This document shows, piece after piece, positions 1 to 64,000 of a DNA stretch of 64,000 bases. Where the stretch lies: the IMG/VR virus record IMGVR_UViG_3300003154_000789, positions 61,331 through 125,330 of that record. One strand, given 5' to 3'. Each line of letters begins with the position of its first letter. Position 1 is the stretch's first letter. This DNA comes from a virus. Both the position numbers and the translations under genes were made by a program. The notes below the pieces were generated by a model, which made no database searches, was not told where the DNA came from, and saw only the letters and a list, made by a program, of their open reading frames with translations.

Positions 1-394
1 ATTGAAGCGTAGCCTCAGGATCGAAATTCAAAGCCTCATCGATAGCTTTTTCCATGGCGGCAGCTGGAGTCATATTTCTCCACTCGTAGTCGTCTACGGC
101 ATTCAATAACCCACGCAGATACTTACGCTGAGTATCGTTCAGAATGCTGTTACTTTCTCCAGCATGAAATCTTCCAACACGACCACGTTTATTCCTTTTC
201 AATTCCGGTTCTTCGCCCTTATAATACATAGGCTCCCCGAAAAAAGATGAAGCTGACATACATATCAATCTCAAGAGCGGAGACTTGATATCGTAAGCTG
301 GTCCACCCATAAAGTTCATGTGGGTATCTTTAGGAATTTCCAAAACATCACTCGGTGTTGCTCTAAGCACTGTTTTCTTTTTGTTTATGCTCAT
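1..394 (-). CDS. Ro60/TROVE-domain RNA-binding protein, N-terminal part (runs off left edge)
   Basis: Manual translation from ATG at 394 (RBS GGAGG): MSINKKKTVLRATPSDVLEIPKDTHMNFMGGPAYDIKSPLLRLICMSASSFFGEPMYY..., open to position 2. The N-x-x-GG-x-AY...S-F-x-GE-x-x-YY pattern matches the TROVE N-terminus. Not in the ORF track. Confidence 0.75.
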   Translation of the reverse strand, partial: MSINKKKTVLRATPSDVLEIPKDTHMNFMGGPAYDIKSPLLRLICMSASSFFGEPMYYKGEEPELKRNKRGRVGRFHAGESNSILNDTQRKYLRGLLNAVDDYEWRNMTPAAAMEKAIDEALNFDPEATLQ

Positions 395-443
395 TGTTCA
401 CTCCTCCTTATTTAGAGAGATTACTAATTATGTACAAGATTAT

Positions 444-686
444 TTACCAAATAGATCTACATCTTCCTTCACAGGCTGAGGAAAGTTCAAAATCCTTATA
501 TGAATTATGACAACCATTGTCCCACGAAACTTCAGCAGAATTGGAACCAAAATCTTGTACTGTTCCAACACATTCCCATTTTGTTCCGACCTTAGGATTA
601 GAATCACCTATACTATACCCTCTATCTGGTTTTGTCAAGAGGACTCGCATTCCTATATCCAAATCTCTACATCTTAATGCTTCCAT
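444..686 (-). CDS. small SH3-like protein (MIB-HERC2-like motif)
   Basis: GMRV...VGTV...VSWDNGCHNSY resembles the MIB-HERC2 pattern. Confidence 0.45.
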   Translation of the reverse strand: MEALRCRDLDIGMRVLLTKPDRGYSIGDSNPKVGTKWECVGTVQDFGSNSAEVSWDNGCHNSYKDFELSSACEGRCRSIW

Positions 687-708
687 AAATCTTGCTTCCT
701 CTTTTTTG

Positions 709-783
709 AGTCCCTAGCAGGATTCGAACCTGCGACACAGAGGGTAGAAACCTCTTGCTCTTATTCCACTGAGCTATAGGGAC
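709..783 (-). tRNA. tRNA-Arg(UCU), no encoded CCA
   Basis: Acceptor GTCCCTA/TAGGGAC, D arm GCTC/GAGC, anticodon arm AGAGG-TTTCTAC-CCTCT, T arm GCAGG-TTCGAAT-CCTGC. Confidence 0.93.
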
Positions 784-794
784 TTGATTTTATA

Positions 795-1685
795 TTACGG
801 AGTTGATAAAGATCTACCGAATTCTCCAGATTTTAATATTGATTCCAGACGTTTGTTTTTCAAATTATTTCTGGATACATTATAATTGTTTGGTTTATTT
901 TTGTCCCAATAGCTTGTCATTTTTTCATGTAATGCAAAGCGAGGAAGATCGGCATCAAATTCTTTGATTTTCTTACCTTTATCACCACCATGAACAAAAC
1001 TATACAATCTAGCGGCATAAATCATATTGAAACTGTTACCGAATCCCCCACTCTTAGGCTCATTTAAAGTTTTAGGCATTTGGGAAACCATATAATTTCT
1101 GGAAAATGGTAATATATGATGCCCAGAATTTGTAGCCTGATAATAAGAGGCTAAACAGAAAGAAGTAAAGAATCCCATTTTGTGGCTATCCATCAGATAT
1201 AGCACACCCTTCACAAAGAATGGCTCTTCTTGGACATATCTGCCCGCACAAAGATAGACATAAAGCATTTCCATGGAGATGTCATCAAAGCAGATGTCAT
1301 ATATACCATTTTCTATGAAGTTCTTTCCAATGTTTTCTGGCATCAAATTATTTTTCTTACACACTTTTACCCATTCCTCGATTTCCTCTTTGTTTAAATG
1401 GGTTTCCTTTTTAGTGTGCTTATTTGCCTCACAAAATAATCGTATTCTGTTCGGTTTTACTTTTGCTGACTTAAGATAATCAAGACAACTTTCTCTGAAA
1501 TTTGCAAAGCACGCTTGACCCGTTTTGGATATAACTTTTCCACACGATTTACGAACCGCTTCTGTACTCATTTCTGAAGTATCTTTGTCGGATCTGAACA
1601 CATCATATGCTAAGCTATAATAAGAATGCTCATTACCAATCATAAATTTCTTTTCATCAAATAGCAACATCTTTGCTGCCTTCAT
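795..1685 (-). CDS. hypothetical protein
   Basis: Long ORF; likely start MKAAKM at 1685 overlaps the upstream stop (ATGA). Confidence 0.75.
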   Translation of the reverse strand: MKAAKMLLFDEKKFMIGNEHSYYSLAYDVFRSDKDTSEMSTEAVRKSCGKVISKTGQACFANFRESCLDYLKSAKVKPNRIRLFCEANKHTKKETHLNKEEIEEWVKVCKKNNLMPENIGKNFIENGIYDICFDDISMEMLYVYLCAGRYVQEEPFFVKGVLYLMDSHKMGFFTSFCLASYYQATNSGHHILPFSRNYMVSQMPKTLNEPKSGGFGNSFNMIYAARLYSFVHGGDKGKKIKEFDADLPRFALHEKMTSYWDKNKPNNYNVSRNNLKNKRLESILKSGEFGRSLSTP

Positions 1686-1954
1686 CCTGCATTCTCCTTT
1701 CCCAGAATATCCTGTTTGATTTTTGCTATTTTCTTTTCGAGTTCTTTTTGTTGAATCCTTTTTGAAATTTCCATAAGAATTGAACAAGACAACATAGTAA
1801 TAGCATTTCCCATCACATGTTCTATCTCGTGAGGAGGATATCTAAGTTTAACATATTTTTCGAAGACCGGTCTAAGTAACTTATTGACTTCTATGTCCAG
1901 CTCTCTAGCGGGATCCAGATATGAATCGTATTTCTTATGGAAGAAGCTTTTCAT
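1682..1954 (-). CDS. hypothetical protein, paralog of 1964..2167
   Basis: Shares YL-x-x-A-x-EL...P-x-F-x-x-YVKL-x-Y...I-x-HVM with its neighbour. Confidence 0.7.
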   Translation of the reverse strand: MKSFFHKKYDSYLDPARELDIEVNKLLRPVFEKYVKLRYPPHEIEHVMGNAITMLSCSILMEISKRIQQKELEKKIAKIKQDILGKENAG

Positions 1955-1963
1955 TTCACTCCT

Positions 1964-2167
1964 TTATTCTTTTCTTAAAAACATATGTGTAAGTTCACAT
2001 TGCCATACAGCAGACGCCATAACATGCGAAATTTGGCGGATGGAATAACCGAGCTTTACGTACTCATCAAAGATGGGTTGTATGGCTTCGGTTGTTTTCA
2101 TTTCCAATTCGTTAGCAGCTTCCAGATAGGTTTCATCCTTTTCACGATACAAATTTTTCATAAACAT
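1964..2167 (-). CDS. hypothetical protein, paralog of 1682..1954
   Basis: YLEAANEL...PIFDEYVKLGY...ISHVM. Confidence 0.7.
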   Translation of the reverse strand: MFMKNLYREKDETYLEAANELEMKTTEAIQPIFDEYVKLGYSIRQISHVMASAVWQCELTHMFLRKE

Positions 2168-2588
2168 ATCCTTTTTGAATTAAATAATCCATAAGAATTC
2201 GATTATGATCAAAAACCATGTCGAGCATATTACGAAAGAGCTTTACATCCAGTTCAGCAACATCTATAGACTTTACTTCTTTAGCATCATCCCCAGCAAG
2301 CAGTTCTCCGTGTCCTTCACCTGAGTAAACTACCGAAACCACATGCTGTCTTGGATCACGCTTGGGATTACTATAGACACCAACCAATCCATCGATATTG
2401 AATTTAAGCCCTGTTTCTTCCATGACTTCTCTTTTTACAGCATCCTCACAGCTTTCGCCATATTCTACAAAGCCACCAGGTAATGCTAGCCCCAATGGTT
2501 CAAATTTTCTTTCGATCAGAACTATTTTGTTATCCCTGGTTTTGATTATAGCATCAACCGCCAAGTATGGTGTTTTCAATTCCAGCAT
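2142..2588 (-). CDS. Nudix hydrolase (ADP-ribose pyrophosphatase-like)
   Basis: Nudix box GGFVEYGESCEDAVKREVMEETGL; RDPR and AGDDA motifs; RBS before ATG 2588. Confidence 0.92.
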   Translation of the reverse strand: MLELKTPYLAVDAIIKTRDNKIVLIERKFEPLGLALPGGFVEYGESCEDAVKREVMEETGLKFNIDGLVGVYSNPKRDPRQHVVSVVYSGEGHGELLAGDDAKEVKSIDVAELDVKLFRNMLDMVFDHNRILMDYLIQKGYVYEKFVS

Positions 2589-2615
2589 TTTTATTCTCCT
2601 GTTTGTGCTCAAGTA

Positions 2616-2855
2616 TTAATATAAATCCTCACTGAACAGTAATGTTGGATGCAGTTTTCCATGGAACGAAATTTGCTTGTTCTCAATGAAGTGTGCCCTT
2701 GCTGATTTTCTATCCAAGAACTCTCCCTTATCAGTAACAAATCCTTGTATTCCATCTCTTAATTTTCCATAATTGCCAGGAGCACACAGTATATCCGGAT
2801 GTCTTTTACCTGTATAAACTATACCATCTTTTAAGATAGCTGATGTAACAATCAT
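2616..2855 (-). CDS. hypothetical phage-type protein
   Basis: ORF with RH and QGF-x-T-x-x-G-x-FL-x-R pattern. Confidence 0.65.
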   Translation of the reverse strand: MIVTSAILKDGIVYTGKRHPDILCAPGNYGKLRDGIQGFVTDKGEFLDRKSARAHFIENKQISFHGKLHPTLLFSEDLY

Positions 2856-2892
2856 TTCTTTCTTTTTCCTTTTTGAATTAAATAAACTCTTG

Positions 2893-2977
2893 TAGCACGG
2901 GAGGGGGTCGAACCCTCAATCCCTTACGGGCGTCAAATTTTAAGTCTGATGCATATACCAAATTCTGCCACCGTGCC
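2893..2977 (-). tRNA. tRNA-Leu(UAA), long variable arm, no encoded CCA
   Basis: GGCACGG/CCGTGCT acceptor; TCAGA-CTTAAAA-TTTGA anticodon arm; GAGGG-TTCGACC-CCCTC T arm. Confidence 0.92.
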
Positions 2978-3071
2978 ATGTTTAAACTAACCTCTATAAT
3001 ATAGATACTTAAAATACTTTTGTAGTACTAACTTTGCCTTTACTATACTACAAAATAATTATGGAGGTTTT

Positions 3072-3554
3072 ATGAAATTACGAAAATATACACAAGAACA
3101 ATTAACGGAAGCTGTAAGAGTGTCTTTTAGCTACCGTCAAACTCTTAGCAAATTAAATGTTGTACCGGCGGGCGGCAACTATGAAATATTGAAAAGAGCT
3201 ATAAAGTACTTTAATTTAGACTCATCCCATTTTAAAGGATGCGGTTGGAATAAAGGTAATAAATTTCCTCCTAAAAGACCAATAGAGGATTACTTTACTA
3301 ACAAACAGTCAATTCTTTCCCATAAATTAAAGAATAGGATGCTTAAAGATGGAATAGTGGAGCCAGTGTGCACTATGTGTGGCTTAAGTGAATGGCTTGG
3401 ACAGCCTATTCCTTTAGAACTCCATCATATAGACGGTAGTAGTCATAACAATAATCGTGAGAATTTAAGACTACTATGTCCTAACTGTCATTCCTTTACT
3501 TCAACTTATAGGAAATCAAAAATTAGCATTATGAATAAATCAAAAGCCCTGTAA
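3072..3554 (+). CDS. HNH endonuclease (freestanding homing-type)
   Basis: CxxC...LELHHIDG...NN...NL-x-x-LCPNCH; good RBS (GGAGG); only convincing plus-strand gene in the window. Confidence 0.9.
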   Translation: MKLRKYTQEQLTEAVRVSFSYRQTLSKLNVVPAGGNYEILKRAIKYFNLDSSHFKGCGWNKGNKFPPKRPIEDYFTNKQSILSHKLKNRMLKDGIVEPVCTMCGLSEWLGQPIPLELHHIDGSSHNNNRENLRLLCPNCHSFTSTYRKSKISIMNKSKAL

Positions 3555-3565
3555 TCATTGAACCA

Positions 3566-4700
3566 TTAATTCAATGTTTGAACCTCTGGAACTGGTCGAG
3601 AATAAAATTTATAATAATGATATAGCCATGGTTCTTGCATACAGATTATACTCCCATGACCTTTCAGATTGATAGCAAAAGAATCAACATGTTGTAGCTC
3701 TTTATTCATTATCACCCAAAATAATTCGTCAACTTCCTGCATTCCACCGCAAGGTATCATATGCTCGGTAAAATATGCATCCTCCACATACACGTGAGAA
3801 TGTATCATATAATTTATATTAGGAAGCATGTTGTAGAGTGACAACTGTATTGGAGTATCAACACTTGGTTTATGCTCCCCACGATACCATACTTTTCCAT
3901 CATTCATACCGACATGAACAAAAGAATCCAAACTTATACTCGTCTTATCTACATTCCTTTTTGAAATATATATCATGCCTTCTGGAGTACGAAAGCTTGG
4001 AAAACCAGATTCACAACGAAAGGAAGCATTTCCAAGAAACCTGGTGACTTCATTCGCTGGGCGAATCAACTCACTGAATTTATTTCCTGCATCCCTTACA
4101 TTGTCAATGAACGCTTTGATCTCAACGAAAGACTCAAGCTTATCATAACTTTTCCATACATAAGGTGCTTCAGGAGATTGTGTAGTATTCATTCGTATAA
4201 TGGTAAGAAGTTGCTTTGTTCGCTTTGCTATAGCAATCCCAAGCTCTACCATATTTGAACCAGCAAACCACTGGTTTCCTAGCGGATCAAGAAGCTTCGC
4301 TTCGATCTCTTTTGTGCTACTGCTACGATTGAATTCAATTATCAGATTGCTCTTCTTTGACAAAGCATGTGCCATTATATCTTGAAAAGCATACTCATTA
4401 TCGGTATTTCTTTTGGAAGATACCACTATGGATTTCGGATACAATTCTTTTATGTTCTTAAGCTTTGGTAAATGATTCGGAACATTTGGCATCCAAATAA
4501 TTACCTGATCTTTCCTTCCTAGAAGGACAATTTCATCGGGTGTAAGAAGACTTAATTGCCCATAAGATCCTCCGTTCTCGAAATACGTTTCCCCAAATAT
4601 GCCAGATTTTACTATACCGGTATAAATAAGATCAGCAATTTTTGAAGGCTTTCCTCCTTCCATGTCCCATGTACCAGCGATTAGTGTGATAGCTTCCATG
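3566..4700 (-). CDS. class II aldolase/adducin-like domain protein
   Basis: C-terminal KPSVDT...LY...MIHSH and LKGHG motifs; start MEAITL at 4700 with RBS AGGAG. Confidence 0.6.
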
Positions 4701-4716
4701 AATTTCTCCTTTCTAG

Positions 4717-4795
4717 TACCCGCAGGGGGATTTGAACCCAAACCGACCTCCCGCTTATAAGGCAGGTGCTGCTAACCAAGCTGAGCTATGCGGGT
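4717..4795 (-). tRNA. tRNA-Ile(UAU), no encoded CCA
   Basis: ACCCGCA/TGCGGGT acceptor; CCTGC-CTTATAA-GCGGG anticodon arm; T loop TTCAAAT with about 3 extra nt in the T stem/variable region. Confidence 0.85.
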
Positions 4796-4800
4796 TTATC

Positions 4801-5046
4801 TTACTTTCGTCTCCTTTTCTTCTCTTCCTTTGCTTTTCTTTTCTTTGACTCATCTCTGAACTTGGCCGGACAAGAACCACAGTAACACTTGAAAGCATGT
4901 CGTCCTACTCCAGTCCAGTAGCTACAGTAAGCACATTCTTTCTGGAATTCTGGTTCCTTCGGCTTCTTTATCTTTTTTGACATCCGGCTGGGCATTTTAT
5001 ACATCTCACCTAATTTACTGTCCGTTATTAGTGGTGCTATTCCCAT
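4801..5046 (-). CDS. small basic Cys-containing hypothetical protein
   Basis: CAYC...CYCGSC, Lys/Arg-rich tail. Confidence 0.55.
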   Translation of the reverse strand: MGIAPLITDSKLGEMYKMPSRMSKKIKKPKEPEFQKECAYCSYWTGVGRHAFKCYCGSCPAKFRDESKKRKAKEEKKRRRK

Positions 5047-5468
5047 TATTCATCCTCCCAGCCCCTCAGCCACATTTTCCGTACATCTCTACGAGTTTCT
5101 CGGAGCATAGTAGCGTTAGTATGCTGATACCATTTCATATGCAATTCTTTTGATAATTTGTTATGTTTTTCAAGGGTTCGAAAAGCTGTTATCACATCTT
5201 TTGGTAGGATGAACTCATCAGATGTTTGATATTCAAGTTCATTCTGGAAATCATTTCGATTTCCTATAATCCAACATCCGAATCTTGTTTCTGCCCAGAA
5301 GATGTTTTTCTTGCGATCAAGATATGAACCTAATCGATTGAAAATTGGCTCTATCTTTTCTTTGTTGTTAAGCCATTCCTCATTGAAGAAATTAAAATCT
5401 TCCTTATCTTTTGTGTCCAAAATAGTAAGTAGCGAAAGGACTTTATATCTACTCATAATCGTCTCCAA
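5046..5468 (-). CDS. hypothetical protein
   Basis: ORF in co-directional gene run. Confidence 0.65.
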   Translation of the reverse strand: METIMSRYKVLSLLTILDTKDKEDFNFFNEEWLNNKEKIEPIFNRLGSYLDRKKNIFWAETRFGCWIIGNRNDFQNELEYQTSDEFILPKDVITAFRTLEKHNKLSKELHMKWYQHTNATMLRETRRDVRKMWLRGWEDE

Positions 5469-5474
5469 TGAAGA

Positions 5475-5657
5475 CTAGTATTCGATTCTGAAGTTTCCAA
5501 TAAGTTTCAGCTTATCTTCGTCTATATTGCCCATAAAATTTCCTGGCGAAAGTGCCCAACATCTTCCTGTCTCATCACGGATAACTACTGTGTTGTTGAA
5601 CTCAAACACCTCTTCCAGTTCCGAAACATCGGCATCATTATTATTTTTTGTGTCCAT
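5475..5657 (-). CDS. hypothetical protein
   Basis: ORF with RBS AGGA. Confidence 0.55.
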   Translation of the reverse strand: MDTKNNNDADVSELEEVFEFNNTVVIRDETGRCWALSPGNFMGNIDEDKLKLIGNFRIEY

Positions 5658-5669
5658 ATGTTATTTCCT

Positions 5670-5984
5670 TTAACCAGTCCAAGTTACCAGATACCCCTTG
5701 TTATTAATGTCAAATAATCGACTGATTTGATAAGTCATTTTGTACTCATCCAGGACGTTCATTACTATGCCTTGCATCCTCTGACTATTACCAGTGATGA
5801 TTTCGAGCTCTGCTTCTTCGTTCCAATGCTCTTCTATGAATCTGATTACTTCTTGCTGGACATCTTCGTGCTTTAATCTATGCAGATCTTTTTTATATAT
5901 CTTCATAAGTTCCTCCCCTGCATCTCGTTCGTCGCTCGGAATTGGACCGAGACCAGCCAGGTCTTCACTTACCGATATATTCAC
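5670..5984 (-). CDS. small Smr-like domain protein
   Basis: DLH...IITGNS pattern resembles the Smr DLHG...IIHG motifs. Confidence 0.5.
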   Translation of the reverse strand: MNISVSEDLAGLGPIPSDERDAGEELMKIYKKDLHRLKHEDVQQEVIRFIEEHWNEEAELEIITGNSQRMQGIVMNVLDEYKMTYQISRLFDINNKGYLVTWTG

Positions 5985-6049
5985 GGAGTTGAACCGTCAG
6001 GACCCGGCGTGTTCCTGACCACTGCACCAGCTGTGGGTCAAACGAATCT

Positions 6050-6358
6050 TTATTTGACAAGCATTAAAGCACCCTCACCAGCCCATCCAACACCACTTTC
6101 ACATTGCACAAGACAGTCTGTGTGTTTGATTTTACCGAGTCCAATGTCTTCGTCCGGCCATGAATCGTAGTCAATGGTTATGGTTTTGCGGTACAGAACT
6201 GTACCTACACCACTGAAGATACAAGGAATATGATAGTTCTCTTTGTATTTTCCAGTAGTAGCTTTGTGTCGCAAGCATACTCCGGCAGGAGTAACTGGTG
6301 TAACTTTACTACCAACTTTAATTCCCTCTCTCCTCAAATTCTTTTTTGAATTACACAT
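6050..6358 (-). CDS. hypothetical protein
   Basis: ORF; likely start MCNSKK with RBS GAGG. Confidence 0.55.
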   Translation of the reverse strand: MCNSKKNLRREGIKVGSKVTPVTPAGVCLRHKATTGKYKENYHIPCIFSGVGTVLYRKTITIDYDSWPDEDIGLGKIKHTDCLVQCESGVGWAGEGALMLVK

Positions 6359-6362
6359 ATTG

Positions 6363-6617
6363 TTATCCTCTTTCACAAATTTTAAGCAAAGGACAAAAGG
6401 AAAAGCTGCAATGCACTGCAAAGCCACCTCTGAAAATATGTTTGTTATTTGTGCAAGAATTCCAATCTTCACAGTCCAGTTCTTCTTCGATGATTAGTTT
6501 TCTGTATTCGCACTTTTTTGCAAATCTTTCAAACCTTTCCCTGTTACTCCTTTCTGTCAGATAAACGCGTCTTCTAGCCCTGATTAATCCTTTTAACTCT
6601 TTGTCATCTTTACACAT
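6363..6617 (-). CDS. hypothetical Cys-containing protein
   Basis: ORF with RBS AGGAG. Confidence 0.55.
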   Translation of the reverse strand: MCKDDKELKGLIRARRRVYLTERSNRERFERFAKKCEYRKLIIEEELDCEDWNSCTNNKHIFRGGFAVHCSFSFCPLLKICERG

Positions 6618-6645
6618 CTGATAACTCCTTTATTTAATTGACTTG

Positions 6646-6720
6646 TCTGGTCGGCAAGATTTGAACTTGCGATCTGATGCGTCCAAGGCACCCGCGGTAA
6701 CCAGGCTCCGCTACGACCAG
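6646..6720 (-). tRNA. tRNA-Pro(UGG), no encoded CCA
   Basis: CTGGTCG/CGACCAG acceptor; GGTGC-CTTGGAC-GCATC anticodon arm; GCAAG-TTCAAAT-CTTGC T arm. Confidence 0.92.
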
Positions 6721-6727
6721 TTTGTGC

Positions 6728-6868
6728 GTGGAGAGAATTTTTTAACAACAGTATTGTCTTATGACTCTTGCTCTACCAGCTGAGCTACATTCCTATTTAA
6801 GGAATGATGAGATTCGAACTCATGACACAGAATTTTGAATGAAGTAACTGTTATCTTCACTGCTCCAC
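6728..6868 (-). ncRNA. Y-RNA-like ncRNA 1 (YrlA-like) with circularly permuted tRNA-like module
   Basis: Terminal stem GUGGAG/CUCCAC; CAGUGAAG...GUUACUUCA motif; T arm (6807-6823) precedes a hairpin-closed acceptor-like stem (6788-6806), then a D arm (6770-6785). Confidence 0.8.
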
Positions 6869-6870
6869 TT

Positions 6871-6942
6871 TTGCGGGGGTGGGAATCGAACCCACGTATC
6901 CAGATTTATGAGACCTAGTTGGCGACCAACAGCCTCCCCGCG
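6871..6942 (-). tRNA. tRNA-Met(CAU), initiator-like but atypical
   Basis: CGCGGGG/CCCCGCA acceptor with C1:A72 mismatch as in fMet; loop CTCATAA; T arm GTGGG-TTCGATT-CCCAC; short D arm. Confidence 0.75.
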
Positions 6943-6948
6943 ATAAAA

Positions 6949-7719
6949 TTATTCTTTTTTCTCTTTTCTAAAGGAGAATTTGTCAAAGCCATGTTTGGCT
7001 ATCCGATCTTTATCTGTCACCTCAATCATAATTGGGGACTTGCCACCCATCACTCCGCCGATAAACATAGACAACTCCTGAAAAGCATTGAATGGATTCA
7101 CGATCTTATAAAAGTCTATGTCCTTTAAACATTTATTCTTGAACACTCTGCCTTTTTCTGCATAGGTATAGATAGGGTTATAAGCAATCACTATCACAGG
7201 CGAGTCGAGTTCAAAGTGAAGAGCAGCAACATCTTCTGATATAGAACCTTGTTTATCAAACAATGACTTAAATCTTTTTCTTATGGTCATGACTTTGACC
7301 TTTGCTCCACTGAATATACCACTTCTTAAATTGTTTTCGAGATTTATCTTCGAGTGTTTGGTAATTACTTTTTCAAATGCATCGAATGTGTAAATAAATT
7401 CGGTTATTGCTTTGCCAACAATGCGTTTATAGTAATCATCATATGTTTTTATAGTATACATAACCTCTATGCAGAAGTATATCTTTCCGCAGAACAGTAT
7501 GATGTGTTTTGAAACTACTTTTAAATCATCACTGTCTATTTTCTTTACTCGAAAATCAAAGATCTCGTCATTGATTTTTAACAACTTATCACGTAATTCT
7601 GGCTGCTTTTCCAATGACTCTGTTATTTCTTCTTCTTTTCTTTCATAGATTACGTTTGGATCTATACCGTAACCCAGTGCTTTGTCATAGTAATCGTGAT
7701 ACTTGCTGAAAATTCTCAC
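6949..7719 (-). CDS. hypothetical phage-type protein
   Basis: 256-aa ORF, MRIFSKYHDYYD...HGFDKFSFRK. Confidence 0.75.
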   Translation of the reverse strand: MRIFSKYHDYYDKALGYGIDPNVIYERKEEEITESLEKQPELRDKLLKINDEIFDFRVKKIDSDDLKVVSKHIILFCGKIYFCIEVMYTIKTYDDYYKRIVGKAITEFIYTFDAFEKVITKHSKINLENNLRSGIFSGAKVKVMTIRKRFKSLFDKQGSISEDVAALHFELDSPVIVIAYNPIYTYAEKGRVFKNKCLKDIDFYKIVNPFNAFQELSMFIGGVMGGKSPIMIEVTDKDRIAKHGFDKFSFRKEKKE

Positions 7720-7728
7720 GTCAACCTC

Positions 7729-7944
7729 CTATGCAAGAGGAAATTCGCTGTCAAATATGTCAAACGCATCGATTTGTTTAACAATTTCTGTTTTTTGGCT
7801 ATTCATAAAGTTGATAATATCTGTATCTGCTCCCAAGTTTACCAACTCATTGAAGCATTCATAACAAATGTAACCATGTACTGATGAAAGTCTATCACAT
7901 AAAATGTTATCACAACCTTTTCGAAAGCAAGCTTTTACACCCAT
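7729..7944 (-). CDS. small Cys-containing hypothetical protein
   Basis: C-x4-C...C...CYEC; likely start MGVKAC. Confidence 0.55.
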   Translation of the reverse strand: MGVKACFRKGCDNILCDRLSSVHGYICYECFNELVNLGADTDIINFMNSQKTEIVKQIDAFDIFDSEFPLA

Positions 7945-8210
7945 TGTTTTTTCCTCTATGAAACAAAAAACCCCCGTCAATTTTCGTTGGCGAGGGTTCA
8001 AAGAAATCAATGAATATTCAGACGCTAATCTCTTCTATTACCCCCGATGTGTATTGGGTATAAATATCCTGTTAACCTTGTGGGTATTAAGTAATATCTA
8101 TTTTCGATTTGATTAATCCGTCTTTTCATCTTTTCCTTTTAAGTTAATAAAACCAACGTGGAACGATGGTTCAACTCTTTGATCCCTTGGATCATGAGAT
8201 AAAAAAGTAA

Positions 8211-8347
8211 GTGGAGAGAACATTTGGAACAGGGTTTTTGTTTTAGCTTCCCAGGCAAGATTTTTTGGGGCCGGGGATAGGATTTGCACCTATAATCTAT
8301 TCATTATGATTGAATTGCTGAAGTATCTGTACCTTTCACTACTCCAC
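8211..8347 (-). ncRNA. Y-RNA-like ncRNA 2
   Basis: GUGGAG/CUCCAC terminal stem; UAGUGAAA...AUACUUCA motif; GGUACAG/CUGUUCC inner stem; T-arm-like AUAGG-UGCAAAU-CCUAU at 8277-8293. Confidence 0.7.
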
Positions 8348-8589
8348 TACTTGTTGGTCACTGTCGCTACGCCTTCCTCATTGCTGAGGGCATTGGGTCT
8401 CTCCCAACCACCTTTGACCTGAACTATTGAACAGGTTGTGATCAAGTTTTCCGGGTACTCCAGAGCTAACCGGGTTTATAACACTTCTGGATAGTGTCGA
8501 AGTGAGTATTCTGTCTAAGTTTTATTCCTCACATAACCTACTTACGTCAGAGCCACACTGTGGATGCTTTACACAGGTTCTAATCTTCA

Positions 8590-8790
8590 TTAAGCCTTTA
8601 CAACATTGACTGCTGCAGGACCTTTGTCGCCCTGTTCAATGTCAAAAGAAACTTTGTCGCCTTCAGCCAAGGATTTAAACCCATCAGCTTTGATAGCGGA
8701 AAAATGTACGAATACATCTTTACCATTAGCTTGTTCGATGAAGCCAAAACCCTTGCTGTCATTGAACCATTTAACGATACCGTTTGCCAT
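8590..8790 (-). CDS. cspA: cold-shock protein
   Basis: [13 protein letters not shown]...DVFVHFSAI (RNP1/RNP2); strong RBS AAGGAGG. Confidence 0.96.
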
Positions 8791-8909
8791 TTACGTATAA
8801 CACCTCCTTTTAGTTTATTTTTTGTTTCACTGCCAAGGGTGTTACATAGCGAACGGTATTGCTAGCGAACGGAACTGTATTGCCTTGTACTTATGATGAA
8901 ACTTAAAGA

Positions 8910-8979
8910 GCGGAGAGACACTTCGAATACGGTGTTGTTTTCATTTCCATTGAAGTAACCGTGTTCTTCACTGCTCCAC
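8910..8979 (-). ncRNA. Y-RNA-like ncRNA 3 (minimal copy)
   Basis: GUGGAG/CUCCGC stem; CAGUGAAG...GUUACUUCA motif; GAACACGGU/ACCGUAUUC inner stem. Confidence 0.7.
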
Positions 8980-8986
8980 TACTTAT

Positions 8987-9167
8987 GACAGAGAGATTAT
9001 TTGAAGTTCGGAGATAAACAAGTCGCGGCTTTCATGGAGAAGCCCGCAGCAACCCACGACACATATGTTTTATGTCGCAAAATTAACAGGAACAAACTCT
9101 ATTATACACCAATATACAATTTACAATTGTAGTTATATGAAGTATCCGAATATCTCACTACTCTGTC
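8987..9167 (-). ncRNA. Y-RNA-like ncRNA 4 (multi-hairpin insert)
   Basis: GACAGAG/CUCUGUC stem; UAGUGAG...AUACUUCA motif; UUCGGA/UCCGAA inner stem; internal hairpins. Confidence 0.65.
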
Positions 9168-9214
9168 TATGAATAACGTCTCTTGAAGAGACGATAATTC
9201 CTTTCATATTTTAA

Positions 9215-9242
9215 AGATAATCATTCTCTTGTATTTGTCAAG
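9215..9242 (-). promoter_or_regulatory. putative sigma70-type promoter upstream of the ncRNA/csp cluster
   Basis: TTGACA (9242-9237), 16-nt spacer, TATCTT (9220-9215) on the minus strand in AT-rich intergenic DNA. Confidence 0.45.
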
Positions 9243-9454
9243 AGGAAAAAATAATTATCCTGTATTTATTATGAGGTTAGTTTATTATCCAAGATATCCA
9301 ACATTGGATAGAAGATTTTCCACGCTTTCCGGTTGCTTGACTAGCATGCCTCGTGTAGAACGAAAAGTTTCAGAATTAATAAATCCACTTTCCCTTGCAT
9401 CAGATAAAAAATAATATAGACACGATGCGTAACTACAGTTAAATACATGTTTTA

Positions 9455-9679
9455 TTACTGTTGTTTTTCGGGCAACACGTTTCTGCATAATATTTTCCTA
9501 ATGAATTTCTCAACCATCGATGGAGTGACACCACCATCAAACAAAGTAGAAGAATACAGACCATCGATTTGTACCACTAATTTGCTTCCATTATCCAAAG
9601 AGTTGGAAGATTTCACAACATATCTGTATTCTTTTCCATCGACTATTATCTTACGTGAACCCTTCTTCGGTAATGCCAT
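9455..9679 (-). CDS. hypothetical protein
   Basis: MALPKKGSRKIIVDGKEYRY..., RBS AGGAGA. Confidence 0.65.
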   Translation of the reverse strand: MALPKKGSRKIIVDGKEYRYVVKSSNSLDNGSKLVVQIDGLYSSTLFDGGVTPSMVEKFIRKILCRNVLPEKQQ

Positions 9680-9690
9680 ACTGTCTCTCC

Positions 9691-11133
9691 TTATTCAAAC
9701 TTCCGGCAATCTTCCTCATCGCTCTCATAGCTTTGAATATTGCCGTGTAGATACTCAGTTGTGAGCTTTAATAAATCAAGCTCATTGTTCAGTTTCGGAT
9801 CATCAAGAACTCTATTAAGGAGAAATTTCAAGATATTTCCTATTTGAATTCCTGGCTTCAAATTGAAGATTTCCATGAGTTTATTCCCATTTATCTTCAA
9901 GTCTCTTATTTCGAAGCCATTGCTTTCACGATAGATCTCCAATATTTTATGCTCAAAATCTTTCTGTCTTTCTGTGACAGCGACCCCTTTAAGCCCATTA
10001 CCGAGTCTTTCAGCAGCACGTAGTTTGAACAGTGGAAAGTTACCTATCTTTCCCTCTGTCATATATTCTTTTCCTATTTCAACTCTTCGGATGAATTTAC
10101 GTATAGCTGAATCTGTCCACTCGCGTGTGAAATGAAACATGTGAAACTTAACAAGCATAAGAACCTGCTTTGTAGTTTCTGCATCATATTTTAGACGTCT
10201 AAGAAAATCTCGTGCTAACTTGGCACTAACCATCTCGTGTTTGTGAAACGTGGTTCTCTTTTCGTGATCATCTTTGGTTACTCTCCGAGTTTCTGGCTTC
10301 CCAATATCGTGTAGCAAGCCAGCCAATCTTATTACCAAATTACTTTCACAATGATCAACAGTGTAAATGAGATGGTTAAACACGTCATATTTATGATATT
10401 TGTTGTCCTGTTTGACTCCTACACAGGCATCCAATTCCGGAGATATGTATTCAAGTAACCCGACTCGTCTTAAAAATCGAAGGTATTTACTTGGTCTTTT
10501 AGACATCAGGATTTTATTGAACTCTGCTCTGATAACTTCTACCGGGCATTTGCTAATTAAAGCTGCGTTGCTTTTTATAGCGTCGATCAATTCATTGTTG
10601 ATTGTGTATTCTGTACGAGCAGAAAGTGATATTGCACGAAGCATACGAATTGGAGATTCTTTAATACGCTCATTTGGACTACCATTAGAAGACAATCTTC
10701 TATTTACAATGTCTTTTCTACCGCCAACAAGATCGATTATATCCTTTTTGGACGAAAAATTAATCGGTAAATAAAGAGCATTTATTTTAAAATCTCTGAA
10801 TCTTACATCTTGTTGCAAAGTGTTGCTTGGATCTGAGAGTTGTTTCTTACCTTTTCTTGGTAAAGTAATTTGTGCCTCTATTGGATCATCAAAAGCTTTA
10901 AACAGTATGATGTTGATTTCAAATAGATCACTGGTTCTAGCCAAACTAACCTCTTTTATGCTCCCATATTGCCGCAAGAATGTCTTTATACTCTTTAAGG
11001 ACAGATTTCTTACAACAATATCCAAATCTGAATTACTTTTGTTTCTCAAAAAATCCCGCACAAAACCACCAACAATGAATACCTCTGCTTTTGTCTCTCT
11101 ATCGAGACGCTGCAATACTTCGATGGTTTTCAT
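9691..11133 (-). CDS. CCA-adding/poly(A) polymerase-family nucleotidyltransferase with HD domain
   Basis: GGFVRD...DLDI (motif A), RDFKINAL, RMLRAI, HKYDVFNH...LLHDIGKP (HD); likely start MKTIEV at 11133. Confidence 0.9.
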   Translation of the reverse strand: MKTIEVLQRLDRETKAEVFIVGGFVRDFLRNKSNSDLDIVVRNLSLKSIKTFLRQYGSIKEVSLARTSDLFEINIILFKAFDDPIEAQITLPRKGKKQLSDPSNTLQQDVRFRDFKINALYLPINFSSKKDIIDLVGGRKDIVNRRLSSNGSPNERIKESPIRMLRAISLSARTEYTINNELIDAIKSNAALISKCPVEVIRAEFNKILMSKRPSKYLRFLRRVGLLEYISPELDACVGVKQDNKYHKYDVFNHLIYTVDHCESNLVIRLAGLLHDIGKPETRRVTKDDHEKRTTFHKHEMVSAKLARDFLRRLKYDAETTKQVLMLVKFHMFHFTREWTDSAIRKFIRRVEIGKEYMTEGKIGNFPLFKLRAAERLGNGLKGVAVTERQKDFEHKILEIYRESNGFEIRDLKINGNKLMEIFNLKPGIQIGNILKFLLNRVLDDPKLNNELDLLKLTTEYLHGNIQSYESDEEDCRKFE

Positions 11134-11161
11134 TTTATTTTTTATCTCCTTTACAGATTTA

Positions 11162-11486
11162 CGATTTCCTATTTTATTTTTTTGATGATTTTTTATCTTT
11201 CGACCACGATGATGGTCTATCCAGTGGGCATACTTCGGGATCACACGCTACGGGAAACTTGCATTTTATGAGCTTATGTTCACAAGTATCGTCTTCTTCC
11301 CCCAAAAATTCACAGTCATTTCTTAATACATCCCACAGTTTTTCGGCCTCATCGGACCTCTGGTTGAATATTTTGGATTGTTTTGTCAATATTTTCACTT
11401 CTTTCTTGAGATATTTTAGCCTTTCTATATCCATAGCGAATTCCCGTTTTATTTTTTTTGAAGATTTTTTATCCTACGACCATGAT
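11162..11486. repeat. imperfect ~50-bp direct repeat pair (about 11162-11213 and 11438-11486)
   Basis: cgatttcctattttatttttttgatgattttttatctttcgaccacgat vs cgaattcccgttttattttttttgaagattttttatcctacgaccatgat. Confidence 0.6.
11174..11434 (-). CDS. hypothetical protein
   Basis: ORF with Cys cluster CEHKLIKCKFPVACDPEVC. Confidence 0.55.
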   Translation of the reverse strand: MDIERLKYLKKEVKILTKQSKIFNQRSDEAEKLWDVLRNDCEFLGEEDDTCEHKLIKCKFPVACDPEVCPLDRPSSWSKDKKSSKK

Positions 11487-11491
11487 AACCA

Positions 11492-12385
11492 TCATAGCGT
11501 ACCCTCTTCCATCATGGAAAGAATCCTTTTCTTGAGAGCAGTTAGTTTTCCGGATACCCAACTTTTAGATTTTCCGAAAGTTGCACCAATTTCATCAAAG
11601 GATTTATCAAGCATAATCCCTTCACAAATTAAAAGTTCTTGTTCTGTCATGTATTCTTTCAGTTTTTCAACTATACAAGCAGCTTCAAGAGTTTCGGAAT
11701 TTCTTTTATGAATCTCATTTGGAACTTGTTCTACATATTCGGTATCGGTTGGTATTACCTCTATTCTTTCCACAAACTTTTCATAAGCGACCCCAGCTCT
11801 TTTCGCCGCCAAAGAAATATTCTTCGCTAAATCCAAGCACTTTTCAATGTCGCTTGAAAATATACCGCAACTTGAATACACTTCCTCAGATGTGGTTTTC
11901 TCAACGATGACGATTTTCCAATCGATATTGAGTTTCTCGCAAATCATTTTTATCTTTTTTAAATTAGAATTTGCCTTTTTGATGTAAACGGGCACAGAAA
12001 TTATTGCCGAATTGCTTCTAACGAACTCATTCAAAGTGTCGCGTATTACAAATTTAGCATATGCTTCAAAATTATCACTTCGAGTTGGATCCCAATCTCG
12101 ATATGCACGTGCTAAACCTATAAGTGATTCACCAAAAAGATCAGATTTACTCATACCGGTGGATATCGAATACGAGTATGATAGATTATTGAGTATTTTT
12201 TCAAAACGGTTATAGATGTTTTCTGCTTCTACCGGAGTGTCAGCAAGGAAATATGCTGGCATCTCTTCAGTTTTCTTTAATACTGTTTGAGTTATAACAT
12301 CAAATTTATATCCACCTTTGTTTTTGTAGCGTCCATCATCATCATTTCCATCCCAATTTATTGGTTTGTCTTTAAATGGTGTCAT
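11492..12385 (-). CDS. sigma-70-family RNA polymerase sigma factor
   Basis: Region 2 DLFGESLIGLARAYRDWDPTR..NFEAYAKFVIRDTLNEFVR; region 4 HTH SFDEIGATFGKSKSWVS; start uncertain (12385-12445). Confidence 0.85.
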   Translation of the reverse strand: MTPFKDKPINWDGNDDDGRYKNKGGYKFDVITQTVLKKTEEMPAYFLADTPVEAENIYNRFEKILNNLSYSYSISTGMSKSDLFGESLIGLARAYRDWDPTRSDNFEAYAKFVIRDTLNEFVRSNSAIISVPVYIKKANSNLKKIKMICEKLNIDWKIVIVEKTTSEEVYSSCGIFSSDIEKCLDLAKNISLAAKRAGVAYEKFVERIEVIPTDTEYVEQVPNEIHKRNSETLEAACIVEKLKEYMTEQELLICEGIMLDKSFDEIGATFGKSKSWVSGKLTALKKRILSMMEEGTL

Positions 12386-12386
12386 A

Positions 12387-13367
12387 TCATGCTCTCTCGT
12401 AATTAAAGTCAATTTCCTTTTTGATAAAACGAGTGGTTTTGCCATTGACTTTCAAGTATTGAACTCCTTTATCCGTTATAATGCGACCCTTACCACTAAT
12501 AACAATCAATCCTTTTCTGATTAGGTAAGGTTCAGCAAAATCTCGAATACTTTTACTGTCTTCCTGTAATATAATGGATAGATTATCTAATCCAACAGGA
12601 ATTCCAGTTTCGAACAGCGTCTTTAATATTCTCAATTCTAGCGTGGTAAAACCTTCTTCATCAACACCAAGTTCTTCAAAAGCCTCTTGGATTATTGGAG
12701 CAGTGGCTATTATCGCTTTTATTGAAAGCATTTTGTCACGTATTCTTTCTACAAAACCGACGGCTATTCTGGGTGTTCCCCTGCTACGTTTCGCTATTTC
12801 AAGCACTCCGGCTGGAGTGATTTTAATTTTTAATCGTGCAGCATGATAACTTACAATGTTCTCCATTTCTGGTAATTCATAAGGCTGAAAATTAAATACC
12901 AATTTGAATCTATCCCTGAATGGTTTCGATAACTTTCCAGCTAAAGTAGTTGCTCCTACCAAAGTAAAGAAAGGTACCCAGAAATATTTATTGGGTTTAT
13001 TGGCTTCAATCATGAAACGTTCCATAACTAAACCCAAGGGCTCCTGTCCTTTTATATTCAGATTATGAATTTCATCGATGAATAGAATGGTTGGTCTTAT
13101 TTTTCCGATACGATTTCCCATGTCATCATAGTTTTCATGATTAAGTTGATCTAGAACATTGAGTACATGTTCATGATCTTTAAGCTCATCTGGTACAACC
13201 GATAGAAATGGGGCTTTTGTTATTTCGGCTATATAGCGAGCCATCGTTGTTTTTCCACAACCGGCAGCACCAGAGAAAAGCATATGAGGTATTGCCATAT
13301 TACGTATGTTAGCCGCTTTGATGGATACCTCTAACTGTTTTTTAGTATTCTCATGCCCAATTACCAT
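12387..13367 (-). CDS. ruvB: Holliday junction branch migration ATPase RuvB
   Basis: GAAGCGKTT Walker A, LFIDEIH Walker B, LVGATT, PFRDRF, RGTPRIA, EPYLIRKGLI. Confidence 0.92.
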   Translation of the reverse strand: MVIGHENTKKQLEVSIKAANIRNMAIPHMLFSGAAGCGKTTMARYIAEITKAPFLSVVPDELKDHEHVLNVLDQLNHENYDDMGNRIGKIRPTILFIDEIHNLNIKGQEPLGLVMERFMIEANKPNKYFWVPFFTLVGATTLAGKLSKPFRDRFKLVFNFQPYELPEMENIVSYHAARLKIKITPAGVLEIAKRSRGTPRIAVGFVERIRDKMLSIKAIIATAPIIQEAFEELGVDEEGFTTLELRILKTLFETGIPVGLDNLSIILQEDSKSIRDFAEPYLIRKGLIVISGKGRIITDKGVQYLKVNGKTTRFIKKEIDFNYERA

Positions 13368-13376
13368 TATTATCTC

Positions 13377-14129
13377 CTAGCAGCAGAACCCCATACCATT
13401 GCGATAATAATTCTCATCGTCGATTTCATCTGCAACACCAGTACCGTCGGCGTCTTCACCCATGGTTTCTGGAAGTACGGGATTAAAAGTTCCTTCCATG
13501 ATCTGATTTATCTTCTCTTCCATTAAATCAAGAGCTGCTTTAAGGGGCTTCTTGTTTTGTGTACGACCTAATACTGCAGGCTCAGGCTCAGCCTTAACCG
13601 CTGTTTTGGTATATGTACCTGCAAAATTGTTATAACGTGTAGTCGTGTTAACGAAAGATCCAACACCAGTGGAAGTAGCACCAGTTGTACTGGTAGATTT
13701 TTCGATTGGTTTCCCCTCAGTATATTCCTTCGGGACATTGGTAAATTTTTTGATATCCAATATTCTTGGGTCGTTTTCAAGACCATAGTTATTGGTTATC
13801 ATATCTGAATAAATCTTTTCCACCATTTCTGTCGCCAGAGATTGATCGATGTCCTCGGCGGTGAGATATGTCATGTTCTTATAGTCGTCCTCAAGTTCCT
13901 CAATCGTCATAATATTGTAGAATTTAAGATTGAGAACGTTTGTAGATTCCTTAAGACCATGTAAAAGTATGAATTTTTCATCATTTTTCTCAATGATACC
14001 CTTGAACAATCCGGCAACAACATCATACTTCGAATCTTTGTTCAATATCATTTCGAGATACACATAATTTGTCTTACAGGCTGCTTGCGTAGTATTCTGG
14101 TCTACCACCATGATTCTTTCTCCTTCCAT
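13377..14129 (-). CDS. hypothetical protein
   Basis: 250-aa ORF with Thr-rich linker. Confidence 0.7.
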   Translation of the reverse strand: MEGERIMVVDQNTTQAACKTNYVYLEMILNKDSKYDVVAGLFKGIIEKNDEKFILLHGLKESTNVLNLKFYNIMTIEELEDDYKNMTYLTAEDIDQSLATEMVEKIYSDMITNNYGLENDPRILDIKKFTNVPKEYTEGKPIEKSTSTTGATSTGVGSFVNTTTRYNNFAGTYTKTAVKAEPEPAVLGRTQNKKPLKAALDLMEEKINQIMEGTFNPVLPETMGEDADGTGVADEIDDENYYRNGMGFCC

Positions 14130-14538
14130 AAGTTAATGTCCAATGGTCTCGAAACCAGTGTCTGGTTATATACTTGAATCCCAAAGACGTAGCAAGTCTT
14201 AAACTTGCTATATTATCCTCACGAATCGTCATATATACAAATTCCGTTTCAGAGTAATTTATTGCCAAGGTTGTCAGTCGTTTCGCTATACCCATTCGTT
14301 GATGCGAAGGAAGAACACAAATATGCTGAATTTTAGTCAACGTATCATATTCTTCGAAATGCGATGCACAGCCCACCACAGTCGTATTTTCCAACTCTAC
14401 GAAGTAGCGGGCTGGAGTCATTAAAAGTGACTGAGCAGAAAACTTTGTAGCCCACTTGTTATACTGATTGAGCATATTAGCTATTTGTATAGCCATACTC
14501 TGTTCTGATACAGATACGTAGAATTCTGCCATAACCAC
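14074..14538 (-). CDS. GNAT-family acetyltransferase
   Basis: ICVLPSHQRMGIAKRL (acetyl-CoA motif A); N-x-x-S-x-x-L...LGF. Confidence 0.85.
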   Translation of the reverse strand: MVMAEFYVSVSEQSMAIQIANMLNQYNKWATKFSAQSLLMTPARYFVELENTTVVGCASHFEEYDTLTKIQHICVLPSHQRMGIAKRLTTLAINYSETEFVYMTIREDNIASLRLATSLGFKYITRHWFRDHWTLTYGRRKNHGGRPEYYASSL

Positions 14539-14541
14539 CTC

Positions 14542-15648
14542 TTAACCAAACATCTTCTTGAAAATATTACCCAATACTGACGCCTCTTCCTCATCAGCGG
14601 CAGCGACCATATCGCTCATCAACTTGACTTTCTCAGCCAGGGATTTCTTCTTATCACCGGCAACCGTTTTTGCATTATCCTTTGGAATTCCAATTACGGC
14701 TTCTTTTGGGACTTCTGCCGATTTTGGCTGAAGAATGTTTGTAATATTTGTACGAAATGCTTCCACCCACGCATCAAACGTGGTTTCTTCGAGACCAGGA
14801 CCTGAATTCACCTCAATGACCCAGGGCTTTCCGGCTGCATCAATACAGCAATCCACAGCTCCAAAGTCCAGACCGATTGCTTTCAGAGCCTTGACAGCTT
14901 CTGCTTCGAGGGCTTTGTCGATGGTTTTCACACGAACGAATTTCCAACCGAGACGGTTGGACCGAATGAGCATGTTTGCACCATCCTGGGCGAACTTCTT
15001 GGCCTGCCGACGAAGAAAAACATCCATAGTTTTCTCATCCAAAGCATCTCCATTCTTGGCAGCCAGGGAAACTTGTCGATCTTTCTCATGTTTGATGTAT
15101 GCTTCTTCCATTTCTTCGGTGGTACGTTTGGTTTTCTTTACGGCGTAGATCACCTTATCACCGACTGTATGAAGACGGAATTCGTCTTTGATTTCGATAA
15201 GATTTTGAAAATACCCGGCTCCCTCATCAATTGCCGCCAGAACATGAGACATAGTAGGGCAGTTCCAGAAACCTTTTCCGCCCTGATGGAAATTTGTACG
15301 TCCTATGACCGGTAGAATAACCGCCGATTTGGGCTGGTTTATGGTCTTTGCATGTGCTGTGTCGATAAATGGTGCTACATTCACACCGGCAGCTTGCATC
15401 AGCTTCAAAGATTCCATTTTGTTCCGGTTCAACGCGATTTTATCCGGATGATTCAATACGGGAATGCCGCCTATGGCTGTTGCTTCTTTGGTTTTCACTC
15501 CCCAACCGACGATCATACACACGTCTTTTACTGCCGGTTTCTTATCACCGTGTTTCATTCCAAGAGCTTCTGCGAGCTTTTTACCCGTAACATCTGTTGC
15601 TCCGCTGTACCAAAGATAGGCATTGTTTATGTTTTTGTCAACTGGCAT
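14542..15648 (-). CDS. ATP-grasp amide ligase (RimK-like)
   Basis: NKMESL..M, EFRLH, FGAVD...PWVIEVNSGPGL. Confidence 0.88.
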   Translation of the reverse strand: MPVDKNINNAYLWYSGATDVTGKKLAEALGMKHGDKKPAVKDVCMIVGWGVKTKEATAIGGIPVLNHPDKIALNRNKMESLKLMQAAGVNVAPFIDTAHAKTINQPKSAVILPVIGRTNFHQGGKGFWNCPTMSHVLAAIDEGAGYFQNLIEIKDEFRLHTVGDKVIYAVKKTKRTTEEMEEAYIKHEKDRQVSLAAKNGDALDEKTMDVFLRRQAKKFAQDGANMLIRSNRLGWKFVRVKTIDKALEAEAVKALKAIGLDFGAVDCCIDAAGKPWVIEVNSGPGLEETTFDAWVEAFRTNITNILQPKSAEVPKEAVIGIPKDNAKTVAGDKKKSLAEKVKLMSDMVAAADEEEASVLGNIFKKMFG

Positions 15649-15672
15649 TTTAAATATTTCTCCTTTAAGGGT

Positions 15673-16968
15673 TTAGTTCAGAAATTTAGCTCCTTCAAGC
15701 CAATTTTTCTGGAGGGTTTTGTCATAGTCTTGGAATGTTTTAGTACTGTTTTTCAACACTTCATAAAGACCATCAATGTACGTCGAATACATATTGTAGG
15801 TGGTTAGCTTTTTCATACGTCCCCACCAGGCTTTGAGAAACTTTGTAGAAATTCTGTTAACGTCTGATTTGTGAAGAAGTTCTATCATACTCTTTGACGA
15901 TAGGTTGCATCCTATATCGTTTACCAGGGGAATTTCTCCCCAATGATTGAAGTCCTCTTCCCATATATGGGCATTTCGCAATTTAGTTGGGTACATATAT
16001 TCGAGATCGAAGTTCTTATCCGCAACATGTCGATAGACCTCGTCAATAATCGCTTTGGCAGTGCCCAGGACAAGCGTAGAAAGGACTGGATGCATCAACC
16101 ACATACCACTCAACGTCCTGTGCTCCAATCTTCCATTGCACAACCTGAACTCACCAAAGTAACCATATTTACCCATAGTACATTCTGTGCGTCTTGCCCT
16201 ACCAGAAGCTGTACCATCAATTTTAATCATGGGAACAGACAGCAATTCATCCAGAATCTTGTTGAAGCTTCTGAAGAAATCTTCTCTTCTTCCGCCCTCA
16301 ATTCTGGCAACTTGAATTGGGTTTCCGATATGAATATGACCGCCGATTGGATAATCCCGATTTACATCCTTGTAATAGCAGCCAGCCACCCAACGATAAG
16401 GCTTTATGCTATTTACATGTTTGTTATCAGCCAAAAGAACCCTGATATTTTCAACGAGTTCTTCTGGTGAGATCGCCGGTTTTGGTCTTATCTCCGCCAT
16501 GGCTCCATCGCAGCCTATAGGACCATTAAAGCTGAGAACATTATTGGCTCTTACGATATTGTTGTCATTGTCAAACAAAATGAACTCGGGATCAGCTCCG
16601 ATAACCGTATCGTTTACATCTTTGGTTATCCAGATGCTTTTATATGGATTCTTATCTCCACTCCCCGTTATCTTTTGGAAAGTTTTGGTAGTGACGAAGC
16701 CTGCTCTGCTCAATTCTTCTTCGCTAATTCCATTGGCACGAGCTTTCTTTATATCTTCCGAAAATGCTTGGAAAATATTCAAAAGCATAGCCCCTCCCAG
16801 CCTTTTTTCTGTACTTTTGGTATCTGGGTATATCTCTACATTTTCATCGAAACCCAGAGTTTCACGAGCGGTCTTACTCATACGAACAAGACCGTGCTCA
16901 TTCCTACCCTCTTTCTTATTTTGATCCATTTTTTCGGATGGAATGAGCGTTAGTCTTTCACGAGCCAT
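15673..16968 (-). CDS. phiEco32-like COOH-NH2 ligase #1 with N-terminal accessory domain
   Basis: IGADPEF, GCDG..AEIRP, GGHIHIG, GYFGEFR, LEHRTLSG-x-W. Confidence 0.85.
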   Translation of the reverse strand: MARERLTLIPSEKMDQNKKEGRNEHGLVRMSKTARETLGFDENVEIYPDTKSTEKRLGGAMLLNIFQAFSEDIKKARANGISEEELSRAGFVTTKTFQKITGSGDKNPYKSIWITKDVNDTVIGADPEFILFDNDNNIVRANNVLSFNGPIGCDGAMAEIRPKPAISPEELVENIRVLLADNKHVNSIKPYRWVAGCYYKDVNRDYPIGGHIHIGNPIQVARIEGGRREDFFRSFNKILDELLSVPMIKIDGTASGRARRTECTMGKYGYFGEFRLCNGRLEHRTLSGMWLMHPVLSTLVLGTAKAIIDEVYRHVADKNFDLEYMYPTKLRNAHIWEEDFNHWGEIPLVNDIGCNLSSKSMIELLHKSDVNRISTKFLKAWWGRMKKLTTYNMYSTYIDGLYEVLKNSTKTFQDYDKTLQKNWLEGAKFLN

Positions 16969-16979
16969 TTATGTACCTC

Positions 16980-19049
16980 CTACTTGTTTTCTTTGTTTGC
17001 AACAGAAGCCACAATCTTACTCAATATGGGCATTTCCTGAAAATCACCAGGTCTAAACGCTTTTCCTAAAATTTCAGATTTAAGATCTTCTCCTTTCTCG
17101 AAAGTTTCATTTACGGCTCTATCTACAGCAGCATCATGTGTTGATTCCTCTGTTCCATTTTTCAAGATGTTCCAGAGTACACGTGTCATTGATTTCATGT
17201 TACGAATGGTGGCTTGGGCAGACCGCTGTTTATTCTGTGTCCTGATCAGAAGGCTTCTTGCATTTTTGTTTTCGTCAAAACTGCCTTCTTCATTCAATCT
17301 TGCAATATAACCGGAGTACCAAGCACGTTTGAAGAAAAAGCCTTTAATACGATTTGCCAACGAATACAATTCCATGTTTTTCATGGCGTCGATATTGGAG
17401 ATTTCCAGAGCATTCGCCAATTCTGAATTTGAACTGAAGTTTGGATGTTCACGCGTGATTTTTACAGCAGTTTCCAATACATCTGGATGAGTTCCCAAAT
17501 CGACTTCAATTTTTACAGTCTTCTCTGCAATTTCTGACTCATCTGTTTTCAGATGTTCTAAGAACTCATCGCACGGATCAGCGGTTTTATTGCGTTTATA
17601 AATAGCGATGACAGGATCTTCAGTCTTACTGCGGTCACTATTGGGATTTGACACTTCGATTTCGCTAATTCTCGCTGGATCAGAAATGAGATCGTCAACT
17701 GGTTTGTCAGATTCTTCAAGGATAAAATTCGGTTTTGTTTCGACATCATCGGTGTTAGTAATCGTAGAACTTTTTTTGACCTCTTTTTCTTCACCAACAA
17801 CGATGATATCTTGCGTTTTAATATCTATGACTCTTCCACTATCACAATCGATTTCAATGTTGCCATGTTTTTTTGTCTCCTCAACACCTACCATAGACTC
17901 ATACTGGGAAGAGGATCTGTTCCAAACCATGCAACTTCTTTGATCTACCTTACCACTCTCTGTGGAGGTAGTTGTCGGGATCGTGGGGGTTGTGGACTGG
18001 GGGCCAACTGCTTTTGACACAACCGTTGAAGGCATATTGGTCGCTGTTACTTCCGTTTTTTTTACCCCATTGTGATAATGGCAACCATGTGTAGCATTCC
18101 AATTCGGATTTGTGGTATGCGTGGTCACACCGGATCCAACTTTTGTACTTACCCAAATCTTACCGGTTCTCGGAATCTTTTCCGTCACATACAGATCTTT
18201 TATTTTAGTATCTGCAGTTATCTCTTTTCTTACATCAAAAAGAAATACGGAATCATCCGCGAGAGTTTCCACATCCACATCGCTTTTCTTCAATGGAATG
18301 AATCTCATTGGACCGGTTTGATACAAATTCGCCATCTTGTTGTAGCGAAATATCGCCATTTTGAGAAAATCCTTTTCACTTGCCACCAGAAGCAGTTTCA
18401 TTGGGCGGATAATAGCAATCTCAAGGGGTCTGCTGTCCCTGAAAGCAGCCATCTGAAATGGATTGTTACCACTGAATGCCATAACAGCGTAAGATCCGGA
18501 AATTCTCTTACAGGTCTCCTGAATGGCTTGTGTGGTGAAAGGTTCGGTACCATTGTTGGTATAGTGATGAAGTAATCGAAAAATTGCTTCACTGTCCACG
18601 TTACCATCCCTCTTGCAGCCGAGGTTGGTAAAAATCTTTTCATGGTTTGTCAGCGTGCCATTATGTACGCCAACAATGTCCCCAATTTTGATTGGGTGAT
18701 TGTTTTTGTTGTTTTCGGGTCCTGAGGCACCACCGGTAGACGGTTTGCGACAATGTCCGATCGATATCTTTGCAGGACGAACTTTCTTTCTCCAGATTTT
18801 GAGGTAGCCCTCATAATCTTCTTCCGTATCTCCAAATCTTGCGATAAACTCCTGGGCTGAGATACCCATTTTCAATCCCATATAATCGCAATCAGCGAAC
18901 ATTGTAGCGACACCGGTGGCGTCCTTTCCACGAGTCTGTGTGAGTGTGAGTAGTTCTGTTGTCAGAAAAATCATAGATTCCTGCCGAATTCTTTCCAACC
19001 TTTTCTCTTGAAATTCGCCACAGGCGAGAGCTCCGACCAGTCCGCACAT
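16980..19049 (-). CDS. class II (Ntn) glutamine amidotransferase #1 with long C-terminal extension
   Basis: MCGLVG, RGKDATG, GHCR, NNHP, HNG, DSE. Confidence 0.88.
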   Translation of the reverse strand: MCGLVGALACGEFQEKRLERIRQESMIFLTTELLTLTQTRGKDATGVATMFADCDYMGLKMGISAQEFIARFGDTEEDYEGYLKIWRKKVRPAKISIGHCRKPSTGGASGPENNKNNHPIKIGDIVGVHNGTLTNHEKIFTNLGCKRDGNVDSEAIFRLLHHYTNNGTEPFTTQAIQETCKRISGSYAVMAFSGNNPFQMAAFRDSRPLEIAIIRPMKLLLVASEKDFLKMAIFRYNKMANLYQTGPMRFIPLKKSDVDVETLADDSVFLFDVRKEITADTKIKDLYVTEKIPRTGKIWVSTKVGSGVTTHTTNPNWNATHGCHYHNGVKKTEVTATNMPSTVVSKAVGPQSTTPTIPTTTSTESGKVDQRSCMVWNRSSSQYESMVGVEETKKHGNIEIDCDSGRVIDIKTQDIIVVGEEKEVKKSSTITNTDDVETKPNFILEESDKPVDDLISDPARISEIEVSNPNSDRSKTEDPVIAIYKRNKTADPCDEFLEHLKTDESEIAEKTVKIEVDLGTHPDVLETAVKITREHPNFSSNSELANALEISNIDAMKNMELYSLANRIKGFFFKRAWYSGYIARLNEEGSFDENKNARSLLIRTQNKQRSAQATIRNMKSMTRVLWNILKNGTEESTHDAAVDRAVNETFEKGEDLKSEILGKAFRPGDFQEMPILSKIVASVANKENK

Positions 19050-19082
19050 ATTTCCTCCTAGTTTTAAAAGATTATATGAAAT

Positions 19083-19865
19083 TTAACTCTTATTTGTTTT
19101 TAACTTCAATGACTCTATTTTGCGTCGTTCTATTTCATTGTTCATCCTATCTATACAGTGAGATATATACATACTCCCTATAAAAGATTTTTCACGAACA
19201 TTGACTCCGTCAACGAATAGTATATTATCAGGATAGGAATTTACAATAAAATGCATCTCATTGAGAAATGACATTCTACGAAGTTTTTCGCTACTTTTTT
19301 GCCACATCAATGTTACATCTATCGCCATCCCATCAGCTTTTTTCTTGTTGTATATAGGGATAGCATACTGAAGATCATACATTGTTACAACAAGAGATAA
19401 TATATCCCCATTAACCGAGGGGCCTTTATTACTTCCGGAGTTATTATTACCACAGAACGAAGTACAAGGAAACTCCTTTTTGAAATAACCTAAACCTTTG
19501 ATGAACTCTATCGCCGCCAGAGGCTCTTCTATTACGAAAGTTATAGCCCCATCAGCACGAATAAACTCCTGAATTTTTCTTACTTTCTTATATTCAAATT
19601 CATCTATGGTTTTTACACGCCTGTTTTTGATAATTTTCTTTGGTTGCAAAGGCAGGATAGACTTCTCACTTATGTGTATGTAACTTCTGCAATGATGACC
19701 TATCGAGGACGGGAAATATATGGTGCCTCTGACAACATATGGATCAACTCTTTCAGCGATTATTGGCGTGAGTAAGGGAACACCTTGTCCCTCATCATAT
19801 GCTACTATGGCAGTATAAGCGGATTCCTTATCCGCTATACCTAGTAAGATTTCAACTAATTCCAT
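19083..19865 (-). CDS. hypothetical protein
   Basis: 260-aa ORF within the amidoligase cluster. Confidence 0.7.
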   Translation of the reverse strand: MELVEILLGIADKESAYTAIVAYDEGQGVPLLTPIIAERVDPYVVRGTIYFPSSIGHHCRSYIHISEKSILPLQPKKIIKNRRVKTIDEFEYKKVRKIQEFIRADGAITFVIEEPLAAIEFIKGLGYFKKEFPCTSFCGNNNSGSNKGPSVNGDILSLVVTMYDLQYAIPIYNKKKADGMAIDVTLMWQKSSEKLRRMSFLNEMHFIVNSYPDNILFVDGVNVREKSFIGSMYISHCIDRMNNEIERRKIESLKLKTNKS

Positions 19866-19886
19866 ACGATTCCTCCCAGAATCAAG

Positions 19887-20675
19887 TTAATACATTGTGT
19901 AATGTTTAGGCTCTTCAAGGGTAAATCGATGTATTTTATTTCTGTAAAGATCTATACCGATTCCAGAATTCTGCTCAAGTTTAATTATTTTGCCTTCTTC
20001 AAGAAAGCCGCTTACTGAAGTTTTGATATAGCTTTTTTCAGATGCCCAGGAAAGTAGACCAACATCTTCGAATAGCACCACATCGCACGGATTGTAACGA
20101 CGAAAGAGCCATATAACATGAGGCTGTAACCTGTGTACCATTGCACAGGCAAAACTTCCATGGGTTATAACTGACATTTTTTGAATGGCTTCGTGGATTT
20201 TGCATTCTTTTGCGAAATAACTTATTAAAGAAAAGATTATCTCACTATCCACTTCACCATTTCGTTTGAAAGAACGAGAGTACATACCAAATAACTCGTC
20301 ATCATTGGATATACAACCATTATGCACACCCACAACATCATTACATATGATTGGGTGGTTATTGATGTTATTTGTTTCAGTACCCTTTGTTTTTAGACGA
20401 CAATGCCCTATAACAGATAGTGGACGGCTTTTTGAAGTATCAAAAGTCATACAATCAGTTTCAGCTTTGTCATATTCTGGTAGATTTATAAAGGTTTGAG
20501 CGGGCACATTTTTCTTGATAACCTTAATGCCGTCGTAAGAAACATAGGCGAGACCGGAAGCTGTCCGACCTCGCACCATATTCTGTATGAATAACGCCCT
20601 TATTAAGTTTTGAATCAAGCTCCCATTACGCATTGTATGCCCGTGCAAAAATCCTAACCCGAAAATTGCACACAT
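19887..20675 (-). CDS. class II (Ntn) glutamine amidotransferase #2
   Basis: MCAIFG, RGRTASG, GHCR, NNHP, GVHNG, VDSE. Confidence 0.88.
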   Translation of the reverse strand: MCAIFGLGFLHGHTMRNGSLIQNLIRALFIQNMVRGRTASGLAYVSYDGIKVIKKNVPAQTFINLPEYDKAETDCMTFDTSKSRPLSVIGHCRLKTKGTETNNINNHPIICNDVVGVHNGCISNDDELFGMYSRSFKRNGEVDSEIIFSLISYFAKECKIHEAIQKMSVITHGSFACAMVHRLQPHVIWLFRRYNPCDVVLFEDVGLLSWASEKSYIKTSVSGFLEEGKIIKLEQNSGIGIDLYRNKIHRFTLEEPKHYTMY

Positions 20676-20688
20676 CCGTGAGACCTCC

Positions 20689-22377
20689 TTATATCATAAT
20701 GGGTGATCCAATTCTGTTAGACCACACCAGTTTTCCGTCTTCACGATTCTTGTCTACAAATACTCGAATCGTATCTTCTATTACAGCGTTATCAACATCT
20801 ATTTCAAGATTAGGATCTTTACGCAAAATTTGACCGGTTACTTGAATCCATTCATCGAGGTCTTTGCATTCAGACACCTGGTTGAGTGTGACAATTTCAG
20901 ACAACGCAACATCCAATCGCCCCTCTTCGTTCATAATCACTTCGAGCGACGCTTCAATGTCTTCCCAACTTTGACCCTCACATCTTCGAAGGGCACAAGG
21001 ACGTTCGGCAAGTTTCTCCAGAACCTCATATGCCGGACCGATGTTTATCAATATGGATTTTAATTGCCGTACCAAATCAAGAGATTCCCCAATGAGAACA
21101 TCATAGTACTTGTGAAGTTCCCTGGTATCCGAAAATCTGTCACCATCTTGATAACCCTTCATATTGTTGAGAAGAGCACCTTTTATTTCCATGGTCTGTT
21201 CGAGCCACGCCTGATCTCCAATTTCGACAACGCCATAGCGGCTGATTTCGACGGCTTTGATTACAAGAGCATAATACATACAGGCAATTGCAGCAATAGC
21301 ACTTGGGCTCATAATTCCGTCAGCGGCTCTGAATTCAACGTGAAATCTTCGTATATCGCCGGAACTTGCGAACTCTATCTGATTATAGTTGATCCAGCCA
21401 TATTTATTGCCGCCAGAATTGGCAGAAACTTTTTCCTGTACTTCACGCATTTGATGCATGACTGCACTGACGGGAAGCACGCTCACTCTGAACTTTTCCC
21501 ACCGAGTCATCTGTTTTGGATTATCCAAACCCATCACCATCCAGGTCATAGCATTCTGATAACGCCTAACCAACTGATGAAGATTGGCAAGAATTATTTC
21601 TGGCATATCTCTTTCCATCTCATTGACTTTGTTGGGAATACCCATTTTCTCCTGACCTGGTACAACTTTTCCGTAATAACTCGCCAGAGCATGCATATGG
21701 GTACTACATCTTTCATTCAGATATGCTCCACGGTTACTTGCCAGAGTGATGATGTTCTTAGCCATCTTATAAAATTCCCAATAGTCCACACGTCTTCCAA
21801 CGGTGATGATCTCTGCACCCTTCTTACCAAGTAAAGAGCCATCAGTTGTGATGCTATGGACGCCGGTAGAACTCACCTGACCATAGGAATTATTCGGTTT
21901 CAGCTCGTTTTGCAACTGCAATCTGATGCTGTCAGGATTTTTATCCGGATCATATCTATATTTGCAGTTCTTACAGTCGGTCTGGAAATCACTGCATACA
22001 TAACAAAAGCTGATGAAATTGGGGCAATAGATGCCAGTACATTTTGGGGTAAAGAATTTGCAGGCTGCACAATCTGCATCCTCGCACGTATTTGTGGATT
22101 TTTCGCAGAATTCAACTGCACGAACGATGGCTTTACAACCACTTTTATTTATACACTGTTGCCAGCACGCATTGGCGGCAGACAAATTTATACAGGGACA
22201 AGTGCTACTGTCTCCTTTACAAGAACCATTCTTCTTTTCCGGAAGATTATATTCAAACTCCATCCCTATTTTCATAATCTTCTTAAGCGTGTTTTTCCAA
22301 TACGCAACGTCTTCTGCCGACAAGTCGGGCCTGGAAGGAAGGTTATAAAACGACCATTTGTGCTTGCTGTTTTTCAT
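20689..22377 (-). CDS. putative amidoligase (COOH-NH2 ligase fold) with Cys-rich insert
   Basis: IGMEFE, DGSL...AEI, CSTHMH, KY..IN, VEFR; 16 Cys inserted after the first Glu motif. Confidence 0.78.
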   Translation of the reverse strand: MKNSKHKWSFYNLPSRPDLSAEDVAYWKNTLKKIMKIGMEFEYNLPEKKNGSCKGDSSTCPCINLSAANACWQQCINKSGCKAIVRAVEFCEKSTNTCEDADCAACKFFTPKCTGIYCPNFISFCYVCSDFQTDCKNCKYRYDPDKNPDSIRLQLQNELKPNNSYGQVSSTGVHSITTDGSLLGKKGAEIITVGRRVDYWEFYKMAKNIITLASNRGAYLNERCSTHMHALASYYGKVVPGQEKMGIPNKVNEMERDMPEIILANLHQLVRRYQNAMTWMVMGLDNPKQMTRWEKFRVSVLPVSAVMHQMREVQEKVSANSGGNKYGWINYNQIEFASSGDIRRFHVEFRAADGIMSPSAIAAIACMYYALVIKAVEISRYGVVEIGDQAWLEQTMEIKGALLNNMKGYQDGDRFSDTRELHKYYDVLIGESLDLVRQLKSILINIGPAYEVLEKLAERPCALRRCEGQSWEDIEASLEVIMNEEGRLDVALSEIVTLNQVSECKDLDEWIQVTGQILRKDPNLEIDVDNAVIEDTIRVFVDKNREDGKLVWSNRIGSPIMI

Positions 22378-23530
22378 TGTAAAAATCTCCCCAGTTTTGT
22401 TCTATATTGTTTCCGAATTGAACATCTTTTTCAATGCATTCAAAATATGATTCGACGGCTTCAGCCCTCTGTGCGTAACCGACCATTTGTCGCACATCAC
22501 TTTTTATTGTTCGAAAATGATTTCTTGCTGCAGTTATATCAGGATTACATATAATCCCATAAAATGTATGGATATCAGGTAGATTTGGATATAGTGCTCT
22601 TAGATCCATCTCGGATAATATCCCATTTAAGTCCATGAAATTATCTGTGCATGTATTTATTCTGCTGGCTACATCTTCTGCAACAACAGCTCCGAGTGCT
22701 AATAGCCCTCTTGTAAGCAATGGATGCTTGAGATTGATTCCGCCTGGCATTCTGAATTCGAAAGTTCGATTATCCAAACGATATCCACCAGGTTTTCCAT
22801 ATTCCACAAATTTGGTGGTACGTCTAGCTATATCGGTATTTCCTTCTGGAATTATAGAGGGAACACCAACATAGTAATCAAAAGCAGTGGTCATAAGTTT
22901 TGCTACAGTGTTTACGTTGGGTCGCTGACCAAGAAGTCCTTTTGGCATGCCATAATGTAAATGGAATCCGGCGGTAAGTCCATTCCAAGAAGAACCAGCA
23001 ACCATAGCAATCCTATTTCCCTCGGAGAAGGCATTTAACATATGTCTAGCTTTCTTAACAAGATACCATAGGTTATTGCATACTTCTTCTGCGTACAGAC
23101 TAGGATTTGGTCTGAATTCTAAAAGCATCCCGTCATGCCCTACATCACCATATTTTTTCATAAATCTGTGGGCAGCTACCACATTCCCAGTCATCTTATC
23201 AATTATAAATAATTCAGGGTCGCACCCCAAAGTAATGTTTGTGACTCTTGAAACCTCACCAAGTGAGCGGTCCTTTATGCATAGCTCATGATCTACTTCC
23301 GTGGTAACATAAGCACAGTACTGGTCTCTGTTAACATCCTCTTTGAAAGCTTCTGCAATCTGAAACATTTTTAGACCGTTGGTCTTTGTTCGAAGGTATA
23401 GAAAATCTCCAATGTTTAAATTGTTCTTTTCTCGATAAGCCTGAGGAATTCTGACTATTCGATGCTCATACTTATCATTCCAGTCGGTTTCCTTATCCAT
23501 AGTGGGTGATATGTTTATATTTAATTCCAT
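22343..23530 (-). CDS. phiEco32-like COOH-NH2 ligase #2 with N-terminal accessory domain
   Basis: LGCDPELF, GHDG..LEFRP, AGFHLHYG, YGKPGGYR, FEFR; start MELNIN with RBS AAGGAG. Confidence 0.85.
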   Translation of the reverse strand: MELNINISPTMDKETDWNDKYEHRIVRIPQAYREKNNLNIGDFLYLRTKTNGLKMFQIAEAFKEDVNRDQYCAYVTTEVDHELCIKDRSLGEVSRVTNITLGCDPELFIIDKMTGNVVAAHRFMKKYGDVGHDGMLLEFRPNPSLYAEEVCNNLWYLVKKARHMLNAFSEGNRIAMVAGSSWNGLTAGFHLHYGMPKGLLGQRPNVNTVAKLMTTAFDYYVGVPSIIPEGNTDIARRTTKFVEYGKPGGYRLDNRTFEFRMPGGINLKHPLLTRGLLALGAVVAEDVASRINTCTDNFMDLNGILSEMDLRALYPNLPDIHTFYGIICNPDITAARNHFRTIKSDVRQMVGYAQRAEAVESYFECIEKDVQFGNNIEQNWGDFYNEKQQAQMVVL

Positions 23531-23543
23531 ATTTCTCCTTAAA

Positions 23544-24944
23544 TTAGTGTGCTTCGACAACTACTCCAAGTCTCATGTAGGTACGATATCTACAAGATTT
23601 ACTCTTGTTATAGTATTGATTTTTTACAACGCCGATATCTTCATCAACATAATCATATACTATAGCATCCTTTTTACCTGGAAAGGAACGCTGTATCCTT
23701 CCTATCAACTGCTCTGCCTTAGCCTCTGCTCTAAATGGCATGGATATGAATGCACGATCGAGAAATGGTACATCGAAACCTTCACCAAGTAAGGAAAAAG
23801 TAGCTATGAGAACAGTTATCCTGCCATCATTAAATGCTGCCACCTGTTCTTGAACATATTTTTTACTGTATTTTCCGGTTGCAATCCCTGTTTTTTCCCA
23901 TCCGATAGATATTTGTTTATAAAGCATTTCACAATGCTCTCGTCTGTCACTTATTACTATACAAAAATGACCAGCTTTAGCTTCATGAAGTACATCTTCC
24001 ACAATTATAGATGTCCGTTTAGGATTGTGCACAATGCATTTGTCAAGAATTGCTTGAATATCGTTTCCTTCCACAGCTTTGGAACGAATAGTCCTTTGCC
24101 ATACTACTGGCATTATAATTCCACCATATTTTTCCACATTTTTTATGGGAATAGTGGTTGTTGTTACACCAATTGTCTGAAACATCAGTTGTTCTAGATT
24201 GTCCCTCCTATATGGTGTAGCTGTGAGTCCGTACATATAGTAAGGATTTAAATGACAAAGAACATCTAAAAAAGTTCGGGCTGGACAATGGTGAGCTTCG
24301 TCTAAAACAACGAGTCCGAATGTCTCCCGTAGTTTTATCAACTCATCAGCATTTCGAACCAAAGTTTGTATCATCCCTATGGTAAGAACTTTACCGATAT
24401 TCCATTTTCCAGCCCCGATTGCTCCTATTTCTCCAATATCCGGTAAGAAAACTTTAGCCCTTTCTACCACCTGATCTGCAAGAGGTCCTGTGTGGGTAAG
24501 CCATAGAGTTGGCTGTCCTAATAATGGAATTATACTCAATCCCATGATTGTTTTCCCACTGCCAGCTGGAGCCACCAATACTCCTTCTGGAGCATCGGAT
24601 ATCATTTTTAGAACAGCATCAAATTGATATGGACGATACTTTATCATGGAGGAATCGATTTCGATATGATCAAATTTAGTACGTTTATCCGTCAATACAA
24701 AATCTATGCCAAATTCTTTTATTTTAAGCATTAGCCAGGATCTCAATCCTCTTGGTATTAGTAAACTATCATCCGGTAATACCATAAAGTTGACTATGAA
24801 AGGATCTACTCCCCACGTACTACGCCCAGAAGCTTGGGCTTCAGCATATTTAGGATTTGGTATACGAAGTTGTTCAACCAGAAGATGTTTTAGAATATCT
24901 GGTGGATTCTTAATCCTTATCCTGTTCTCGATAATTATCTCCAT
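23544..24944 (-). CDS. superfamily 2 DNA/RNA helicase
   Basis: APAGSGKT, DEAH, GLTATP, LGEGFDVP, QLIGRIQR. Confidence 0.92.
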   Translation of the reverse strand: MEIIIENRIRIKNPPDILKHLLVEQLRIPNPKYAEAQASGRSTWGVDPFIVNFMVLPDDSLLIPRGLRSWLMLKIKEFGIDFVLTDKRTKFDHIEIDSSMIKYRPYQFDAVLKMISDAPEGVLVAPAGSGKTIMGLSIIPLLGQPTLWLTHTGPLADQVVERAKVFLPDIGEIGAIGAGKWNIGKVLTIGMIQTLVRNADELIKLRETFGLVVLDEAHHCPARTFLDVLCHLNPYYMYGLTATPYRRDNLEQLMFQTIGVTTTTIPIKNVEKYGGIIMPVVWQRTIRSKAVEGNDIQAILDKCIVHNPKRTSIIVEDVLHEAKAGHFCIVISDRREHCEMLYKQISIGWEKTGIATGKYSKKYVQEQVAAFNDGRITVLIATFSLLGEGFDVPFLDRAFISMPFRAEAKAEQLIGRIQRSFPGKKDAIVYDYVDEDIGVVKNQYYNKSKSCRYRTYMRLGVVVEAH

Positions 24945-25515
24945 CCAGAATTTCTCCTATCTCCTTTTTAAAACTTTCATTGCAGAAGAAAGTAGGTGTT
25001 CGTGGTTGTTGAACAACGTACTTATATTTCTGCTTCTGTTTTTTCTTATTTTTGAAGTCTTGATAATTGATAATATTATTGTTAGGTACAAAGATATTGC
25101 CGAGAATATTATTACAAGTACCATCGAATATAGCCAGGTTTTTATCAAGCCCTTTTATTTGTCTCCGAAAAGTATGAAGACATCCAGCAATGGCTTTACA
25201 CGACTGACCTTCTTCTGGTAATTTTCCACAAAAATCAGAGCTACAGAACACTGTCTGAAGCAGATATTGAATCCAATCATCTGGACATGTTGTTATACTT
25301 GTATGACCAGCGTTTGTCAACCAATGTCTTACATTGAGAAGTTGTTCTAAGATCATTTTAGTGAACTTTTTAGGGTTGTCCTTATATACACCCTCGTAAC
25401 AAAATTCTGGAGTTATCGGAGATTTGCACAAACCACACTTTTCACAAATAGCTTGAATAAATTCGTGTTTCGTGTATTGGTACTTTTTTCGCTTGAGCTT
25501 ACTCTTCTTACTCAT
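24910..25515 (-). CDS. Cys-rich hypothetical protein
   Basis: CEKCGLC...C...C...FC...C...C. Confidence 0.65.
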   Translation of the reverse strand: MSKKSKLKRKKYQYTKHEFIQAICEKCGLCKSPITPEFCYEGVYKDNPKKFTKMILEQLLNVRHWLTNAGHTSITTCPDDWIQYLLQTVFCSSDFCGKLPEEGQSCKAIAGCLHTFRRQIKGLDKNLAIFDGTCNNILGNIFVPNNNIINYQDFKNKKKQKQKYKYVVQQPRTPTFFCNESFKKEIGEILDGDNYREQDKD

Positions 25516-25521
25516 TGTATT

Positions 25522-25947
25522 TTACCTTTTTCCGAAAACCTCTTTTATTGTCCGACCATCAGGCAGCTTCCAGTATGTCCAACCACTTCTTCTAACACCG
25601 CTAACAGTTTCGGCGGCGGCAGACAAAGAATCATACTTTGTTATACCTATGTAATAACCATCTGCATTAACAGTCAGTACATGAATTCCACCCTTTACAG
25701 ATGTCCCCATTAAGCTCAAGCCGATTGGTACGCCGTCTTTATTAGCGTTAGCAAAACAAGGATTATCATATACTTCCTGTTGTCTTTTATCTTTCACTCG
25801 GATGCTACTTATAACATGAAAGGCTTTTATCAAGTCCTCCACTTGCTTCTGTAGAGCCTCGACTCTTTCTTCAATAGTTGTAGGCTCACTTACAATTGCG
25901 ACGCCACTACCTGCCATCGCTGTACCTAATGCAATCTTTTCTCCCAT
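25522..25947 (-). CDS. RAMA/DUF4357-like DNA-binding domain protein
   Basis: C-terminal SLSAAA...SGWTYWK motif. Confidence 0.6.
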   Translation of the reverse strand: MGEKIALGTAMAGSGVAIVSEPTTIEERVEALQKQVEDLIKAFHVISSIRVKDKRQQEVYDNPCFANANKDGVPIGLSLMGTSVKGGIHVLTVNADGYYIGITKYDSLSAAAETVSGVRRSGWTYWKLPDGRTIKEVFGKR

Positions 25948-26022
25948 GAGTTTCCTCCTAAGCATGTTGTTTCCAGTTGAAAGGTTTGTTATACTGAAGG
26001 CCGGGCTAGCCGACCTTCAATA

Positions 26023-26403
26023 TCAACTGGGTAAAGGAGGCGTATTTCCGGTTGCCGGACCATCGTATGGTTTGTCACCTAGATCAAATTTGCGAACCAC
26101 AAAGGCATGTTGCAAAGAACCCTGGGCTTGCCAACTTTTGTAATGACACACAGCATGAAGTTTTCTACCAGCTTTTATATGGCTTTTGACCACATTTACT
26201 GGTCCTCCAGGCTCAACCATCAGAGGTATATCTTGATCAAGTTCCGTGATCTGGCCATTTGGGTCACGCTGAACTACAACTGTTCGTAATGTGAGAAATG
26301 CATAATCACCATTAAATACGGGATCTGCTATAATCTCTCCTTGAAATGTTGCGGCGTTTATCTGAATTCCACGCCAGGTTTTCTTTTCTGCCATTTGTAA
26401 CAT
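26023..26403 (-). CDS. single-stranded DNA-binding protein (OB fold)
   Basis: N..TFQGEIIADP...IKAGRKL..V...SW pattern; acidic/Pro tail; next to helicase. Confidence 0.6.
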   Translation of the reverse strand: MLQMAEKKTWRGIQINAATFQGEIIADPVFNGDYAFLTLRTVVVQRDPNGQITELDQDIPLMVEPGGPVNVVKSHIKAGRKLHAVCHYKSWQAQGSLQHAFVVRKFDLGDKPYDGPATGNTPPLPS

Positions 26404-26414
26404 CTCCTTATATT

Positions 26415-27371
26415 TTAAGATTCATCATAAAAATCTGGTTCTTCTCCAAAATCAATGTAACCGCTAGGAACTATTTCAGAACCTTCTTCCCCAACAGTCT
26501 CTATGGATTCAAAGGTTTTGCTTCTTTGTGGTGCTGGGACCAGATGTTCCTTTTTCCATTCACTGCTGGAAACATAGTATTTTTCTGCTGGGTGCCCTAT
26601 TTCATCCACTCTCCATAAGTCTTTAGCAGCTCTTTCCCAATCGACACTAGCAGCGTCAGAAAGTACAGGTTGATCTAACCATCTTCCAGCTTTAGGTTCA
26701 GCATTCTTTGGGGGTTTGGCTACCACATCCGGTTTATCAATCACCTTCTTTTTTGCCTTAGCTTTTTTTTCTTCGAACTCTTCCATATTTTCCAACAATA
26801 TAGAAGGAAGGACTACACAATGTCCTGATTTTCCAAGACCGTCAGCACTCCCTCCTCCCACATTTTCATTAAATTCCACGAAACATTGTCCCTGTCGATG
26901 ATTCTGGTACAACACTTTGCATTTCATCCCTTTGAGACTTCTCTTTTTGAAATAATAATCGGTGGTAACAATCTTATCACGATAAATCAAATCAAAGAAG
27001 TTGAAAAGTCCTTCAGCATCCTGCCATACTCCATGATATGAGTTAACAGCACCATCCAGACTTCCCCAGGATCTGTGTTTATTTTCACTGTAGAGGCCAA
27101 CATAAGAACGATCCTCTGTTTTTATTGCTTTGACCTCTACAATTTCATCACAAGGACAGATGCCACGTACTTCTGCATTTTTGTTAGCCCGCAGTTTGTT
27201 CCCGAGGTGTATCGTTGTCTCCCCTATAGTAATGGATTTTTGCAAAGCCGTAACCTCCTTCCGAAGAATGCGTAGGTGTTGGTGAAATATTTTCCGCACC
27301 ATCGCACGATTTATCGAACATTTTATCAATAAGCTCGCATAAGGAACCACAAGCTCCACGAAGTTTTTCAT
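26415..27371 (-). CDS. hypothetical protein (true start probably further downstream)
   Basis: Long ORF overlapping the RNAP C-terminus; GGAGG followed by TTG near 27243 is a plausible start. Confidence 0.6.
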   Translation of the reverse strand: MKNFVELVVPYASLLIKCSINRAMVRKIFHQHLRILRKEVTALQKSITIGETTIHLGNKLRANKNAEVRGICPCDEIVEVKAIKTEDRSYVGLYSENKHRSWGSLDGAVNSYHGVWQDAEGLFNFFDLIYRDKIVTTDYYFKKRSLKGMKCKVLYQNHRQGQCFVEFNENVGGGSADGLGKSGHCVVLPSILLENMEEFEEKKAKAKKKVIDKPDVVAKPPKNAEPKAGRWLDQPVLSDAASVDWERAAKDLWRVDEIGHPAEKYYVSSSEWKKEHLVPAPQRSKTFESIETVGEEGSEIVPSGYIDFGEEPDFYDES

Positions 27372-30300
27372 TTCTGATCAGTTGCATCTGCTCTCCTTCC
27401 GACATCTTTTCAAGGACCGTGTGAGAACGCTCTGCTTTACCAGACATAACCCATTTATACATACGACTGGGGATATCGGTAGCTGGGGCTTCAAGGGCTT
27501 TCAACAGAGCTATACCCTCAAGTTGTGAACGGCTTGCAAAATAAATACGATTTTGAGCACGAACAATGGTGCTTATCAGGTTACTTCCACCAGCTTCTTT
27601 CATTTTCTCATGGTATACCACCAGGTCGAAAATTCCAAGACCATTGGCACGATTGATGATCAGTGCACACAGCTTTTCTGTGGTACCACGCTTAAAGCCT
27701 ACTTCCACCAGCATTTCTACATTTGCAGTACAGACGCCTTCAATCACTATTTCGTATAGAGACTTTCCGCCATGTTTCTGTTCAAACACTGACTGAGCAG
27801 CCTTTTCAAGAAACATTTCTATTGCCACCTTCATTTTCTGGTCTTTGGCAAGTTCGGAATTCTCTACAATTCTCATGATATTGTACGTCAAAGCAATTAC
27901 TGGTCCAGTCTGAGCTTTTACCCCAGTGTTCTTTTCCACGATGGAGGCGTGCTCTTTGCAGGTCAAGATGTTAAATGGCTTTATGTTGAAGTCTGACAAA
28001 CCAAATTCCTTTATATGGGGAGCTCCTTTTCGCTCATTGAGTTTCTGGATTTCCGAATAACAGGTTGTGTTTGGATTCGTCCATTCTTTAAGAAGAGCCA
28101 TTCTAGCTTCTGGAGTATGGAAAGCTGCCAGGTACAAAACATCGCCATCAAAATCGAGGTTTTGAGATACCAAGCTATTCCCACTTGCACGGATAACATA
28201 CTTACACATCGGATCGTCAGTAACCCTAACTTTCTGTGGACGAACAGACATGAATCCAAGACAGGGAAATCTCTCAGCCAAAACCACATCTCCATCATTG
28301 ACTTTGATAGAACGTGCCATATCCCGGTGTATTTCCACAGTATTCTTGGGAATGGTGGTACTTAAACAGGCAACAGCCTTAACTGAGAATGGATATCTAA
28401 CTGACATTGCATATGTAGCTATTTCTCCATTCTTAGTACCCATCATCTTCGACAGTCTATCAAAATACGAATAGATAGAATTGTAATACAATCTATGATT
28501 AATGGGGTTATTTGGATCTGCAACCAATCTGTGGGACATAACCACCACGTTGTTTACCAATACACCGATTTCACTCAAGCCATATTTACCAGCATCGTGT
28601 CTCCAACACTTACGCAGTATACCATCTGGGAAATACAGATAATCGGTAGCATATGCTTCCTTTACTTTAGCCTTTTGCTCTGGCGAAAGTTGTTCATATA
28701 CAATCGGAGAACCCTCATGGAGAATCTCACCATCTTCATCGACCAGACTCTGATATTGTATGGGAAGCCTGAACAAAAATCCATCAGGATAGAAATACTC
28801 ATCTACCACTGTTCCACCGATGTACTGTCCAGAAACTATCGTTCCAGCAGCTTGATCAATCGGTCTTACCTGTTCCACTCCCAATACAGGACGTTTGGGA
28901 TACTCACCTATCTTGGAACGCAGCATTTCGAGCATTTGATGAATGTTTTCGGATCCCTGTGCATAGCTCATTATCTCGTCCAATATCGGATTGTCAACAC
29001 CAAAACGAGTTTCTATGGCACGGAACTCCACATGAGAGAATTTCAAGCCTGCTGTACGTACTTCTTTGCCATTTCTAGCAGTGGTAACTCCTGATTTCCA
29101 GATCTGATCTTCAGGAGTTTTTATACATCCCCAGAAGACTTTTCCACAGACAGCCTTGACTTTTCCAACGTAGGTATCACAGTCCCATGTACCATCTCTT
29201 CTGAACCCACGCTTTTCAAGCCCTGCTTCAACCTGGTCCATCGGCTGTGTCCAATCATCACTGATAATCAGGGGGGCATCTTGACTCGGATCGAAAACAC
29301 AGCTCGCAAGAGCTTCCATTATCTGCCCATAGTTACCTCTTTTTCCGGTAGTTTTTGCCCCCACAATAATATCTATTTTGCGTTTCTCTCCGGTACGCGG
29401 ATCAAAAGCATAACCAAGATCCATCATGCGAACAATACCTTTGTTTCCGTGAAGATTGGTAACCTTGAAACCATCACGAAAGAGTCTCCGATACGTGATT
29501 ATAACATTAAACACCTTGGTAGCAACGCCACCAATAGACATAACCGCTTCGGAGATTTTGCTTACCTTAGCTGAATCACAATAAGCCTCGAATATGATAG
29601 CTTCTTGATCTGGAGCTATTCCGATGACGTCGCCGGTTTTGATAGACTTACCTTCATCTACACGCAAGGATCCAAAGATTTGATAACGTCGGTCATATTC
29701 TACGAATTTGTTTGCATGAGATTTGTCGATCATTATCTGATCTTCAAATACATCCGGGATATCCACAAATGCTGTAAACAAATTCCAACCCTTACGAACG
29801 ATTCCAGTATCAGCCAAATCCTGCATGGATTGACTACGAATTGCGGGAAGTTCATCACCTTTCATTCCCAAAGTTGAATACAAATTACGTTGGGGATTGT
29901 GGTAACAAGATGCAAATGGAGATATCTTTCGCAGATCAATTTTCAGGATGTAATTCTTATCTGCTAATCCTCCATCGGCAAGCCCTATCGAAGTCCAACC
30001 CTTATCAAAATATTTCACCGATTTTGCCACCTGATAAGCAAGACGAGATTCAGGGGAACGCAGTTCATTGAAATCAGGATCGATTATTATCAACCGATTG
30101 TTCATTACGAAACTGTTCATAACGGTTTCATGCAGCGGCATTTTGTTTATAACCTCATTAATAGCTCGCTGAAGGCGATAAATTATAATAGAGGCATTGC
30201 CATTCTTGAAACCGTAAATTATTTGCTGAAGATAAGGGGTCGCTTTTATGAGTTCTTCAGAGACAAAACCACTCGGTACATCCATAATAATATAATACAT

Positions 30301-30603
30301 GGCTGACAAGTAGTCAAGTTCTCTTTGGTCTTTTTCCATCCAAAAAGAGCACACTGCTCGTGTCACTTCTTTCTGTTCAATCAAGGTGACACCATCCATG
30401 TCGAACGGTAATGGAATGGTGACGTTGTGTCTTTCAGTATCTTTGGCAAAGGATAACCAGAGTACATTGCTTTTGTCGATTGTAACATCTAAGGAGATTC
30501 CGTAATCAACTCCATGTTTACGACCTTCGGTTTCTGTTCTTGCTTTAAATTGAGTAACAATAGTATTTACCAGATGCTGGGCTCTTGCTAAATCAACTTT
30601 CAT
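27184..30603 (-). CDS. single-chain two-barrel (beta/beta-prime-like) DNA-directed RNA polymerase
   Basis: Beta-like KVTNLHGNKGIV, DIIV...KRGNYGQIME, GLKFSHVE; beta-prime-like GTKNG...MSVRYPFS, ERFPCL, NLDFDGD. Confidence 0.88.
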   Translation of the reverse strand: MKVDLARAQHLVNTIVTQFKARTETEGRKHGVDYGISLDVTIDKSNVLWLSFAKDTERHNVTIPLPFDMDGVTLIEQKEVTRAVCSFWMEKDQRELDYLSAMYYIIMDVPSGFVSEELIKATPYLQQIIYGFKNGNASIIIYRLQRAINEVINKMPLHETVMNSFVMNNRLIIIDPDFNELRSPESRLAYQVAKSVKYFDKGWTSIGLADGGLADKNYILKIDLRKISPFASCYHNPQRNLYSTLGMKGDELPAIRSQSMQDLADTGIVRKGWNLFTAFVDIPDVFEDQIMIDKSHANKFVEYDRRYQIFGSLRVDEGKSIKTGDVIGIAPDQEAIIFEAYCDSAKVSKISEAVMSIGGVATKVFNVIITYRRLFRDGFKVTNLHGNKGIVRMMDLGYAFDPRTGEKRKIDIIVGAKTTGKRGNYGQIMEALASCVFDPSQDAPLIISDDWTQPMDQVEAGLEKRGFRRDGTWDCDTYVGKVKAVCGKVFWGCIKTPEDQIWKSGVTTARNGKEVRTAGLKFSHVEFRAIETRFGVDNPILDEIMSYAQGSENIHQMLEMLRSKIGEYPKRPVLGVEQVRPIDQAAGTIVSGQYIGGTVVDEYFYPDGFLFRLPIQYQSLVDEDGEILHEGSPIVYEQLSPEQKAKVKEAYATDYLYFPDGILRKCWRHDAGKYGLSEIGVLVNNVVVMSHRLVADPNNPINHRLYYNSIYSYFDRLSKMMGTKNGEIATYAMSVRYPFSVKAVACLSTTIPKNTVEIHRDMARSIKVNDGDVVLAERFPCLGFMSVRPQKVRVTDDPMCKYVIRASGNSLVSQNLDFDGDVLYLAAFHTPEARMALLKEWTNPNTTCYSEIQKLNERKGAPHIKEFGLSDFNIKPFNILTCKEHASIVEKNTGVKAQTGPVIALTYNIMRIVENSELAKDQKMKVAIEMFLEKAAQSVFEQKHGGKSLYEIVIEGVCTANVEMLVEVGFKRGTTEKLCALIINRANGLGIFDLVVYHEKMKEAGGSNLISTIVRAQNRIYFASRSQLEGIALLKALEAPATDIPSRMYKWVMSGKAERSHTVLEKMSEGEQMQLIRNEKLRGACGSLCELIDKMFDKSCDGAENISPTPTHSSEGGYGFAKIHYYRGDNDTPREQTAG

Positions 30604-30616
30604 GCAACATGCTCCT

Positions 30617-31603
30617 TTATTTAGAAATCAGTGACGTGTAGCCAAAACCATTGTTGGTCTTCAACATACTATCGGAGAGTGCTGTACATTCCGATATTAT
30701 TGCTTCGATTTCTCTAATCGTAGCGGTTATCTCCGGCACATTAAAATTGTAGCAGAGTTTTGTAAATATAGACATTACCAACTTGTTATGCATGTATGGA
30801 CAGATTGTGTTGTAGATGATAGATACATAGTCATGCATATCTATATTGTGTATATTGTTAATATCCTCCATTGCCTTTTTCATAAAAGAGCGTGATTGAA
30901 CTGCCACAATCTTCCTGATGAGAGAGATGCTTTTTGCTCGGGTTTCTGCACTAGAAGCCCATCTATCTACACAATCTCTCCTGTATGATCTATCATCTAT
31001 TAAAAGTTGCAGTTCGTCCCAGGTTTCTTTTGAACTAAGCTCGTTATCATTGCTTTTGGAAAAATGACCTGATTGCCTTGTTCCTCTGATCAATTTTGAC
31101 ATGATGGCATTGGTCATATATGAGAGAATCCAGGCTCTGAATTCGATGTCATCACACATTGTTAAATCAGTGTTGTCATAATTTAATGGAGAAGCTACCA
31201 CGATTGGTACGTTCGGTGAAGTTTCATAATTTGCCTTTATGTTCTCCCATAAATATGAATCCTTTTGGGAGGTTATCAATTGGCAAAGATTTGCCATAGG
31301 TCTCGTAATGCTTGGCTCATTTTCTTTATTCTTCGCCTTTTTAATGTCTCCGTTTCTAAACATTGGAAATAAAGCTATGATTGTTTTCCTCTCCATTCTT
31401 CCACGCTCTTCGAATCCAAAACGTATGAATAATACTTCACAGAGAGAAGCAATCACGCTCACATAATCAAATCCTTCCTTAATGAGGTTAAAAGTACGAG
31501 TATCATAGCAGTTGGAAATGTATCCTATGCTGCCTTTTCTAGGTCCCACTGTTTTGTGGAGTGAACTTTCGACCAAGATGATCTTTGTTCCAGGGTCAAA
31601 CAT
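30617..31603 (-). CDS. hypothetical protein, paralog of 31636..32427
   Basis: FDPGTK...GP..GSIGYIS; DDIEFRAW. Confidence 0.7.
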   Translation of the reverse strand: MFDPGTKIILVESSLHKTVGPRKGSIGYISNCYDTRTFNLIKEGFDYVSVIASLCEVLFIRFGFEERGRMERKTIIALFPMFRNGDIKKAKNKENEPSITRPMANLCQLITSQKDSYLWENIKANYETSPNVPIVVASPLNYDNTDLTMCDDIEFRAWILSYMTNAIMSKLIRGTRQSGHFSKSNDNELSSKETWDELQLLIDDRSYRRDCVDRWASSAETRAKSISLIRKIVAVQSRSFMKKAMEDINNIHNIDMHDYVSIIYNTICPYMHNKLVMSIFTKLCYNFNVPEITATIREIEAIISECTALSDSMLKTNNGFGYTSLISK

Positions 31604-31635
31604 ACTACCTCCAAGTTTGGTTTTCGATTAGAGAG

Positions 31636-32427
31636 CTACAACCAGGCCATACCATTTGTAGCTTCTTTAACAGCGTTAGCCATCTCTTTTTTGCCATGGC
31701 CCAATGCCAGGGTCTGTAAAGCATTTAGCTTTTTCGTGAATGTTAACAAAGTTTCCTGCATCACGTCAGGATTACCTATATTCAATCCTTCTGAACATAG
31801 ATCTGAAATCGCTCTTCTTTCTATGTCAGCTACCTTGATCATGTATGACAGAGCACACTTTACCAACGTTGATTCCAACATCCGAATACTTTTTGCGAAT
31901 TTCTCTCTAAATGCAGGATTGAACAATTCGTCTCCCAAATCTTCACTGTAATATTCATTGATGGTAAGTATTCGATTTAAAAAGTGATCCAGATCTCCTG
32001 GCCAAGAGCTTATGTGCTTTGCTCTTGTACTTAGCTTGTGAATATACATGGTCTGAGAATGTGCCCATCCTAGAAAGTCTATATCTGACATATTCTGTAT
32101 CGTGTCTTCACAAGGCAATATTGGTTCGATGTGCACGTAATACCTTCGTTTCTCTTCGGGCATAACTTTATGGATATTTTCATCTTTGAGATCGAATATT
32201 GGAGTTGATAGCTCGCTGTTATCTAATCTCCTTTTACCAGTTTTACCTCTTTTCAAAACGACAGCATGCAGATAAATAACATTTGAATAGTCTTGATCAT
32301 GTCCTTTCACATACGATACAAAACCTGTTGTTCCTGGACCAAATGTGCTATCTTTTGTATCATCGGTCACCACAAATTTCGTACCAGTGTTGAAAATTTG
32401 ACTGGTTATGGGTATAATTTTTGACAT
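31636..32427 (-). CDS. hypothetical protein, paralog of 30617..31603
   Basis: FNTGTK...GPGTTGFVSYV; SDIDFLGW. Confidence 0.7.
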   Translation of the reverse strand: MSKIIPITSQIFNTGTKFVVTDDTKDSTFGPGTTGFVSYVKGHDQDYSNVIYLHAVVLKRGKTGKRRLDNSELSTPIFDLKDENIHKVMPEEKRRYYVHIEPILPCEDTIQNMSDIDFLGWAHSQTMYIHKLSTRAKHISSWPGDLDHFLNRILTINEYYSEDLGDELFNPAFREKFAKSIRMLESTLVKCALSYMIKVADIERRAISDLCSEGLNIGNPDVMQETLLTFTKKLNALQTLALGHGKKEMANAVKEATNGMAWL

Positions 32428-32796
32428 TTACGCATCTACCTCCGCAGCAATGAAATACGACTTTGCACTAACGAATGACACTTCGGACGATGAAACATAT
32501 GAACTCACATGTTCCAATGGCTCAGATATGAAAACGAGTTTACCGGGGATAACCTCGTCATTGCGTTTTTTGACAGTCATAGCAATACGAAAGCCATCAA
32601 CTTTCTCCATCTCGCCAATAACATTTAGAGGTGTTGTTTCTACAGTGGTAATTTTGTTTTTAAGTTCAGGTTTTACGAAGAGTGCATCATATTCTTTCGG
32701 AGACAATAATCCAAGCAACCGTCCAATATACGTAGTTTCGGTACCTTCTCCAAAGACTTGTAACTCGATGTTCTTTTTCTTTAACGTGTCTGCCAT
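32428..32796 (-). CDS. hypothetical protein
   Basis: ORF with RBS GGAGG. Confidence 0.65.
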   Translation of the reverse strand: MADTLKKKNIELQVFGEGTETTYIGRLLGLLSPKEYDALFVKPELKNKITTVETTPLNVIGEMEKVDGFRIAMTVKKRNDEVIPGKLVFISEPLEHVSSYVSSSEVSFVSAKSYFIAAEVDA

Positions 32797-32804
32797 ACCA
32801 CCTC

Positions 32805-33341
32805 CTATGTATTTTCAACCATTATTTTAATTATTTCAAGTTCGTCAGCGATATCTTTACACGTTGCTATGACCTCATCATCCAAATCCTCGTCATTTAC
32901 AGATAAACATGTTTCGAGCTGATATCCGTATAGAACATAAATATCGTCGATATCTGTCTTCATATCGGATAGTGGTCCTCCAAGCCTCATAACTTCACTT
33001 ATTTCCTCAGCCAAACCTTCTGGACATTCACTGCTAGATTCAGCTATGCTACCCTTTGAAGTTTCATACGGATCAAGACACACAACGTAGGCGGATTTTC
33101 CATGAAATGAGCTCGGTAAGATTTCTCCAGTTGCAAGAACCCCATGAAATATTCTTGTTTCTGGATCGGCTGTCGGGGTCAATGTTTTGAGATGCTCTAT
33201 CAAATCTCCCCAGGTTTCAAAAATATTTATATCGTTTGCGTCTTCATCATCTTCGCTCCCGACTACCAGGAATACCTCTTTTCCAACATATTGTTCCGCT
33301 GTTTGATTCTTTTCAACATATCGCTTTAGTGGATGGTTCAT
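32805..33341 (-). CDS. acidic hypothetical protein
   Basis: 178-aa ORF. Confidence 0.7.
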   Translation of the reverse strand: MNHPLKRYVEKNQTAEQYVGKEVFLVVGSEDDEDANDINIFETWGDLIEHLKTLTPTADPETRIFHGVLATGEILPSSFHGKSAYVVCLDPYETSKGSIAESSSECPEGLAEEISEVMRLGGPLSDMKTDIDDIYVLYGYQLETCLSVNDEDLDDEVIATCKDIADELEIIKIMVENT

Positions 33342-33344
33342 TTA

Positions 33345-33794
33345 TCAAAATACCTCCTTGATGTGTAACTCACGCGAAATTGTGACAGCATTTGGGGTGT
33401 GCTTTGGAAGACAATTATATTCAGCGTAGACAGAATTGGTCATAATGTCTTTCAGAAGAGTACTCCAAGGCATCGCCATAAATTGATCGTTTGGTTTGGC
33501 TTGAAATGCTATCGCAGACTTCAATTTTGCGATGTATATGATGATGTTCTTATCTTCTATCCCCTTTGTTGGTGGATACCTTTTTATTTCGGCAAAATCA
33601 TCATTGTAGTTGAATGGATTTATTCCGAATAAGTTTAGAAGAATATCATTCACACAATCTAGAGGTGCTTCTGTAGCCTTGATGTAACGCTCAATGGTAA
33701 TGCACCACTGAGCGTTATTTGTCAGCTTATGAAGTAAGATTCGTTTATCCGGCAGCTGTACTGCCATATTCACACATCGCAAGCCGTTCATCAT
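33345..33794 (-). CDS. hypothetical protein (possible Nudix-like fold, no Nudix box)
   Basis: ILL.K...W.I.......EAPLDCV layout; catalytic REUxEE absent. Confidence 0.45.
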   Translation of the reverse strand: MMNGLRCVNMAVQLPDKRILLHKLTNNAQWCITIERYIKATEAPLDCVNDILLNLFGINPFNYNDDFAEIKRYPPTKGIEDKNIIIYIAKLKSAIAFQAKPNDQFMAMPWSTLLKDIMTNSVYAEYNCLPKHTPNAVTISRELHIKEVF

Positions 33795-34470
33795 TGTCTG
33801 TTCCCCTGGTATAAGCTGCAATGAATTCTTCCCATGGAAGTTCCAAAGCATCAATAATCATGTTTCTGTAATAATTAAAGCCTGCTGTGGTCTCAGCCAT
33901 AGCTTCAGGATGATATTGAACACCGAAAGCTTTTATTTTTGGGAAAATAACAGCTTCATTTTCTTTTCCGCGATAATCAACTTTCAGATCTGCATTGCCG
34001 ATGTACGATATCGAAAGGCTCTTTGCCGCCCAACCGATAACCTTTGCTCCTACGGGAGGAAGAATCATTTGATGATGATAACTGTTCACTATGAGTCTGT
34101 TACCAGCAGCCGTTTCCATAAGATGATCACGTCCAGCATGTCCGGTTACGTCATGCATCATACGTCCACCAGCCATAACGTTAAGGAACTGAACCCCTCT
34201 GCAGATGCCGGTCATCTTTATCCCATGTTCGAGGGCTTTCTCATAAATGGCAATTTCAAATTTATCTCTTTCCATAGAGTAGTGACAAATACCTTTTGGA
34301 CTTGTATCACCATAAAGCATCGGAGTAATATCTTCCCCACCAGTGAACAACACCAGTTTGAATTCACGTGGGTTTTCCAGAAATTCTCTTGATCTAACAG
34401 TCACATCCCCTAAACCTTCGACAGGACTTCTGTAACTGCTACCATTTAATACCAAAATCTTGTTGGGCAT
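33745..34470 (-). CDS. class I glutamine amidotransferase / peptidase C26 #1
   Basis: FTGGEDI, GICRG, NSYHHQ, GVQYHPE. Confidence 0.9.
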   Translation of the reverse strand: MPNKILVLNGSSYRSPVEGLGDVTVRSREFLENPREFKLVLFTGGEDITPMLYGDTSPKGICHYSMERDKFEIAIYEKALEHGIKMTGICRGVQFLNVMAGGRMMHDVTGHAGRDHLMETAAGNRLIVNSYHHQMILPPVGAKVIGWAAKSLSISYIGNADLKVDYRGKENEAVIFPKIKAFGVQYHPEAMAETTAGFNYYRNMIIDALELPWEEFIAAYTRGTDNDERLAMCEYGSTAAG

Positions 34471-34481
34471 TACTTTCTCCT

Positions 34482-34784
34482 TTATGCGGGCAGGTCGATA
34501 TTTGCTTCTGATTTGGCGGCGTCATCTTTCTTGCCTTTGGTAGGTTCATCTGGTAATATAGCCATGTCAAAGACTTCCGTCTCCGGGATCACTCGTACTT
34601 CAGGCGTGTCGATGAATTTGATGACATATGATGGACGTCTTCCTTTGGCTCCGGAACTGTAGCCATCACGACAATATAGAATTTCGGAAACAGTATGTCC
34701 GCCTTCAACTACGGGATCACCAACGCGGAAGATGATAGGAAGTGCCAGATTTCTTGCATCACGAACGATCTCTACGATTTTCAT
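34482..34784 (-). CDS. hypothetical protein
   Basis: ORF with RBS AGGAG. Confidence 0.6.
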   Translation of the reverse strand: MKIVEIVRDARNLALPIIFRVGDPVVEGGHTVSEILYCRDGYSSGAKGRRPSYVIKFIDTPEVRVIPETEVFDMAILPDEPTKGKKDDAAKSEANIDLPA

Positions 34785-34811
34785 GTATCTTATCTCCTTG
34801 ATAAATGTTTG

Positions 34812-35201
34812 TTATTTTGGCAAAGGCCAGCAGCCAGATTCAATCTTTTTTGCATGCTTTGGAACCTTGAAATTGAATACGTAGATATTTGCTTCCTTTA
34901 TTTCCCCGGCTTCGGTTTTGACTTGGACGCGTCTTCTCAAATACATACCATCCCTCAATTCGGGCTGATATCCTTCAATCATATCCATCGAGTGTGTAAC
35001 TTTCTCGGGATCTTTGTATTCATGAAGCTCACCCACAACTTTACCGGTTCCCGGTTTTATTCCAGGAAAAGAACCAAGATCAAATAGGTCGAATTTCTCG
35101 ACTTCAGCCTTTACGGAATTCAACCTGGCGGAATCAAATTGCTTTGCAAATCGTCCACCTACCTTAAGTGTACCATACACAAAGAACAAATCAGTTTTCA
35201 T
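34812..35201 (-). CDS. gamma-glutamylcyclotransferase (AIG2-like)
   Basis: FVYGTLK, FPG, V.GEL, D.IEG...Y.R. Confidence 0.92.
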   Translation of the reverse strand: MKTDLFFVYGTLKVGGRFAKQFDSARLNSVKAEVEKFDLFDLGSFPGIKPGTGKVVGELHEYKDPEKVTHSMDMIEGYQPELRDGMYLRRRVQVKTEAGEIKEANIYVFNFKVPKHAKKIESGCWPLPK

Positions 35202-35219
35202 TAGGTATTTCCTTTCATG

Positions 35220-36479
35220 TTAATATCGATATGCGGAACTCGATGTTGTTGAGATAGTATACATAGTGGTGCCCGTTGTGGTTCCCCAAGACGATGATAA
35301 ATTGCCCGCCGATCCATGTGTTGAGGTATCAACTGGAATAGCCATAGTTGCGTTACTGAAGGGATTTTCCAGCTTGGCTTCTAACTTTTTAAATGTTGGC
35401 TCAAAACGCTTGGGTTTGTTTCCTAAAGATTTTTTTTCATAATACTGTCGTAGTTTTCTTTCGATATCATGAGCCTGCCCGCTGTTGGCTGTTTCATAAT
35501 AGATATTACCAATTGGGGTCTGTTTTACTCTTAAATTTATACCTGATTTCGAAGCAAATAATTCAAGTAGACTAAGACATTCATTGATGTTTCCAGAAAA
35601 GAATGTTTCTATCTGATGTTTGGAGATCTCCTGCATATATCCGCCGGAAAATAAACTTTCCTTAGGGCCACCATGCATGAAATTATACTCTTTCAATTCT
35701 TCACTACGTGGAATGCCACTTTTTTTGTTTCTCAATTCTCTTAACCGTAGTTCTTTTTTCTTAGCCCTCTCCCTGGAGTCCTCAATTTCTTTTATCACTT
35801 TGTTTACGTTTATTGTGTTCTTCCAACCACGGGAAACCAATTTTTCAACGCGGGCTCCCAGAGCATCAAGGTATATAGTATCGGAACTTTTGTTTATACG
35901 AAGAACACCCTCCATACAATCCTGATATGCTCCTGGGACAGCTTCAAAGATACGCCCATCACAAAGCATTATCATGCCGCAACAGACAATGTCCACCATG
36001 CGTGCAACGTAGATAGCACTTTGCAAGGGGTCTCTGTCTTGATATTTGGATGTTATGAGTTGTACTACTTTTCCGCCCATAGTTACGAATGAGGAAATGG
36101 ATGACATCGGAGCAAACTTTTTAGCCATGTCACCAGAGTTTTTTATTTTCAATACTGGAGCTTTGGCTACCGGCTGTGCTACTTCATCTTCATCGTCTGA
36201 ATTTATGGAAAAGATTTCCATGGCGGAGGAATTAAATGGAATCCATTTTGGATTAGTCTGAAAAGCTTCAGAGATTTTATGGAAATCATCCTGAGGAACC
36301 GCAAAATCAAGATCGCCAACCAATTCCTTATTGGCTATGCAATCTCTAACGGCACCCCCATATATGATTGAATGCGGTGTCATAAATTCCAGAGCATTAT
36401 CAAACCGCTCCATGATGATTTCCTGTACCCATCCGACATCTTCTATCTCTTTCAAATATCCCGATATTTCAGGTTTCAT
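35220..36479 (-). CDS. second polymerase-beta-superfamily nucleotidyltransferase
   Basis: IYGGAVRD...DLDFAV motif A; divergent remainder. Confidence 0.65.
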   Translation of the reverse strand: MKPEISGYLKEIEDVGWVQEIIMERFDNALEFMTPHSIIYGGAVRDCIANKELVGDLDFAVPQDDFHKISEAFQTNPKWIPFNSSAMEIFSINSDDEDEVAQPVAKAPVLKIKNSGDMAKKFAPMSSISSFVTMGGKVVQLITSKYQDRDPLQSAIYVARMVDIVCCGMIMLCDGRIFEAVPGAYQDCMEGVLRINKSSDTIYLDALGARVEKLVSRGWKNTINVNKVIKEIEDSRERAKKKELRLRELRNKKSGIPRSEELKEYNFMHGGPKESLFSGGYMQEISKHQIETFFSGNINECLSLLELFASKSGINLRVKQTPIGNIYYETANSGQAHDIERKLRQYYEKKSLGNKPKRFEPTFKKLEAKLENPFSNATMAIPVDTSTHGSAGNLSSSWGTTTGTTMYTISTTSSSAYRY

Positions 36480-36712
36480 GCTATCGTTTTCTCCTGTATC
36501 TCAATGCATTTTATAGAGACAGTACTTGTGTCTGAAACAGCGTCTTCGAAAGCCATAGCTAACAACCAAGGGGTTATAGGCATCGACTTGATGTACGTTA
36601 TCGTAGAATCTCTTTCCTTCATTCTACGAAAATGTCGCACAATGTGCCGAAGCCTATAAACCACTTCAAGTATCGTGTCGTCCTCATATGTTATTTTTAC
36701 ATTAAATGCCAT
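36476..36712 (-). CDS. hypothetical protein
   Basis: Likely start MAFNVK at 36712. Confidence 0.5.
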   Translation of the reverse strand: MAFNVKITYEDDTILEVVYRLRHIVRHFRRMKERDSTITYIKSMPITPWLLAMAFEDAVSDTSTVSIKCIEIQEKTIA

Positions 36713-36720
36713 TACTTCTC

Positions 36721-37503
36721 CTACACAGCTTCGAAATGTTGTTGAAGCCCTGTTTCCTGATTGAGAAAGAAATTGCGAAGAAGATTGATATCTCGCAATT
36801 CTTCTGGATGCCACTGAACAGCAAGAATGGGACTGCCCCATTTCAATATTCGGAAGGCTTCACAAACAACTTCGGTACTTACTTTGTTTTTAGCCAATTT
36901 CAATCCACGCTGCGTCCATGCAGCCATACGGAAAGCTCTAGCTCCGAGAACATTCTTTTGCTTAAAATCGGCAACCAAGCATTGATGGTGCATACTGTTT
37001 ACCGGCATATGATGTGGCAGAGCCGAATCAGGTTTGATACCATACAGCGTATTTGGGGCATACTCAACATAATGTTGACAAATGTTTCTGGATAGTTGTT
37101 GATTATCAACCTGATTGTGCTCGCTGATGTGTTCACAGAAATATAGGAATTCATCCATCTTGTTGTCGGCAAGCATGTATTCTCTTGCAATCAACTGAAA
37201 ACCGCGGCAGATGCCAAATATTGGGAGGCCACGTTCTCTGGACATATGAAAAAGATTTCGTTCGAATGTATCTTTTTCCGGGTCAACGGCAAAAGATGAA
37301 CTGTTGTCTTCTCCGTAATAAATGGGATCCAAATCAATTCCTCCTGGAAGTACCAAACCTTCGATCATGCCGAGTACCATTTCGGTTGGCATTTCAGGTG
37401 TGATAAGAATTGGAGTCAGCCCAGCTTCTGCTACGTATTGGACATAAGCTTGGTTGATGAAGTATTGTGTCTTGCTTGAGGATGCTACTATTCCGATTTT
37501 CAT
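36721..37503 (-). CDS. class I glutamine amidotransferase / peptidase C26 #2
   Basis: LPGGIDLDP, GICRGFQ, VNSMHHQ, AVQWHPE. Confidence 0.9.
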   Translation of the reverse strand: MKIGIVASSSKTQYFINQAYVQYVAEAGLTPILITPEMPTEMVLGMIEGLVLPGGIDLDPIYYGEDNSSSFAVDPEKDTFERNLFHMSRERGLPIFGICRGFQLIAREYMLADNKMDEFLYFCEHISEHNQVDNQQLSRNICQHYVEYAPNTLYGIKPDSALPHHMPVNSMHHQCLVADFKQKNVLGARAFRMAAWTQRGLKLAKNKVSTEVVCEAFRILKWGSPILAVQWHPEELRDINLLRNFFLNQETGLQQHFEAV

Positions 37504-38420
37504 GCAGCCTTCTCCTTTCCGTAGAGATTCCATTCAGCATGGAAGTTCATATCATTGGCTTTCACTTTTGCCAATGCTTCGTTGAAATAAAATATGGAGT
37601 CATTGCTCAGTCGCGGAATCAACGAGACCTCAATCATTTTCATGGCGACTGCAGCATCACCATTGGAAATGGTATTCCGCACCTGATTCTCATCCATTTC
37701 TTCAATGAGTTCATCTGCCTTGCCATTACGAACAATGGACAGGGCATCCTGAGTTAAGGAATACATCATCATCACTGTGATCGGGCTTTTGAGCCAGTAG
37801 TTGGAAAGCACCCGGTATTCTACACCATATTCTTTGGGTCGGTGGGCACCAGGTTTGCCATAAAGCTGCCGCCGATCAATGGCTTCTTTGTTGGAGTCAA
37901 GTACCGAAGAGATGATGCCATGAATACAGTCCATAATCTTCACCATCTGCAGCTTTCCCTCAAAGTCGAGCAAGAAGACATTTTCATCTTTTCCGTCGGT
38001 TCCCACATGGATATGAGCCCCGCAAGAGCGGAAAGTGTTGTCCACTGCACAAGGTTTGTCATTTTCTTTTACTTCCCAGGCATCGAAATCCGGGTTACAG
38101 CCAAATGCTTGTGCTTCAGGATGGGTAAGCTGATCAGGATCGAAGCTTGCAGAAGGTGCCGCCACTATTTCGGTATCGCTGGGCAAGGTCTTGATGGCTT
38201 CCGTTAGTGTGTTTCGAATGTTACTTACAAAACTTTCCACACTGTCTGCAGGATCTGTGGCTATTTCCATCGCCACGTTATCTCTCTGGATATTTCCACC
38301 GAGTGGAAGCCTGAAAGGCATGTCTTTTGTTCCGGTAATGAATGGGATTGCAGAAATCAACTTTCCACTTTTACGCTCTTTCAAAAAGAATTCGGGATCA
38401 CACCCAATAGTCATTGTCAT
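37500..38420 (-). CDS. phiEco32-like COOH-NH2 ligase #3
   Basis: IGCDPEFF, DNVAMEI, GCNPDF, GAHIHVG, RRQLYGKPG..R.KEYGVEYRVLSNYW. Confidence 0.92.
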   Translation of the reverse strand: MTMTIGCDPEFFLKERKSGKLISAIPFITGTKDMPFRLPLGGNIQRDNVAMEIATDPADSVESFVSNIRNTLTEAIKTLPSDTEIVAAPSASFDPDQLTHPEAQAFGCNPDFDAWEVKENDKPCAVDNTFRSCGAHIHVGTDGKDENVFLLDFEGKLQMVKIMDCIHGIISSVLDSNKEAIDRRQLYGKPGAHRPKEYGVEYRVLSNYWLKSPITVMMMYSLTQDALSIVRNGKADELIEEMDENQVRNTISNGDAAVAMKMIEVSLIPRLSNDSIFYFNEALAKVKANDMNFHAEWNLYGKEKAA

Positions 38421-38422
38421 TC

Positions 38423-39247
38423 TTACTTTCCTCCTTTAATGAGTTCATTTTTTCGCGGGAGATATTTCCCACACAGTTCACGGAACCTTTTTTGAGCCGA
38501 AGCAACATAATTGGTATAGTCTACGGTTTCATCCACAAATGAAAGCATTCCGCCATTAATGTGAACGTATTCGTGTTTTCCAGGCTCGGGCCAGGCAGTT
38601 TTGATATCGACATTTTTGAAAATTTCCTGATAATATTTCAGAATGATGTACATTTTATCCCAGAAACTCTGTAGATATGAAAGATTATCAGTAGTTACAC
38701 CATCATTACTTCTGCGTACCTTTTCCTTGATGTTATACAAACTGGCTTCCAGAGCATCATAACTGTCAGTGTTTAGTGGACCACTGATAGCAGCTAATCT
38801 CAAAATCCATGTAGCCAGGGAAAGCAGTTGTGGTTGTGATAACCATTCAGCCGGACCAGTAAGCAGCCATGCATTATCATAACATGGGTGTTTTACTGTG
38901 GTAATACTGCTCGGTTCCCAATTGTTGATCTTTTCCAAAATATTTAGAGCGGCTTTTCCACTGAATAGCTTACGACGGAAGTCCGCAAAATCTGCGGGGT
39001 CGTGGATAATCAAAAGTCTCAATTTTGAAAAATCAAAAGGAGGTAGGGAATCGTTTTGGTCATAATCATTTGCTGCATGCCAGACCTTCTTCAGAGCATT
39101 TTCTCGGCAGGTCATAGTACTGGTTAGCTGGGTCCTACCTGTTGCCGGGCTTGAAATGTAGGCAAAGTTGATAGACCCCATTCTGTAATGTACCTTTTCC
39201 GAACCAGGCAAGCCTTTGACTTGAATTAACTGCTTTTTTGCTGTCAT
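38423..39247 (-). CDS. CR[DE]-family unknown protein, paralog 1
   Basis: TCRE, KLRLLI, NILE, W..QPQLLSL..WILRL, GGMLSF. Confidence 0.7.
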   Translation of the reverse strand: MTAKKQLIQVKGLPGSEKVHYRMGSINFAYISSPATGRTQLTSTMTCRENALKKVWHAANDYDQNDSLPPFDFSKLRLLIIHDPADFADFRRKLFSGKAALNILEKINNWEPSSITTVKHPCYDNAWLLTGPAEWLSQPQLLSLATWILRLAAISGPLNTDSYDALEASLYNIKEKVRRSNDGVTTDNLSYLQSFWDKMYIILKYYQEIFKNVDIKTAWPEPGKHEYVHINGGMLSFVDETVDYTNYVASAQKRFRELCGKYLPRKNELIKGGK

Positions 39248-40044
39248 TATTTTGTAAGCTCCATTATGCGGTTATTGAGATCACTATCTGGTGTTTGACA
39301 TGAAGACAGACTCCATATTCCTCCACCGTTGTGAAAACTGTTGATGTTGTATGGACCATGAAATATGTCATGTACTCCAGCTTTTTTAGGAAAAAGTTTT
39401 GTTCTGTTCTTAATGATAAGATGCATTTTATCCCAACTTTTTCCAAGATAATTTGCATCGTTGTCTTGTATCTTCCCTCCTTTATGTTCATCGTTCAAGC
39501 CCTTGAACTTTTGTACCAATTCGTCGCCATCTTTGAACACAATCTCTTTGTCTCCAAGACGGATCAAGAAGGTATACATAGAAATCAAGAACGGAGATGT
39601 CATCCACATTTGTGGACCAACAAATGAGTAGACTGCTTTCTTATTGGAGCCTTTTGGGTCTACCTCCTCCAACTTTGACAAGGATACTTTTGCATGCGAT
39701 TCGAAATGATTTACCAGAGCAAGCCCGGCTTCCATCTTTTTCTTGAAACCAGCAACATTATCTTCTTTGAGACCATCCTTCGATATAAGCATTCTCATCT
39801 TTTTCAAATCAATGTTTGGGTTCGTAGAGGAATTAAAGGTAAACCCATAGATAGCACAAGGTGTATTTGTGATCTGGGCACGCACAGCATCATGGAGAAA
39901 ATCTCTGCATTTGACCCATTCGTGACACACTTTGGATCCTTTCTCTGGAGATGATACAAATGCAAAGAGCATTCCTGTTTGCTGATAAATTTCGTTTAAA
40001 CTTTTTGGGGCTTTAAACCACTCTACGGTAGTCTGTTTAGGCAT
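39247..40044 (-). CDS. CR[DE]-family unknown protein, paralog 2
   Basis: KCRD, KMRMLI, NHFE, W..SPFLISMY..LIRL, GGIWSL. Confidence 0.7.
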   Translation of the reverse strand: MPKQTTVEWFKAPKSLNEIYQQTGMLFAFVSSPEKGSKVCHEWVKCRDFLHDAVRAQITNTPCAIYGFTFNSSTNPNIDLKKMRMLISKDGLKEDNVAGFKKKMEAGLALVNHFESHAKVSLSKLEEVDPKGSNKKAVYSFVGPQMWMTSPFLISMYTFLIRLGDKEIVFKDGDELVQKFKGLNDEHKGGKIQDNDANYLGKSWDKMHLIIKNRTKLFPKKAGVHDIFHGPYNINSFHNGGGIWSLSSCQTPDSDLNNRIMELTK

Positions 40045-40059
40045 TAACGTTGTTTCCTC

Positions 40060-40572
40060 CTATAAATGTTTATTTGTATCGGTAATAAGAATACCTTTGT
40101 TGTGATCAATTTCATGTTGAATTGTGCTACCACCCTCTGCTATGGTGAAGCGTGTTTGAACGTGCTTTCCCTCGATATTGTAATAGGATACTTCAACCCA
40201 CTCTCGACGTGTAACTGAAACTTTTTCAGTAAGACATAACGAGCCACAATTCGATTGCACTATACGAGTTTGTTTGGACATTCTAACTATGGTTGGGTTG
40301 AGCATATGAGTCACGATATCATTCTTTAATATAGTGATTATGTTGAAAGGAATTCCTACATTGGCTCCAGACAGACCGGAAAGTTTTGGATAGTCTTCAT
40401 ACTTTTGAACAAATACCCACTCCATATACTCACAGATGTTCAGGATTACTGCTCGATATTCCTTATTACCCGTGAACAATCTTATGTTTATGTTGAACAA
40501 TGGGCGACGAAGGCAGTCGTTTTCGCTTTCCGAGTTTTGGACTAGATTGCTTTTTATCTTTATTTGGTCCAT
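40060..40572 (-). CDS. divergent peptide deformylase-like protein
   Basis: GLSGANVG, NCGSL (in place of EGCLS), QHEIDH. Confidence 0.7.
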   Translation of the reverse strand: MDQIKIKSNLVQNSESENDCLRRPLFNINIRLFTGNKEYRAVILNICEYMEWVFVQKYEDYPKLSGLSGANVGIPFNIITILKNDIVTHMLNPTIVRMSKQTRIVQSNCGSLCLTEKVSVTRREWVEVSYYNIEGKHVQTRFTIAEGGSTIQHEIDHNKGILITDTNKHL

Positions 40573-41290
40573 TGATTTTTGCCTTTGCAGTATTGGGTTT
40601 TGTCATTTCTTGCGTGCATACATTCTTTTCATTTACACTGCTATTTTCATAAGCATGACGAAACGAATTGAATTTTTTAACTGCTTGGTGTACTTTATTT
40701 GGAAACTCTTTACCACAAGTGCCATTATAGTTCTGAAGAGCCTTTGTTATATTTCCTTCGTTCTGATCAATATAATATTTCAGTATTCCAATTCCAAGAT
40801 TGAGGTTTACCTTTATTCTATATAGATCCTTTCTTTGTTTTATGCCTAGCTTAGATCCCCACACTTTATATCTTATTTGCATAAGACCATGAGAGTCTTT
40901 GCTACTTTTGGCAAATTTATTATAAGAAGACTCGACATCAATCAATCCGGCAATTAATGAGAATGCTATCCCATGTTTAAGGCATTGTTTGCTTATTTCA
41001 GTAGCTATGATATCAATATCTCTTTCCAAGACTTTTGGAAATTGAGTTGTTATATAATCCCGTAAATCTTCTGTGTCTTTAGCTTCTTTTGTTGGTGGGT
41101 TTATGGGCTTATTTATACTTACAACTATTTCCTTTTCGATCACTGAGGTTTTTTCCATTATTTTAGCCATGTTGGCTTCGTAATTTTTACTCAAAACATA
41201 AAAGCACCACATGTTGCTTAAAATAATTAATGCAAGTATCACATTGATATTGTTGGAAACCCTTGATAAACTTTCGTAATGATCCTCCAT
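40466..41290 (-). CDS. lytic transglycosylase (SLT-like) with N-terminal membrane anchor
   Basis: LIDVES, GLMQI, N...G..IL, AL..YNG. Confidence 0.85.
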   Translation of the reverse strand: MEDHYESLSRVSNNINVILALIILSNMWCFYVLSKNYEANMAKIMEKTSVIEKEIVVSINKPINPPTKEAKDTEDLRDYITTQFPKVLERDIDIIATEISKQCLKHGIAFSLIAGLIDVESSYNKFAKSSKDSHGLMQIRYKVWGSKLGIKQRKDLYRIKVNLNLGIGILKYYIDQNEGNITKALQNYNGTCGKEFPNKVHQAVKKFNSFRHAYENSSVNEKNVCTQEMTKPNTAKAKINGPNKDKKQSSPKLGKRKRLPSSPIVQHKHKIVHG

Positions 41291-41323
41291 TGTTTGTTTT
41301 CTCTCTTTTTTAGTTGAAAATTT

Positions 41324-41689
41324 TTACCGGTTGTAGTAGCAATTAAAATGCCTGCAATATTGCCTGTCCTTTGGCCACTTGAATTCCGGTATCATTTGAC
41401 ATGTTAAAGTGCCATAATATCTAAGAGTTATGAATTCCTTAAATACTGGGCTTATAATGTTATTGGTGAAAATCCTATGGGTGAAGACCTTAAAGCCGCA
41501 ACCTTCAAAGAATTTAAGATCCCTATCTATATATGTCCTCTTATTTGGATCAAACAAGCTGTTATTTGTCCAGTGCTTGGTAAGAAGAAGTGTTGGTGGT
41601 TTTATTTTGATATAACAATTTTCACAAAATCTTTTTCTGCCTTGCAATATTGCATAGGGTATGACAAAACCACAAGAATCACAAACCAT
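41324..41689 (-). CDS. hypothetical Zn-finger protein
   Basis: CDSC...CENC. Confidence 0.5.
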   Translation of the reverse strand: MVCDSCGFVIPYAILQGRKRFCENCYIKIKPPTLLLTKHWTNNSLFDPNKRTYIDRDLKFFEGCGFKVFTHRIFTNNIISPVFKEFITLRYYGTLTCQMIPEFKWPKDRQYCRHFNCYYNR

Positions 41690-41794
41690 AATATCTCCAT
41701 TTCAACAAGATTATTGTTATGATTATATTGAACCATTCAATAATAATTTAAATGCTAAAACTACTATTGAATGGTATGTTGGCAGGGTGAGATG

Positions 41795-42340
41795 TTACTT
41801 TATTTTTAATCCGGTAACGGGTGTCACAGCAGGAATTGTTTCAAACGTGGCTTTTATCGTGTGGCTTGTACTAACATTTGTAAATGCATAAGTTGTTACT
41901 TTTCCTACAGATATTCCATCTACTGCAACATCTTTTATTTGATTTCCAGCATTTGGAGTAATGGTAAACGTAAGAGGTGTTACCGAACTGACCACTTTAG
42001 TCATTGCCGGAGTAATAGTACCAGAACCAACAACGGATGGAATTAAGGTCCAACAAGGCAGCTCGATAGAAAAATCGCTCTCCAAATTATCTGTCCCATC
42101 GACTGCAGTCACGGCAAAAAATACATTTTTGCCTTCAGCAATACCGGTAAGAGTGAATTGTGTTACTTTTCCAGTGTCCACACCCGGTCCATACACTCTA
42201 GAAGCTGTACCATAATACAACTTATAACTGGTAACTCTTGGGTCTGTATTTGCATCCCACGCAAGAGTAACCTCCGCAGCATGAATAGATGAGATGCTCA
42301 TCAAAAATAATACAGTAATCGCTAATAATTTTCTGATCAT
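41795..42340 (-). CDS. secreted fibronectin type III plus beta-repeat protein
   Basis: Signal peptide; VTLAWD...YKLYYG...FAVTA (FN3); V.VDG..VG...Y.F.NV...HTI.ATF repeat. Confidence 0.8.
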   Translation of the reverse strand: MIRKLLAITVLFLMSISSIHAAEVTLAWDANTDPRVTSYKLYYGTASRVYGPGVDTGKVTQFTLTGIAEGKNVFFAVTAVDGTDNLESDFSIELPCWTLIPSVVGSGTITPAMTKVVSSVTPLTFTITPNAGNQIKDVAVDGISVGKVTTYAFTNVSTSHTIKATFETIPAVTPVTGLKIK

Positions 42341-42364
42341 ATATTTTCTTTATTTATCTCCTTT

Positions 42365-43204
42365 TCATTTTGGAATTTCTGCCGCTACTTTTTTCCAGTT
42401 GGCTCTAAGATCATTATCACCATAACCATCGATTAGGTATTTAATACCACTAGAGCCGGAATTTGCTCTGAAGTTTTCTTCAAGGCTTTTATTAAAGAAT
42501 AAAACATTGTGATTGTTGAGAATAGGCATCCAATACTTCCAGGTTTGTTTCAGCCATGAAATATCGGTCACATTTGATTCACTTTTGGTTTTTAATACTG
42601 CTTTGGTTACTGTCTCAAGATCTTCAGTTTTCTTAAACTTCGAGAAATCTCTCCAGAAACGACCCAGTCTTACGATGAGTAGATACAATGAAAGAAGCTG
42701 TGGTGCTTGCATCCATTTGACAGAGCCTACAAAAACGAATACGTTAAAACAATTCTTATGTAAGTTCGCATCTTCACACATAGAAACACGTGTCAAAGCC
42801 CAGCCCTGGGTTTTTTCGAAGATATTTAACAGACGAGCTGCACATCTCATCCATTTTAGATCATCTTTAGTATTCTCTTCAAACAGACTCTTACTGTGCT
42901 TACGAACGACAGCTATTCTTGTCTTTTTGAAATCCAATTGTCTTTCATACACCCATCTTGGTGGTTTTGTGGTGCTAACGAATTTGCATATTTCTCCAGC
43001 AAAAGTTTCCCTGCAGCCATGCCAATTTGTTACCTGAGAAAACATTCCTTTTTCGGGACCAGGAGCCATCCATGAGAATTTCACTCCAGTATTTTCATAT
43101 ATGGTGTTTATCGGGCTAAGTTTACCAGACCAATCTATTTTTACTTTTTTCATACTGTAAAATCTCCAGATATCATAAATTTTATGTAGCATATTAAATT
43201 CCAA
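42365..43204 (-). CDS. CR[DE]-family unknown protein, paralog 3
   Basis: GCRE, KTRIAV, NIFE, W..APQLLSLY..IVRL, SGIKYL. Confidence 0.7.
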   Translation of the reverse strand: MEFNMLHKIYDIWRFYSMKKVKIDWSGKLSPINTIYENTGVKFSWMAPGPEKGMFSQVTNWHGCRETFAGEICKFVSTTKPPRWVYERQLDFKKTRIAVVRKHSKSLFEENTKDDLKWMRCAARLLNIFEKTQGWALTRVSMCEDANLHKNCFNVFVFVGSVKWMQAPQLLSLYLLIVRLGRFWRDFSKFKKTEDLETVTKAVLKTKSESNVTDISWLKQTWKYWMPILNNHNVLFFNKSLEENFRANSGSSGIKYLIDGYGDNDLRANWKKVAAEIPK

Positions 43205-43640
43205 AAATTTTCAATCCACTATAACCATTCTTGCCCCCATCACCCAACGGTCTTATATCGTAATCATGTTCTATGAACCATTCAGTACAATGGGGAAGTT
43301 TGGTTTGGATAAGCACATGCTTCTTTCCTAAGCTTCTTGCCCATTTTGGAGCATCCTCTATTACCCACCCCAGAAACAAATGAAGAGATTGTTCACTTAA
43401 TGGAGAAACTCCTCTAGTTCTTAGGGTCAAATCTTCAAGCATCAAGCATTTAAGCATCCGTGTAACTAAGCAACGAAAAATGGAACTGGGGTAGCAATCC
43501 AATTGGCTGTTACGATAAACAATGACATGTTCCATCTTATCTGTTTCTCTTTCAAAGTCTATAAATGGATTCACTTGAAGATTTAGTTGTCCTGTTTGTT
43601 TAATCACCTCTTCTTCATCTATTGTCATTTGTGAAAACAT
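43194..43640 (-). CDS. hypothetical protein
   Basis: 148-aa ORF. Confidence 0.6.
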   Translation of the reverse strand: MFSQMTIDEEEVIKQTGQLNLQVNPFIDFERETDKMEHVIVYRNSQLDCYPSSIFRCLVTRMLKCLMLEDLTLRTRGVSPLSEQSLHLFLGWVIEDAPKWARSLGKKHVLIQTKLPHCTEWFIEHDYDIRPLGDGGKNGYSGLKIFGI

Positions 43641-43655
43641 ATCAATTACCTCGCA

Positions 43656-43862
43656 TTACATCTTTGTTACTTGCAGCTTGAAAGATGTACCGTCCGACAT
43701 TTCGACAAGCACGCAATTTCCTTCTATACTTGTCAATACAGGAAATACTCTTTCGAACAGATCATTGTTAAAAGGCAGTTGAAAAAGCTCTTCATGTAAG
43801 GAATTGATAACATTTTGTCGTGTTAACTCCACATTTATCTCTTGCTGTACTACACGTGCCAT
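43656..43862 (-). CDS. hypothetical protein
   Basis: ORF in gene run. Confidence 0.55.
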   Translation of the reverse strand: MARVVQQEINVELTRQNVINSLHEELFQLPFNNDLFERVFPVLTSIEGNCVLVEMSDGTSFKLQVTKM

Positions 43863-43866
43863 GATT

Positions 43867-44373
43867 TTATCTCCTTGACGCCCAGTGCGTCTCTAAGCAG
43901 TTAATGATATACTCCTTATCTACATTTGGAGCATACTCTTCTCTAATCATTTTTGCAATCCAATCAAAATCTTTTGGTGATTTAGCCATCAGTATGTAAG
44001 CTTCAGCTTCAACATCAGCTAAATATTTTTGTGAGAAAAGAGATGCCCAACAACTAAACGAAAGAGTGCGATAATATCTTTTTACATGGATAAGTTCGTG
44101 TTGGATTATTTCTTCATCATCGAATTGTGAAGGGGATATAAATATAAACACCCCTCGTTGCATGGCTGCAGAACCACCTGTAAGGATGCTTGAATTTGAG
44201 CCAATAAAAACAGGTAAAATGTTATAAACATGCCTTACTTCCATTCTCGAAGATAGCATAGTGATCATGGAAAAAACAAACGGTAGAATCAGGATAGCCA
44301 GAATAAATCTGTATCTTATTCCTATAATCTTCATACTGTTTCCTTTATATCCTATCAGAATTGAGTAGTTCAA
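43867..44373 (-). CDS. membrane-anchored putative zinc metallopeptidase
   Basis: N-terminal TM segment; HELIH (HExxH) and downstream EAEAY. Confidence 0.55.
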   Translation of the reverse strand: MNYSILIGYKGNSMKIIGIRYRFILAILILPFVFSMITMLSSRMEVRHVYNILPVFIGSNSSILTGGSAAMQRGVFIFISPSQFDDEEIIQHELIHVKRYYRTLSFSCWASLFSQKYLADVEAEAYILMAKSPKDFDWIAKMIREEYAPNVDKEYIINCLETHWASRR

Positions 44374-44596
44374 ATCTGTTTACCTCATTTAGTACAACGG
44401 GTTTTATCACCATACGTCCAACATCTTCTTTTCTTGAATCTTCGAAAACTTTTTCGATAACCCCTGAAAGATTGAGAGCAGTCATGCTTGTACCGATATA
44501 CTTTCCACCTTTAACGATGTACTCGACGTTAAATTTTGTCGGTTGTTGATTTCCAGGAATGCCAAGCTTGTTTACCAGCCATGTAGCACAGTCCAA
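44345..44596 (-). CDS. hypothetical protein
   Basis: ORF in gene run. Confidence 0.5.
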   Translation of the reverse strand: MDCATWLVNKLGIPGNQQPTKFNVEYIVKGGKYIGTSMTALNLSGVIEKVFEDSRKEDVGRMVIKPVVLNEVNRFELLNSDRI

Positions 44597-44693
44597 TTTA
44601 AAATCCTCCTTATGAAGAAATGCTCACCCATGCAAATAGAACCCCTAGCCAGGATATGGATCATGGTTCTATACGCAATGGGTGAACAAGGCA

Positions 44694-45005
44694 CTACTTC
44701 TTTTTCTTCTGTTTCTGCTGACCGACACGTGCTTTCTTCGCGTCTTTCGTAGCCAGATCAGGTCGATAATGTTCCCCAAGAGGACATCGAAAATCTGGTC
44801 GCCACCAATTTGAAGGATTGACATATGCTGTACAACGACAGGCAGCGTCTGTGAAAGACTTACCTCCTTCAATATCAATCGGCTCGATGCGTTTGCAACG
44901 CTCGGATACAATAAATTTTTGCTCAATTTCGGAAAAGCCTTCGCCACGACACTTTGGATGTACTGGCAATCGCTCTTTCATAAGTTGTTCCGTAATTTTG
45001 TCCAT
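44694..45005 (-). CDS. hypothetical Cys-containing basic protein
   Basis: ORF with RBS AGGAG. Confidence 0.6.
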   Translation of the reverse strand: MDKITEQLMKERLPVHPKCRGEGFSEIEQKFIVSERCKRIEPIDIEGGKSFTDAACRCTAYVNPSNWWRPDFRCPLGEHYRPDLATKDAKKARVGQQKQKKKK

Positions 45006-45025
45006 GAATACTCCTTTATGATAAA

Positions 45026-45214
45026 TTAATCTGGTTGTAAGATATATCTTGGTTTAAGAACAAACATCTCAATTTTACCTGCTCCCCAGGGTTTGAAATA
45101 TTCTATCGCTGCGTCAATGGCATCACTGAGTCTGTGCTTATTGAGCTGCTGATTATGAATTTGATTAGGAAGATGAGCTTCCAATCCAAATCCATCTATA
45201 TAAACATTGGTCAT
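45026..45214 (-). CDS. hypothetical protein
   Basis: ORF in gene run. Confidence 0.5.
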   Translation of the reverse strand: MTNVYIDGFGLEAHLPNQIHNQQLNKHRLSDAIDAAIEYFKPWGAGKIEMFVLKPRYILQPD

Positions 45215-45405
45215 ATTGACTTACTCTCCTTATATTCAATGTTGATGCTCTTCACAAGACCCTTTTTGCATTGGATTATATAGTCTATCACCTTTGACAG
45301 TTGCCTGTTTCCAGGAAATTCATCTCTGTACATGACATATCCTCTACAAAACTCATTTGCCATTGTTGTTTCGGTTACTATAGTTTGTTGCGATATCATG
45401 ATCAA
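45211..45405 (-). CDS. hypothetical protein
   Basis: ORF in gene run. Confidence 0.5.
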   Translation of the reverse strand: MIMISQQTIVTETTMANEFCRGYVMYRDEFPGNRQLSKVIDYIIQCKKGLVKSINIEYKESKSI

Positions 45406-45662
45406 TGAAGCACCTCAGTTATTATTTTCTTTAAAACATCTCCAAACAACATGATCAGACTGAAAAAGATGCCTAACAAGAAACCCCCAACAAGCCTCAA
45501 CGCGAGATCTGCACTACGACTTTCTTTTTTATCCGAAAGTTTCTTTTCCAGATAATTATAGGCGGCATCTATACCCATGAGTCTATTGGTATGAAATGAT
45601 TTTTCAATCTTCTCTGACCAACCAGCTGTAATCTCTGATAATCCTTCTACTTGTTTTTCCAT
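45402..45662 (-). CDS. hypothetical membrane protein
   Basis: C-terminal hydrophobic helix. Confidence 0.55.
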   Translation of the reverse strand: MEKQVEGLSEITAGWSEKIEKSFHTNRLMGIDAAYNYLEKKLSDKKESRSADLALRLVGGFLLGIFFSLIMLFGDVLKKIITEVLH

Positions 45663-45726
45663 TCAAATCTCCTTCTTCCATCGCAAAGCGGGCCAGAGAG
45701 CTCCAGAAACCAGAAAACCAAAACAA

Positions 45727-46530
45727 TTATTGTTTCTGCCATTTCTCCCATGCTTTTCTCATAAGATCATCAATGTCTTTAACATCAGTTTCGTACCGAC
45801 ACAGACTGACTATTCCTCCGCAACTGTGCCAACTTGTTACTTTTCGAAGAGGATACCAGAAAGCATTCGTTTTTGAACCAAACAAATCATCATAATATTC
45901 CATCAACATACGAAATCTTTCCCATGAGTTTGTCAGGTAATGACCACAGTCATTGTATCTCCCACTATTCTTTTCACACAATTCCTTGAATCTTTGTTCG
46001 ACTTCCTTTACGTTTCTAAGCTGCTCAAAGCCGCCTGATTCAACAACGATCCTGAAAATCAAGGTAATCATAGACACGAGGTGAGATGATTTTAGCCATT
46101 CAGGAGGGCTTATTACTACCCAGCAGAACTTTATATTCGGGTTTGAATGCTCTACACGTTTAATGACACTTCTCTTCTTAAAACCAGCGATGTTCTCATA
46201 CATGTTTATAATGTTTTTGGCCGCCCGAAGTTTCCTGTGAAGATCTTCCCTTGTTTCACCCATCGAAAGATCTTTTGCAATGAGAAGTCTAAGGCGAGCT
46301 GTATCAACCGGTACCATGCCTTTTTTCCAGTGACTTGATCCAACATTTCCAGCTGTCACATTGAAAAAGGAGATAAGGCAATCGTTAATGTAATCACGGC
46401 AGGTATCAAAGCAAAGAATCTGCTTACGTCCATCTTTTAGAGAGGAGAGAAGGGAAAATGATATTCTAGAGCCAATACCGTAGCAAGCCTTGCCATTTCC
46501 ACCAACCTTGATTACGTTAGTATTCTTCAT
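45727..46530 (-). CDS. CR[DE]-family unknown protein, paralog 4
   Basis: TCRD, RLRLLI, NMYE, W..SSHLVSM..LIFRI, GGIVSL. Confidence 0.7.
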   Translation of the reverse strand: MKNTNVIKVGGNGKACYGIGSRISFSLLSSLKDGRKQILCFDTCRDYINDCLISFFNVTAGNVGSSHWKKGMVPVDTARLRLLIAKDLSMGETREDLHRKLRAAKNIINMYENIAGFKKRSVIKRVEHSNPNIKFCWVVISPPEWLKSSHLVSMITLIFRIVVESGGFEQLRNVKEVEQRFKELCEKNSGRYNDCGHYLTNSWERFRMLMEYYDDLFGSKTNAFWYPLRKVTSWHSCGGIVSLCRYETDVKDIDDLMRKAWEKWQKQ

Positions 46531-46546
46531 TTAAAATTCCTTTCTA

Positions 46547-47101
46547 TTATATGGTTTTGAATTGATGAATTCCATATTCCTTCAACAGCAGTAGTATTTC
46601 ATTAAAAGAAACTGGTTTTTCCCATACATCTACACCGACGTTTACGATGCGTTTTTCAGGAAGTAGATGTTTGAATAAGTTATGAATGTGACCGCATAAC
46701 ATGATGGCTTTAGGATCATTTTGAATGATTGTGTATTTTGCGGGGTCATGTATCAAATAGAAGGTAAATCCTTCATGTTGAAACCAATAGGCAGTATGTA
46801 CTGTCCAGAAACCAGCACTTTCATAAGAGTGGGCACGCCATTCATCGTGGTTTCCCAATACTAAATGCTTTATACCATTGAACTTTGATATTTCCTTTGA
46901 AACTTTTCTGGCATATTCAGACGAAAGCATTGTAACATCACCAATATTCCAGACCTCATTTTTGACAGAAACCACTTGATTATGTTTGAATTGCAACATC
47001 TTATGCATCTGGTTGATGTCTTTATACGGTCTGCTACAATATTCTCGTATGTTATCATGAAATAAATGCCAATCTGCTACAAAGTAGGTGTTTAGAAGCA
47101 T
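46547..47101 (-). CDS. calcineurin-like metallophosphoesterase
   Basis: DWH, GD, GNHD, H, GHIH motifs. Confidence 0.9.
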   Translation of the reverse strand: MLLNTYFVADWHLFHDNIREYCSRPYKDINQMHKMLQFKHNQVVSVKNEVWNIGDVTMLSSEYARKVSKEISKFNGIKHLVLGNHDEWRAHSYESAGFWTVHTAYWFQHEGFTFYLIHDPAKYTIIQNDPKAIMLCGHIHNLFKHLLPEKRIVNVGVDVWEKPVSFNEILLLLKEYGIHQFKTI

Positions 47102-47263
47102 GCTTACTCCTGCGTGGCAAAGATATGGCACCTTTCATTTGCCGCGACGAAAATATTTGATTGCTGCCATATGCCATTTTCTTTTATCAATGTGGATATC
47201 GGTGAGCATTCTCCAACAATACGAGCTATTGTTGACATGTCATCGCTGTTTAATTTTTCTTTC

Positions 47264-47488
47264 TTACTTTCTGATTTCAATTATTTCTCCCTTTTTGTGA
47301 TATTCTTTTCTGATATTTATATCGTCCATTAATGCTGTTACATTTCCCCAGTGGAATCCACATCCTGTACAGGTTCTAAGAAGAAAATTATAAAACCAAT
47401 CTTTCTTGAGACATTGTGGACATATCATAAAGTTCTTGGGTGTACCACAAAAGGACGAAGCTCTTATTTCCGAAATGATTTGTATCAT
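47264..47488 (-). CDS. small Zn-ribbon protein
   Basis: CPQC...CTGC. Confidence 0.55.
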   Translation of the reverse strand: MIQIISEIRASSFCGTPKNFMICPQCLKKDWFYNFLLRTCTGCGFHWGNVTALMDDINIRKEYHKKGEIIEIRK

Positions 47489-47721
47489 AACTTCCCTTCA
47501 GCATAAAATTTTACTCTGGAATCCTGATGCTTATCACCATATAGTTTATCAATGTCTGGAACTTCTTCATTACATTCCGTATTCTGACATCTAACTGGTG
47601 AGCAGTACTCAAATTTTTGGACATGTCCACACTTTGGATTCACAAAGATGGTTTCGTTTTTATACTCAGTGATAGGTTTTACCTTACATTGAATCATTTT
47701 TGTTTCCTTATAGAGTGACAT
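47485..47721 (-). CDS. Zn-ribbon array member 1
   Basis: PKC...CQNTEC...SRVKFY. Confidence 0.6.
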   Translation of the reverse strand: MSLYKETKMIQCKVKPITEYKNETIFVNPKCGHVQKFEYCSPVRCQNTECNEEVPDIDKLYGDKHQDSRVKFYAEGKL

Positions 47722-47964
47722 TCAGTATATTCCTGAAACAACTGAACGTGTTATAGTTGGAAAATGGTATTGTATTCTGTCAAATCGGTGATGAACAAGA
47801 TCTAACAAAGCCGGTTGTTTTTTCGAACAGAACCAGCATGTTTTTTCATGTAGTTCTCTTGTTATACTAACACCAAAACAGCGTACATTTATTCTACCAC
47901 ATTGCTCACATGCGTATTCGATTGTTCTAGCTCCGCTGTGACTTGTAATTTTGCATCGGATCAT
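47722..47964 (-). CDS. Zn-ribbon array member 2
   Basis: CEQC...CWFC...DRIQYH. Confidence 0.6.
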   Translation of the reverse strand: MIRCKITSHSGARTIEYACEQCGRINVRCFGVSITRELHEKTCWFCSKKQPALLDLVHHRFDRIQYHFPTITRSVVSGIY

Positions 47965-47967
47965 GAT

Positions 47968-48180
47968 CTATCCTTCACAGATTATTCTTGTTTTTATTTT
48001 AAAATGGTAGTACTTTCTTTCAGAGATAAGCTCTACCAGCCTCGTTATGAAAAAATCGTATTTAAACCCACATCTGTAGCAACTTTGGGGCATTTTGATA
48101 TAAGCAACATCTTCCTGTTTACATCCAGGACATAAAAACGTTACCACATCATCGTTCTTCTTTATTTTTGCTTTAATCAT
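47968..48180 (-). CDS. Zn-ribbon array member 3
   Basis: CPGC...CYRC...ERKYYH. Confidence 0.6.
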   Translation of the reverse strand: MIKAKIKKNDDVVTFLCPGCKQEDVAYIKMPQSCYRCGFKYDFFITRLVELISERKYYHFKIKTRIICEG

Positions 48181-48682
48181 TGATTTTATCTGCCTTCTTC
48201 TGATTACATTTATAGCACATAGGTTGATAATTTGAAAGTTTGTTCTCCCCACCTTTGGATCTTGGTAGGATATGATCTTTTGTTATCATGATTTCATTTC
48301 CATTCTCATCTTTTCCATAAAGATTTAAATGAAACTTTGTTGGATTATCATTGACACCCCTCTCAAGAGCGAAGTATGTGCCCTCAGTGCCACAATGTAC
48401 ACACTTGATGCCTTTTGTAGCAAAGAGTTGATATCTATGTGAGCCCATAGGCACTGTGATGGCTCTTGGCACACCATTGATCTTTACAAAGTATGTACGT
48501 AGTGCTGCATTTTTCCATTCTGCACTGTTATACGAGAATCCCTTTGAGCTAAGCTTGTGCCTTACATCCCTTGTGAAGATAAAAGGTAGAACTGCTTCTA
48601 CAGGAATCTTTGCTACTCTTACATATCTTACTCTTTTCTCAGTCCTCCGCCTCGTTGTCATTAAGATGCTCCTTTCTATCAA
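48173..48682 (-). CDS. HNH endonuclease
   Basis: CVHC...TKDHILPRSKGG...NYQPMCYKCN. Confidence 0.85.
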   Translation of the reverse strand: MIERSILMTTRRRTEKRVRYVRVAKIPVEAVLPFIFTRDVRHKLSSKGFSYNSAEWKNAALRTYFVKINGVPRAITVPMGSHRYQLFATKGIKCVHCGTEGTYFALERGVNDNPTKFHLNLYGKDENGNEIMITKDHILPRSKGGENKLSNYQPMCYKCNQKKADKIND

Positions 48683-48872
48683 CCATAAAGTGATAACCTA
48701 TACGATATAATCGATTGTGAAAAATATGAAAAGGGCTTGGCTTTAATACCTTGTGGCATTTGAGACAATGAATTATTGGTAGTATGTCAGTATAGCATGT
48801 TTGCTCCTCACCGCAAGCTGCACATTTAAATAATAATTCATCTATAACACTATCTTGAACCACTTTAAACAT
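48639..48872 (-). CDS. Zn-ribbon array member 4
   Basis: CAAC...CLKC...YRIGYH. Confidence 0.6.
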   Translation of the reverse strand: MFKVVQDSVIDELLFKCAACGEEQTCYTDILPIIHCLKCHKVLKPSPFHIFHNRLYRIGYHFMVDRKEHLNDNEAED

Positions 48873-48882
48873 TTTTGTTCTC

Positions 48883-49095
48883 CTATTGTTCTGCCCCCAA
48901 TTCCCAGGTGTCACCCAATATGTAATACACTTTCCTCTCATCAATATCATCCATAAGCCTGGAGTAATTTGACAATTCTTCACCACATTTGGTGCAATAT
49001 ACTGGTGAACTTAGACTAAAAATAATTAAGTTGAAACAGAAGGGGCAAGATACAAACCATCTATCGGCTGATCTGCTTTTATGTAGTTTGAGCAT
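48883..49095 (-). CDS. Zn-ribbon array member 5
   Basis: CPFC...CTKC...ERKVYY. Confidence 0.6.
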   Translation of the reverse strand: MLKLHKSRSADRWFVSCPFCFNLIIFSLSSPVYCTKCGEELSNYSRLMDDIDERKVYYILGDTWELGAEQ

Positions 49096-49294
49096 TTAAC
49101 GTATCCTTATGCCAAATGGCTCTATACTTTACCCTTAATTTTAATGCCCGAATGTCTGGAAAAGAGAGGGTGCAATGTGAGCACATCTTTGGTGATATTG
49201 AATAAAATGTTGTTCTTCCACCACAATGGGGACAAAATACATACGTCTCCCCCATATACCCATCCTTTGGTTGAGCTATTTTTATGTTGATCAT
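49079..49294 (-). CDS. Zn-ribbon array member 6
   Basis: CPHC...CSHC...YRAIWH. Confidence 0.6.
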   Translation of the reverse strand: MINIKIAQPKDGYMGETYVFCPHCGGRTTFYSISPKMCSHCTLSFPDIRALKLRVKYRAIWHKDTLNAQTT

Positions 49295-49310
49295 TGTTAT
49301 ACCTTTTTAT

Positions 49311-49721
49311 CTATCTAAATTTCTTTTTAGGCAGGGCTATGGGTTTTAATGAAGATAATGGTAGCTGTTCCCAGATTGTTTTACATCTTCCCTTCTCTGG
49401 ATCTAGTGCTCTTATTGTCAAGTGTTCCTTCCCCACTTTGCAATTTGGACATTCCTGAATTGCATTGTCCGATTTCATCCACTTTAATCCACGATGTTCA
49501 CATTCCCCACAAAACCAGCTGTATCTATTGTGAGTATCTGACGATGCATCAGGTGAATCATCGATATAGTGCTGTACTCTTGTACCAAATCTATGACCAC
49601 ACAGTCTACATCTTTTAGTTGTTGGGTCTTCACCTCGTTTACATAATAAATCCTTGCCGCAGATTTTACAGGTCACATGAATCGAATCAGTAATTGGATC
49701 ATGTAGGTAATAATTTGACAT
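49311..49721 (-). CDS. double Zn-ribbon protein
   Basis: CKIC, CRLC, CGEC, CPNC. Confidence 0.6.
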   Translation of the reverse strand: MSNYYLHDPITDSIHVTCKICGKDLLCKRGEDPTTKRCRLCGHRFGTRVQHYIDDSPDASSDTHNRYSWFCGECEHRGLKWMKSDNAIQECPNCKVGKEHLTIRALDPEKGRCKTIWEQLPLSSLKPIALPKKKFR

Positions 49722-49747
49722 TTCTTCTCCTAGGCAACAAAGCCTCA

Positions 49748-50209
49748 TTATTTCTTTTCGTAGCGAACTATTATTGCATCAGGTACTGCATCCCGAATTA
49801 TTCCTTCGACAATTGTCCAATCTCCTCCAGCAAGTCCACAACCAATACCATGAGGAAGATATATGGGGAAGTCGTCAGCCTTGAACATTGTTTTCCAACG
49901 CTGTAGATTTCGTAGAGCCATGCCGAGAGCATTGTAATCAGTGTTGACAACATTCCTGGGACGATAATCGAATTGACCAAAGAGATTGGCGAAGTACAAT
50001 TTTCTTGAAATCTCTACTATCTGGCATCGTCCTAGTCTTGCGTTTATTGGAGCTCTACCCATCATTGTTATGTATTCCTCATACACTTTTGGGTATTTAC
50101 TTCTGATTTGTTTTGCCAAACCAGCACCCATCACCATTTGACAATTTACTTGATGCCCAATTATTCCTTCTGTGGCATCCAGAATGTCACCTTTAACAAA
50201 TTTCAACAT
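49748..50209 (-). CDS. macro domain protein (ADP-ribose processing)
   Basis: GDI..., HQVNC, MGAGLAKQI, PHGIGCGLAGGDW. Confidence 0.92.
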   Translation of the reverse strand: MLKFVKGDILDATEGIIGHQVNCQMVMGAGLAKQIRSKYPKVYEEYITMMGRAPINARLGRCQIVEISRKLYFANLFGQFDYRPRNVVNTDYNALGMALRNLQRWKTMFKADDFPIYLPHGIGCGLAGGDWTIVEGIIRDAVPDAIIVRYEKK

Positions 50210-50635
50210 TTAGAACCTCCAGACGTCACTTGGACGGTTGACTGCACGTCTTTCACGTTTCACAGGATCTACATAGTAACGCAACTTGTTTATATGGACT
50301 ATTGGAAGTGTCTTTAAATACTCTAAATCTACTTCCTCTTCGACGTGATCCAAAACGGCAAGCTTTTTCTTCGGCGGCTTCAAAATTCTTTCTCGTATCT
50401 TATCCAGTTCTTCCCATGGTATAGTTACTCCATCACGAAGTACAGAATATTTAAAATCTCCTTGAAACCCTGTATAATAAGCATTGAGTACCATACCATC
50501 TTCAGTTACATCAACAAACATTCCACTTGTTGGGCTGCCAGCTATTAAACGTTCACACTTTTTAGTACTTTGTGGGGTATCTTCAAGTGTGAACATTGGA
50601 CGAGCTGGACCAATATAATCTCCATCGCTGCTCAT
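50210..50635 (-). CDS. hypothetical protein
   Basis: 141-aa ORF. Confidence 0.65.
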   Translation of the reverse strand: MSSDGDYIGPARPMFTLEDTPQSTKKCERLIAGSPTSGMFVDVTEDGMVLNAYYTGFQGDFKYSVLRDGVTIPWEELDKIRERILKPPKKKLAVLDHVEEEVDLEYLKTLPIVHINKLRYYVDPVKRERRAVNRPSDVWRF

Positions 50636-51996
50636 GTGTCTCTCCTAGATTTATTTTGGGCTGATTTGCCAGTATCGTTGCTATCAAGTCCAAAAGAACG
50701 CAACACACCCTTCAATTTTTCCTCATAACGCTGTTCTTCCGCCTCCAAATTTCCAATGAGATTGAGTGTTGCTTGTTTGGGATTCCACCATTTTATGAAA
50801 TCAGAAACTCCTGGCATTACAACACGCACAACAGGGAAATTAAACACCGGATGAGTATGGTTGACAAAAATAAGATCGGTATTGAGTTTCTTGGCTATCT
50901 CTATACACTGATCGATCTCTATTTTGGTCCCATCTACAGATTTAGGAATAAATTTTACGGTATCAGTTCGTGTGTATACTCTAAGATCTAATGGACAAAT
51001 CCCTTTAAAAAATATTGGTATATATTTATCAGGATTTGGATCTTGAGGAATCATGCCTTGTCCAGCTTCGTAATCAAAGTGTGTTCCCTGCATTCTTTCA
51101 GTAAAGCACCTTGTTACCGCTTCAATAGAATTAAATGAGCTCCCTGCTTTAACTATATTGTATCCAACATGATTTGTCGTGAGGGATTTGTTGAATGTCA
51201 TTATAGCGTGTACAGGATATACACCTTGACCAATGTCTTTTATCACAACTTCTATATTGTTATCTTCGAAATACCTGAGAATGTCTTGAATAGTTTCATC
51301 CTCTATAGAGGCGATATCAATATTTGGACAAGGTTGTTTGTTAAGGAAACGTAGATTTTTTATTAGAGCGTCACGTTCAAATATTTCACAGGCTCCTTGA
51401 ACTATTGCCTCTTCTAAAGTGTTTCCGGCAGCAAGACCATTAGTCGATGATATCCATTTAACAAAAAGTATCGGTACATATACCTCTTTATCCTGTACGA
51501 GTGAATATCCAGGTACCCAATGCCTTAACAACTCGCTTGAGAACTTAAGATGTTCGTATTGAGCTGGAACGAATCTGTAATCTTTTAAAAAGCTTTCTGC
51601 TCGAACGGCATCTTGAATGCTATCTTGATGCGACCATCTGTATCCTTTCATATATTTGTATAGAGAAACCTCAGAAAGTAGGTTCCCTAGCTCGCCATGA
51701 AGTTGTCTGAACTCCCCTATTCTTATTCCTGTCTCCATCCCAGCAGACAATCTTTCTACAATTTCGGCATAAGCTGAAGCAAGAGCAGTAGTTTCTGAAG
51801 TTCCCTTTCCATTTGCCATGGCTCTTATTTCTGGTATCTCGATGTTGACAGACCACAAATTATCACAACTCTTTAGGGTCTTGATTGTTTCCTGAAGATC
51901 CAGTTTTTTAAGCCCCCTTCTTAGAAATGAAATGGTTTCTGAAGGAGTACATATTGTTTTTCCAAATTCATTCCTTTTATAATCATTTATTACCAT
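50632..51996 (-). CDS. YcaO-family ATP-dependent amide-activating enzyme
   Basis: NGKG...ALASAYAEIVER, STNGLAAGN..EEA...G..EIFERD, R..TE..Q, PVVRVVMPG; no C-terminal PxP. Confidence 0.88.
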   Translation of the reverse strand: MVINDYKRNEFGKTICTPSETISFLRRGLKKLDLQETIKTLKSCDNLWSVNIEIPEIRAMANGKGTSETTALASAYAEIVERLSAGMETGIRIGEFRQLHGELGNLLSEVSLYKYMKGYRWSHQDSIQDAVRAESFLKDYRFVPAQYEHLKFSSELLRHWVPGYSLVQDKEVYVPILFVKWISSTNGLAAGNTLEEAIVQGACEIFERDALIKNLRFLNKQPCPNIDIASIEDETIQDILRYFEDNNIEVVIKDIGQGVYPVHAIMTFNKSLTTNHVGYNIVKAGSSFNSIEAVTRCFTERMQGTHFDYEAGQGMIPQDPNPDKYIPIFFKGICPLDLRVYTRTDTVKFIPKSVDGTKIEIDQCIEIAKKLNTDLIFVNHTHPVFNFPVVRVVMPGVSDFIKWWNPKQATLNLIGNLEAEEQRYEEKLKGVLRSFGLDSNDTGKSAQNKSRRDT

Positions 51997-52019
51997 GTTT
52001 ATACCACCTTTAAATCGAA

Positions 52020-52481
52020 TTACTTCCTTGGTCTTCCGCTATCGCAAATCAATTTCCCATGAAGATGGTCGATCTCATGCTGAATGGCGATGTTTACCAG
52101 TTTCTTTCTCTGTTTCAGTGTTTGTAGCTTCCCATCACGATCAAAGTATTTCACCGTAACTTCACGCATACGTTTAACATCATAGCGTTCTCCGCTGTCT
52201 ATAGACAAACAGCCTTCTGCATAAGAGGTTATTTTCCCGCTACTTCCAACAATAGTAGGATTAATACAGACTGTTCCATCATCAAGAACAAATATCTGTT
52301 TGTTGACCCCAACTTGTGGTGCCGCTAGACCGATGGCTCCAAGAGAAGATACTGTTTCGAGCATATAGTTAATGAAGTCCTGGAGCTTAGGGATCTCCTC
52401 TAAATCGACTCGTTCAGAAATCTTTCGAAGAACTCCTACTTCATCATTATTTAATGTTACAATACCACCAAATTCGTTCAT
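52020..52481 (-). CDS. def: peptide deformylase
   Basis: GLAAPQVG, EGCLS, QHEIDHLHG. Confidence 0.95.
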   Translation of the reverse strand: MNEFGGIVTLNNDEVGVLRKISERVDLEEIPKLQDFINYMLETVSSLGAIGLAAPQVGVNKQIFVLDDGTVCINPTIVGSSGKITSYAEGCLSIDSGERYDVKRMREVTVKYFDRDGKLQTLKQRKKLVNIAIQHEIDHLHGKLICDSGRPRK

Positions 52482-52483
52482 AG

Positions 52484-52699
52484 TTACTCCTTTGATTCTA
52501 AATCATCTATTAGTTTATGTAGAACATCCACAAGTGTAGGTATTATTAACACTACTAAAGTTGTACATATTACTACAATAGCTATAGTGATTAAATTCTC
52601 ATTGTTGTTTCTAACAATCAAGGAAGAGCTGGAAATTATGATTATAATCAAAATCCATGCTAATACATGTAGTTTGTAAAATCTTTTGTTTCTCGACAT
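52484..52699 (-). CDS. small membrane protein
   Basis: Two hydrophobic helices. Confidence 0.55.
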   Translation of the reverse strand: MSRNKRFYKLHVLAWILIIIIISSSSLIVRNNNENLITIAIVVICTTLVVLIIPTLVDVLHKLIDDLESKE

Positions 52700-52758
52700 T
52701 TTCTACCTCGTTTATAACCTTATGAAGGGCTACCACCTTCAAGTGATAGCCCTCCAGT

Positions 52759-53157
52759 TTACTGTATCAAACAATCTTTGCAATTTAACAATAGTACGGT
52801 ACTTCCTGGAATATAGACAAGCTGATAGTTACCATAGAAGAAGTTCCCAAGACCAACAATTTTAATGAGATCCCCGCTACTGTTAAAATCATATGTGTCT
52901 ATAAAGACTCCAGACTGAGTCAAGTCAGCCTCACCCATTGGTCCGGGGCCAAAAGGTCCCTGTCTAAAAGATAAATCATAAATTGCCTCATCGATAACCA
53001 CCGTATAGGTATGTCCAGTAATATCTGTCTTGATGTCACTGGCTAATGATGGATTGACGAAAATACCTACTGATAACATTGCAAACAAAGTAAAACAAAG
53101 TCCGAAAATTTTTAATGGTTTCATAATAATGTGTCTCCTCTTGTCAATTTTAAACAA
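52759..53157 (-). CDS. putative secreted protein
   Basis: Signal-peptide-like N-terminus. Confidence 0.6.
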   Translation of the reverse strand: MFKIDKRRHIIMKPLKIFGLCFTLFAMLSVGIFVNPSLASDIKTDITGHTYTVVIDEAIYDLSFRQGPFGPGPMGEADLTQSGVFIDTYDFNSSGDLIKIVGLGNFFYGNYQLVYIPGSTVLLLNCKDCLIQ

Positions 53158-53310
53158 TTTTCCCTACTTTCTTTAATTTATCTTTTCCGCCTCACCCCCT
53201 TGTCGAATTTGTCTTTTCTACGCTCCAAATCTCGTTGACGTTTCTCACGTCTACGAAGTTTGTCGTTGTCAAAATCAACAGTTTTAATTTTTTCTTTTTC
53301 TTGTGCCATG

Positions 53311-54027
53311 TTACACCCCTTTTTCTTTCGATATGGTTTTTATTTTATCGATGGCAGATTTGACTGCAGTTTCAACTTCTTCGTTACTTAAAGGGGTCAT
53401 TGTTTTGACCTCCTCTGCATATTCTACGGTAGGCGGAACGAAGTTATTGATGTATTTTTCCATTATACTTGCAGCGGCATTAAGAGACATGCTCTTTTCT
53501 CCAAAAGAAATAGTGACGTAATCACGGAGCATTGCGTCTTGGCTGTTAATTCTCCCTGTCGTGGTACCAGATATTTTGGATTCAACATCTGCACGGAATC
53601 CCATAGTAAAGTCGCCAGCACCGAAAGCAAAAATCCTATCTTCTGATCGTTTAAGTCCAAGAGGTGGTGCTTTAAATGACCTGACAGGTAATGTCCCACC
53701 ACTTCTCTTTCTGAAAGTACGTTTTGGCTGAGACTCCTCTTCCCATAGATCAATACATTTTCCTACTGATTCCACCTTTAAACCTTCATATTCATCAGAT
53801 TCAGGATATGGTATTGGTAGCACATTCTCGATGGTTACTTCCGGAATTCCCATGCTGTTTAAAACCTTATTACCAGCAACCACTATACGCAGGGCGTCTT
53901 TTTCGTATAGATTTTCAAAATTGCCTGGATATGTTTTTAAAACCTCTCGCATAAGATCTTCTTCTGTTTCCCACGCTCCTCTCATCATCATTTCATGTAA
54001 AGCATCTAATATTCCTCTATGTAACAT
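53311..54027 (-). CDS. hypothetical protein
   Basis: 238-aa ORF. Confidence 0.7.
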   Translation of the reverse strand: MLHRGILDALHEMMMRGAWETEEDLMREVLKTYPGNFENLYEKDALRIVVAGNKVLNSMGIPEVTIENVLPIPYPESDEYEGLKVESVGKCIDLWEEESQPKRTFRKRSGGTLPVRSFKAPPLGLKRSEDRIFAFGAGDFTMGFRADVESKISGTTTGRINSQDAMLRDYVTISFGEKSMSLNAAASIMEKYINNFVPPTVEYAEEVKTMTPLSNEEVETAVKSAIDKIKTISKEKGV

Positions 54028-54029
54028 TA

Positions 54030-54329
54030 TTACCAGTCTCCATCTCTCCAGAAGTCATAACATGCTCCTGGAGAAGTCTCATTTTGAGTATTTTCCTTTT
54101 TATCGAATAGCTCCTTCATGCCCTTTGTCGATATGAATTCGTCGATCCATTTCTGAGTTGTAGGGCTAAGAGGAACACTACGCAACTCAATTCTGTCATG
54201 AACTTCTGACATTGGCACTTCATCACAAGGATTTTGAATGTTGACTCCAATACCTTGTAGCTGAACTTCAACCATTTTTTGTATTTTAGAAGGTGCCTTC
54301 TTCTTTTTGCCGTTTAACATTCTTCCCAT
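54030..54329 (-). CDS. hypothetical protein
   Basis: ORF in gene run. Confidence 0.6.
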   Translation of the reverse strand: MGRMLNGKKKKAPSKIQKMVEVQLQGIGVNIQNPCDEVPMSEVHDRIELRSVPLSPTTQKWIDEFISTKGMKELFDKKENTQNETSPGACYDFWRDGDW

Positions 54330-54702
54330 AATCTTCCTCTCTTACATCTCTTAATATCGGATAAATATTACCTGACCAACCCTTTCTTAAGGAAGGTAAC
54401 ACACAATTTCGACCAAGTTCCTCTTCTGGTAGAGGTTCTTCCTTCCCTAGAAGACCGATAGTTTTGAGATACACAAAAATGCTGCGAATAACTGCAGGAT
54501 GCACACATAATTCACAGCTAACATTCTCCAGAGCCACTTCCTTACCACACCGCTGTGTAATACGTTCAATTACCTCAACTACTTCTGGTAGAACATAAAC
54601 GAATTTCCTTTTCTTTAATGCTACCATCATGTTGTCTTCTCTGGCAATAAATGAAATTTTACATCCATGTGAGTCAAAGTAATGTAATGATTTGTTATCC
54701 AT
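54286..54702 (-). CDS. hypothetical protein
   Basis: ORF in gene run. Confidence 0.6.
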   Translation of the reverse strand: MDNKSLHYFDSHGCKISFIAREDNMMVALKKRKFVYVLPEVVEVIERITQRCGKEVALENVSCELCVHPAVIRSIFVYLKTIGLLGKEEPLPEEELGRNCVLPSLRKGWSGNIYPILRDVREEDYGKNVKRQKEEGTF

Positions 54703-54713
54703 AGCCTTATCCT

Positions 54714-55121
54714 TTATCTTAAACTTGAATCAGTTTCCATGGCAGCTACCAGGGATAGTGTTGGATGACTCAGCCCAGGTTGTTCTTTAAGAGTATCCAC
54801 ATGCATCCATTTTCCTTTGCTATATCTATCTTTGCAACTCTCTGGACATCCAGGATGCACCTTACCACGATATTTTATATCGTATACGATACTGTGCCTG
54901 ACGTCACCACTTTCTGCCTGGTCCACATAGTCTACCATACTGATGGCTGATACAAGTTCGAATTCTCCATCAACCTGTTTCAATAGATCGTCTATATGGT
55001 GCATAGGATCATCACCATTTGGTATGATCTTCATAGGCAATGTCCATACCCCGTTTTCAAATTGTCGCATCATGATGCAGGATCGCGTAGAATTGTGTAC
55101 GCATATTGCGAGCATTGTCAT
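54714..55121 (-). CDS. hypothetical protein (possible Nudix-like fold, no Nudix box)
   Basis: ORF; G.W.LP followed by a degenerate box. Confidence 0.45.
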   Translation of the reverse strand: MTMLAICVHNSTRSCIMMRQFENGVWTLPMKIIPNGDDPMHHIDDLLKQVDGEFELVSAISMVDYVDQAESGDVRHSIVYDIKYRGKVHPGCPESCKDRYSKGKWMHVDTLKEQPGLSHPTLSLVAAMETDSSLR

Positions 55122-55288
55122 TTTTCCTCTCCATTTCGGTAATAGATGTGGCTATCATAAAAATGCCTACCGCCATCATAACAATAAAAAACAAAAGACA
55201 CAAGAAGTATCTACAGTTATGTGTTGGTATAGTAGATAACAACCAATCTGAGTGATTAATTTCTTTCATTTGACTTTATCCTTTCAGA

Positions 55289-55759
55289 TTATAATAGAAG
55301 ATATTGTCTCATACGTTCAAGCTGTTCAGGTAAACCAAGGTTTATAACCTCAATATTATGGTTACGTGCAAGAACAATAGCAGTACGAGTGCCTCCAACA
55401 TCTGCTCCATTCAATGTCCAGCACACAAGAAACGACGATGGAGTATCCAGATTAATACCCAGAACTTGAAAGCAGTTCCTAGCATGCAGCTGTTTAGCAA
55501 AATGGGAACATCTATGCCATGCTGGATGAATTGCTGCCGCCATATCCAAAGCTCTCTTATTTACATGACTAGGACGGTATATCTCTTTTGTGCCTCCAAC
55601 CAGGGAAGCACCATATTCAAAAGCTGAATCAGCACCTGCTGCACCCCCAGAACGTAGTGTCCAACCATCAAGAGCCAATTTCTTTGCCAAAGTTGTCATT
55701 ATTTCCAGAATGTGTGCTGGAGTAGATCGTGAACCAACACCAGTATAGAATTTACTCAT
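55289..55759 (-). CDS. SLOG-superfamily (DprA/Smf-like) protein
   Basis: YTGVGSRSTP, LRSGGAAGADSAFE, GGT..A. Confidence 0.8.
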   Translation of the reverse strand: MSKFYTGVGSRSTPAHILEIMTTLAKKLALDGWTLRSGGAAGADSAFEYGASLVGGTKEIYRPSHVNKRALDMAAAIHPAWHRCSHFAKQLHARNCFQVLGINLDTPSSFLVCWTLNGADVGGTRTAIVLARNHNIEVINLGLPEQLERMRQYLLL

Positions 55760-55771
55760 AAAAGTTTTCTC

Positions 55772-55957
55772 CTATTGGTCTTTACAGTATTGACTACAGC
55801 GTAAAAGATCATCCTCAACTTTGATAAGTGTTATCTCTTCTTTCAAAGGATATATACACTTGTTATCGATGTTCATCTGACAATCAGTTAATTGGCAAAG
55901 CAAATTTCTGGAAATATCTCCATAATGTACTCGTGAGAAATTAGGAAAATTATTCAT
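55772..55957 (-). CDS. hypothetical protein
   Basis: ORF with RBS GGAGAG. Confidence 0.45.
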   Translation of the reverse strand: MNNFPNFSRVHYGDISRNLLCQLTDCQMNIDNKCIYPLKEEITLIKVEDDLLRCSQYCKDQ

Positions 55958-55967
55958 TTAATCTCTC

Positions 55968-56171
55968 CTATTCTTCTTGATAAATTCTCACCCATTCAGC
56001 GTCATTGTCCTTCGACATTGGCAGAGAAAATATCTGCTTTTCTTTTCTTGTAAATCTTGTGGCAGAGGTATAGTCGCTCCAACCATCTTCATTATCCCAA
56101 TACATTACCCCACCAGGAATTTCCGATTCACTACGTGAAAAAATAACATAACGTTCTTTTCGTCCTTTCAT
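55968..56171 (-). CDS. hypothetical protein
   Basis: ORF with RBS GGAGG. Confidence 0.55.
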   Translation of the reverse strand: MKGRKERYVIFSRSESEIPGGVMYWDNEDGWSDYTSATRFTRKEKQIFSLPMSKDNDAEWVRIYQEE

Positions 56172-56299
56172 ATTACCTCCTATCCCCAGAATAAATATTT
56201 TATTGCTGCAGCAGGGATTGAGATGATAAGGGCTCCCACTATAATATATCCAATTATTAATAAGACTGCTTTCATCCCGTTACTCATGTTTGAATTCCT

Positions 56300-56566
56300 T
56301 TATGATTTTGTTGCCCCCATGATCGCTTGAACGATAGGAAATTTTTCATCATGACTTATATCACGTTTCGTTTCCTTATCCTTCATCAGCATGAAAAGAT
56401 GTTTTTCCTCTTGCATTGGATATTCTATGACCATATCTTTTCTTCCACCATTACCATCTGAAACATCCAAGCTGACTATGGCTTTGCATTGGTTGTAATA
56501 AGCACCAGAGATGGTCTCTATCCTTTTGACAAATGGATCCATATTTTTGTCTTTGTATAACGTCAT
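56300..56566 (-). CDS. hypothetical protein
   Basis: ORF with RBS GGAGG. Confidence 0.55.
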   Translation of the reverse strand: MTLYKDKNMDPFVKRIETISGAYYNQCKAIVSLDVSDGNGGRKDMVIEYPMQEEKHLFMLMKDKETKRDISHDEKFPIVQAIMGATKS

Positions 56567-56581
56567 ATTTTCCTCCCCATG

Positions 56582-56836
56582 CTAAAAGAATAAGTACTTA
56601 ACTGCCCAAATTATAGCTGGAACAGACATACCAGCTATTACGAGCATGATATCACGAACATAATTTGTTGTGCGTTGTCCTTTTGTTTGTGAATCGACGG
56701 TTATCTGCATTTTATTTTCGTTACTCTTTTTCAAGGGCTGACCTGGAATATACTTCTCTAATGGTTCCCCAGCTATATAGTCATTGGTTTTTGGTCTAAG
56801 ACCAGGTACTTTAGGCTTTTTGATACTATTTATCAT
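56582..56836 (-). CDS. hypothetical membrane protein
   Basis: C-terminal TM helix. Confidence 0.55.
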   Translation of the reverse strand: MINSIKKPKVPGLRPKTNDYIAGEPLEKYIPGQPLKKSNENKMQITVDSQTKGQRTTNYVRDIMLVIAGMSVPAIIWAVKYLFF

Positions 56837-56857
56837 CTTACATCTCCTTTAATAAAT

Positions 56858-57424
56858 CTATGTGAAAAATATTTCATGTTCAAGAGCCGGAAATTTAGGA
56901 TTCAATTCCCTGATAGATTTCAAAGAATAATAACCTTTTCCAGTTTCTTCGGATCTCTTTTTTATTACGCTGATGAATGTGATGGGAGCTTTACATCTTG
57001 GAGAAATTGATCCGGTGATGTTAGCTGCAAGAGGTGTTGGTCGATGTTTCTTAGGCACATGGTCATAGCATGCATGATAAGCTTTCATAATTTCAGGGAA
57101 AACATTGTGAAAACCATCAGATCTCCAACATGAATCATGATTAGATGTGTTATCCCATTCTTTAAGAGGAATATTTCTCCAATCAGACATATTGGAAATA
57201 GCAACAAAGACCGAATGTTCTTTTACGACAATATAGTGCAAATACTTCAGATAGCGTGCTCTCCAACTCTTGTGAAAAGTGTTGCCATCTCTTTCGTAGC
57301 CGTGATTTTCAGCACATATTTCGAGCGTCATAAGAATACCAGCGTTTGGAATAATATTTTTGTTATGGACAACGAATTGAGAAGCAAGAGCTTGCATAAT
57401 ACTTTCTGGGCGAATGATATCCAT
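56858..57424 (-). CDS. hypothetical protein
   Basis: 188-aa ORF. Confidence 0.65.
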   Translation of the reverse strand: MDIIRPESIMQALASQFVVHNKNIIPNAGILMTLEICAENHGYERDGNTFHKSWRARYLKYLHYIVVKEHSVFVAISNMSDWRNIPLKEWDNTSNHDSCWRSDGFHNVFPEIMKAYHACYDHVPKKHRPTPLAANITGSISPRCKAPITFISVIKKRSEETGKGYYSLKSIRELNPKFPALEHEIFFT

Positions 57425-57622
57425 AATTTTATTTCCTTTCTATTTATAGAATAGATACTTTATTCCGGACCTGACCTGAGGAATAGATAAAATGACGAAA
57501 ATGATGAAGGCATAAAAACCCAATTTAAGAACAAACGCTAATACATAAAGTGCTGCTACAACTCCTACACAGATCAGTAATGGCACGATGAGGTTCATTT
57601 ACACGACTCCTTGTTAAATATT

Positions 57623-58084
57623 TTAATGCAATTGTCCGGAGGATGTGGTATAGCACACATTGACGGGCTCATCTGGATACTCATGACCCCTACGTACTAA
57701 AAGTGAGACAGTTTTTATTGGATCATTTTCACTTTTAATAGCGTCTTTGACGCTAAGAAGGACATCTTCTCCAAGATCCAGCTCCCCAACCCATTCCATG
57801 CCCTCGTGTTTTATCTTTACTTCGATGACTACAGACTCCTCTGGAAGCTGGGCTATCAATGGCTCAATTCCATACCAATAACCCTCGAAAAATGTGTCAA
57901 CATCCTTTTCAGACATGCGACCAGCCTCAGCTTCGGCTATAAGTAAGTTCTGGACGGCTCGATTATTATCTCCTAGTACTATCCTGGTATTTCTACCCCA
58001 GGCGTAATAATCGGTGTCTTTGTTAGAAATTGGCACCACTTTAGACGTTAAAAGTTCTCTCTGTCTTTCCGTAATACGCAACAT
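57623..58084 (-). CDS. hypothetical protein
   Basis: 153-aa ORF with RBS AGGAG. Confidence 0.65.
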   Translation of the reverse strand: MLRITERQRELLTSKVVPISNKDTDYYAWGRNTRIVLGDNNRAVQNLLIAEAEAGRMSEKDVDTFFEGYWYGIEPLIAQLPEESVVIEVKIKHEGMEWVGELDLGEDVLLSVKDAIKSENDPIKTVSLLVRRGHEYPDEPVNVCYTTSSGQLH

Positions 58085-58106
58085 AATTTGCTCCTTATTT
58101 TATGAG

Positions 58107-58421
58107 TTATAGATTCTCTTTTGCTTCTTCTGTCAGATGCTCAAGAACATTGCCCCAATAAAATGGGTAAGGAACTATTCTGTCCGTAGCCTCTCCAACA
58201 ATGTTTTTATAATGCACGTAAGCTATGTCCCCATTGTTTGAACGGCTAGAGTCTTTGATAATTGTTGCGATACTTTCACTAAAGGAGGGATTTTTAATTG
58301 TACCTGTTCTCCACAATTCAAACGGCTCAGATTTAAAAACCACCCTTACTCCTTTTTTCAACCACTTGAAATCTCTCATTGGCATCCCTCCTTTAGAGCA
58401 ATTTTGATTTATTTCAATCAC
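58107..58421 (-). CDS. hypothetical protein
   Basis: ORF in gene run. Confidence 0.55.
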   Translation of the reverse strand: MIEINQNCSKGGMPMRDFKWLKKGVRVVFKSEPFELWRTGTIKNPSFSESIATIIKDSSRSNNGDIAYVHYKNIVGEATDRIVPYPFYWGNVLEHLTEEAKENL

Positions 58422-58687
58422 AATCCCTTGACATCTTCGTATGCAATAATATCTTTGCCTCGATTTCTGATTGATAACATACGATAGCGTGCGTAATCGA
58501 TTCTGTATTCTATTGCTTCCAGCTCTTCTCGAAGTGTTTTGTCCTTAACTTCTTCTTTAAGTGCTTCACACTTACTTAAAGCGTCTTCAAGCTTACATTC
58601 TAAAGAGCTGACCTGGCAAAAGAAATTCGAAATCTTTACTATCTTCATCAACCATTTGAACGCACGTTTAATATAGTTAGTCATCAC
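58418..58687 (-). CDS. hypothetical coiled-coil protein
   Basis: ORF with RBS GGAGG. Confidence 0.55.
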   Translation of the reverse strand: MMTNYIKRAFKWLMKIVKISNFFCQVSSLECKLEDALSKCEALKEEVKDKTLREELEAIEYRIDYARYRMLSIRNRGKDIIAYEDVKGL

Positions 58688-58693
58688 CCCTCC

Positions 58694-59164
58694 TTATGTT
58701 GTGGTCTGCCAAATATCGTTTGGACCTTTCTTTTTCTTATGACGTTTAGCTTTCTTCTTGGATGTTGAGTCGTTGATGACATTTGTGGTGGCAACCACTT
58801 TTGGGATAAGAGACGTATCTTCTTCCGGAAGTTCCCAATAGAAAAAATCTTTACTTTTGTTTGTGCCAGCATGGAAAGCTTTCGCAATGGCAACAAATTT
58901 TTCATACTCATTATTCGGTAGCGATTTGAACACTTCCTGTCCCGGCCATGGAAAGATGCGTAGCACATTTTTACTTACCTGTACCTGAAATTTGGATTCT
59001 TCTGCAGGATTTGGTTGGAGCCCATATAAAACAGATCTTTTTACCCTTGCGGTACAATCCCCATTTTCATCATTTACTTTCCAATCAAATTCATACCTGA
59101 TACTTGGCATAATTTTCTCCTTATAATCCAAAACGATGTTTAGTTGGGCGATGGAAGTTTTCAT
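58694..59164 (-). CDS. hypothetical protein
   Basis: 156-aa ORF. Confidence 0.6.
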   Translation of the reverse strand: MKTSIAQLNIVLDYKEKIMPSIRYEFDWKVNDENGDCTARVKRSVLYGLQPNPAEESKFQVQVSKNVLRIFPWPGQEVFKSLPNNEYEKFVAIAKAFHAGTNKSKDFFYWELPEEDTSLIPKVVATTNVINDSTSKKKAKRHKKKKGPNDIWQTTT

Positions 59165-59465
59165 TTTCGGCTATATCAAGAATATGATCCAGAAAATTAA
59201 TCAGTCCATCATATAACTCTTTATCATCTTTGCCATGATCATCATCACTCCACCTGTCCAACTCATCAATAAGCATATTTCTTTGCTTCTTGAGTAGTAC
59301 TATATCAACAGGTTTGTTTATTGATAAACTTTCAACGATCTGATGATTGGTCTTCTTCTTTACATTTTTTGACATTTTCCTCCTTTTGTTCCCATAGTCT
59401 GCCTCTTCTTCCACACTCTCCAAACCACCTTTTACTTCTTTCAATGTCACAAGAGACCCCTTCAT
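59121..59465 (-). CDS. hypothetical protein
   Basis: ORF in gene run. Confidence 0.5.
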   Translation of the reverse strand: MKGSLVTLKEVKGGLESVEEEADYGNKRRKMSKNVKKKTNHQIVESLSINKPVDIVLLKKQRNMLIDELDRWSDDDHGKDDKELYDGLINFLDHILDIAENENFHRPTKHRFGL

Positions 59466-59601
59466 AGACTCTAGTGGTAGTTCCTAATGCGAAGCCATCA
59501 ACATTGCATACCAATGGGTGTTTACACTCTAGAAGAATCGTTCCTGGTTTTTGTACAGACCATTTACAATCGTCGCAGAAACAAGGATATGGTTTTTCCA
59601 T
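59332..59601 (-). CDS. small Cys-rich protein, paralog of 59638..59856
   Basis: MEKPYPCFCDDCKWS...C..P...SC..ER...CG.RG.LWE. Confidence 0.65.
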   Translation of the reverse strand: MEKPYPCFCDDCKWSVQKPGTILLECKHPLVCNVDGFALGTTTRVYEGVSCDIERSKRWFGECGRRGRLWEQKEENVKKCKEEDQSSDR

Positions 59602-59637
59602 AGTATTTTCCTTTGTTTATGATGTGATAAATTCATT

Positions 59638-59856
59638 TTATTTTGTTTCCCAAAGCTTTCCTCTCATTCCACATAGACCAAGAAATATCTTTTCTCTTTC
59701 ATCCTTACAACTGATTCCGGGGGTTATACTTGATAGTGAATCAGAATCTGCAGCGTTCAGAGTCGGTTGCTGGCATGAAAGACTTTTGCTGCGTGCGTTG
59801 GAAATTTCTTTAGACCATTTACAATCTTTGCAGTAGAGCGGATATGGTTTTTCCAT
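59638..59856 (-). CDS. small Cys-rich protein, paralog of 59332..59601
   Basis: MEKPYPLYCKDCKWS...C..P...SC..ER...CG.RG.LWE. Confidence 0.65.
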   Translation of the reverse strand: MEKPYPLYCKDCKWSKEISNARSKSLSCQQPTLNAADSDSLSSITPGISCKDEREKIFLGLCGMRGKLWETK

Positions 59857-59874
59857 GTTTTTATTTCTCCTGTT

Positions 59875-61454
59875 TTAATCTTCCGAATCGCCCGCTTTTA
59901 AGTTCATTATTGGTTTGACTCGATGAAGGATCTTTGCCGTTGGTGAAATAGCTGCCTCAATGATCTCAGCTGGCTTGTACGCCCCTTTAAGTTCATCGGT
60001 TGGCAATACACTTGTGTAGATACCCTTGGCTGCCATAGAGGCTCTGGCTTCCTCTAAGTTCAACTTTTCCTTGGCAATAGTTCTTGAATACAGACGACCC
60101 GCACCATGAGGAGCAGAAAAGTTCCACTCGGAGTTTCCCTTACCCTCACAGACCAGAATACCATCTTCCATATTGAAGGGAAGGATAAATTTTTCTCCGG
60201 CGTAAGCAGAGACAGCACCTTTGCGGATGATGAAATCTTTGTAATTGATACAGTTATGAACTGTAGTTATCCTTTCGAAGATGTGATCCTCTCGTACACG
60301 CAGTTCTTCAAGGATAGCCTTCATCATAACTTGATGACTCATGTACGCATACCAATTAGCGAAGATAGTATCAATGAGGTACCCATACATGTGCTCACCG
60401 TGTAGAGGTTCAAGACCCTTAGGTGTCTTTGGTACCATATCACGGACACCTTGAAACATTTCCTGCCACTTTTCCTTGGGCTGTTTCTCTTTGATTAAAT
60501 CAAACATCTCGGTCATTGCAACGGACTTCTTGTTTTTCAGGTCTTTTACTGCAATGTCTTGCCAGTATGTGGCGATACGCAGACCTAGATTACGAGAGCC
60601 GGAATGGGTGGTTATACAAGGATAGCTTCTCTCGTCTATGCCGATTTCAATGAAATGATTCAGTTGTTTGTTACTACTATTCGATTCGAATAGCGGATAG
60701 GTCATTTCTGCCTATCTCTCCGGCTTCATTTTATTATCCCGGAGGTCGGACTGTCGCTTATCTTTCGATCTTCTTCACTCAGTCTCTCACGGCACATGCA
60801 TGCATGTTTCCGCCCTGTCGTCCATTTTTATAGGACTTCCAAGTCAATCAGAAGAAGTTTCGGTATTAAACACAAACACTTTGGACCCGGAGGCAATCAT
60901 TTACCACCACCCAAGGTGCCGATAGAATTGATAACATACTGAGCGAAGTCCTTCTTCTTCTTTCTGATGGATACCCTTTCACAGAGTGAAAGAAACCAAT
61001 CAAGATCGATTTTTGGACAACGGTGCTTGCTGCCATATCGTTTGTTGAACGCCAACGTAAACTCGACAGCTTCTTTCTGTACTGTTGCCCAGGGAAAATC
61101 GTTCTTCATGTCGAGCTGTGGTTTGGGATGTACTTCTCCACCCATTGGTATCCTGGCACGTATTCTCTGGTCAAGTTTGTCAAAATCAATACCGCTTAAG
61201 ACGATTGGATCCAATCGCACCATATGCATTTGGCAATAAAGATCAACGCCAACAACATTTGGAATTACATTATCCCCCATAGGCATAGTAAAACCGATGA
61301 CAGCACCTTTGCCAGCATGAGTATCAGGCATGATTTTGATAGGATTGATAAATGAATAGTTGTTTATAAACGCATAAATCTGGCTGGTTGTTGTCTCATC
61401 TATATTATCAATCATTACATCTGCTGTTGTGTACTTTCCTTTGAAGGTGAGCAT
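59875..61454 (-). CDS. rtcB: RtcB 3'-phosphate RNA ligase, two exons (61454-60903 and 60660-59875; 445 aa spliced)
   Basis: MPDTHAGKG, VGVDLYC, GTLGGG|NHFIE, THSGSR, HN, RKGA, SAPHGAGR, DE...AYK. Confidence 0.93.
60661..60902 (-). ncRNA. group I self-splicing intron (242 nt, no ORF) in rtcB
   Basis: Exon ends in U, intron ends in G; P1 with U.G wobble; 6-bp P10 (AUGAUU/AAUCAU); P3 CUUCUUC/GAAGAAG; P7 GACUG/CAGUC; P8 and P9 hairpins; removal restores the frame and GGGNH. Confidence 0.92.
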
Positions 61455-61606
61455 TTACATATTCTCCTATGTTGTAGAGCTTCTGTTATAAGCATCCTTA
61501 CCATATTTGACAGTGGTCTTTGGTCTTTTTCTGAAAGAGTATACAACTCTTGGAACATTTCATCGGTTACACGTGTTGAAATTCCTTTTGAAAAATCTTG
61601 TTTCAT
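61415..61606 (-). CDS. ribbon-helix-helix-like DNA-binding protein
   Basis: ISTRVTDEMFQELYTLSEKDQRPLSNMVRMLITEAL. Confidence 0.6.
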   Translation of the reverse strand: MKQDFSKGISTRVTDEMFQELYTLSEKDQRPLSNMVRMLITEALQHRRICKCSPSKESTQQQM

Positions 61607-61609
61607 GAA

Positions 61610-61876
61610 CTACTTCTCCTTGAATCTTTGTTCATCATTTAATTTATGCTTTATCTTACGCGAATATTCCTTGGGGCTTTTATGCACGTTTCCAGGTCTA
61701 GGAATAGGAATTCTTCCGAGCCTTGGCTTCCTGGTTTTCGCTTTTACAGATGACAGTAATACTGCCCTACTTAAACATACTTCACAACCAATCCATGGAT
61801 GGACAAATTCTTCCTTGTTAAAAGCATGTTTAGTTATATGATTGCACGCTGAGCACTTATATTTATAGATAGCCAT
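61610..61876 (-). CDS. FmdB-like Zn-ribbon protein
   Basis: MAIYKYKCSAC...CEVC. Confidence 0.65.
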   Translation of the reverse strand: MAIYKYKCSACNHITKHAFNKEEFVHPWIGCEVCLSRAVLLSSVKAKTRKPRLGRIPIPRPGNVHKSPKEYSRKIKHKLNDEQRFKEK

Positions 61877-61930
61877 TTTATCTCCAACTTGTGCCCGGCC
61901 ATATTTCAGACCGGGCTGTCTATCTTTTTG

Positions 61931-62923
61931 TTATTCGGTAATGATTGCAAGCTGCCCGCAGGCCGCTCCGGCTTCCACTTCAGCCTTGGTGGCAATGGCG
62001 ACTGCATAATCGAATCCGGAATTGTCAAGCTGTTTCTTAATGGTCTCTTCTACATTGTTTTCCATATCTTTTCTCCTTATTATACTGCCGTTAAAGTTGG
62101 TTCTCAAATTTTGTCCGTCAAATACCAGATTGCTTTTTGAATCAGTGGTGGGTTTACATCTAAATCTGGTATACAACTTGACTACCTTTTTTCCCCTTTT
62201 AGGAAGGAATAAATAGTTAGCACACCGACAAATGTCGTCATTGCTCCACACTTTGTTTTTGACAAGCCTTTCGTTGAATAGCTTGTCGTCTGGAAACTCA
62301 ACAAAATGTTTCAGGCAAAAATCGTTTGTGGGCATCAGAGAAACGAAACCAACATCATGTATGCCTACAGCACTAGCCCACTCCAGATAATTGGTAATAG
62401 ACTTGTAGTCATGGACTTTCCCTTTTATCATGGTGCACGACAAATGCATTTTATCATTAGCCATAGACCACAAATAGTTAGCCATAGGTACAAGTTTAGT
62501 TCCAAATATCTTCTGATTTTCAATGTCATTGAAATGGTGTCTGGATATGGCTATATTATCCAAATCTTTTATTGCAGCTATTTCTAGCAAACCGTAACCA
62601 TTTGTGTTGACAACTGTAAATGTGTCTTTATTAAATGATTTCACAATTTGCACACATTCTCTTACCAAACCTGGGGCAAATGATGGCTCGCCGACGGTAA
62701 AAGATACTTTAGTAACTGTTACGTGTTTACTCAATAAGGATAAAACTTTTTCAAACTTTTTGATATCGAATTGAAAACCATTATTCTTATTGGCAAAAGT
62801 GCAGAAAGGGCATTTTGCTTGACAAATATCAGTTACTTTTACGTATAGAGATGTATATGGACCATCTACTGGTTGTGGTGCATTTCCATTTAGGGCACAA
62901 TAAACATCACGAAATAGTTCCAT
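61931..62923 (-). CDS. radical SAM protein; the last 44 aa are an RlmN-like C-terminal peptide with its own RBS/ATG (61931..62065)
   Basis: CQAKCPFC (CxxxCxxC); tail MENNVEE...GAACGQL preceded by AAGGAG. Confidence 0.8.
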   Translation of the reverse strand: MELFRDVYCALNGNAPQPVDGPYTSLYVKVTDICQAKCPFCTFANKNNGFQFDIKKFEKVLSLLSKHVTVTKVSFTVGEPSFAPGLVRECVQIVKSFNKDTFTVVNTNGYGLLEIAAIKDLDNIAISRHHFNDIENQKIFGTKLVPMANYLWSMANDKMHLSCTMIKGKVHDYKSITNYLEWASAVGIHDVGFVSLMPTNDFCLKHFVEFPDDKLFNERLVKNKVWSNDDICRCANYLFLPKRGKKVVKLYTRFRCKPTTDSKSNLVFDGQNLRTNFNGSIIRRKDMENNVEETIKKQLDNSGFDYAVAIATKAEVEAGAACGQLAIITE

Positions 62924-62944
62924 ATTATTGTTCCTTTCAGAATA

Positions 62945-63250
62945 TCAACAAGGATTTCCTCTATATCCTCCACCATGACCACATGGATCCGGCGTGCTTT
63001 CTTTTGGAGGTTTCGGCATTTTACTTACCTTTGTCTTTACTAACCTGCGTCCAGCACACGTATCTTCCAGAATTTCAGCAACTGTCTTTACTCGACCCGA
63101 AAAAGGTTTCATCACTTCTTCATAAGCCAGCTCAGTGATTAAACCTTCTTTACGCATATCGTTGATAGCGTCCTTATAATCGGTAACGCTTCTAAATCTT
63201 CTCTGAAGAAGTTTAAGAAATGTTACCTCTTTTGCTATTTTTGGCTGCAT
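62945..63250 (-). CDS. hypothetical protein
   Basis: ORF with RBS GGAGG. Confidence 0.6.
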   Translation of the reverse strand: MQPKIAKEVTFLKLLQRRFRSVTDYKDAINDMRKEGLITELAYEEVMKPFSGRVKTVAEILEDTCAGRRLVKTKVSKMPKPPKESTPDPCGHGGGYRGNPC

Positions 63251-63260
63251 TTATTACCTC

Positions 63261-64000
63261 CTATGCAATGTTGGCTTGGTGTATTATACCTTCGCCAAGA
63301 TCATTTGATTTTGATACGACATTCTCATTGATTGGGCTGATTTTGATGAAAAACTTATCTTTGTCAAACAATGCGGATAGTTTCTCCATTGAAAAATCTT
63401 CAGCCCTTGCCATAGTCAAATTCAGAGTAGTCTTGAGGCGGCTAGCCGTTCTGATCTTGCCCATCTCCTCAAGAGTAATTTTGTGTTTGTATGGGATAAG
63501 CCAATTGCGATAGTTCTCATCAAATGAATGGACACTGAACTGGAGTGTCATATTTGGTCTGATCCAGGAGTAGTCAGCCCCTTGGATGCCAATAGTTGAG
63601 ATGTAATGGTGGATACTTGGATTGTAATGATACAATATGTTGATGGCTTCTTTGACATTTTTAAAATTAAGAAATGGTTCTCCCATCCTGGTATAGTTTA
63701 TCTTGAATTCTTTTGCCCCATCTACCCAGGTACCAATATTCTTATCCATAACAAATTGAACTTGTTGCACGATTTCATCGACTGTAAGATTCCGGAAACG
63801 TTTCATATTTCCTGTAGCACAGAACTTGCATCCTACAGGACAACCGGACATTACAGAAACTCCGACCATCCATCGTTCCAAGCGGGATCCAAGATCACCA
63901 CTTTTGAGGACGTTCTGTTTTGGGCCAATAGCATCCTTTGTATAATAGGGCAAAAAGGTGTCGGTAACTTCGATTGGATAACCATCTTCAGTATGTAATA
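63261..64000 (-). CDS. RlmN/Cfr-like radical SAM protein lacking the C-terminal AACGQL (5' end off the window)
   Basis: Frame open to the edge (..LHTEDGYPIEVTDTFLPYY..); VSVMSGCPVGCKFCATG, RNLTVDEIVQQV, MGEPFLN, QFSVHS. Confidence 0.8.
   Translation of the reverse strand, partial: LHTEDGYPIEVTDTFLPYYTKDAIGPKQNVLKSGDLGSRLERWMVGVSVMSGCPVGCKFCATGNMKRFRNLTVDEIVQQVQFVMDKNIGTWVDGAKEFKINYTRMGEPFLNFKNVKEAINILYHYNPSIHHYISTIGIQGADYSWIRPNMTLQFSVHSFDENYRNWLIPYKHKITLEEMGKIRTASRLKTTLNLTMARAEDFSMEKLSALFDKDKFFIKISPINENVVSKSNDLGEGIIHQANIA

What the first reader, a model, noticed from the sequence alone, without database searches (positions are those of the whole stretch)
1..394. Ro60/TROVE gene hidden at the left edge
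Seen: an open frame from ATG 394 to the window edge, with a GGAGG RBS and THMNFMGGPAY...SASSFFGEPMYY, absent from the supplied ORF track. Known: TROVE/Ro60 N-termini carry N-x-x-GG-x-x-Y...S-F-x-x-E-x-x-YY. Inference: this is the protein partner of the Y-like RNAs 6-9 kb away.
Basis: partly seen in the sequence, partly recalled or inferred. Interest (0 to 1): 0.7.

Follow-up and report, generated by a model that had tools for sequence, protein, structure and literature searches.

The report
Phage Ro60 gene with Y-RNA partners
The open frame cut off by the window's left edge is the start of a complete 555-residue Ro60 (TROVE plus vWA) RNA-binding protein of a large uncultured groundwater phage, and seven small Y-like RNAs that flank it are its probable partners; phage Ro60 proteins are already known, so this is a solid new member of a known kind.

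Summary
Window 2-394 (minus strand) holds the first 131 codons of a gene with a GGAGG ribosome-binding site, and the quoted peptides are there. In the parent 141.5-kb phage record the frame runs on to 555 residues and ends at a strong terminator-like hairpin.

The full protein passes Pfam TROVE (33.4 bits, cut-off 23) and PHROG 850 (E 2.8e-34). It keeps a vWA MIDAS motif. Its predicted fold matches solved Ro60 structures over residues 38-552: Z 27 to Thermus phage phiLo Ro60, Z 24 to Xenopus Ro60, Z 18 to Deinococcus Rsr. The in-window fragment alone matches nothing.

The partner claim is supported only by association. A covariance model finds exactly seven RNAs with one covarying bulged "handle" in the genome held, all on the gene's strand and within 9 kb of it. 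One of them matches Rfam YrlA below threshold. Nine of ten phage contigs found by the RNA motif alone encode a TROVE protein nearby, against none of four control contigs. Binding itself is untested, and the handle lacks the canonical GNCGAA motif.

The scan's earlier notes on this same window (e1-5353398, e1-5353399) reached the same reading. Verdict: a new member of a known kind.

The parts
1..394 (-). 5' part (codons 1-131) of the 555-codon Ro60/TROVE-vWA gene. The whole gene is G000:C1:60057-61724 (-), which is L001:227-1894 (-), so 1273 nt lie left of the window.
401..409 (-). Ribosome-binding site AAGGAGGAG (GGAGG at 407-403), 8 nt upstream of ATG 394
   Evidence: read directly
6728..6868 (-). 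Y-like RNA a (141 nt) lying between tRNA-Met and tRNA-Pro. It has the handle plus a tRNA-like head with a T arm and a D arm. It gives a sub-threshold full-length Rfam YrlA match (47 bits, gathering score 69).
8211..8347 (-). Y-like RNA b (137 nt): the same handle with a different head that includes a T-arm-like hairpin
8910..8979 (-). Y-like RNA c (70 nt, short-head class), directly upstream of the cold-shock gene leader
8988..9166 (-). Y-like RNA d (179 nt, long head). The handle was found by motif plus closure. The covariance-model match is weak (13.8 bits, over 9086-9166 only).
444..686 (-). 80-aa ORF immediately upstream of Ro60. It belongs to a small family that is conserved, sometimes in two copies, upstream of Ro60 in related phages. 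It has no Pfam match and its role is unknown.

Best explanation
The frame is the N-terminus of an intact phage Ro60 orthologue: a HEAT-repeat ring (TROVE) closed by a vWA domain with a MIDAS site. It is most likely made during infection and assembles with the phage's own Y-like RNAs, four upstream in the window and three downstream outside it. These RNAs share a bulged closing helix. Its 5' strand reads stem1-G, one bulged base, AGUGAR, stem2, UUACUUCA. Its 3' strand reads stem2', a short loop, UCU, C-stem1'. They carry different heads, one of which is a YrlA-type tRNA mimic. By analogy with Deinococcus Rsr-Yrn1-PNPase and with phiLo Ro60-Yrl-PNPase, the handle would dock on the outer face of the Ro60 ring, and the heads would gate the cavity or tether other enzymes or RNAs. 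The locus also carries tRNA genes, a CCA-adding enzyme, Nudix and an RNA ligase, with RtcB elsewhere in the genome, so the likely job is RNA quality control or repair of the translation apparatus during infection. Shown here: the gene, its family, its fold, the RNA family and its covariation, and the linkage of the RNAs to TROVE genes. Inferred: binding, the docking geometry and the physiological role.
For: Gene and family:
- The ORF is full length at 555 aa, with an RBS.
- Pfam TROVE scores 33.4 bits against a cut-off of 23. PHROG 850 'RNA-binding protein' gives E 2.8e-34 over residues 115-542.
- A family profile matches phiLo Ro60 at E 9e-28.
- The AlphaFold model has pLDDT 81 and pTM 0.81. 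The top 13 Foldseek matches are all Ro60.
- VIA-align gives Z 27.1 to 9KOP, 23.8 to 1YVP and 18.2 to 2NVO over residues 38-552. The next class is plain vWA domains at Z about 11 over residues 352-550.
- D360, S362, S364, T434 and D460 are invariant in the family alignment.
- The gene is single copy in the genome held and is followed by a 14-bp terminator-like hairpin.

RNAs:
- 51 of 58 motif sites close into the two-stem handle, against 1 of 33 chance-motif sites and 9% with a shuffled stem 1.
- On a structure-blind MAFFT alignment, 94.6% of cells pair and 9 of 13 pairs show compensatory changes. None of 500 shuffles reached this, and slid controls pair at 39-49%.
- Model R1 finds exactly 7 copies in 141.5 kb. 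All lie on the Ro60 strand, from 8.8 kb upstream to 3.2 kb downstream.
- One copy matches Rfam YrlA over the full model at 47 bits.

Linkage:
- Nine of ten contigs found by the RNA motif alone encode a TROVE protein 0.1-9 kb away on the same strand, including very divergent ones (E 1e-32 to 1e-43). None of four chance-match control contigs do.
- Bacillus phage G (gp540, 41% identical) has handle RNAs just upstream of its Ro60, one of them with a YrlA module.

Precedent: phiLo Ro60 binds two phage-encoded Yrl RNAs and assembles with host PNPase (PMC12135203). [quoted passage not shown]
Against: - There is no binding or expression data.
- The handle lacks the GNCGAAN0-1G motif proposed as the Ro60 contact in YrlA. 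It has G-N-AGUGAR instead.
- The YrlA match is below Rfam's gathering score, and that model also rings on ordinary tRNAs in 13 of 14 control genomes.
- The four in-window RNAs lie 6.3-8.8 kb from the gene, beyond the 4-kb rule used by Chen et al. Many related loci are syntenic, so their co-occurrence is not independent.
- One complete 85.8-kb phage (L099) has a good handle RNA (36.6 bits) but no TROVE gene.
- Cellular Ro60s are reached only by fold, not by sequence profile.
Confidence: 0.8

Rival explanations
1. It is a genuine Ro60-fold protein, but the handle RNAs are not its ligands. They might be processing cassettes or tRNA-like decoys or substrates for the neighbouring CCA-adding enzyme, RNA ligase or RNase P/Z. 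On this reading Ro60 acts on misfolded or damaged host or phage RNAs by itself, or with a different RNA.
For: - The canonical GNCGAA motif is absent.
- RNA a is flanked directly by tRNA-Met and tRNA-Pro, and the whole island is rich in tRNA genes and tRNA enzymes.
- A complete phage genome has a handle RNA but no TROVE gene.
- The in-window RNAs are 6-9 kb from the gene.
Against: - The RNA motif predicts a nearby same-strand TROVE gene in 9 of 10 otherwise unrelated contigs, against 0 of 4 controls.
- In more distant relatives (L007, L008, L013, L103, phage G) the RNAs abut the Ro60 start codon.
- The handle is a bulged stem with invariant bases on its 5' strand, the format that Ro60 recognises in animal Y RNAs (PMC4201824; PMC12135203).
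Confidence: 0.15
2. The gene is bacterial rather than viral. On this reading it is a host Rsr locus on a contig misclassified as a phage, or a recent capture with no phage function.
For: Some 55%-identical homologues are labelled as Aggregatilineales MAG proteins. The record is only 54% complete by CheckV.
Against: - Close relatives sit in conserved synteny on 260-395-kb viral contigs, some with direct terminal repeats.
- 95 GenBank phage records carry homologues, among them Bacillus phage G and phiLo.
- PHROG 850 is a phage protein family.
- The neighbours are typical jumbo-phage cargo: a tRNA array, tmRNA, HNH and NAD salvage genes.
Confidence: 0.03
3. The frame is a decayed or chance open reading frame with no product.
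For: The in-window 131 aa have no significant family match on their own.
Against: - The frame is 555 aa and uninterrupted, with an RBS and a terminator.
- Thousands of full-length homologues exist, with about 100 invariant columns.
- The gene is intact in an independent sample.
Confidence: 0.01

Closest known systems
Thermus phage phiLo Ro60 with Yrl1 and Yrl2 (PDB 9KOP, 9L5Y; PMC12135203)
   Same: It is a phage-encoded Ro60 with a HEAT ring and a vWA domain. It is the best sequence match (profile E 9e-28) and the best structural match (Z 27.1, 425 residues aligned, rmsd 3.6). Y-like RNAs are encoded beside the gene on the same strand.
   Different: Identity is only about 22-25%. This protein is about 55 residues longer, with a disordered N-terminus and a basic, low-confidence loop at residues 60-82. 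phiLo has two Yrl RNAs defined by a CGAA motif. This phage has seven RNAs with an AGUGAR handle.
Bacillus phage G gp540, 'putative TROVE domain ribonucleoprotein', with its YrlA-like RNA
   Same: It is the closest cultured-phage homologue, at 41% identity over 95% of the protein. Handle RNAs with the same CAGUUACUUC...CUGUU...UCU architecture lie just upstream, and one carries a YrlA tRNA-like module. The gene also sits in a tRNA and tmRNA island.
   Different: The handle's 5' motif is AGCGGU rather than AGUGAR. The host and the genome differ (497 kb, Bacillus).
Bacterial Rsr with YrlA/Yrn1 (Deinococcus radiodurans 2NVO; Salmonella rsr-yrlBA-rtcBA; Rfam RF02553)
   Same: The fold is the same (Z 18.2 over residues 38-549). 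There is a tRNA-mimic Y RNA with T and D arms. The genome also carries RNA-repair enzymes: RtcB elsewhere in the genome, and an RNA ligase 1.2 kb downstream.
   Different: Sequence similarity is undetectable at E 0.001 even with a profile. The YrlA score of 47 bits is below the gathering score of 69. The GNCGAAN0-1G motif is absent. There are seven RNAs rather than one or two. No PNPase gene was found in the held part of the genome.
Vertebrate Ro60 (TROVE2) with Y RNAs (1YVP, 9NEN)
   Same: The ring plus vWA fold is the same (Z 20-24). The partner RNAs close with a stem that carries a single bulged base on the 5' strand and conserved bases there.
   Different: Identity is 13-14%. The RNA sequences are unrelated, and Rfam Y_RNA gives no match at E up to 5. 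The phage setting is different.

Membership tests
Ro60 / TROVE (Pfam PF05731) | TROVE domain match above Pfam's gathering score | tested here: met
   33.4 bits against a cut-off of 23, E 3.7e-08, on the full 555 aa. The in-window 131 aa alone give no match.
Ro60 / TROVE (Pfam PF05731) | HEAT-repeat ring followed by a C-terminal vWA domain | tested here: met
   The model has pLDDT 81 and pTM 0.81. Ro60 structures are the top 13 Foldseek matches. VIA-align gives Z 18-27 over residues 38-552. vWA-only chains align to residues 352-550 at Z about 11. Ring closure and cavity size were not measured.
Ro60 / TROVE (Pfam PF05731) | MIDAS motif (DxSxS...T...D) in the vWA domain | tested here: met
   D360-N-S362-G-S364, T434 and D460 are invariant in 47 homologues. 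Assigning these residues to MIDAS follows the general vWA motif and is not a structural check.
Ro60 / TROVE (Pfam PF05731) | Binds Y RNA on the outer surface and single-stranded RNA ends in the cavity | not testable with these tools
   No protein-RNA modelling or assay was available. Only genomic association was tested.
PHROG 850 (phage 'RNA-binding protein', Ro-like) | Profile match over most of the protein | tested here: met
   E 2.8e-34, 119.8 bits, residues 115-542 against profile positions 49-456 of 476.
YrlA (Rfam RF02553), for the partner RNAs | Score at or above the gathering threshold of 69 bits | tested here: not met
   The best match is 47 bits over the full model at window 6739-6854. 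The other six RNAs do not match.
YrlA (Rfam RF02553), for the partner RNAs | tRNA-like domain with T arm, D arm and an acceptor-like stem | tested here: met
   RNA a aligns to the T arm (GAGUUCGAAUCUC), the acceptor-like stem and the D arm (GUAGCUCAG-CUGGUAGAGC) of the model. The L031 orthologue shows compensatory changes in the T and acceptor-like stems. This holds for one of the seven RNAs only.
YrlA (Rfam RF02553), for the partner RNAs | 5' motif GNCGAAN0-1G proposed as the Ro60 contact (PMC4201824) | tested here: not met
   All 51 handles have G-N-AGU(G/A)A-N at that place, and phage G has AGCGGU. GUGAAG is at best a one-base variant of NCGAAG.
YrlA (Rfam RF02553), for the partner RNAs | Encoded within 4 kb of the Ro60 gene (criterion of Chen et al. 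2014) | tested here: inconclusive
   The three downstream copies lie 2.9-3.2 kb away, but the YrlA-like copy lies 6.5 kb upstream. In L007, L008, L013, L103 and phage G the RNAs are within 1.3 kb.

The most novel reading that the evidence does not exclude
The phage runs a multi-headed Ro60 system. One Ro60 ring would be loaded, through a shared non-canonical handle (bulge plus AGUGAR / UCU), with any of seven different heads. Each head would act as an adaptor that directs the ring to a different partner, such as host PNPase, the phage RNA ligase or RtcB, the CCA-adding enzyme, or particular damaged tRNAs. Alternatively, a head could act as a decoy for host anticodon nucleases. That would make Ro60-Y RNA a programmable counter-defence and RNA-repair hub in jumbo phages, rather than a single quality-control particle.
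Probability: 0.15. Interest if true: 0.8.

Novelty: new member of a known kind. Interest (0 to 1): 0.42.

Why it matters
Ro60 is a conserved RNA-surveillance protein and a major human autoantigen. Its bacterial and phage versions are the tractable models for what Y RNAs do. This gene adds a well-supported jumbo-phage Ro60 from an uncultured groundwater lineage, and it anchors an unusually large set of seven candidate Y RNAs that share one covarying handle. The same handle occurs next to the Ro60 of the cultured Bacillus phage G, so the partnership, and the idea that different heads give one Ro60 different jobs, can be tested directly. The gene by itself is not surprising: phage Ro60s have been catalogued since 2014 and one was solved in 2025.

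Tried and rejected
- The in-window 131-aa fragment alone gave no family at E up to 0.01 in Pfam and only a chance hit in PDB sequences. It cannot be classified without the extension.
- The Rfam search at E up to 5 over window 1-14000 gave no Y_RNA (RF00019) or YrlB match.
- My first collection scan used a wrong spacer (N8-9) and returned 33 chance matches. I reused them as a negative control.
- The exact-motif scan with N5-7 is also mostly chance: 44 stretches were returned, holding 49 motif sites, and 20 of those sites close into a handle.
- ARAGORN with introns allowed and a relaxed threshold called a tRNA-Glu with a 153-nt intron in the ORF-free region downstream of Ro60. Nothing appears at the default threshold, so I rejected it.
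- Sigma-70-type promoter matches around the gene are no more frequent than in shuffles.
- No RNA holder is listed among the public runs, so nothing can be said about expression.
- RNase PH/PNPase and RNB family searches found nothing in the record. The record is only 54% complete, so this is not evidence of absence.
- Supplementary tables of Chen et al. 2014 are not held. I could not check whether the phage G RNAs found here are the ones they listed.
- A MAFFT alignment of 18 short-class RNAs staggered the 3' ends, so the pair count used a 10-sequence subset.
- No protein-complex job was sent, because the report makes no protein-protein binding claim.

Full report
**Observation.** Reading the minus strand at the left edge shows AAGGAGGAG at 409-401 and ATG at 394-392. 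An open frame then runs to the window edge. Frames that run off the window are not listed by default, which explains the gene's absence from an ORF track.

**Extension.** The window is G000:C1:61331-125330 of a 141,526-bp IMG/VR virus record that CheckV rates 54% complete. In that record the frame continues to 555 residues, at G000:C1:60057-61724 on the minus strand, which is L001:227-1894. A 14-bp terminator-like hairpin follows the stop codon.

The gene is single copy in the record. Contigs from groundwater metagenomes of two studies carry it. One 4.6-kb contig of a related strain spans the whole gene and the window edge with substitutions only and no indels.

**Family.**
- The full protein passes Pfam TROVE at 33.4 bits, against a cut-off of 23.
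- It matches PHROG 850, 'RNA-binding protein', at E 2.8e-34 over residues 115-542.
- By sequence, the only solved relatives are the two entries for Thermus phage phiLo Ro60: E 2e-12 with the single sequence and 9e-28 with a 47-sequence profile.
- The 131 residues inside the window match nothing significant on their own.
- More than 3400 homologues exist, most about 530-560 aa long and many carrying a precomputed TROVE hit.
- In an alignment of 47 of them, the N-terminal H-x-N-x-M and F-G-E-P-x-Y-Y motifs are invariant. So are D360, S362 and S364 (DxSxS), T434 and D460, which fit a vWA MIDAS site.

**Fold.** An AlphaFold2 model built on that alignment has mean pLDDT 81 and pTM 0.81. Only residues 1-35 and a basic loop at 60-82 have low confidence.

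Foldseek against the PDB puts thirteen Ro60 chains first, with E from 2.5e-17 to 4e-10 and 463-538 aligned columns. They are phiLo Ro60, Xenopus and human Ro60, and Deinococcus Rsr. Isolated vWA domains follow.

VIA-align gives these scores, each spanning about residues 38-552:

| Structure | Z |
|---|---|
| 9KOP (phiLo Ro60) | 27.1 |
| 9L5Y (phiLo Ro60) | 24.4 |
| 1YVP (Xenopus Ro60 with RNAs) | 23.8 |
| 2NVO (Deinococcus Rsr) | 18.2 |

The next class, vWA domains, scores about 11 on residues 352-550 only. I did not measure ring closure.

**Setting.** The gene sits in an RNA-metabolism island.
- Upstream on the same strand are a conserved 80-aa ORF, tRNA-Arg, a Nudix hydrolase, tRNA-Leu, a class II aldolase-like protein, tRNA-Ile, tRNA-Pro, tRNA-Met, a cold-shock protein and a CCA-adding enzyme with an HD domain.
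- Downstream come about 985 nt without an ORF, then an RNA ligase (PF09414), an HD_4 protein, an ATP-grasp protein and NAD-salvage genes.
- This order is conserved in eight related contigs of 46-330 kb whose Ro60 is 66-87% identical.
- RtcB is also encoded, 60 kb away, as two adjacent ORFs.
- No PNPase or RNase II family member was found in the half-genome held.

**The partner RNAs.** Rfam at relaxed threshold gives one full-length YrlA match at window 6739-6854: 47 bits, gathering score 69, E 5e-8. It lies between tRNA-Met and tRNA-Pro and has T-arm, acceptor-like and D-arm modules. That model also rings on tRNAs in 13 of 14 control genomes, so I tested the RNAs independently.

Reading 6.6-9.7 kb on the minus strand showed a repeated 5' block: stem1-G, one base, AGUGAR, a short spacer, stem2, UUACUUCA. 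Each copy is matched downstream by stem2', a short loop, UCU and C-stem1'. Minimum-free-energy folds close all four in-window copies this way.

The tests gave the following.
- A motif-plus-closure scan over the genome and 13 related loci found 58 motif sites, and 51 of them close. That compares with 1 of 33 chance-motif sites and 9% when stem 1 is shuffled.
- There are 36 different stem-1 sequences. The UCU is invariant. Every copy lies on the Ro60 strand.
- On a structure-blind MAFFT alignment of ten short copies, 94.6% of cells pair and 9 of 13 pairs have changes on both sides. None of 500 shuffles reached this, and slid controls pair at 39-49%.
- A covariance model built from that alignment finds exactly seven matches in all 141.5 kb, on both strands searched. 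Four are at window 6728-6868, 8211-8347, 8910-8979 and 9086-9166 (the last is weak). Three are at L002:15483-15791, which is 2.9-3.2 kb downstream of Ro60.

**Linkage to Ro60.** I scanned IMG/VR for the bare RNA motif.
- Among the hits that also close into a handle, nine of the ten contigs tested encode a TROVE protein 0.1-9 kb away on the same strand. Several of these proteins are very divergent, with E 1e-32 to 1e-43 against the family profile.
- None of four chance-match control contigs do.
- The model also finds copies abutting the Ro60 genes of L013 (41% identity) and of cultured Bacillus phage G (gp540, 41% identity). In phage G the handle reads AGCGGU, and one copy contains a YrlA module.
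- One exception is a complete 85.8-kb phage with a good handle RNA and no TROVE gene.

**Comparison with what is known.** Ro60 orthologues and YrlA-like RNAs in phages were reported in 2014, including mycobacteriophages, CcrColossus and Bacillus phage G (PMC4201824, and as cited in PMC12135203). Jumbo-phage TROVE proteins were listed as RNA-repair components in 2021 (PMC7824862). phiLo Ro60 was solved in 2025 and shown to bind two phage Yrl RNAs and to assemble with host PNPase (PMC12135203).

The gene is therefore a new member of a known kind. Three things differ here: the number of candidate partners (seven), their modular heads, and a handle that lacks the GNCGAAN0-1G or CGAA motif used to define bacterial and phiLo Y RNAs. 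I found no paper in the library that describes this handle. Earlier notes of this scan on the same window (e1-5353398, e1-5353399) reached the same reading of seven RNAs and of a YrlA-type member. I read them only after my own scans, and they agree.

**Mechanism, with status.**
- Shown: an intact Ro60-fold gene, a covarying RNA family around it, and a statistical linkage of that RNA motif to TROVE genes.
- Inferred from the Xenopus, Deinococcus and phiLo systems: the bulged handle docks on the ring's outer face. The heads gate the cavity or tether partners such as host PNPase. The particle serves RNA quality control or repair of tRNAs during infection.
- I put about 0.95 on the family assignment, about 0.7-0.75 on the RNA partnership, and 0.8 on the combined statement as worded.

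Noticed in passing
L002:17740-18726 (minus strand), which is G000:C1:59070-60056, just left of the window: About 985 nt directly 3' of the Ro60 stop codon have no ORF of 75 aa or more, yet they are conserved at nucleotide level over their whole length with L030 (83%) and L031 (76%), and in blocks with L009, L032-L034 and L037. The stretch holds two T-arm-like hairpins (GGGUUCGAAUCCCC and GGGGUUCAAUUCCCC...CUCCACCCA). Rfam gives only weak partial tmRNA and mascRNA-like hits. It may be a large structured RNA. It remains unexplained.
   Followed up: partly
window 59875-60705 and 60897-61454 (minus strand): RtcB RNA ligase is encoded as two adjacent ORFs: 185 aa matching Pfam positions 12-153, and 276 aa matching positions 154-425. 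A 191-nt spacer separates them. No Rfam intron match lies in between. It could be a split gene, a short intervening element or a frameshift.
   Followed up: partly
window 444-686 (minus strand): This 80-aa ORF lies immediately upstream of Ro60. It belongs to a small family with the consensus G-x-RV...NP-x-VGT-x-WEC-x-GTV...W-DNG-x-x-N-x-YKD-x-EL...SIW. Relatives carry one or two copies upstream of Ro60. It has no Pfam match.
   Followed up: partly
window 8545-8914 (minus strand): An Rfam cspA thermoregulator match (79.9 bits, gathering score 78) covers the leader and coding region of a 66-aa cold-shock protein gene (8590-8790). Its 5' end abuts Y-like RNA c (8910-8979), so that RNA may be part of, or processed from, the csp leader transcript.
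   Followed up: no
L099:3340-3402, in the complete 85.8-kb record G010 with direct terminal repeats: A handle RNA scoring 36.6 bits with model R1 sits in a complete phage genome that has no TROVE homologue. It is an orphan Y-like RNA that might rely on a host Ro60.
   Followed up: partly
L115:7717-7872, 9194-9276, 9394-9477, 9625-9696 and 15299-15363 (Bacillus phage G): Cultured Bacillus phage G carries the same handle architecture beside gp540, with AGCGGU in place of AGUGAR. The copy at 7717-7872 contains a YrlA-type tRNA-like module (36 bits).
   Followed up: partly
L003:15933-16329 and L003:3491-16412; L002:1698-1773: The phage carries a tmRNA (74 bits) and an array of about 17 tRNA genes roughly 20-35 kb left of the window. 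It also has a tRNA with a CUA anticodon, which ARAGORN calls 'Pyl' and which could be an amber suppressor.
   Followed up: no
window 3072-3554 (+) and 3566-4741 (-): An HNH endonuclease gene on the opposite strand interrupts the otherwise co-directional island. Next to it is a 391-aa protein whose C-terminal part matches class II aldolase. That protein is conserved in the closest relatives.
   Followed up: no

Follow-up and report, generated by a model that had tools for sequence, protein, structure and literature searches.

Genomic setting of the RNA array

The window analysed here, a 64,000-nt stretch of DNA from a large uncultured phage (positions 61,331 to 125,330 of IMG/VR record IMGVR_UViG_3300003154_000789), opens with the N-terminal 131 codons of a Ro60/TROVE gene on the minus strand (1–394, with the start at 394), which runs off the left edge. 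The full gene (G000:C1:60057-61724) is an open reading frame of 555 aa, and its product matches Pfam TROVE (33.4 bits) and phrog_850 (119.8 bits), is 41% identical to Bacillus phage G gp540, and has the Ro60 of Thermus phage phiLo as its best solved relative (PDB 9KOP/9L5Y, E 2e-12). Four Y-like RNA elements lie on the same minus strand at 6728–6868 (element 1, 141 nt, YrlA type), 8211–8347 (element 2, 137 nt), 8910–8979 (element 3, 70 nt, the minimal form) and 8987–9167 (element 4, 181 nt), separated from the TROVE gene by 6.3–8.8 kb that include tRNAs and approximately 12 ORFs. Each was found in the sequence exactly where a preliminary description of this DNA had placed it. The family, taken there to have four members, in fact has seven: three further minus-strand copies (G000:C1:57026-57121, 56911-57016 and 56813-56898) are found just beyond the window edge, 2.9–3.2 kb downstream of the TROVE gene, and all seven share the strand of that gene. 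A core-like site at 18568–18594 was rejected, as its spacing is wrong and a 689-aa ORF covers it; likewise, approximately 200 nt of non-coding sequence between the cspA gene and element 2 (8348–8560; fold z = -0.58 relative to shuffles) were not counted as an eighth RNA.

The array is surrounded by genes for tRNAs and their maintenance. Element 1 is wedged between tRNA-Met (CAU) (6870–6943, minus strand; ARAGORN), which has no encoded CCA and ends two bases ahead of it, and tRNA-Pro (UGG) (6645–6720, minus strand; ARAGORN and Rfam tRNA, 60.5 bits), which begins 7 nt past its end, so that tRNA processing could release the element. Immediately upstream of the array lies a gene for a tRNA nucleotidyltransferase of the CCA-adding type with an HD domain (9691–11244, minus strand), assigned through Pfam PolyA_pol, PolyA_pol_RNAbd, tRNA_NucTran2_2 and HD and through phrog_2244 (162 bits). 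An Rnl2-type RNA ligase and an HD protein are also encoded in this neighbourhood, and RtcB is encoded elsewhere in the window. A candidate sigma-70-like promoter (TTGACA-16-TATCTT, 9214–9241, minus strand; 10/12 consensus positions) is located about 45 nt upstream of element 4, although it is a weak candidate because such sites are no commoner in the region than expected by chance. Between elements 3 and 2 lies a cold-shock gene of the cspA type together with the thermoregulator in its 5' UTR (8545–8914, minus strand), identified by Rfam RF01766 (79.9 bits, gathering score 78) and Pfam CSD (103 bits); its UTR begins where element 3 ends.

This setting lends itself to an explanation in which Ro60 plays no part. 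The elements would then be accessory RNAs of a tRNA operon, serving as decoys for host tRNA-cleaving defence nucleases or as processing or spacer modules of the tRNA array, and TROVE would merely share the RNA-repair neighbourhood. The location of the arrays within or beside tRNA clusters, both here and in most related loci, fits such a role, as do the tRNA-like character of many of the variable domains and the proximity of the CCA-adding enzyme, RNA ligase and RtcB. We nevertheless consider it unlikely, in view of the handle conservation and the loci in other genomes described below.

A conserved handle with covarying helices

Every one of the four elements is closed by a stem of 6–7 bp, namely GUGGAG/CUCCAC in elements 1 and 2, GUGGAG/CUCCGC with one G.U pair in element 3, and GACAGAG/CUCUGUC in element 4. 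Inward of this stem, all four have a one-base bulge (C or U) followed by AG paired with CU, and then an internal loop with UGAR on one strand and GUU on the opposite strand. The inner stem is copy-specific in sequence, with the second helix ending in CRGW; the 5' junction reads (G)WUACUUCA, and the 3' side carries (U)UCU(C) ahead of the 3' closing strand. Element 4, for instance, combines its 7-bp closing stem with a U bulge and the core AGUGAG..UUCGGAUACUUCA. The result is a 22-nt 5' core, AGUGAR-N5-CRGW-UACUUCA, with identical spacing in all four elements, which occurs four times in the window relative to 0.12 occurrences expected by chance (a count reached in 0 of 100 shuffles). The shared closing stem and the AGUGA and UACUUCA motifs noted previously were thus borne out. 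The accompanying proposal that the inner stems differ in sequence and still pair holds for all four copies, if not perfectly: small mismatches interrupt the stems of element 2 (U.U; 6 of 7 pairs formed) and element 3 (C.A; 8 of 9 pairs formed).

Covariation, which had been put forward as one of the checks, is strong in both helices. Across 45 distinct homologues, the closing helix was 94.6% paired and the inner helix 83.4%, values that are somewhat inflated by the fitting of the alignment to the model's own structure; both-sided changes were present at 15 of 17 pairs, and all four Watson-Crick pair types were represented at most helix positions. The covariation score of 0.633 compares with 0.09–0.14 for slid partners and was equalled in none of 500 shuffles. 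An earlier set of closing-stem criteria proved too lax, with 68% of shuffled controls passing, and was not used as a statistic.

These data bear directly on whether the elements could be selfish or non-functional repeats multiplied in the genome, such as miniature inverted-repeat elements or degenerate tRNA pseudogenes. The occurrence of several tandem copies, the GUGGAG closing stem common to three of them and the tRNA-derived pieces in their heads would all be in keeping with that origin. Repeats of this kind, however, would not be expected to have closing and inner helices that vary between copies yet stay paired, nor to be conserved, as this family is, across phages whose Ro60 proteins are only ~27% identical; moreover, the copies are found beside TROVE only and are not dispersed (7 sites in 141 kb). 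A repeat origin is therefore highly improbable.

The invariant positions of the handle are confined to the 5' strand, except for the 3' UCU; across the family, handle variants read AGUGA, AGCGG or GGUGA, and GUUCU or GAUUC on the 3' side. It has been reported that the contacts of Ro60 are chiefly with the 5' strand and that bacterial Y RNAs are conserved on that strand only (bioRxiv 10.1101/312249), and the same one-sided pattern here thus counts toward a Y-RNA character of the elements. A decoy role within the tRNA operon, in contrast, would leave the conservation of a single strand of the handle unexplained. In all, the elements display the Y-RNA traits of a terminal helix joining the two ends of the RNA, conservation of the 5' strand and a variable apical domain.

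Variable heads

The apical domains, or heads, differ from one element to the next much as had been described: a tRNA mimic, a partial tRNA mimic, a mini-hairpin and a multi-hairpin domain, respectively. The head of element 1 is a circularly permuted tRNA mimic consisting of a T arm, a closed acceptor-like hairpin and a D arm, and its cmscan alignment includes a UUCGAAU T loop together with the D arm GUAGCUCAG..GGUAGAGC; this permuted arrangement is absent from elements 2–4. Element 2 carries an anticodon-arm-like hairpin (CAU; loop AUCAUAA), an imperfect T arm and one further hairpin, element 3 has a 4-bp mini-hairpin only (UUCA/UGAA), and the ~120-nt head of element 4 folds into several hairpins (fold z = -2.66). 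The three copies outside the window bear unrelated sets of hairpins.

Replacement of heads on a constant handle also extends to other phages. In four related phages, one and the same handle bears either no head, a head of 117 nt or a tRNA-like head of 133 nt; the handle also takes a circularly permuted, loop-capped form and then stands where tRNA-shaped RNAs would have their anticodon arm. Comparison of this phage with its closest relative (Ro60 77% identical) shows covariation in head hairpins, and heads in related arrays also gave sub-threshold YrlA matches. Minimal homologues of 67–71 nt are present in six other phage contigs; given that these forms and element 3 are almost headless, function must reside in the handle itself.

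The minimal forms also weigh on the idea that the elements are clients of Ro60 and not its regulators, that is, structured RNAs or tRNA-like precursors that the handle would tag for Ro60-assisted folding, trimming or decay, with the heads as the functional products. Element 3 and its six short homologues, being essentially headless, would have no such product to offer, and to our knowledge every Ro60-linked RNA with a terminal stem that has been characterised is a stable partner. The idea does gain from the tRNA-ended permuted forms in related phages, which resemble Ro60-tagged tRNAs and one of which has an encoded CCA end, and from the finding that Ro60 binds misfolded non-coding RNA precursors (PMC4201824), but we judge it decidedly improbable.

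Detection by covariance models

A first covariance model (R1), built from seven minimal elements, missed the long-headed copies, which were recovered by a second model built from homologues (R2) and run with filters off. Although elements 1 and 4 were outside its training set, R2 matched all four elements end to end, with 61.2 bits for element 3, 50.6 for element 2, 49.3 for element 1 and 34.0 for element 4 (E-values from 2e-13 to 6e-7, the last being that of element 4), the next-best match in the region scoring 8.7 bits. The three outside copies scored 27–50 bits, and nothing beyond the seven copies was found across the 141-kb contig.

Existing models recognize little of this family. The suggested check with Rfam YrlA matched only element 1, and below threshold (RF02553, 47.0 bits, E 1.1e-8 over 3.1 kb, relative to a gathering score of 69), whereas elements 2–4 gave no YrlA match at E up to 10. 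Searching the whole window with Rfam at the gathering threshold returned only cspA and tRNAs and no YrlA; the three outside copies had no Rfam match, and the metazoan Y_RNA model did not match the elements even at E up to 10. Elements 1 and 2 fell short of the Rfam tRNA gathering score of 29 bits, at 17.5 and 22 bits, and ARAGORN called five true tRNAs only, none of the elements among them. BLASTN of elements 3 and 4 against cultured phages produced chance-level matches only.

Linkage to Ro60 genes in other genomes

The exact core was present in 46 IMG/VR records, 23 of which contain a TROVE gene. The TROVE-positive contigs have arrays of 1–7 copies on the TROVE strand, with 70 core sites in total relative to 2 for a reversed-pattern control, mostly clustered beside the TROVE gene. 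On TROVE-negative loci sharing the core, R2 gave no match, a result that is difficult to reconcile with accessory RNAs acting independently of Ro60; indeed, all R2 matches open to checking come from records that contain a TROVE gene. When loci were picked by Ro60 protein similarity alone, arrays were found in five of seven, and the remaining two are cut at the contig end. A search of 185,579 species' genomes with the strict pattern yielded 40 loci, only two of which are R2 matches; both are from Polyangiaceae MAGs, in which one minimal copy precedes, by ~90 nt, a TROVE gene whose product is 52% identical to that of this phage. Such solitary copies beside TROVE again speak against a tRNA-operon accessory role.

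Dozens of other phages, some of them in culture, have similar RNA arrays next to their Ro60 genes. At least six copies are present in Bacillus phage G, four of them in the 1-kb gap upstream of gp540, and the motif position in this phage reads GA(A/U)GCGG. The 43-kb Xanthomonas phage MET23-P3 has five tandem copies upstream of its TROVE gene, in an array located between a RusA gene and a lysozyme gene; because these copies abut TROVE with no tRNA cluster or repair genes nearby, they also run counter to the accessory-RNA explanation. The handle is not universal, as no model match was obtained in the Ro60-encoding loci of phiLo, Vibrio phiKT1024 and Desulfovibrio phage 7757. Two further candidates were set aside, namely HGTV-1, with only 16.5 bits, and crAss cr111_1, in which a weak match overlaps tRNA-Gln.

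The proposed link to a Ro60/TROVE gene is thus supported by a genuine 555-aa TROVE protein and by the restriction of the scaffold to places where TROVE is present, usually in same-strand tandem arrays. The system had also been called unusually diversified, which is true relative to published phages, with their one or two Y RNAs each, but fails within this phage group, since arrays of 3–7 copies are common in TROVE-encoding phages.

Comparison with known Ro60-RNA systems

In Salmonella Typhimurium and Mycobacterium smegmatis, Ro60 (Rsr) binds YrlA, a Y RNA that mimics tRNA and whose predicted distribution covers 254 bacteria and 22 phages (Chen et al. 2014, PMC4201824). The phage RNAs resemble YrlA in their terminal stem formed by the 5' and 3' ends, their location on the Ro60 strand and their RNA-repair gene neighbours, and the head of element 1 has the same T arm, closed acceptor-like hairpin and D arm. 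They differ in having an extra outer helix with a one-base bulge and in number, seven copies being present in this phage whereas one YrlA is usually reported. In addition, the bacterial Ro60-binding motif GNCGAAN0-1G, carried by the 5' side of the YrlA terminal stem (PMC4201824), is absent from all seven copies, which have AGUGAR and CRGW-UACUUCA instead. Known cases typically lie within 4 kb of Ro60; elements 1–4 are farther away and the outside copies nearer.

Second, smaller Y RNAs have been recovered by Ro60 immunoprecipitation, namely YrlB in S. Typhimurium and M. smegmatis and Yrn2 in Deinococcus radiodurans (PMC4201824). Like these, the present family would provide extra Ro60 partners beside a tRNA-like RNA, with reduced or different heads; the YrlB and Yrn2 loci, however, have two RNAs for which no common sequence scaffold has been reported, whereas 3–7 RNAs here share one 22-nt core of fixed spacing. 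A phage precedent is that of Thermus phage phiLo, in which Yrl1 and Yrl2 occur with phiRo60 (NAR 2025, PMC12135203; PDB 9KOP, 9L5Y). In both systems the phage encodes Ro60 and, upstream of it on the same strand, Y-like RNAs, but phiLo has two RNAs with a CGAA motif, and the model of the present family finds none in its locus.

In the Y RNAs of metazoans and the nematode stem-bulge RNAs, which are multi-copy, a bulged terminal helix forms the Ro60 site, the loop or head is variable, and several paralogues exist. The phage elements are similar in all three respects, their bulged helix being the putative Ro60 site, although sequence homology is undetectable and the hosts, transcription and processing differ.

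Proposed roles of the probable phage Y RNAs

The elements are probably Y RNAs, that is, small non-coding partners of the phage-encoded Ro60 (TROVE) ring protein, and would be expressed and bound by it. They are best read as a divergent, non-Rfam subfamily of Y RNAs and putative partners of the phage Ro60. The Ro60 interpretation given in the preliminary description found support in every part that could be tested, as the TROVE protein is real, the RNAs are strictly linked to it, their structure covaries, and different heads, a tRNA-like one among them, replace each other on a constant handle.

If the elements are indeed Y RNAs, they may be co-transcribed with the neighbouring CCA-less tRNAs and excised by tRNA-processing enzymes, for which the position of element 1 directly between two tRNAs would be well suited. 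The conserved 5' strand of the handle would then dock on the outer face of Ro60, while the head might set the target to which the Ro60 particle is tethered, or serve as a gate or decoy. Published head partners of tRNA-like heads are PNPase or other tRNA-recognising enzymes. Judged by its gene setting, the system fits a role in RNA repair and quality control during infection.

More tentatively, the phage Ro60 could be a single ring programmed by a library of interchangeable adaptor RNAs, in which a portable handle of ~45 nt is combined with up to seven heads per genome and also, in the opposite permutation, with otherwise complete tRNA bodies. Each head might route Ro60 to a different enzyme or RNA, or mimic a different tRNA that absorbs host tRNA-targeting defence nucleases. 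Were this conjecture correct, Ro60 and its Y RNAs would constitute a general adaptor platform in phage-host conflict, beyond quality control with a single partner.

The role of the variable domain of Y RNAs, and its choice of partners for Ro60, are documented in a very small number of cases, each organism having one or two RNAs. The present family offers a natural series in which many heads are joined to one conserved handle, accompanied by headless minimal and end-permuted forms. Most Ro60-linked RNAs in phages escape the Rfam YrlA model; annotating them would become possible with a model of the handle. The presence of the family in cultured phages (Bacillus phage G and the Xanthomonas and Xylella phages of the MET23-P3/Usme group) makes it experimentally tractable. 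The sequencing runs in which the region described here occurs are all DNA metagenomes, mostly from groundwater, ponds and other freshwater, with no RNA run among them.

Sequence, fold and covariation of the Y-like RNAs

Direct reading of the minus strand between positions 6500 and 9400 confirmed the presence of the four elements of the preliminary description (elements 1–4, at window positions 6728–6868, 8211–8347, 8910–8979 and 8987–9167, respectively). On the 5' side of each, a closing helix of 6–7 bp, formed by the two ends, is followed by one bulged pyrimidine, an AG paired to CU, and UGAR; the middle consists of an inner helix, which differs in sequence from copy to copy and ends in CRGW, then UACUUCA and a variable apical part (the head); and the 3' side consists of the second strand of the inner helix, followed after a short spacer by (U)UCU and the 3' closing strand. 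The constant two-helix part, or handle, contains a 22-nt 5' core (AGUGAR-N5-CRGW-UACUUCA) with the same spacing in all four elements, and this core occurs four times in the window, compared with 0.12 times expected from dinucleotide shuffles. Both helices were recovered in every copy by MFE folds, and the inner helices pair as claimed, except that element 2 contains a U.U mismatch and element 3 a C.A mismatch.

The supposed family of four proved to be larger, as the whole contig holds seven copies. The other three lie on the same strand (G000:C1:57026–57121, 56911–57016 and 56813–56898, in the contig's own coordinates), 2.9–3.2 kb downstream of the gene for TROVE, a Ro60-type RNA-binding protein, and their closing stems differ again (AUGGCG, AAGAUG and UAGGUG). 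A covariance model searched over 141 kb found no copies beyond these seven.

The covariation that had been predicted was borne out in 45 distinct sequences from an alignment of homologues. Pairing reached 94.6% in the closing helix and 83.4% in the inner helix, in an alignment whose fitting to the model biases it towards pairing. Two-sided changes were seen at 15 of the 17 pairs of both helices, with all four Watson-Crick orientations at most positions, and the covariation score of 0.633 (versus 0.09–0.14 when partners were slid by 1–3 columns) was reached by none of 500 shuffles. The margin is large despite the model-fitted alignment, and the sequences of the closing stems are plainly unrelated.

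Linkage of the handle family to Ro60

The linked Ro60/TROVE gene was also confirmed; it starts at window position 394 (minus strand) and continues past the left edge, the complete ORF encoding 555 aa. The protein matches Pfam TROVE at 33 bits (cut-off 23) and phrog_850 at 120 bits over residues 115–542. Among proteins of solved structure, the best relative is Thermus phage phiLo Ro60 (9KOP/9L5Y, E 2e-12), and the nearest cultured relative is gp540 of Bacillus phage G (41% identity, 95% of the protein covered); the closest relatives overall are from an IMG/VR phage (77%) and two Polyangiaceae MAG contigs (52–53%).

The exact core was found in 60 IMG/VR contigs, and 23 of the 46 searchable core-bearing records carry a TROVE gene. 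With up to two mismatches allowed, TROVE records and the source contig yielded 70 core sites, versus 2 for a reversed-pattern control, most of them in arrays of 2–7 adjoining TROVE and on its strand. A covariance model of the handle built from seven minimal members of 67–71 nt (R1) recovered 46 members; a rebuilt model (R2), with elements 1 and 4 outside the training set, matched all four elements with filters off (61.2, 50.6, 49.3 and 34.0 bits; next match, 8.7 bits). Among core-bearing loci of records that were TROVE-negative or unsearched, 36 gave no R2 match, and the one match fell in a record not searchable for TROVE. A stricter pattern applied to the genomes of 185,579 species returned 40 loci, approximately the chance expectation; R2 matched two of these, each a minimal element ~90 nt upstream of a TROVE gene. 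Among seven loci picked by Ro60 protein similarity alone, five contain arrays and the remaining two end at a contig edge.

Cultured phages carry the family as well. At least six copies, with the variant 5' block GA(A/U)GCGG, are present in Bacillus phage G, and four of these sit inside a 1-kb gap upstream of gp540; five tandem copies occupy the gap upstream of the TROVE gene in Xanthomonas phage MET23-P3, and Brevundimonas phage Bambus has one copy. Two handle-model matches in phage G are unannotated in its record: L117:7717–7872 (+), 2 kb upstream of gp540, and L117:15299–15363 (+), 4 kb downstream, within a tRNA/tmRNA cluster. A weak match in crAss-like phage cr111_1 (L120:3749–3878 (+); 23.7 bits, E 0.004) encloses an annotated tRNA-Gln 1 kb upstream of TROVE, and may be a handle wrapped round a whole tRNA or a chance hit.

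Other structured RNAs were noted near such arrays. Record G026 carries a ROOL RNA (L110:5987–6618 (+), 321 bits) and a raiA-motif RNA (L110:7303–7542 (+), 116 bits) 1.7–3.3 kb upstream of TROVE, with a group of Y-like RNAs and tRNAs on either side of the pair. The 225-kb record G032 contains a sequence that partially matches the bacterial class A RNase P RNA (L115:4736–4949 (-); 46.9 bits, E 2e-11, short of the gathering score, 100); it adjoins Y-like RNAs and is embedded among more than 40 clustered tRNA genes of the phage.

Modular heads and a permuted handle

In four related phages, the 5' half of the handle is identical over 29 nt and the heads are unlike: a full permuted tRNA mimic in a 133-nt element (two phages), a T arm with another hairpin (117 nt), and a minimal 70-nt form. 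Some heads consist of a tRNA body that keeps the native order of its arms. Several related arrays also contain a circularly permuted handle. The RNAs concerned have tRNA acceptor, D and T arms (one encodes CCA) and, instead of an anticodon arm, carry GUUCU, a short capped helix, N-AGUGA, the inner helix and UACUUCA. These tRNA-shaped RNAs of 125–139 nt lie within Ro60-linked arrays of related phages (L109:2528–2652, L099:1244–1377, L099:688–815 and L094:1340–1467 on the minus strand; L101:2771–2909 and L106:2496–2626 on the plus strand); they score 41–58 bits against Rfam tRNA, and ARAGORN made no tRNA call on them. Since its sequence and geometry survive both head replacement and circular permutation, the handle appears to behave as a self-contained binding module. 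The head hairpins of the three outside copies covary with orthologues in the closest relative, which indicates that the heads, too, are under selection.

Relation to known Y RNAs

At gathering thresholds, Rfam 15 called cspA and tRNAs alone, and no Y RNA family. At permissive thresholds, element 1 aligned to the full model of YrlA, the tRNA-mimicking bacterial Y RNA (RF02553; 47 bits, E 1.1e-8, short of the gathering score, 69), through its tRNA-like head, namely a T arm, a closed acceptor-like hairpin and a D arm; elements 2–4 and the three outside copies matched no family, apart from a partial, sub-threshold match of element 2 to Rfam tRNA (22 bits), which spans an imperfect T arm and a hairpin resembling an anticodon arm (loop AUCAUAA). 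Formally, the members fall outside Rfam YrlA.

YrlA-type RNAs in the vicinity of Ro60 have been reported from 254 bacteria and 22 phages, in a study that defined the motif GNCGAAN0-1G and noted additional Y RNAs missed by its bioinformatic searches (Chen et al., 2014; PMC4201824). Y RNAs are modular, the 5' strand being the main Ro60 contact and the sole conserved strand in bacteria (Wang et al., bioRxiv 10.1101/312249), and the handle family follows this same conservation pattern. For phiLo, binding of Ro60 to two Y-like RNAs that lie upstream has been reported, as has its ability to assemble with the PNPase of the host (PMC12135203), and in Listeria phage CKA15 the authors suggested that three transcripts of very high abundance, located upstream of an Rsr-like gene, could be Y RNAs (PMC12282133). 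In the literature consulted, no account was found of as many as seven arrayed RNAs with one handle in common, of the handle motif, or of permuted forms. As far as sequence analysis reaches, the Ro60/Y RNA interpretation originally put forward is supported, and the arrays appear to be a widespread variant, new as such, of a kind of system already known.

Genomic context and possible processing

The source contig (141.5 kb, IMG/VR viral), of which the window covers positions 61331–125330, is 54% complete by CheckV estimate, so the full phage genome probably exceeds 200 kb. Most of the sequencing runs that contain parts of the region are metagenomes from groundwater, ponds or other fresh water; all are DNA and none RNA.

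Almost all genes around the array are on the minus strand, in the order: CCA-adding nucleotidyltransferase with an HD domain (9691–11244), element 4, element 3 (7 nt away), cspA with a thermoregulator UTR, element 2, two ORFs, tRNA-Met, element 1, tRNA-Pro, small ORFs, tRNA-Ile, an ORF, tRNA-Leu, a NUDIX gene, an ORF, tRNA-Arg and TROVE. Downstream of TROVE, left of the window, follow small ORFs, an Rnl2-type RNA ligase (L064:2694–3374 (-); PF09414, 91 bits), tRNA-Tyr (L064:2357–2441 (-)), an ORF, the three outside copies (elements 5–7), an ORF and an HD_4-domain protein (L064:188–727 (-)), the ligase, the tRNA and the HD_4 protein flanking the three copies.

The elements would be co-transcribed with the CCA-less tRNAs; the only promoter candidate (9241–9214) was no better than chance. 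Element 1 starts two bases past the tRNA-Met discriminator and ends 7 nt before tRNA-Pro, so that cleavage by RNase Z and RNase P would free it. The conserved 5' strand would then dock on Ro60, and the heads might serve as tethers, gates or decoys.

The 5' UTR of the cspA-type cold-shock gene (8545–8914 (-)) matches the cspA thermoregulator (79.9 bits, just over the gathering score, 78), and its start coincides exactly with the end of element 3. RtcB RNA ligase, ~50 kb from the array (59896–61349 (-)), is in two pieces: two open frames separated by a gap of ~240 nt cover Pfam RtcB positions 12–153 and 154–425, an arrangement compatible with an intervening sequence, for example a group I intron.

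Follow-up and report, generated by a model that had tools for sequence, protein, structure and literature searches.

A probable YrlA-class Y RNA encoded between two tRNA genes of a virus distantly related to Bacillus phage G

YrlA RNAs (Rfam RF02553) have been described from Salmonella Typhimurium, Mycobacterium smegmatis, and >250 bacteria (Chen et al. 2014), and a YrlA structure is available (6CU1; Wang et al. 2018). Y RNAs are described as modular, with a stem that binds Ro60 and a domain that binds an effector. It has been proposed that the YrlAs have an ancient tRNA origin (PMC4201824; bioRxiv 10.1101/312249), which is possible, and Y RNAs adjoining tRNAs have been noted in some bacteria (bioRxiv 10.1101/312249). 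Systems related to the one considered here, as presented in PMC4201824 and PMC12135203, are Rsr-Y RNA-PNPase of Deinococcus, the rsr-yrlBA-rtcBA operon of Salmonella, and Ro60-Yrl-PNPase of Thermus phage phiLo. In the phiLo report, recruitment of the host PNPase is proposed for the phage Ro60, and Bacillus phage G is named as bearing a YrlA (PMC12135203, citing Chen et al. 2014, PMC4201824).

The DNA analyzed here (the window, 64,000 nucleotides) is part of a 141.5-kb viral contig that is judged about half complete and is distantly related to Bacillus phage G. The contig occurs mainly in groundwater metagenomes, and ponds and other freshwater sites contain traces of it. Because the tRNAs of this region lie on the minus strand, the minus strand was read for the element of interest, here called Y1 (6868..6728, 141 nt). 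Judged from its sequence and from those of its relatives, Y1 is quite probably a YrlA-class Y RNA and the RNA partner of a phage-encoded Ro60 (Rsr/TROVE).

The N-terminal part of the Ro60/TROVE gene lies at positions 1..394 on the minus strand; the gene starts at 394, continues past the window edge, and encodes 555 amino acids. The protein matches Pfam TROVE at 33 bits (cut-off, 23), shares 41% identity with gp540 of Bacillus phage G, and matches the Thermus phage phiLo Ro60 structures 9KOP and 9L5Y (E 2e-12). The gene starts 6.3 kb downstream of Y1 on the same strand, farther away than the 4-kb criterion used for YrlA (Chen et al. 2014), a criterion that holds for the RNA family as a whole among the matches listed.

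Fold of Y1 and its match to YrlA

Y1 extends from the first to the last base of its outer stem, and the same limits came out of an independent parse of the family members. Read 5' to 3' on the minus strand, to which all coordinates of its parts refer, Y1 opens with GUGGAG (6863..6868), the 5' strand of the outer helix H1, which forms six Watson-Crick pairs with CUCCAC at the 3' end (6728..6733). The 5' platform loop CAGUGAAG follows (6855..6862; YRGUGWAG in the family), in which a bulged pyrimidine precedes AGUG opposite UUCU, an arrangement that recurs in the family and in three further elements of the window, Y2 to Y4. The 5' strand of the inner helix H2 (AUAACAG, 6848..6854) pairs with CUGUUGU (6745..6751), a helix supported by RNAalifold and by pair counts, and leads directly into UUACUUC (6841..6847). 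In the Infernal alignment this motif falls on the AUGCU bulge of the GNCGAAN0-1G Ro60 site of RF02553, and CAG-UUAC of Y1 is placed at CGA-AUGC of the model.

The sequence AUUCAAA separates UUACUUC from AUUCU (6829..6833), the 3' side of an anticodon-stem analogue (positions 39 to 43, the core being numbered by analogy with tRNA). Its partner, AGAGU (6764..6768; positions 27 to 31), was assigned from sequence and pair counts, and all five positions are paired, one of them as G-U. Enclosed by these two strands are, in order, the variable loop GUGUC (6824..6828; positions 44 to 48), the T arm AUGAG-UUCGAAU-CUCAU (6807..6823), which is supported by covariation, a closed acceptor-like hairpin CAUUCCU-UAAAU-AGGAAUG (6788..6806) of 7 bp with a 5-nt loop, UA with the D arm GCUC-AGCUGGUA-GAGC (6770..6787), which carries G18 and G19 and whose stem is conserved in the family, and a single A. 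A 12-nt junction connects AGAGU with CUGUUGU, after which the 3' platform loop UAAAAAAUUCU (6734..6744; ending in UUCY in the family), recognized from the family parse and the sequence, leads into the 3' strand of H1.

Every tRNA tertiary nucleotide looked for is present in Y1 (U8, A9, A14, G15, G18, G19, A21, G46, C48, and the T loop UUCGAAU), and by analogy with tRNA, C48 could make the Levitt pair with G15. Y1 has no anticodon loop; the anticodon-stem analogue extends into H2 and then H1 as one long stem, the extending strands being 36 and 41 nt long and forming a conserved platform. The earlier note on this DNA had described a variable loop, T arm, closed stem, and D arm in this order, with AGAGU/AUUCU running into a long closing stem in place of a loop, and had called this the YrlA architecture. 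The minus-strand sequence agrees with that description in every part and in their order, H2 and the inner pairs of the anticodon-stem analogue covary, and the architecture corresponds both to the published topology (PMC4201824; bioRxiv 10.1101/312249) and to a full-length match with RF02553.

The succession of T stem-loop, closed acceptor-like stem-loop, and D stem-loop is the permuted order of YrlA. ARAGORN reports no tRNA in the native order of Y1; when the acceptor-5'/D/anticodon-5' half is joined to the anticodon-3'/variable/T/acceptor-3' half around a generic 7-nt loop, it reports a 73-nt tRNA with three of three loops. The Y1 core is therefore truly a circularly permuted cloverleaf.

In a permissive scan, RF02553 matched Y1 at 6854..6739 over model positions 1-114 of 114 with 47 bits (E 1.5e-9 in a 401-nt search and 1.2e-10 in the whole contig). 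This score is below the gathering score of 69, and an Rfam scan of the window at gathering thresholds returned only tRNAs and a cspA element, with YrlA absent. On the seven family copies tested, RF02553 gave 21 to 47 bits, all below 69, with 36 bits for the phage G copy. It found nothing in the relatives G002, G003, G006, and G007; on loci fetched from these, the family model R1 gave only weak matches, in locus L011 (of G002). Weak RF02553 matches at contig positions 29067-29175 and 30550-30670 were rejected as tandem-tRNA artifacts, since they overlap a Thr-Ser and a Ser-Asn tRNA pair, and so were matches at 119005 and 114400 of viral contig G001 and at the contig end (307030) of G004. The same explanation was rejected for Y1, as ARAGORN shows no tRNA overlapping 6728-6868. 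The canonical Ro60-site motif GNCGAAN0-1G (PMC4201824) occurs neither in Y1 nor within the first 35 nt of any of the 40 aligned family members. The low Rfam score, the missing GNCGAA motif, and the distance of more than 4 kb from the TROVE gene show that the current model and criteria overlook this phage branch; they do not imply a different kind of RNA.

The viral RNA family and its platform

Relatives were sought with a pattern made up of the motif CAGUUACUUC at the end of the 5' strand and of anchors in the T loop and D arm. The motif scan matched at least 119 viral stretches, and about 100 of the matches listed have a clean closed hairpin between the T and D arms, with unrelated stem sequences. 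Eight loci (L026, L030, L069, L084, L089, L104, L118, and L135) were chance pattern matches in coding DNA and were dropped. The family comprises at least 100 viral RNAs in IMG/VR, and to judge from the scores of the seven copies tested, the Rfam model probably overlooks the majority.

A TROVE gene was found by tblastn in 63 of 91 loci among the matches listed, usually 50 to 700 nt downstream of the RNA and on the same strand; those of the 91 that lack it are mostly short or chance matches. This linkage, together with the TROVE gene on the Y1 contig, is the strongest evidence from genomic context and does not figure in the earlier note. Related TROVE proteins in viral contigs have 41 to 77% identity, with YrlA-like RNAs directly upstream of the gene, including four copies in G001 and one copy, 144 nt upstream, in G005.

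Forty cleanly bounded members among the matches listed were aligned with MAFFT. From this alignment RNAalifold recovered H2, the T arm, the 7-bp acceptor-like stem, and the D arm, with compensatory double changes at 16 of 23 pairs. For a formal pair count, the inter-strand anticodon-stem analogue was added to the RNAalifold helices: 91.6% of the cells were paired, compared with 64.9% after shuffling and 38 to 45% with partners slid, and the covariation score was 0.673 versus 0.177, the former being reached by none of 500 shuffles. Compensatory changes occur at four of five pairs of the T arm (100% of cells paired) and at all seven pairs of the acceptor-like hairpin (91% of cells paired). Four variable pairs of H2 covary in the 40 sequences and its CAG/CUG pairs are invariant; seven of seven H2 positions are paired with their own partner in 76% of members, versus 13% with swapped partners. 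The inner two pairs of the anticodon-stem analogue covary in nearly all members, the outer three form pairs only in a Y1-like subset, and three of the four D-stem pairs are invariant in the 40 members.

The invariance of CAGUUACUYC, GUUCGA, and UAGCU in this alignment arises because the search pattern demanded them. Model R1 matches Y1 at 6869..6728 with 105 bits, a score reached by construction because the Y1 sequence is in its seed. Ragged ends were left unaligned by MAFFT, so that H1 was not counted in the pair statistics; family controls for this helix (swapped partner and shuffle) gave a modest separation, with a mean longest helix of 8.1 versus 6.5. H1 therefore rests mainly on its position beside conserved loops and on the four paralogues.

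The family parse gives a 5' platform frame of H1, the loop YRGUGWAG, a 7-bp helix ending in CAG, and UUACUUC, and a 3' frame of CUG with the remaining helix strand, a loop whose last bases are UUCY, and H1. Set against each other, the two loops form a bulged pyrimidine followed by R-Y, G-C, U-U, and G-U. Three paralogues of Y1 follow this frame: Y2 (8348..8209; 42 bits with R1), Y3 (8980..8909; 23 bits with R1), and Y4 (9167..8987), which was recognized by eye. H1 is identical in Y2 and near-identical in Y3, and Y4 has a different complementary sequence at this place; the YAGUGA loop and (U/A)UACUUCA are common to all four. The inner-helix sequences differ among Y1 to Y4, with one or two mismatches in each of Y2, Y3, and Y4, and only Y1 has a complete tRNA-like apex. 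Because one platform with different apices corresponds to the modular design described for Y RNAs, the platform is predicted to be the Ro60-binding part. Together, the TROVE linkage of the RNA family and a platform shared with paralogues that are not tRNA-like point to Ro60 binding as the common function.

Genomic setting, maturation, and alternative readings

Y1 fills the gap between tRNA-Met(CAU) and tRNA-Pro(UGG), as the earlier note had stated. ARAGORN places tRNA-Met(CAU) at 6870..6943 on the minus strand, with an initiator-like acceptor (CGCGGGG...CCCCGCA), and this tRNA is absent from the tRNA matches of the Rfam scans; tRNA-Pro(UGG) lies at 6645..6720 on the same strand (ARAGORN; 60.5 bits with Rfam tRNA). 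The spacers are 1 to 3 nt on the tRNA-Met side and 7 nt (GCACAAA) on the tRNA-Pro side, and neither tRNA has an encoded CCA. Simple scans from the upstream ORF through tRNA-Met, Y1, and tRNA-Pro to the next ORF found no promoter- or terminator-like site. The cotranscription with the tRNAs that had been suggested is plausible given the shared strand, the short spacers, and these scans. Among the matches listed, 9 of 39 bounded members lie with one end no more than 30 nt from a tRNA, and the copy in L142 is wedged between tRNA-Glu (6 nt) and tRNA-Thr (8 nt), so that tight embedding in tRNA arrays recurs in the family.

Two strings of Y1, GAGCAAGAG and CUGUGUC, are shared with tRNA-Arg(UCU) at 783..708, as had been noticed before, and derivation of Y1 from a local tRNA had been considered. 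The similarity scores speak against this origin: family members from unrelated contigs (30 to 31) outscore tRNA-Arg(UCU) (28), the best of the local tRNAs, and for the D-side and T-side segments of Y1 the family median is 24, versus a local-tRNA median of 14. GAGCAAGAG also occurs in family members L034 and L079, and GUGUC variable loops recur in the family. These scores and shared strings suggest that the Y1 core was inherited within the Y RNA family; recent copying from the neighboring tRNA-Arg(UCU) is unsupported, as family members are more similar.

The closest relative, L011, has a TROVE protein that is 77% identical, keeps the order tRNA-Pro, Ile(UAU), Leu(UAA), Arg(UCU), TROVE, Tyr, and contains a full-length orthologue (62% identical) of the ORF upstream of tRNA-Met. 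Neither tRNA-Met nor Y1 is present at this site in L011, where the upstream ORF almost abuts tRNA-Pro, and Y2 is likewise missing. This arrangement indicates that tRNA-Met and Y1 together (~225 bp) are an insertion or deletion between close relatives, and that Y1 is either dispensable in at least one lineage or encoded elsewhere there.

Contigs of related groundwater strains differ from Y1 at three places. A T>C variant at 6805 turns an acceptor A-U pair into G-U, a G>A variant at 6862 turns the bulged C into U, which is still the family consensus, and one base is deleted in the A run of the 3' platform loop. The contig that covers tRNA-Pro and Y1 has, over 252 nt, 4 differences and 4 gaps of one base each; in one that covers the upstream ORF, 32 of 195 positions (~16%) are changed. 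Set against the ORF divergence, the structure-neutral variants of Y1 fit purifying selection on the RNA, with the qualification that the RNA and ORF contigs possibly come from different strains.

ARAGORN identified 27 tRNAs, one CUA-anticodon tRNA, and one tmRNA on the contig, which also carries an RtcB gene in two pieces 242 nt apart and, on the same strand as Y1 and about 3 kb upstream, the gene for a CCA-adding enzyme with an HD domain (517 aa; 9691-11244, minus strand). With these tRNAs, RtcB, and the CCA-adding enzyme in one phage, tRNA quality control or repair is most likely the setting of Y1.

Comparative analysis demonstrates, at the level of sequence, the fold of Y1, its family membership, the TROVE link, and the shared platform. 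The size of the phage family, the distinct platform, the paralogue arrays that share it, and the recurrent embedding in tRNA operons go beyond the searchable literature. A literature search for the strings UUACUUC and CAGUUAC returned nothing relevant, megablast of the Y1 locus against 50,697 phage records gave no match, and a run search found the locus in no RNA-seq run.

Y1 is probably released through tRNA processing and bound by the phage Ro60. The upstream ORF, tRNA-Met, Y1, and tRNA-Pro would be carried on one transcript. RNase Z or an equivalent would cut behind the tRNA-Met discriminator and thereby give the 5' end of Y1, and RNase P acting at the 5' end of tRNA-Pro would set its 3' end, leaving a 7-nt 3' tail. 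The released species would be about 141 to 149 nt long, with its ends sealed by H1. The phage Ro60 ring would then bind the platform, and the tRNA-like apex may recruit a protein able to recognize the tRNA elbow together with the acceptor/T minihelix. If bacterial Rsr-YrlA and phage phiLo Ro60-Yrl-PNPase are a guide, this would couple Ro60 to an RNA-processing or -degrading enzyme during infection.

A more far-reaching version of this scheme, unlikely when taken as a whole, would combine three elements. The phage-G-like platform (bulged pyrimidine, RGUG opposite UUCY, and CAG-UUACUUC) would be a Ro60-binding site that differs from GNCGAA; Y1 would be matured wholly by the tRNA machinery, through excision from the tRNA operon by RNase P and RNase Z, an RNase P nick, and a CCA tail; and the split mimic would link the phage Ro60 to the phage RtcB and CCA/HD enzyme and so counter tRNA-cleaving defenses of the host.

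It is improbable that Y1 matures into a tRNA mimic of two pieces, nicked and bearing a free CCA end added by the phage enzyme. The 7-bp acceptor and 5-bp T stem reproduce a tRNA minihelix, and RNase P would cut the acceptor hairpin 5' of AGGAAUG, after which the upstream half would be trimmed and CCA added; if this were the active form, it could engage CCA-dependent factors. The acceptor-like stem of Y1 is exactly 7 bp with U at -1, the family as a whole retains the seven pairs, and the gene for a CCA-adding enzyme lies nearby on the same strand. In M. smegmatis, RNase P cuts the YrlA, whose stem likewise measures 7 bp, and CCA is then added to it in vivo (PMC4201824). However, many family members cap this stem with stable tetraloops or long inserts, which suggests that the closed form is selected, and the Salmonella and Deinococcus Y RNAs are uncleaved.

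A role as a Ro60-independent decoy or sponge, for host enzymes or defense proteins that recognize the tRNA elbow or the acceptor/T minihelix, is quite improbable. The intact tRNA core nucleotides, the wealth of tRNA and RNA-repair genes in the phage, and the position of Y1 away from the TROVE gene would suit such a role, which is opposed by the platform, a non-tRNA structure common to three paralogues that are not tRNA-like, and by the tight TROVE linkage of the family. The earlier note had raised a decoy function toward tRNA-targeting nucleases and modifying enzymes, and no evidence for one was found; because Y1 lacks an anticodon loop to offer anticodon nucleases and has a closed acceptor end, it cannot mimic the usual targets of tRNA-directed defense nucleases.

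It is very improbable that Y1 is a nonfunctional relic of a rearranged tRNA or of tandem tRNAs, serving as a mere spacer between tRNAs of one transcript. A T-then-D order does arise from tandem tRNAs, as in the weak RF02553 artifacts on this contig, and L011 has no Y1 at the site. Yet the acceptor strands of Y1 form one closed hairpin, not two tRNA ends, the non-tRNA platform is conserved, and the strain variants are structure neutral next to an ORF with ~16% divergence; every helix has compensatory changes in the 40 sequences, and this covariation largely refutes a relic. That Y1 is a permuted tRNA gene whose product is circularized, for example by the phage RtcB, and reopened to an aminoacylatable tRNA as in the red alga Cyanidioschyzon merolae is scarcely credible, for although the re-ordered core reads as a tRNA in ARAGORN and the phage encodes RtcB, Y1 lacks an anticodon loop, its acceptor cap shows no bulge-helix-bulge motif, its stem continues into the Y-RNA platform, and its family is linked to TROVE.

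The phage RNA family, with at least 100 members in IMG/VR, offers many diverse sequences for finding conserved features, and one genome presents a clear modular design, with a common platform and interchangeable apical domains. The genomic setting, with dozens of tRNAs, RtcB, and a CCA-adding enzyme, suggests candidate effectors. In annotation, such elements in phage tRNA arrays are best entered as Y RNAs, not as odd tRNAs or gaps.

Comparison with known systems

In the permuted tRNA genes of C. merolae and in two-piece or permuted tmRNA, the 3' half of the tRNA-like fold precedes the 5' half, as in Y1. The RNAs of all these systems mature into a functional tRNA or tmRNA whose CCA end is free. 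Y1 differs from them in having neither an anticodon loop nor a known processing motif.

The likeness to YrlA extends through the core. Y1 shares with it the order of T arm, closed acceptor-like stem, and D arm, the lack of an anticodon loop, the anticodon-stem analogue formed from the 5' and 3' strands and continuing into a long stem, the elbow nucleotides, the GCUC/GAGC D stem, and a Ro60 orthologue encoded nearby; with M. smegmatis YrlA it also shares the 7-bp acceptor stem. In contrast to YrlA, Y1 reaches only 47 bits with RF02553, whose gathering score is 69; it has CAG-UUACUUC in place of GNCGAAN0-1G, an additional module on the outside (outer stem, bulged pyrimidine, and RGUG/UUCY), and a T stem of AUGAG/CUCAU where YrlA has GCGGG/CCCGC, and it lies between two tRNAs, 6.3 kb from the Ro60 gene.

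Thermus phage phiLo likewise combines a phage-encoded Ro60 with several phage Y-like RNAs (Yrl1 and Yrl2; PMC12135203), and its Ro60 is the closest solved structure to the 555-aa TROVE protein. Unlike Y1, the phiLo Yrls lie directly upstream of the Ro60 gene and were chosen for having a CGAA motif and a stem-bulge-stem shape; in the accessible part of that report they are not described as tRNA mimics (PMC12135203).

The RNA of phage G (NC_023719, about 405,190-405,350; 107 bits with R1) lies 2.1 kb upstream of the gp540 TROVE gene. Unlike Y1, it stands alone between two ORFs with a terminator-like hairpin behind it, and a 25-nt insert caps its acceptor stem. Phage G and the present contig have in common the CAGUUACUUC motif, the platform layout, the closed acceptor stem, and the D arm of the RNA, TROVE proteins that are 41% identical, and a tRNA-Arg(UCU) with a tRNA cluster in the same neighborhood. 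On these comparisons, Y1 is best filed as a YrlA of a phage-G-like subfamily from which one member was published as early as 2014.

Paralogues of Y1 and platform arrays in other viruses

The platform that closes Y1, a 141-nt YrlA-class Y RNA, is also present in three further Y-like RNAs of the window, all on the minus strand: Y2 (positions 8209 to 8348) and Y3 (8909 to 8980), matched at 42 and 23 bits, respectively, by the covariance model R1 of the viral RNA family, and Y4 (8987 to 9167), which was recognized by eye only. Besides the outer stem and the YAGUGA loop, each of these paralogues has (U/A)UACUUCA and an inner helix of its own, different from those of the other copies. A full tRNA-like apex was found in none of the three. 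The apex of Y2 is a T-arm-like hairpin only (UAUAGG-UGCAAAU-CCUAU), Y3 is a 72-nt minimal stem-loop, and the apical domain of Y4 spans about 120 nt.

Directly upstream of the TROVE gene, which encodes the Ro60 protein, both Bacillus phage G (locus L023, 11193 to 11816) and the viral contig G001 (locus L010, 8777 to 9784) have an array of three or four additional small RNAs with the platform. The phage G array lies in the 1-kb gap between gp539 and gp540, in which the phage G record annotates no feature. At L010 positions 9176 to 9250, flanked on both sides by Y RNAs of G001, lies a tRNA called by ARAGORN whose anticodon has four bases (aaac); its anticodon loop is 8 nt long, and its CCA end is encoded.

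Sequences adjoining the Y RNAs of the window

The tRNA-Met(CAU) beside Y1 (6870 to 6943, minus strand) was called by ARAGORN but is missing from the tRNA matches listed by Rfam, those of the permissive scan included. Its acceptor is initiator-like (CGCGGGG...CCCCGCA), which places C1 opposite A72; its D stem has 3 bp, and its anticodon stem lacks the three G-C pairs found in initiator tRNAs. Both this tRNA and Y1 are missing from the closest relative, L011.

A phage cold-shock-protein gene is located between Y3 and Y2, and this gene and its leader are spanned by an Rfam cspA thermoregulator match (8545 to 8914, minus strand) that scored 79.9 bits, slightly above the threshold of 78. Between cspA and Y2 lies a non-coding stretch (8353 to 8481, minus strand) that shares 82% identity, across 130 nt, with positions 112 to 239 of L011 and for which no Rfam match was found. 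It is predicted to be closed by a stem, UUGAUCAC/GUGAUCAA, although two sequences are too few to judge this pairing. The stretch may represent a further small RNA or an element of a 3' UTR.

Other RNA-related genes on the contig

The RtcB RNA ligase gene (59896 to 61349, minus strand) consists of two in-frame pieces with 242 nt between them. Elsewhere on the same contig, outside the window, ARAGORN called a tmRNA-like gene (G000:C1:37263-37658) and a tRNA with a CUA anticodon (G000:C1:43028-43103), a possible amber suppressor.

Anticodon-loop-like hairpins in the family

In many family members on viral contigs (L050, L027, L032, L044, L048, and others), only about 10 nt separate the D arm from the CUG of inner helix H2. 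In these short-spacer members, a local hairpin of 5 bp, closed by the UUC of UUACUUC, presents a 7-nt loop of the form CUNNNAA, which is anticodon-loop-like, so that they may mimic all four arms of a tRNA. Some members of the family, such as L082, are overlapped by ARAGORN tRNA calls.
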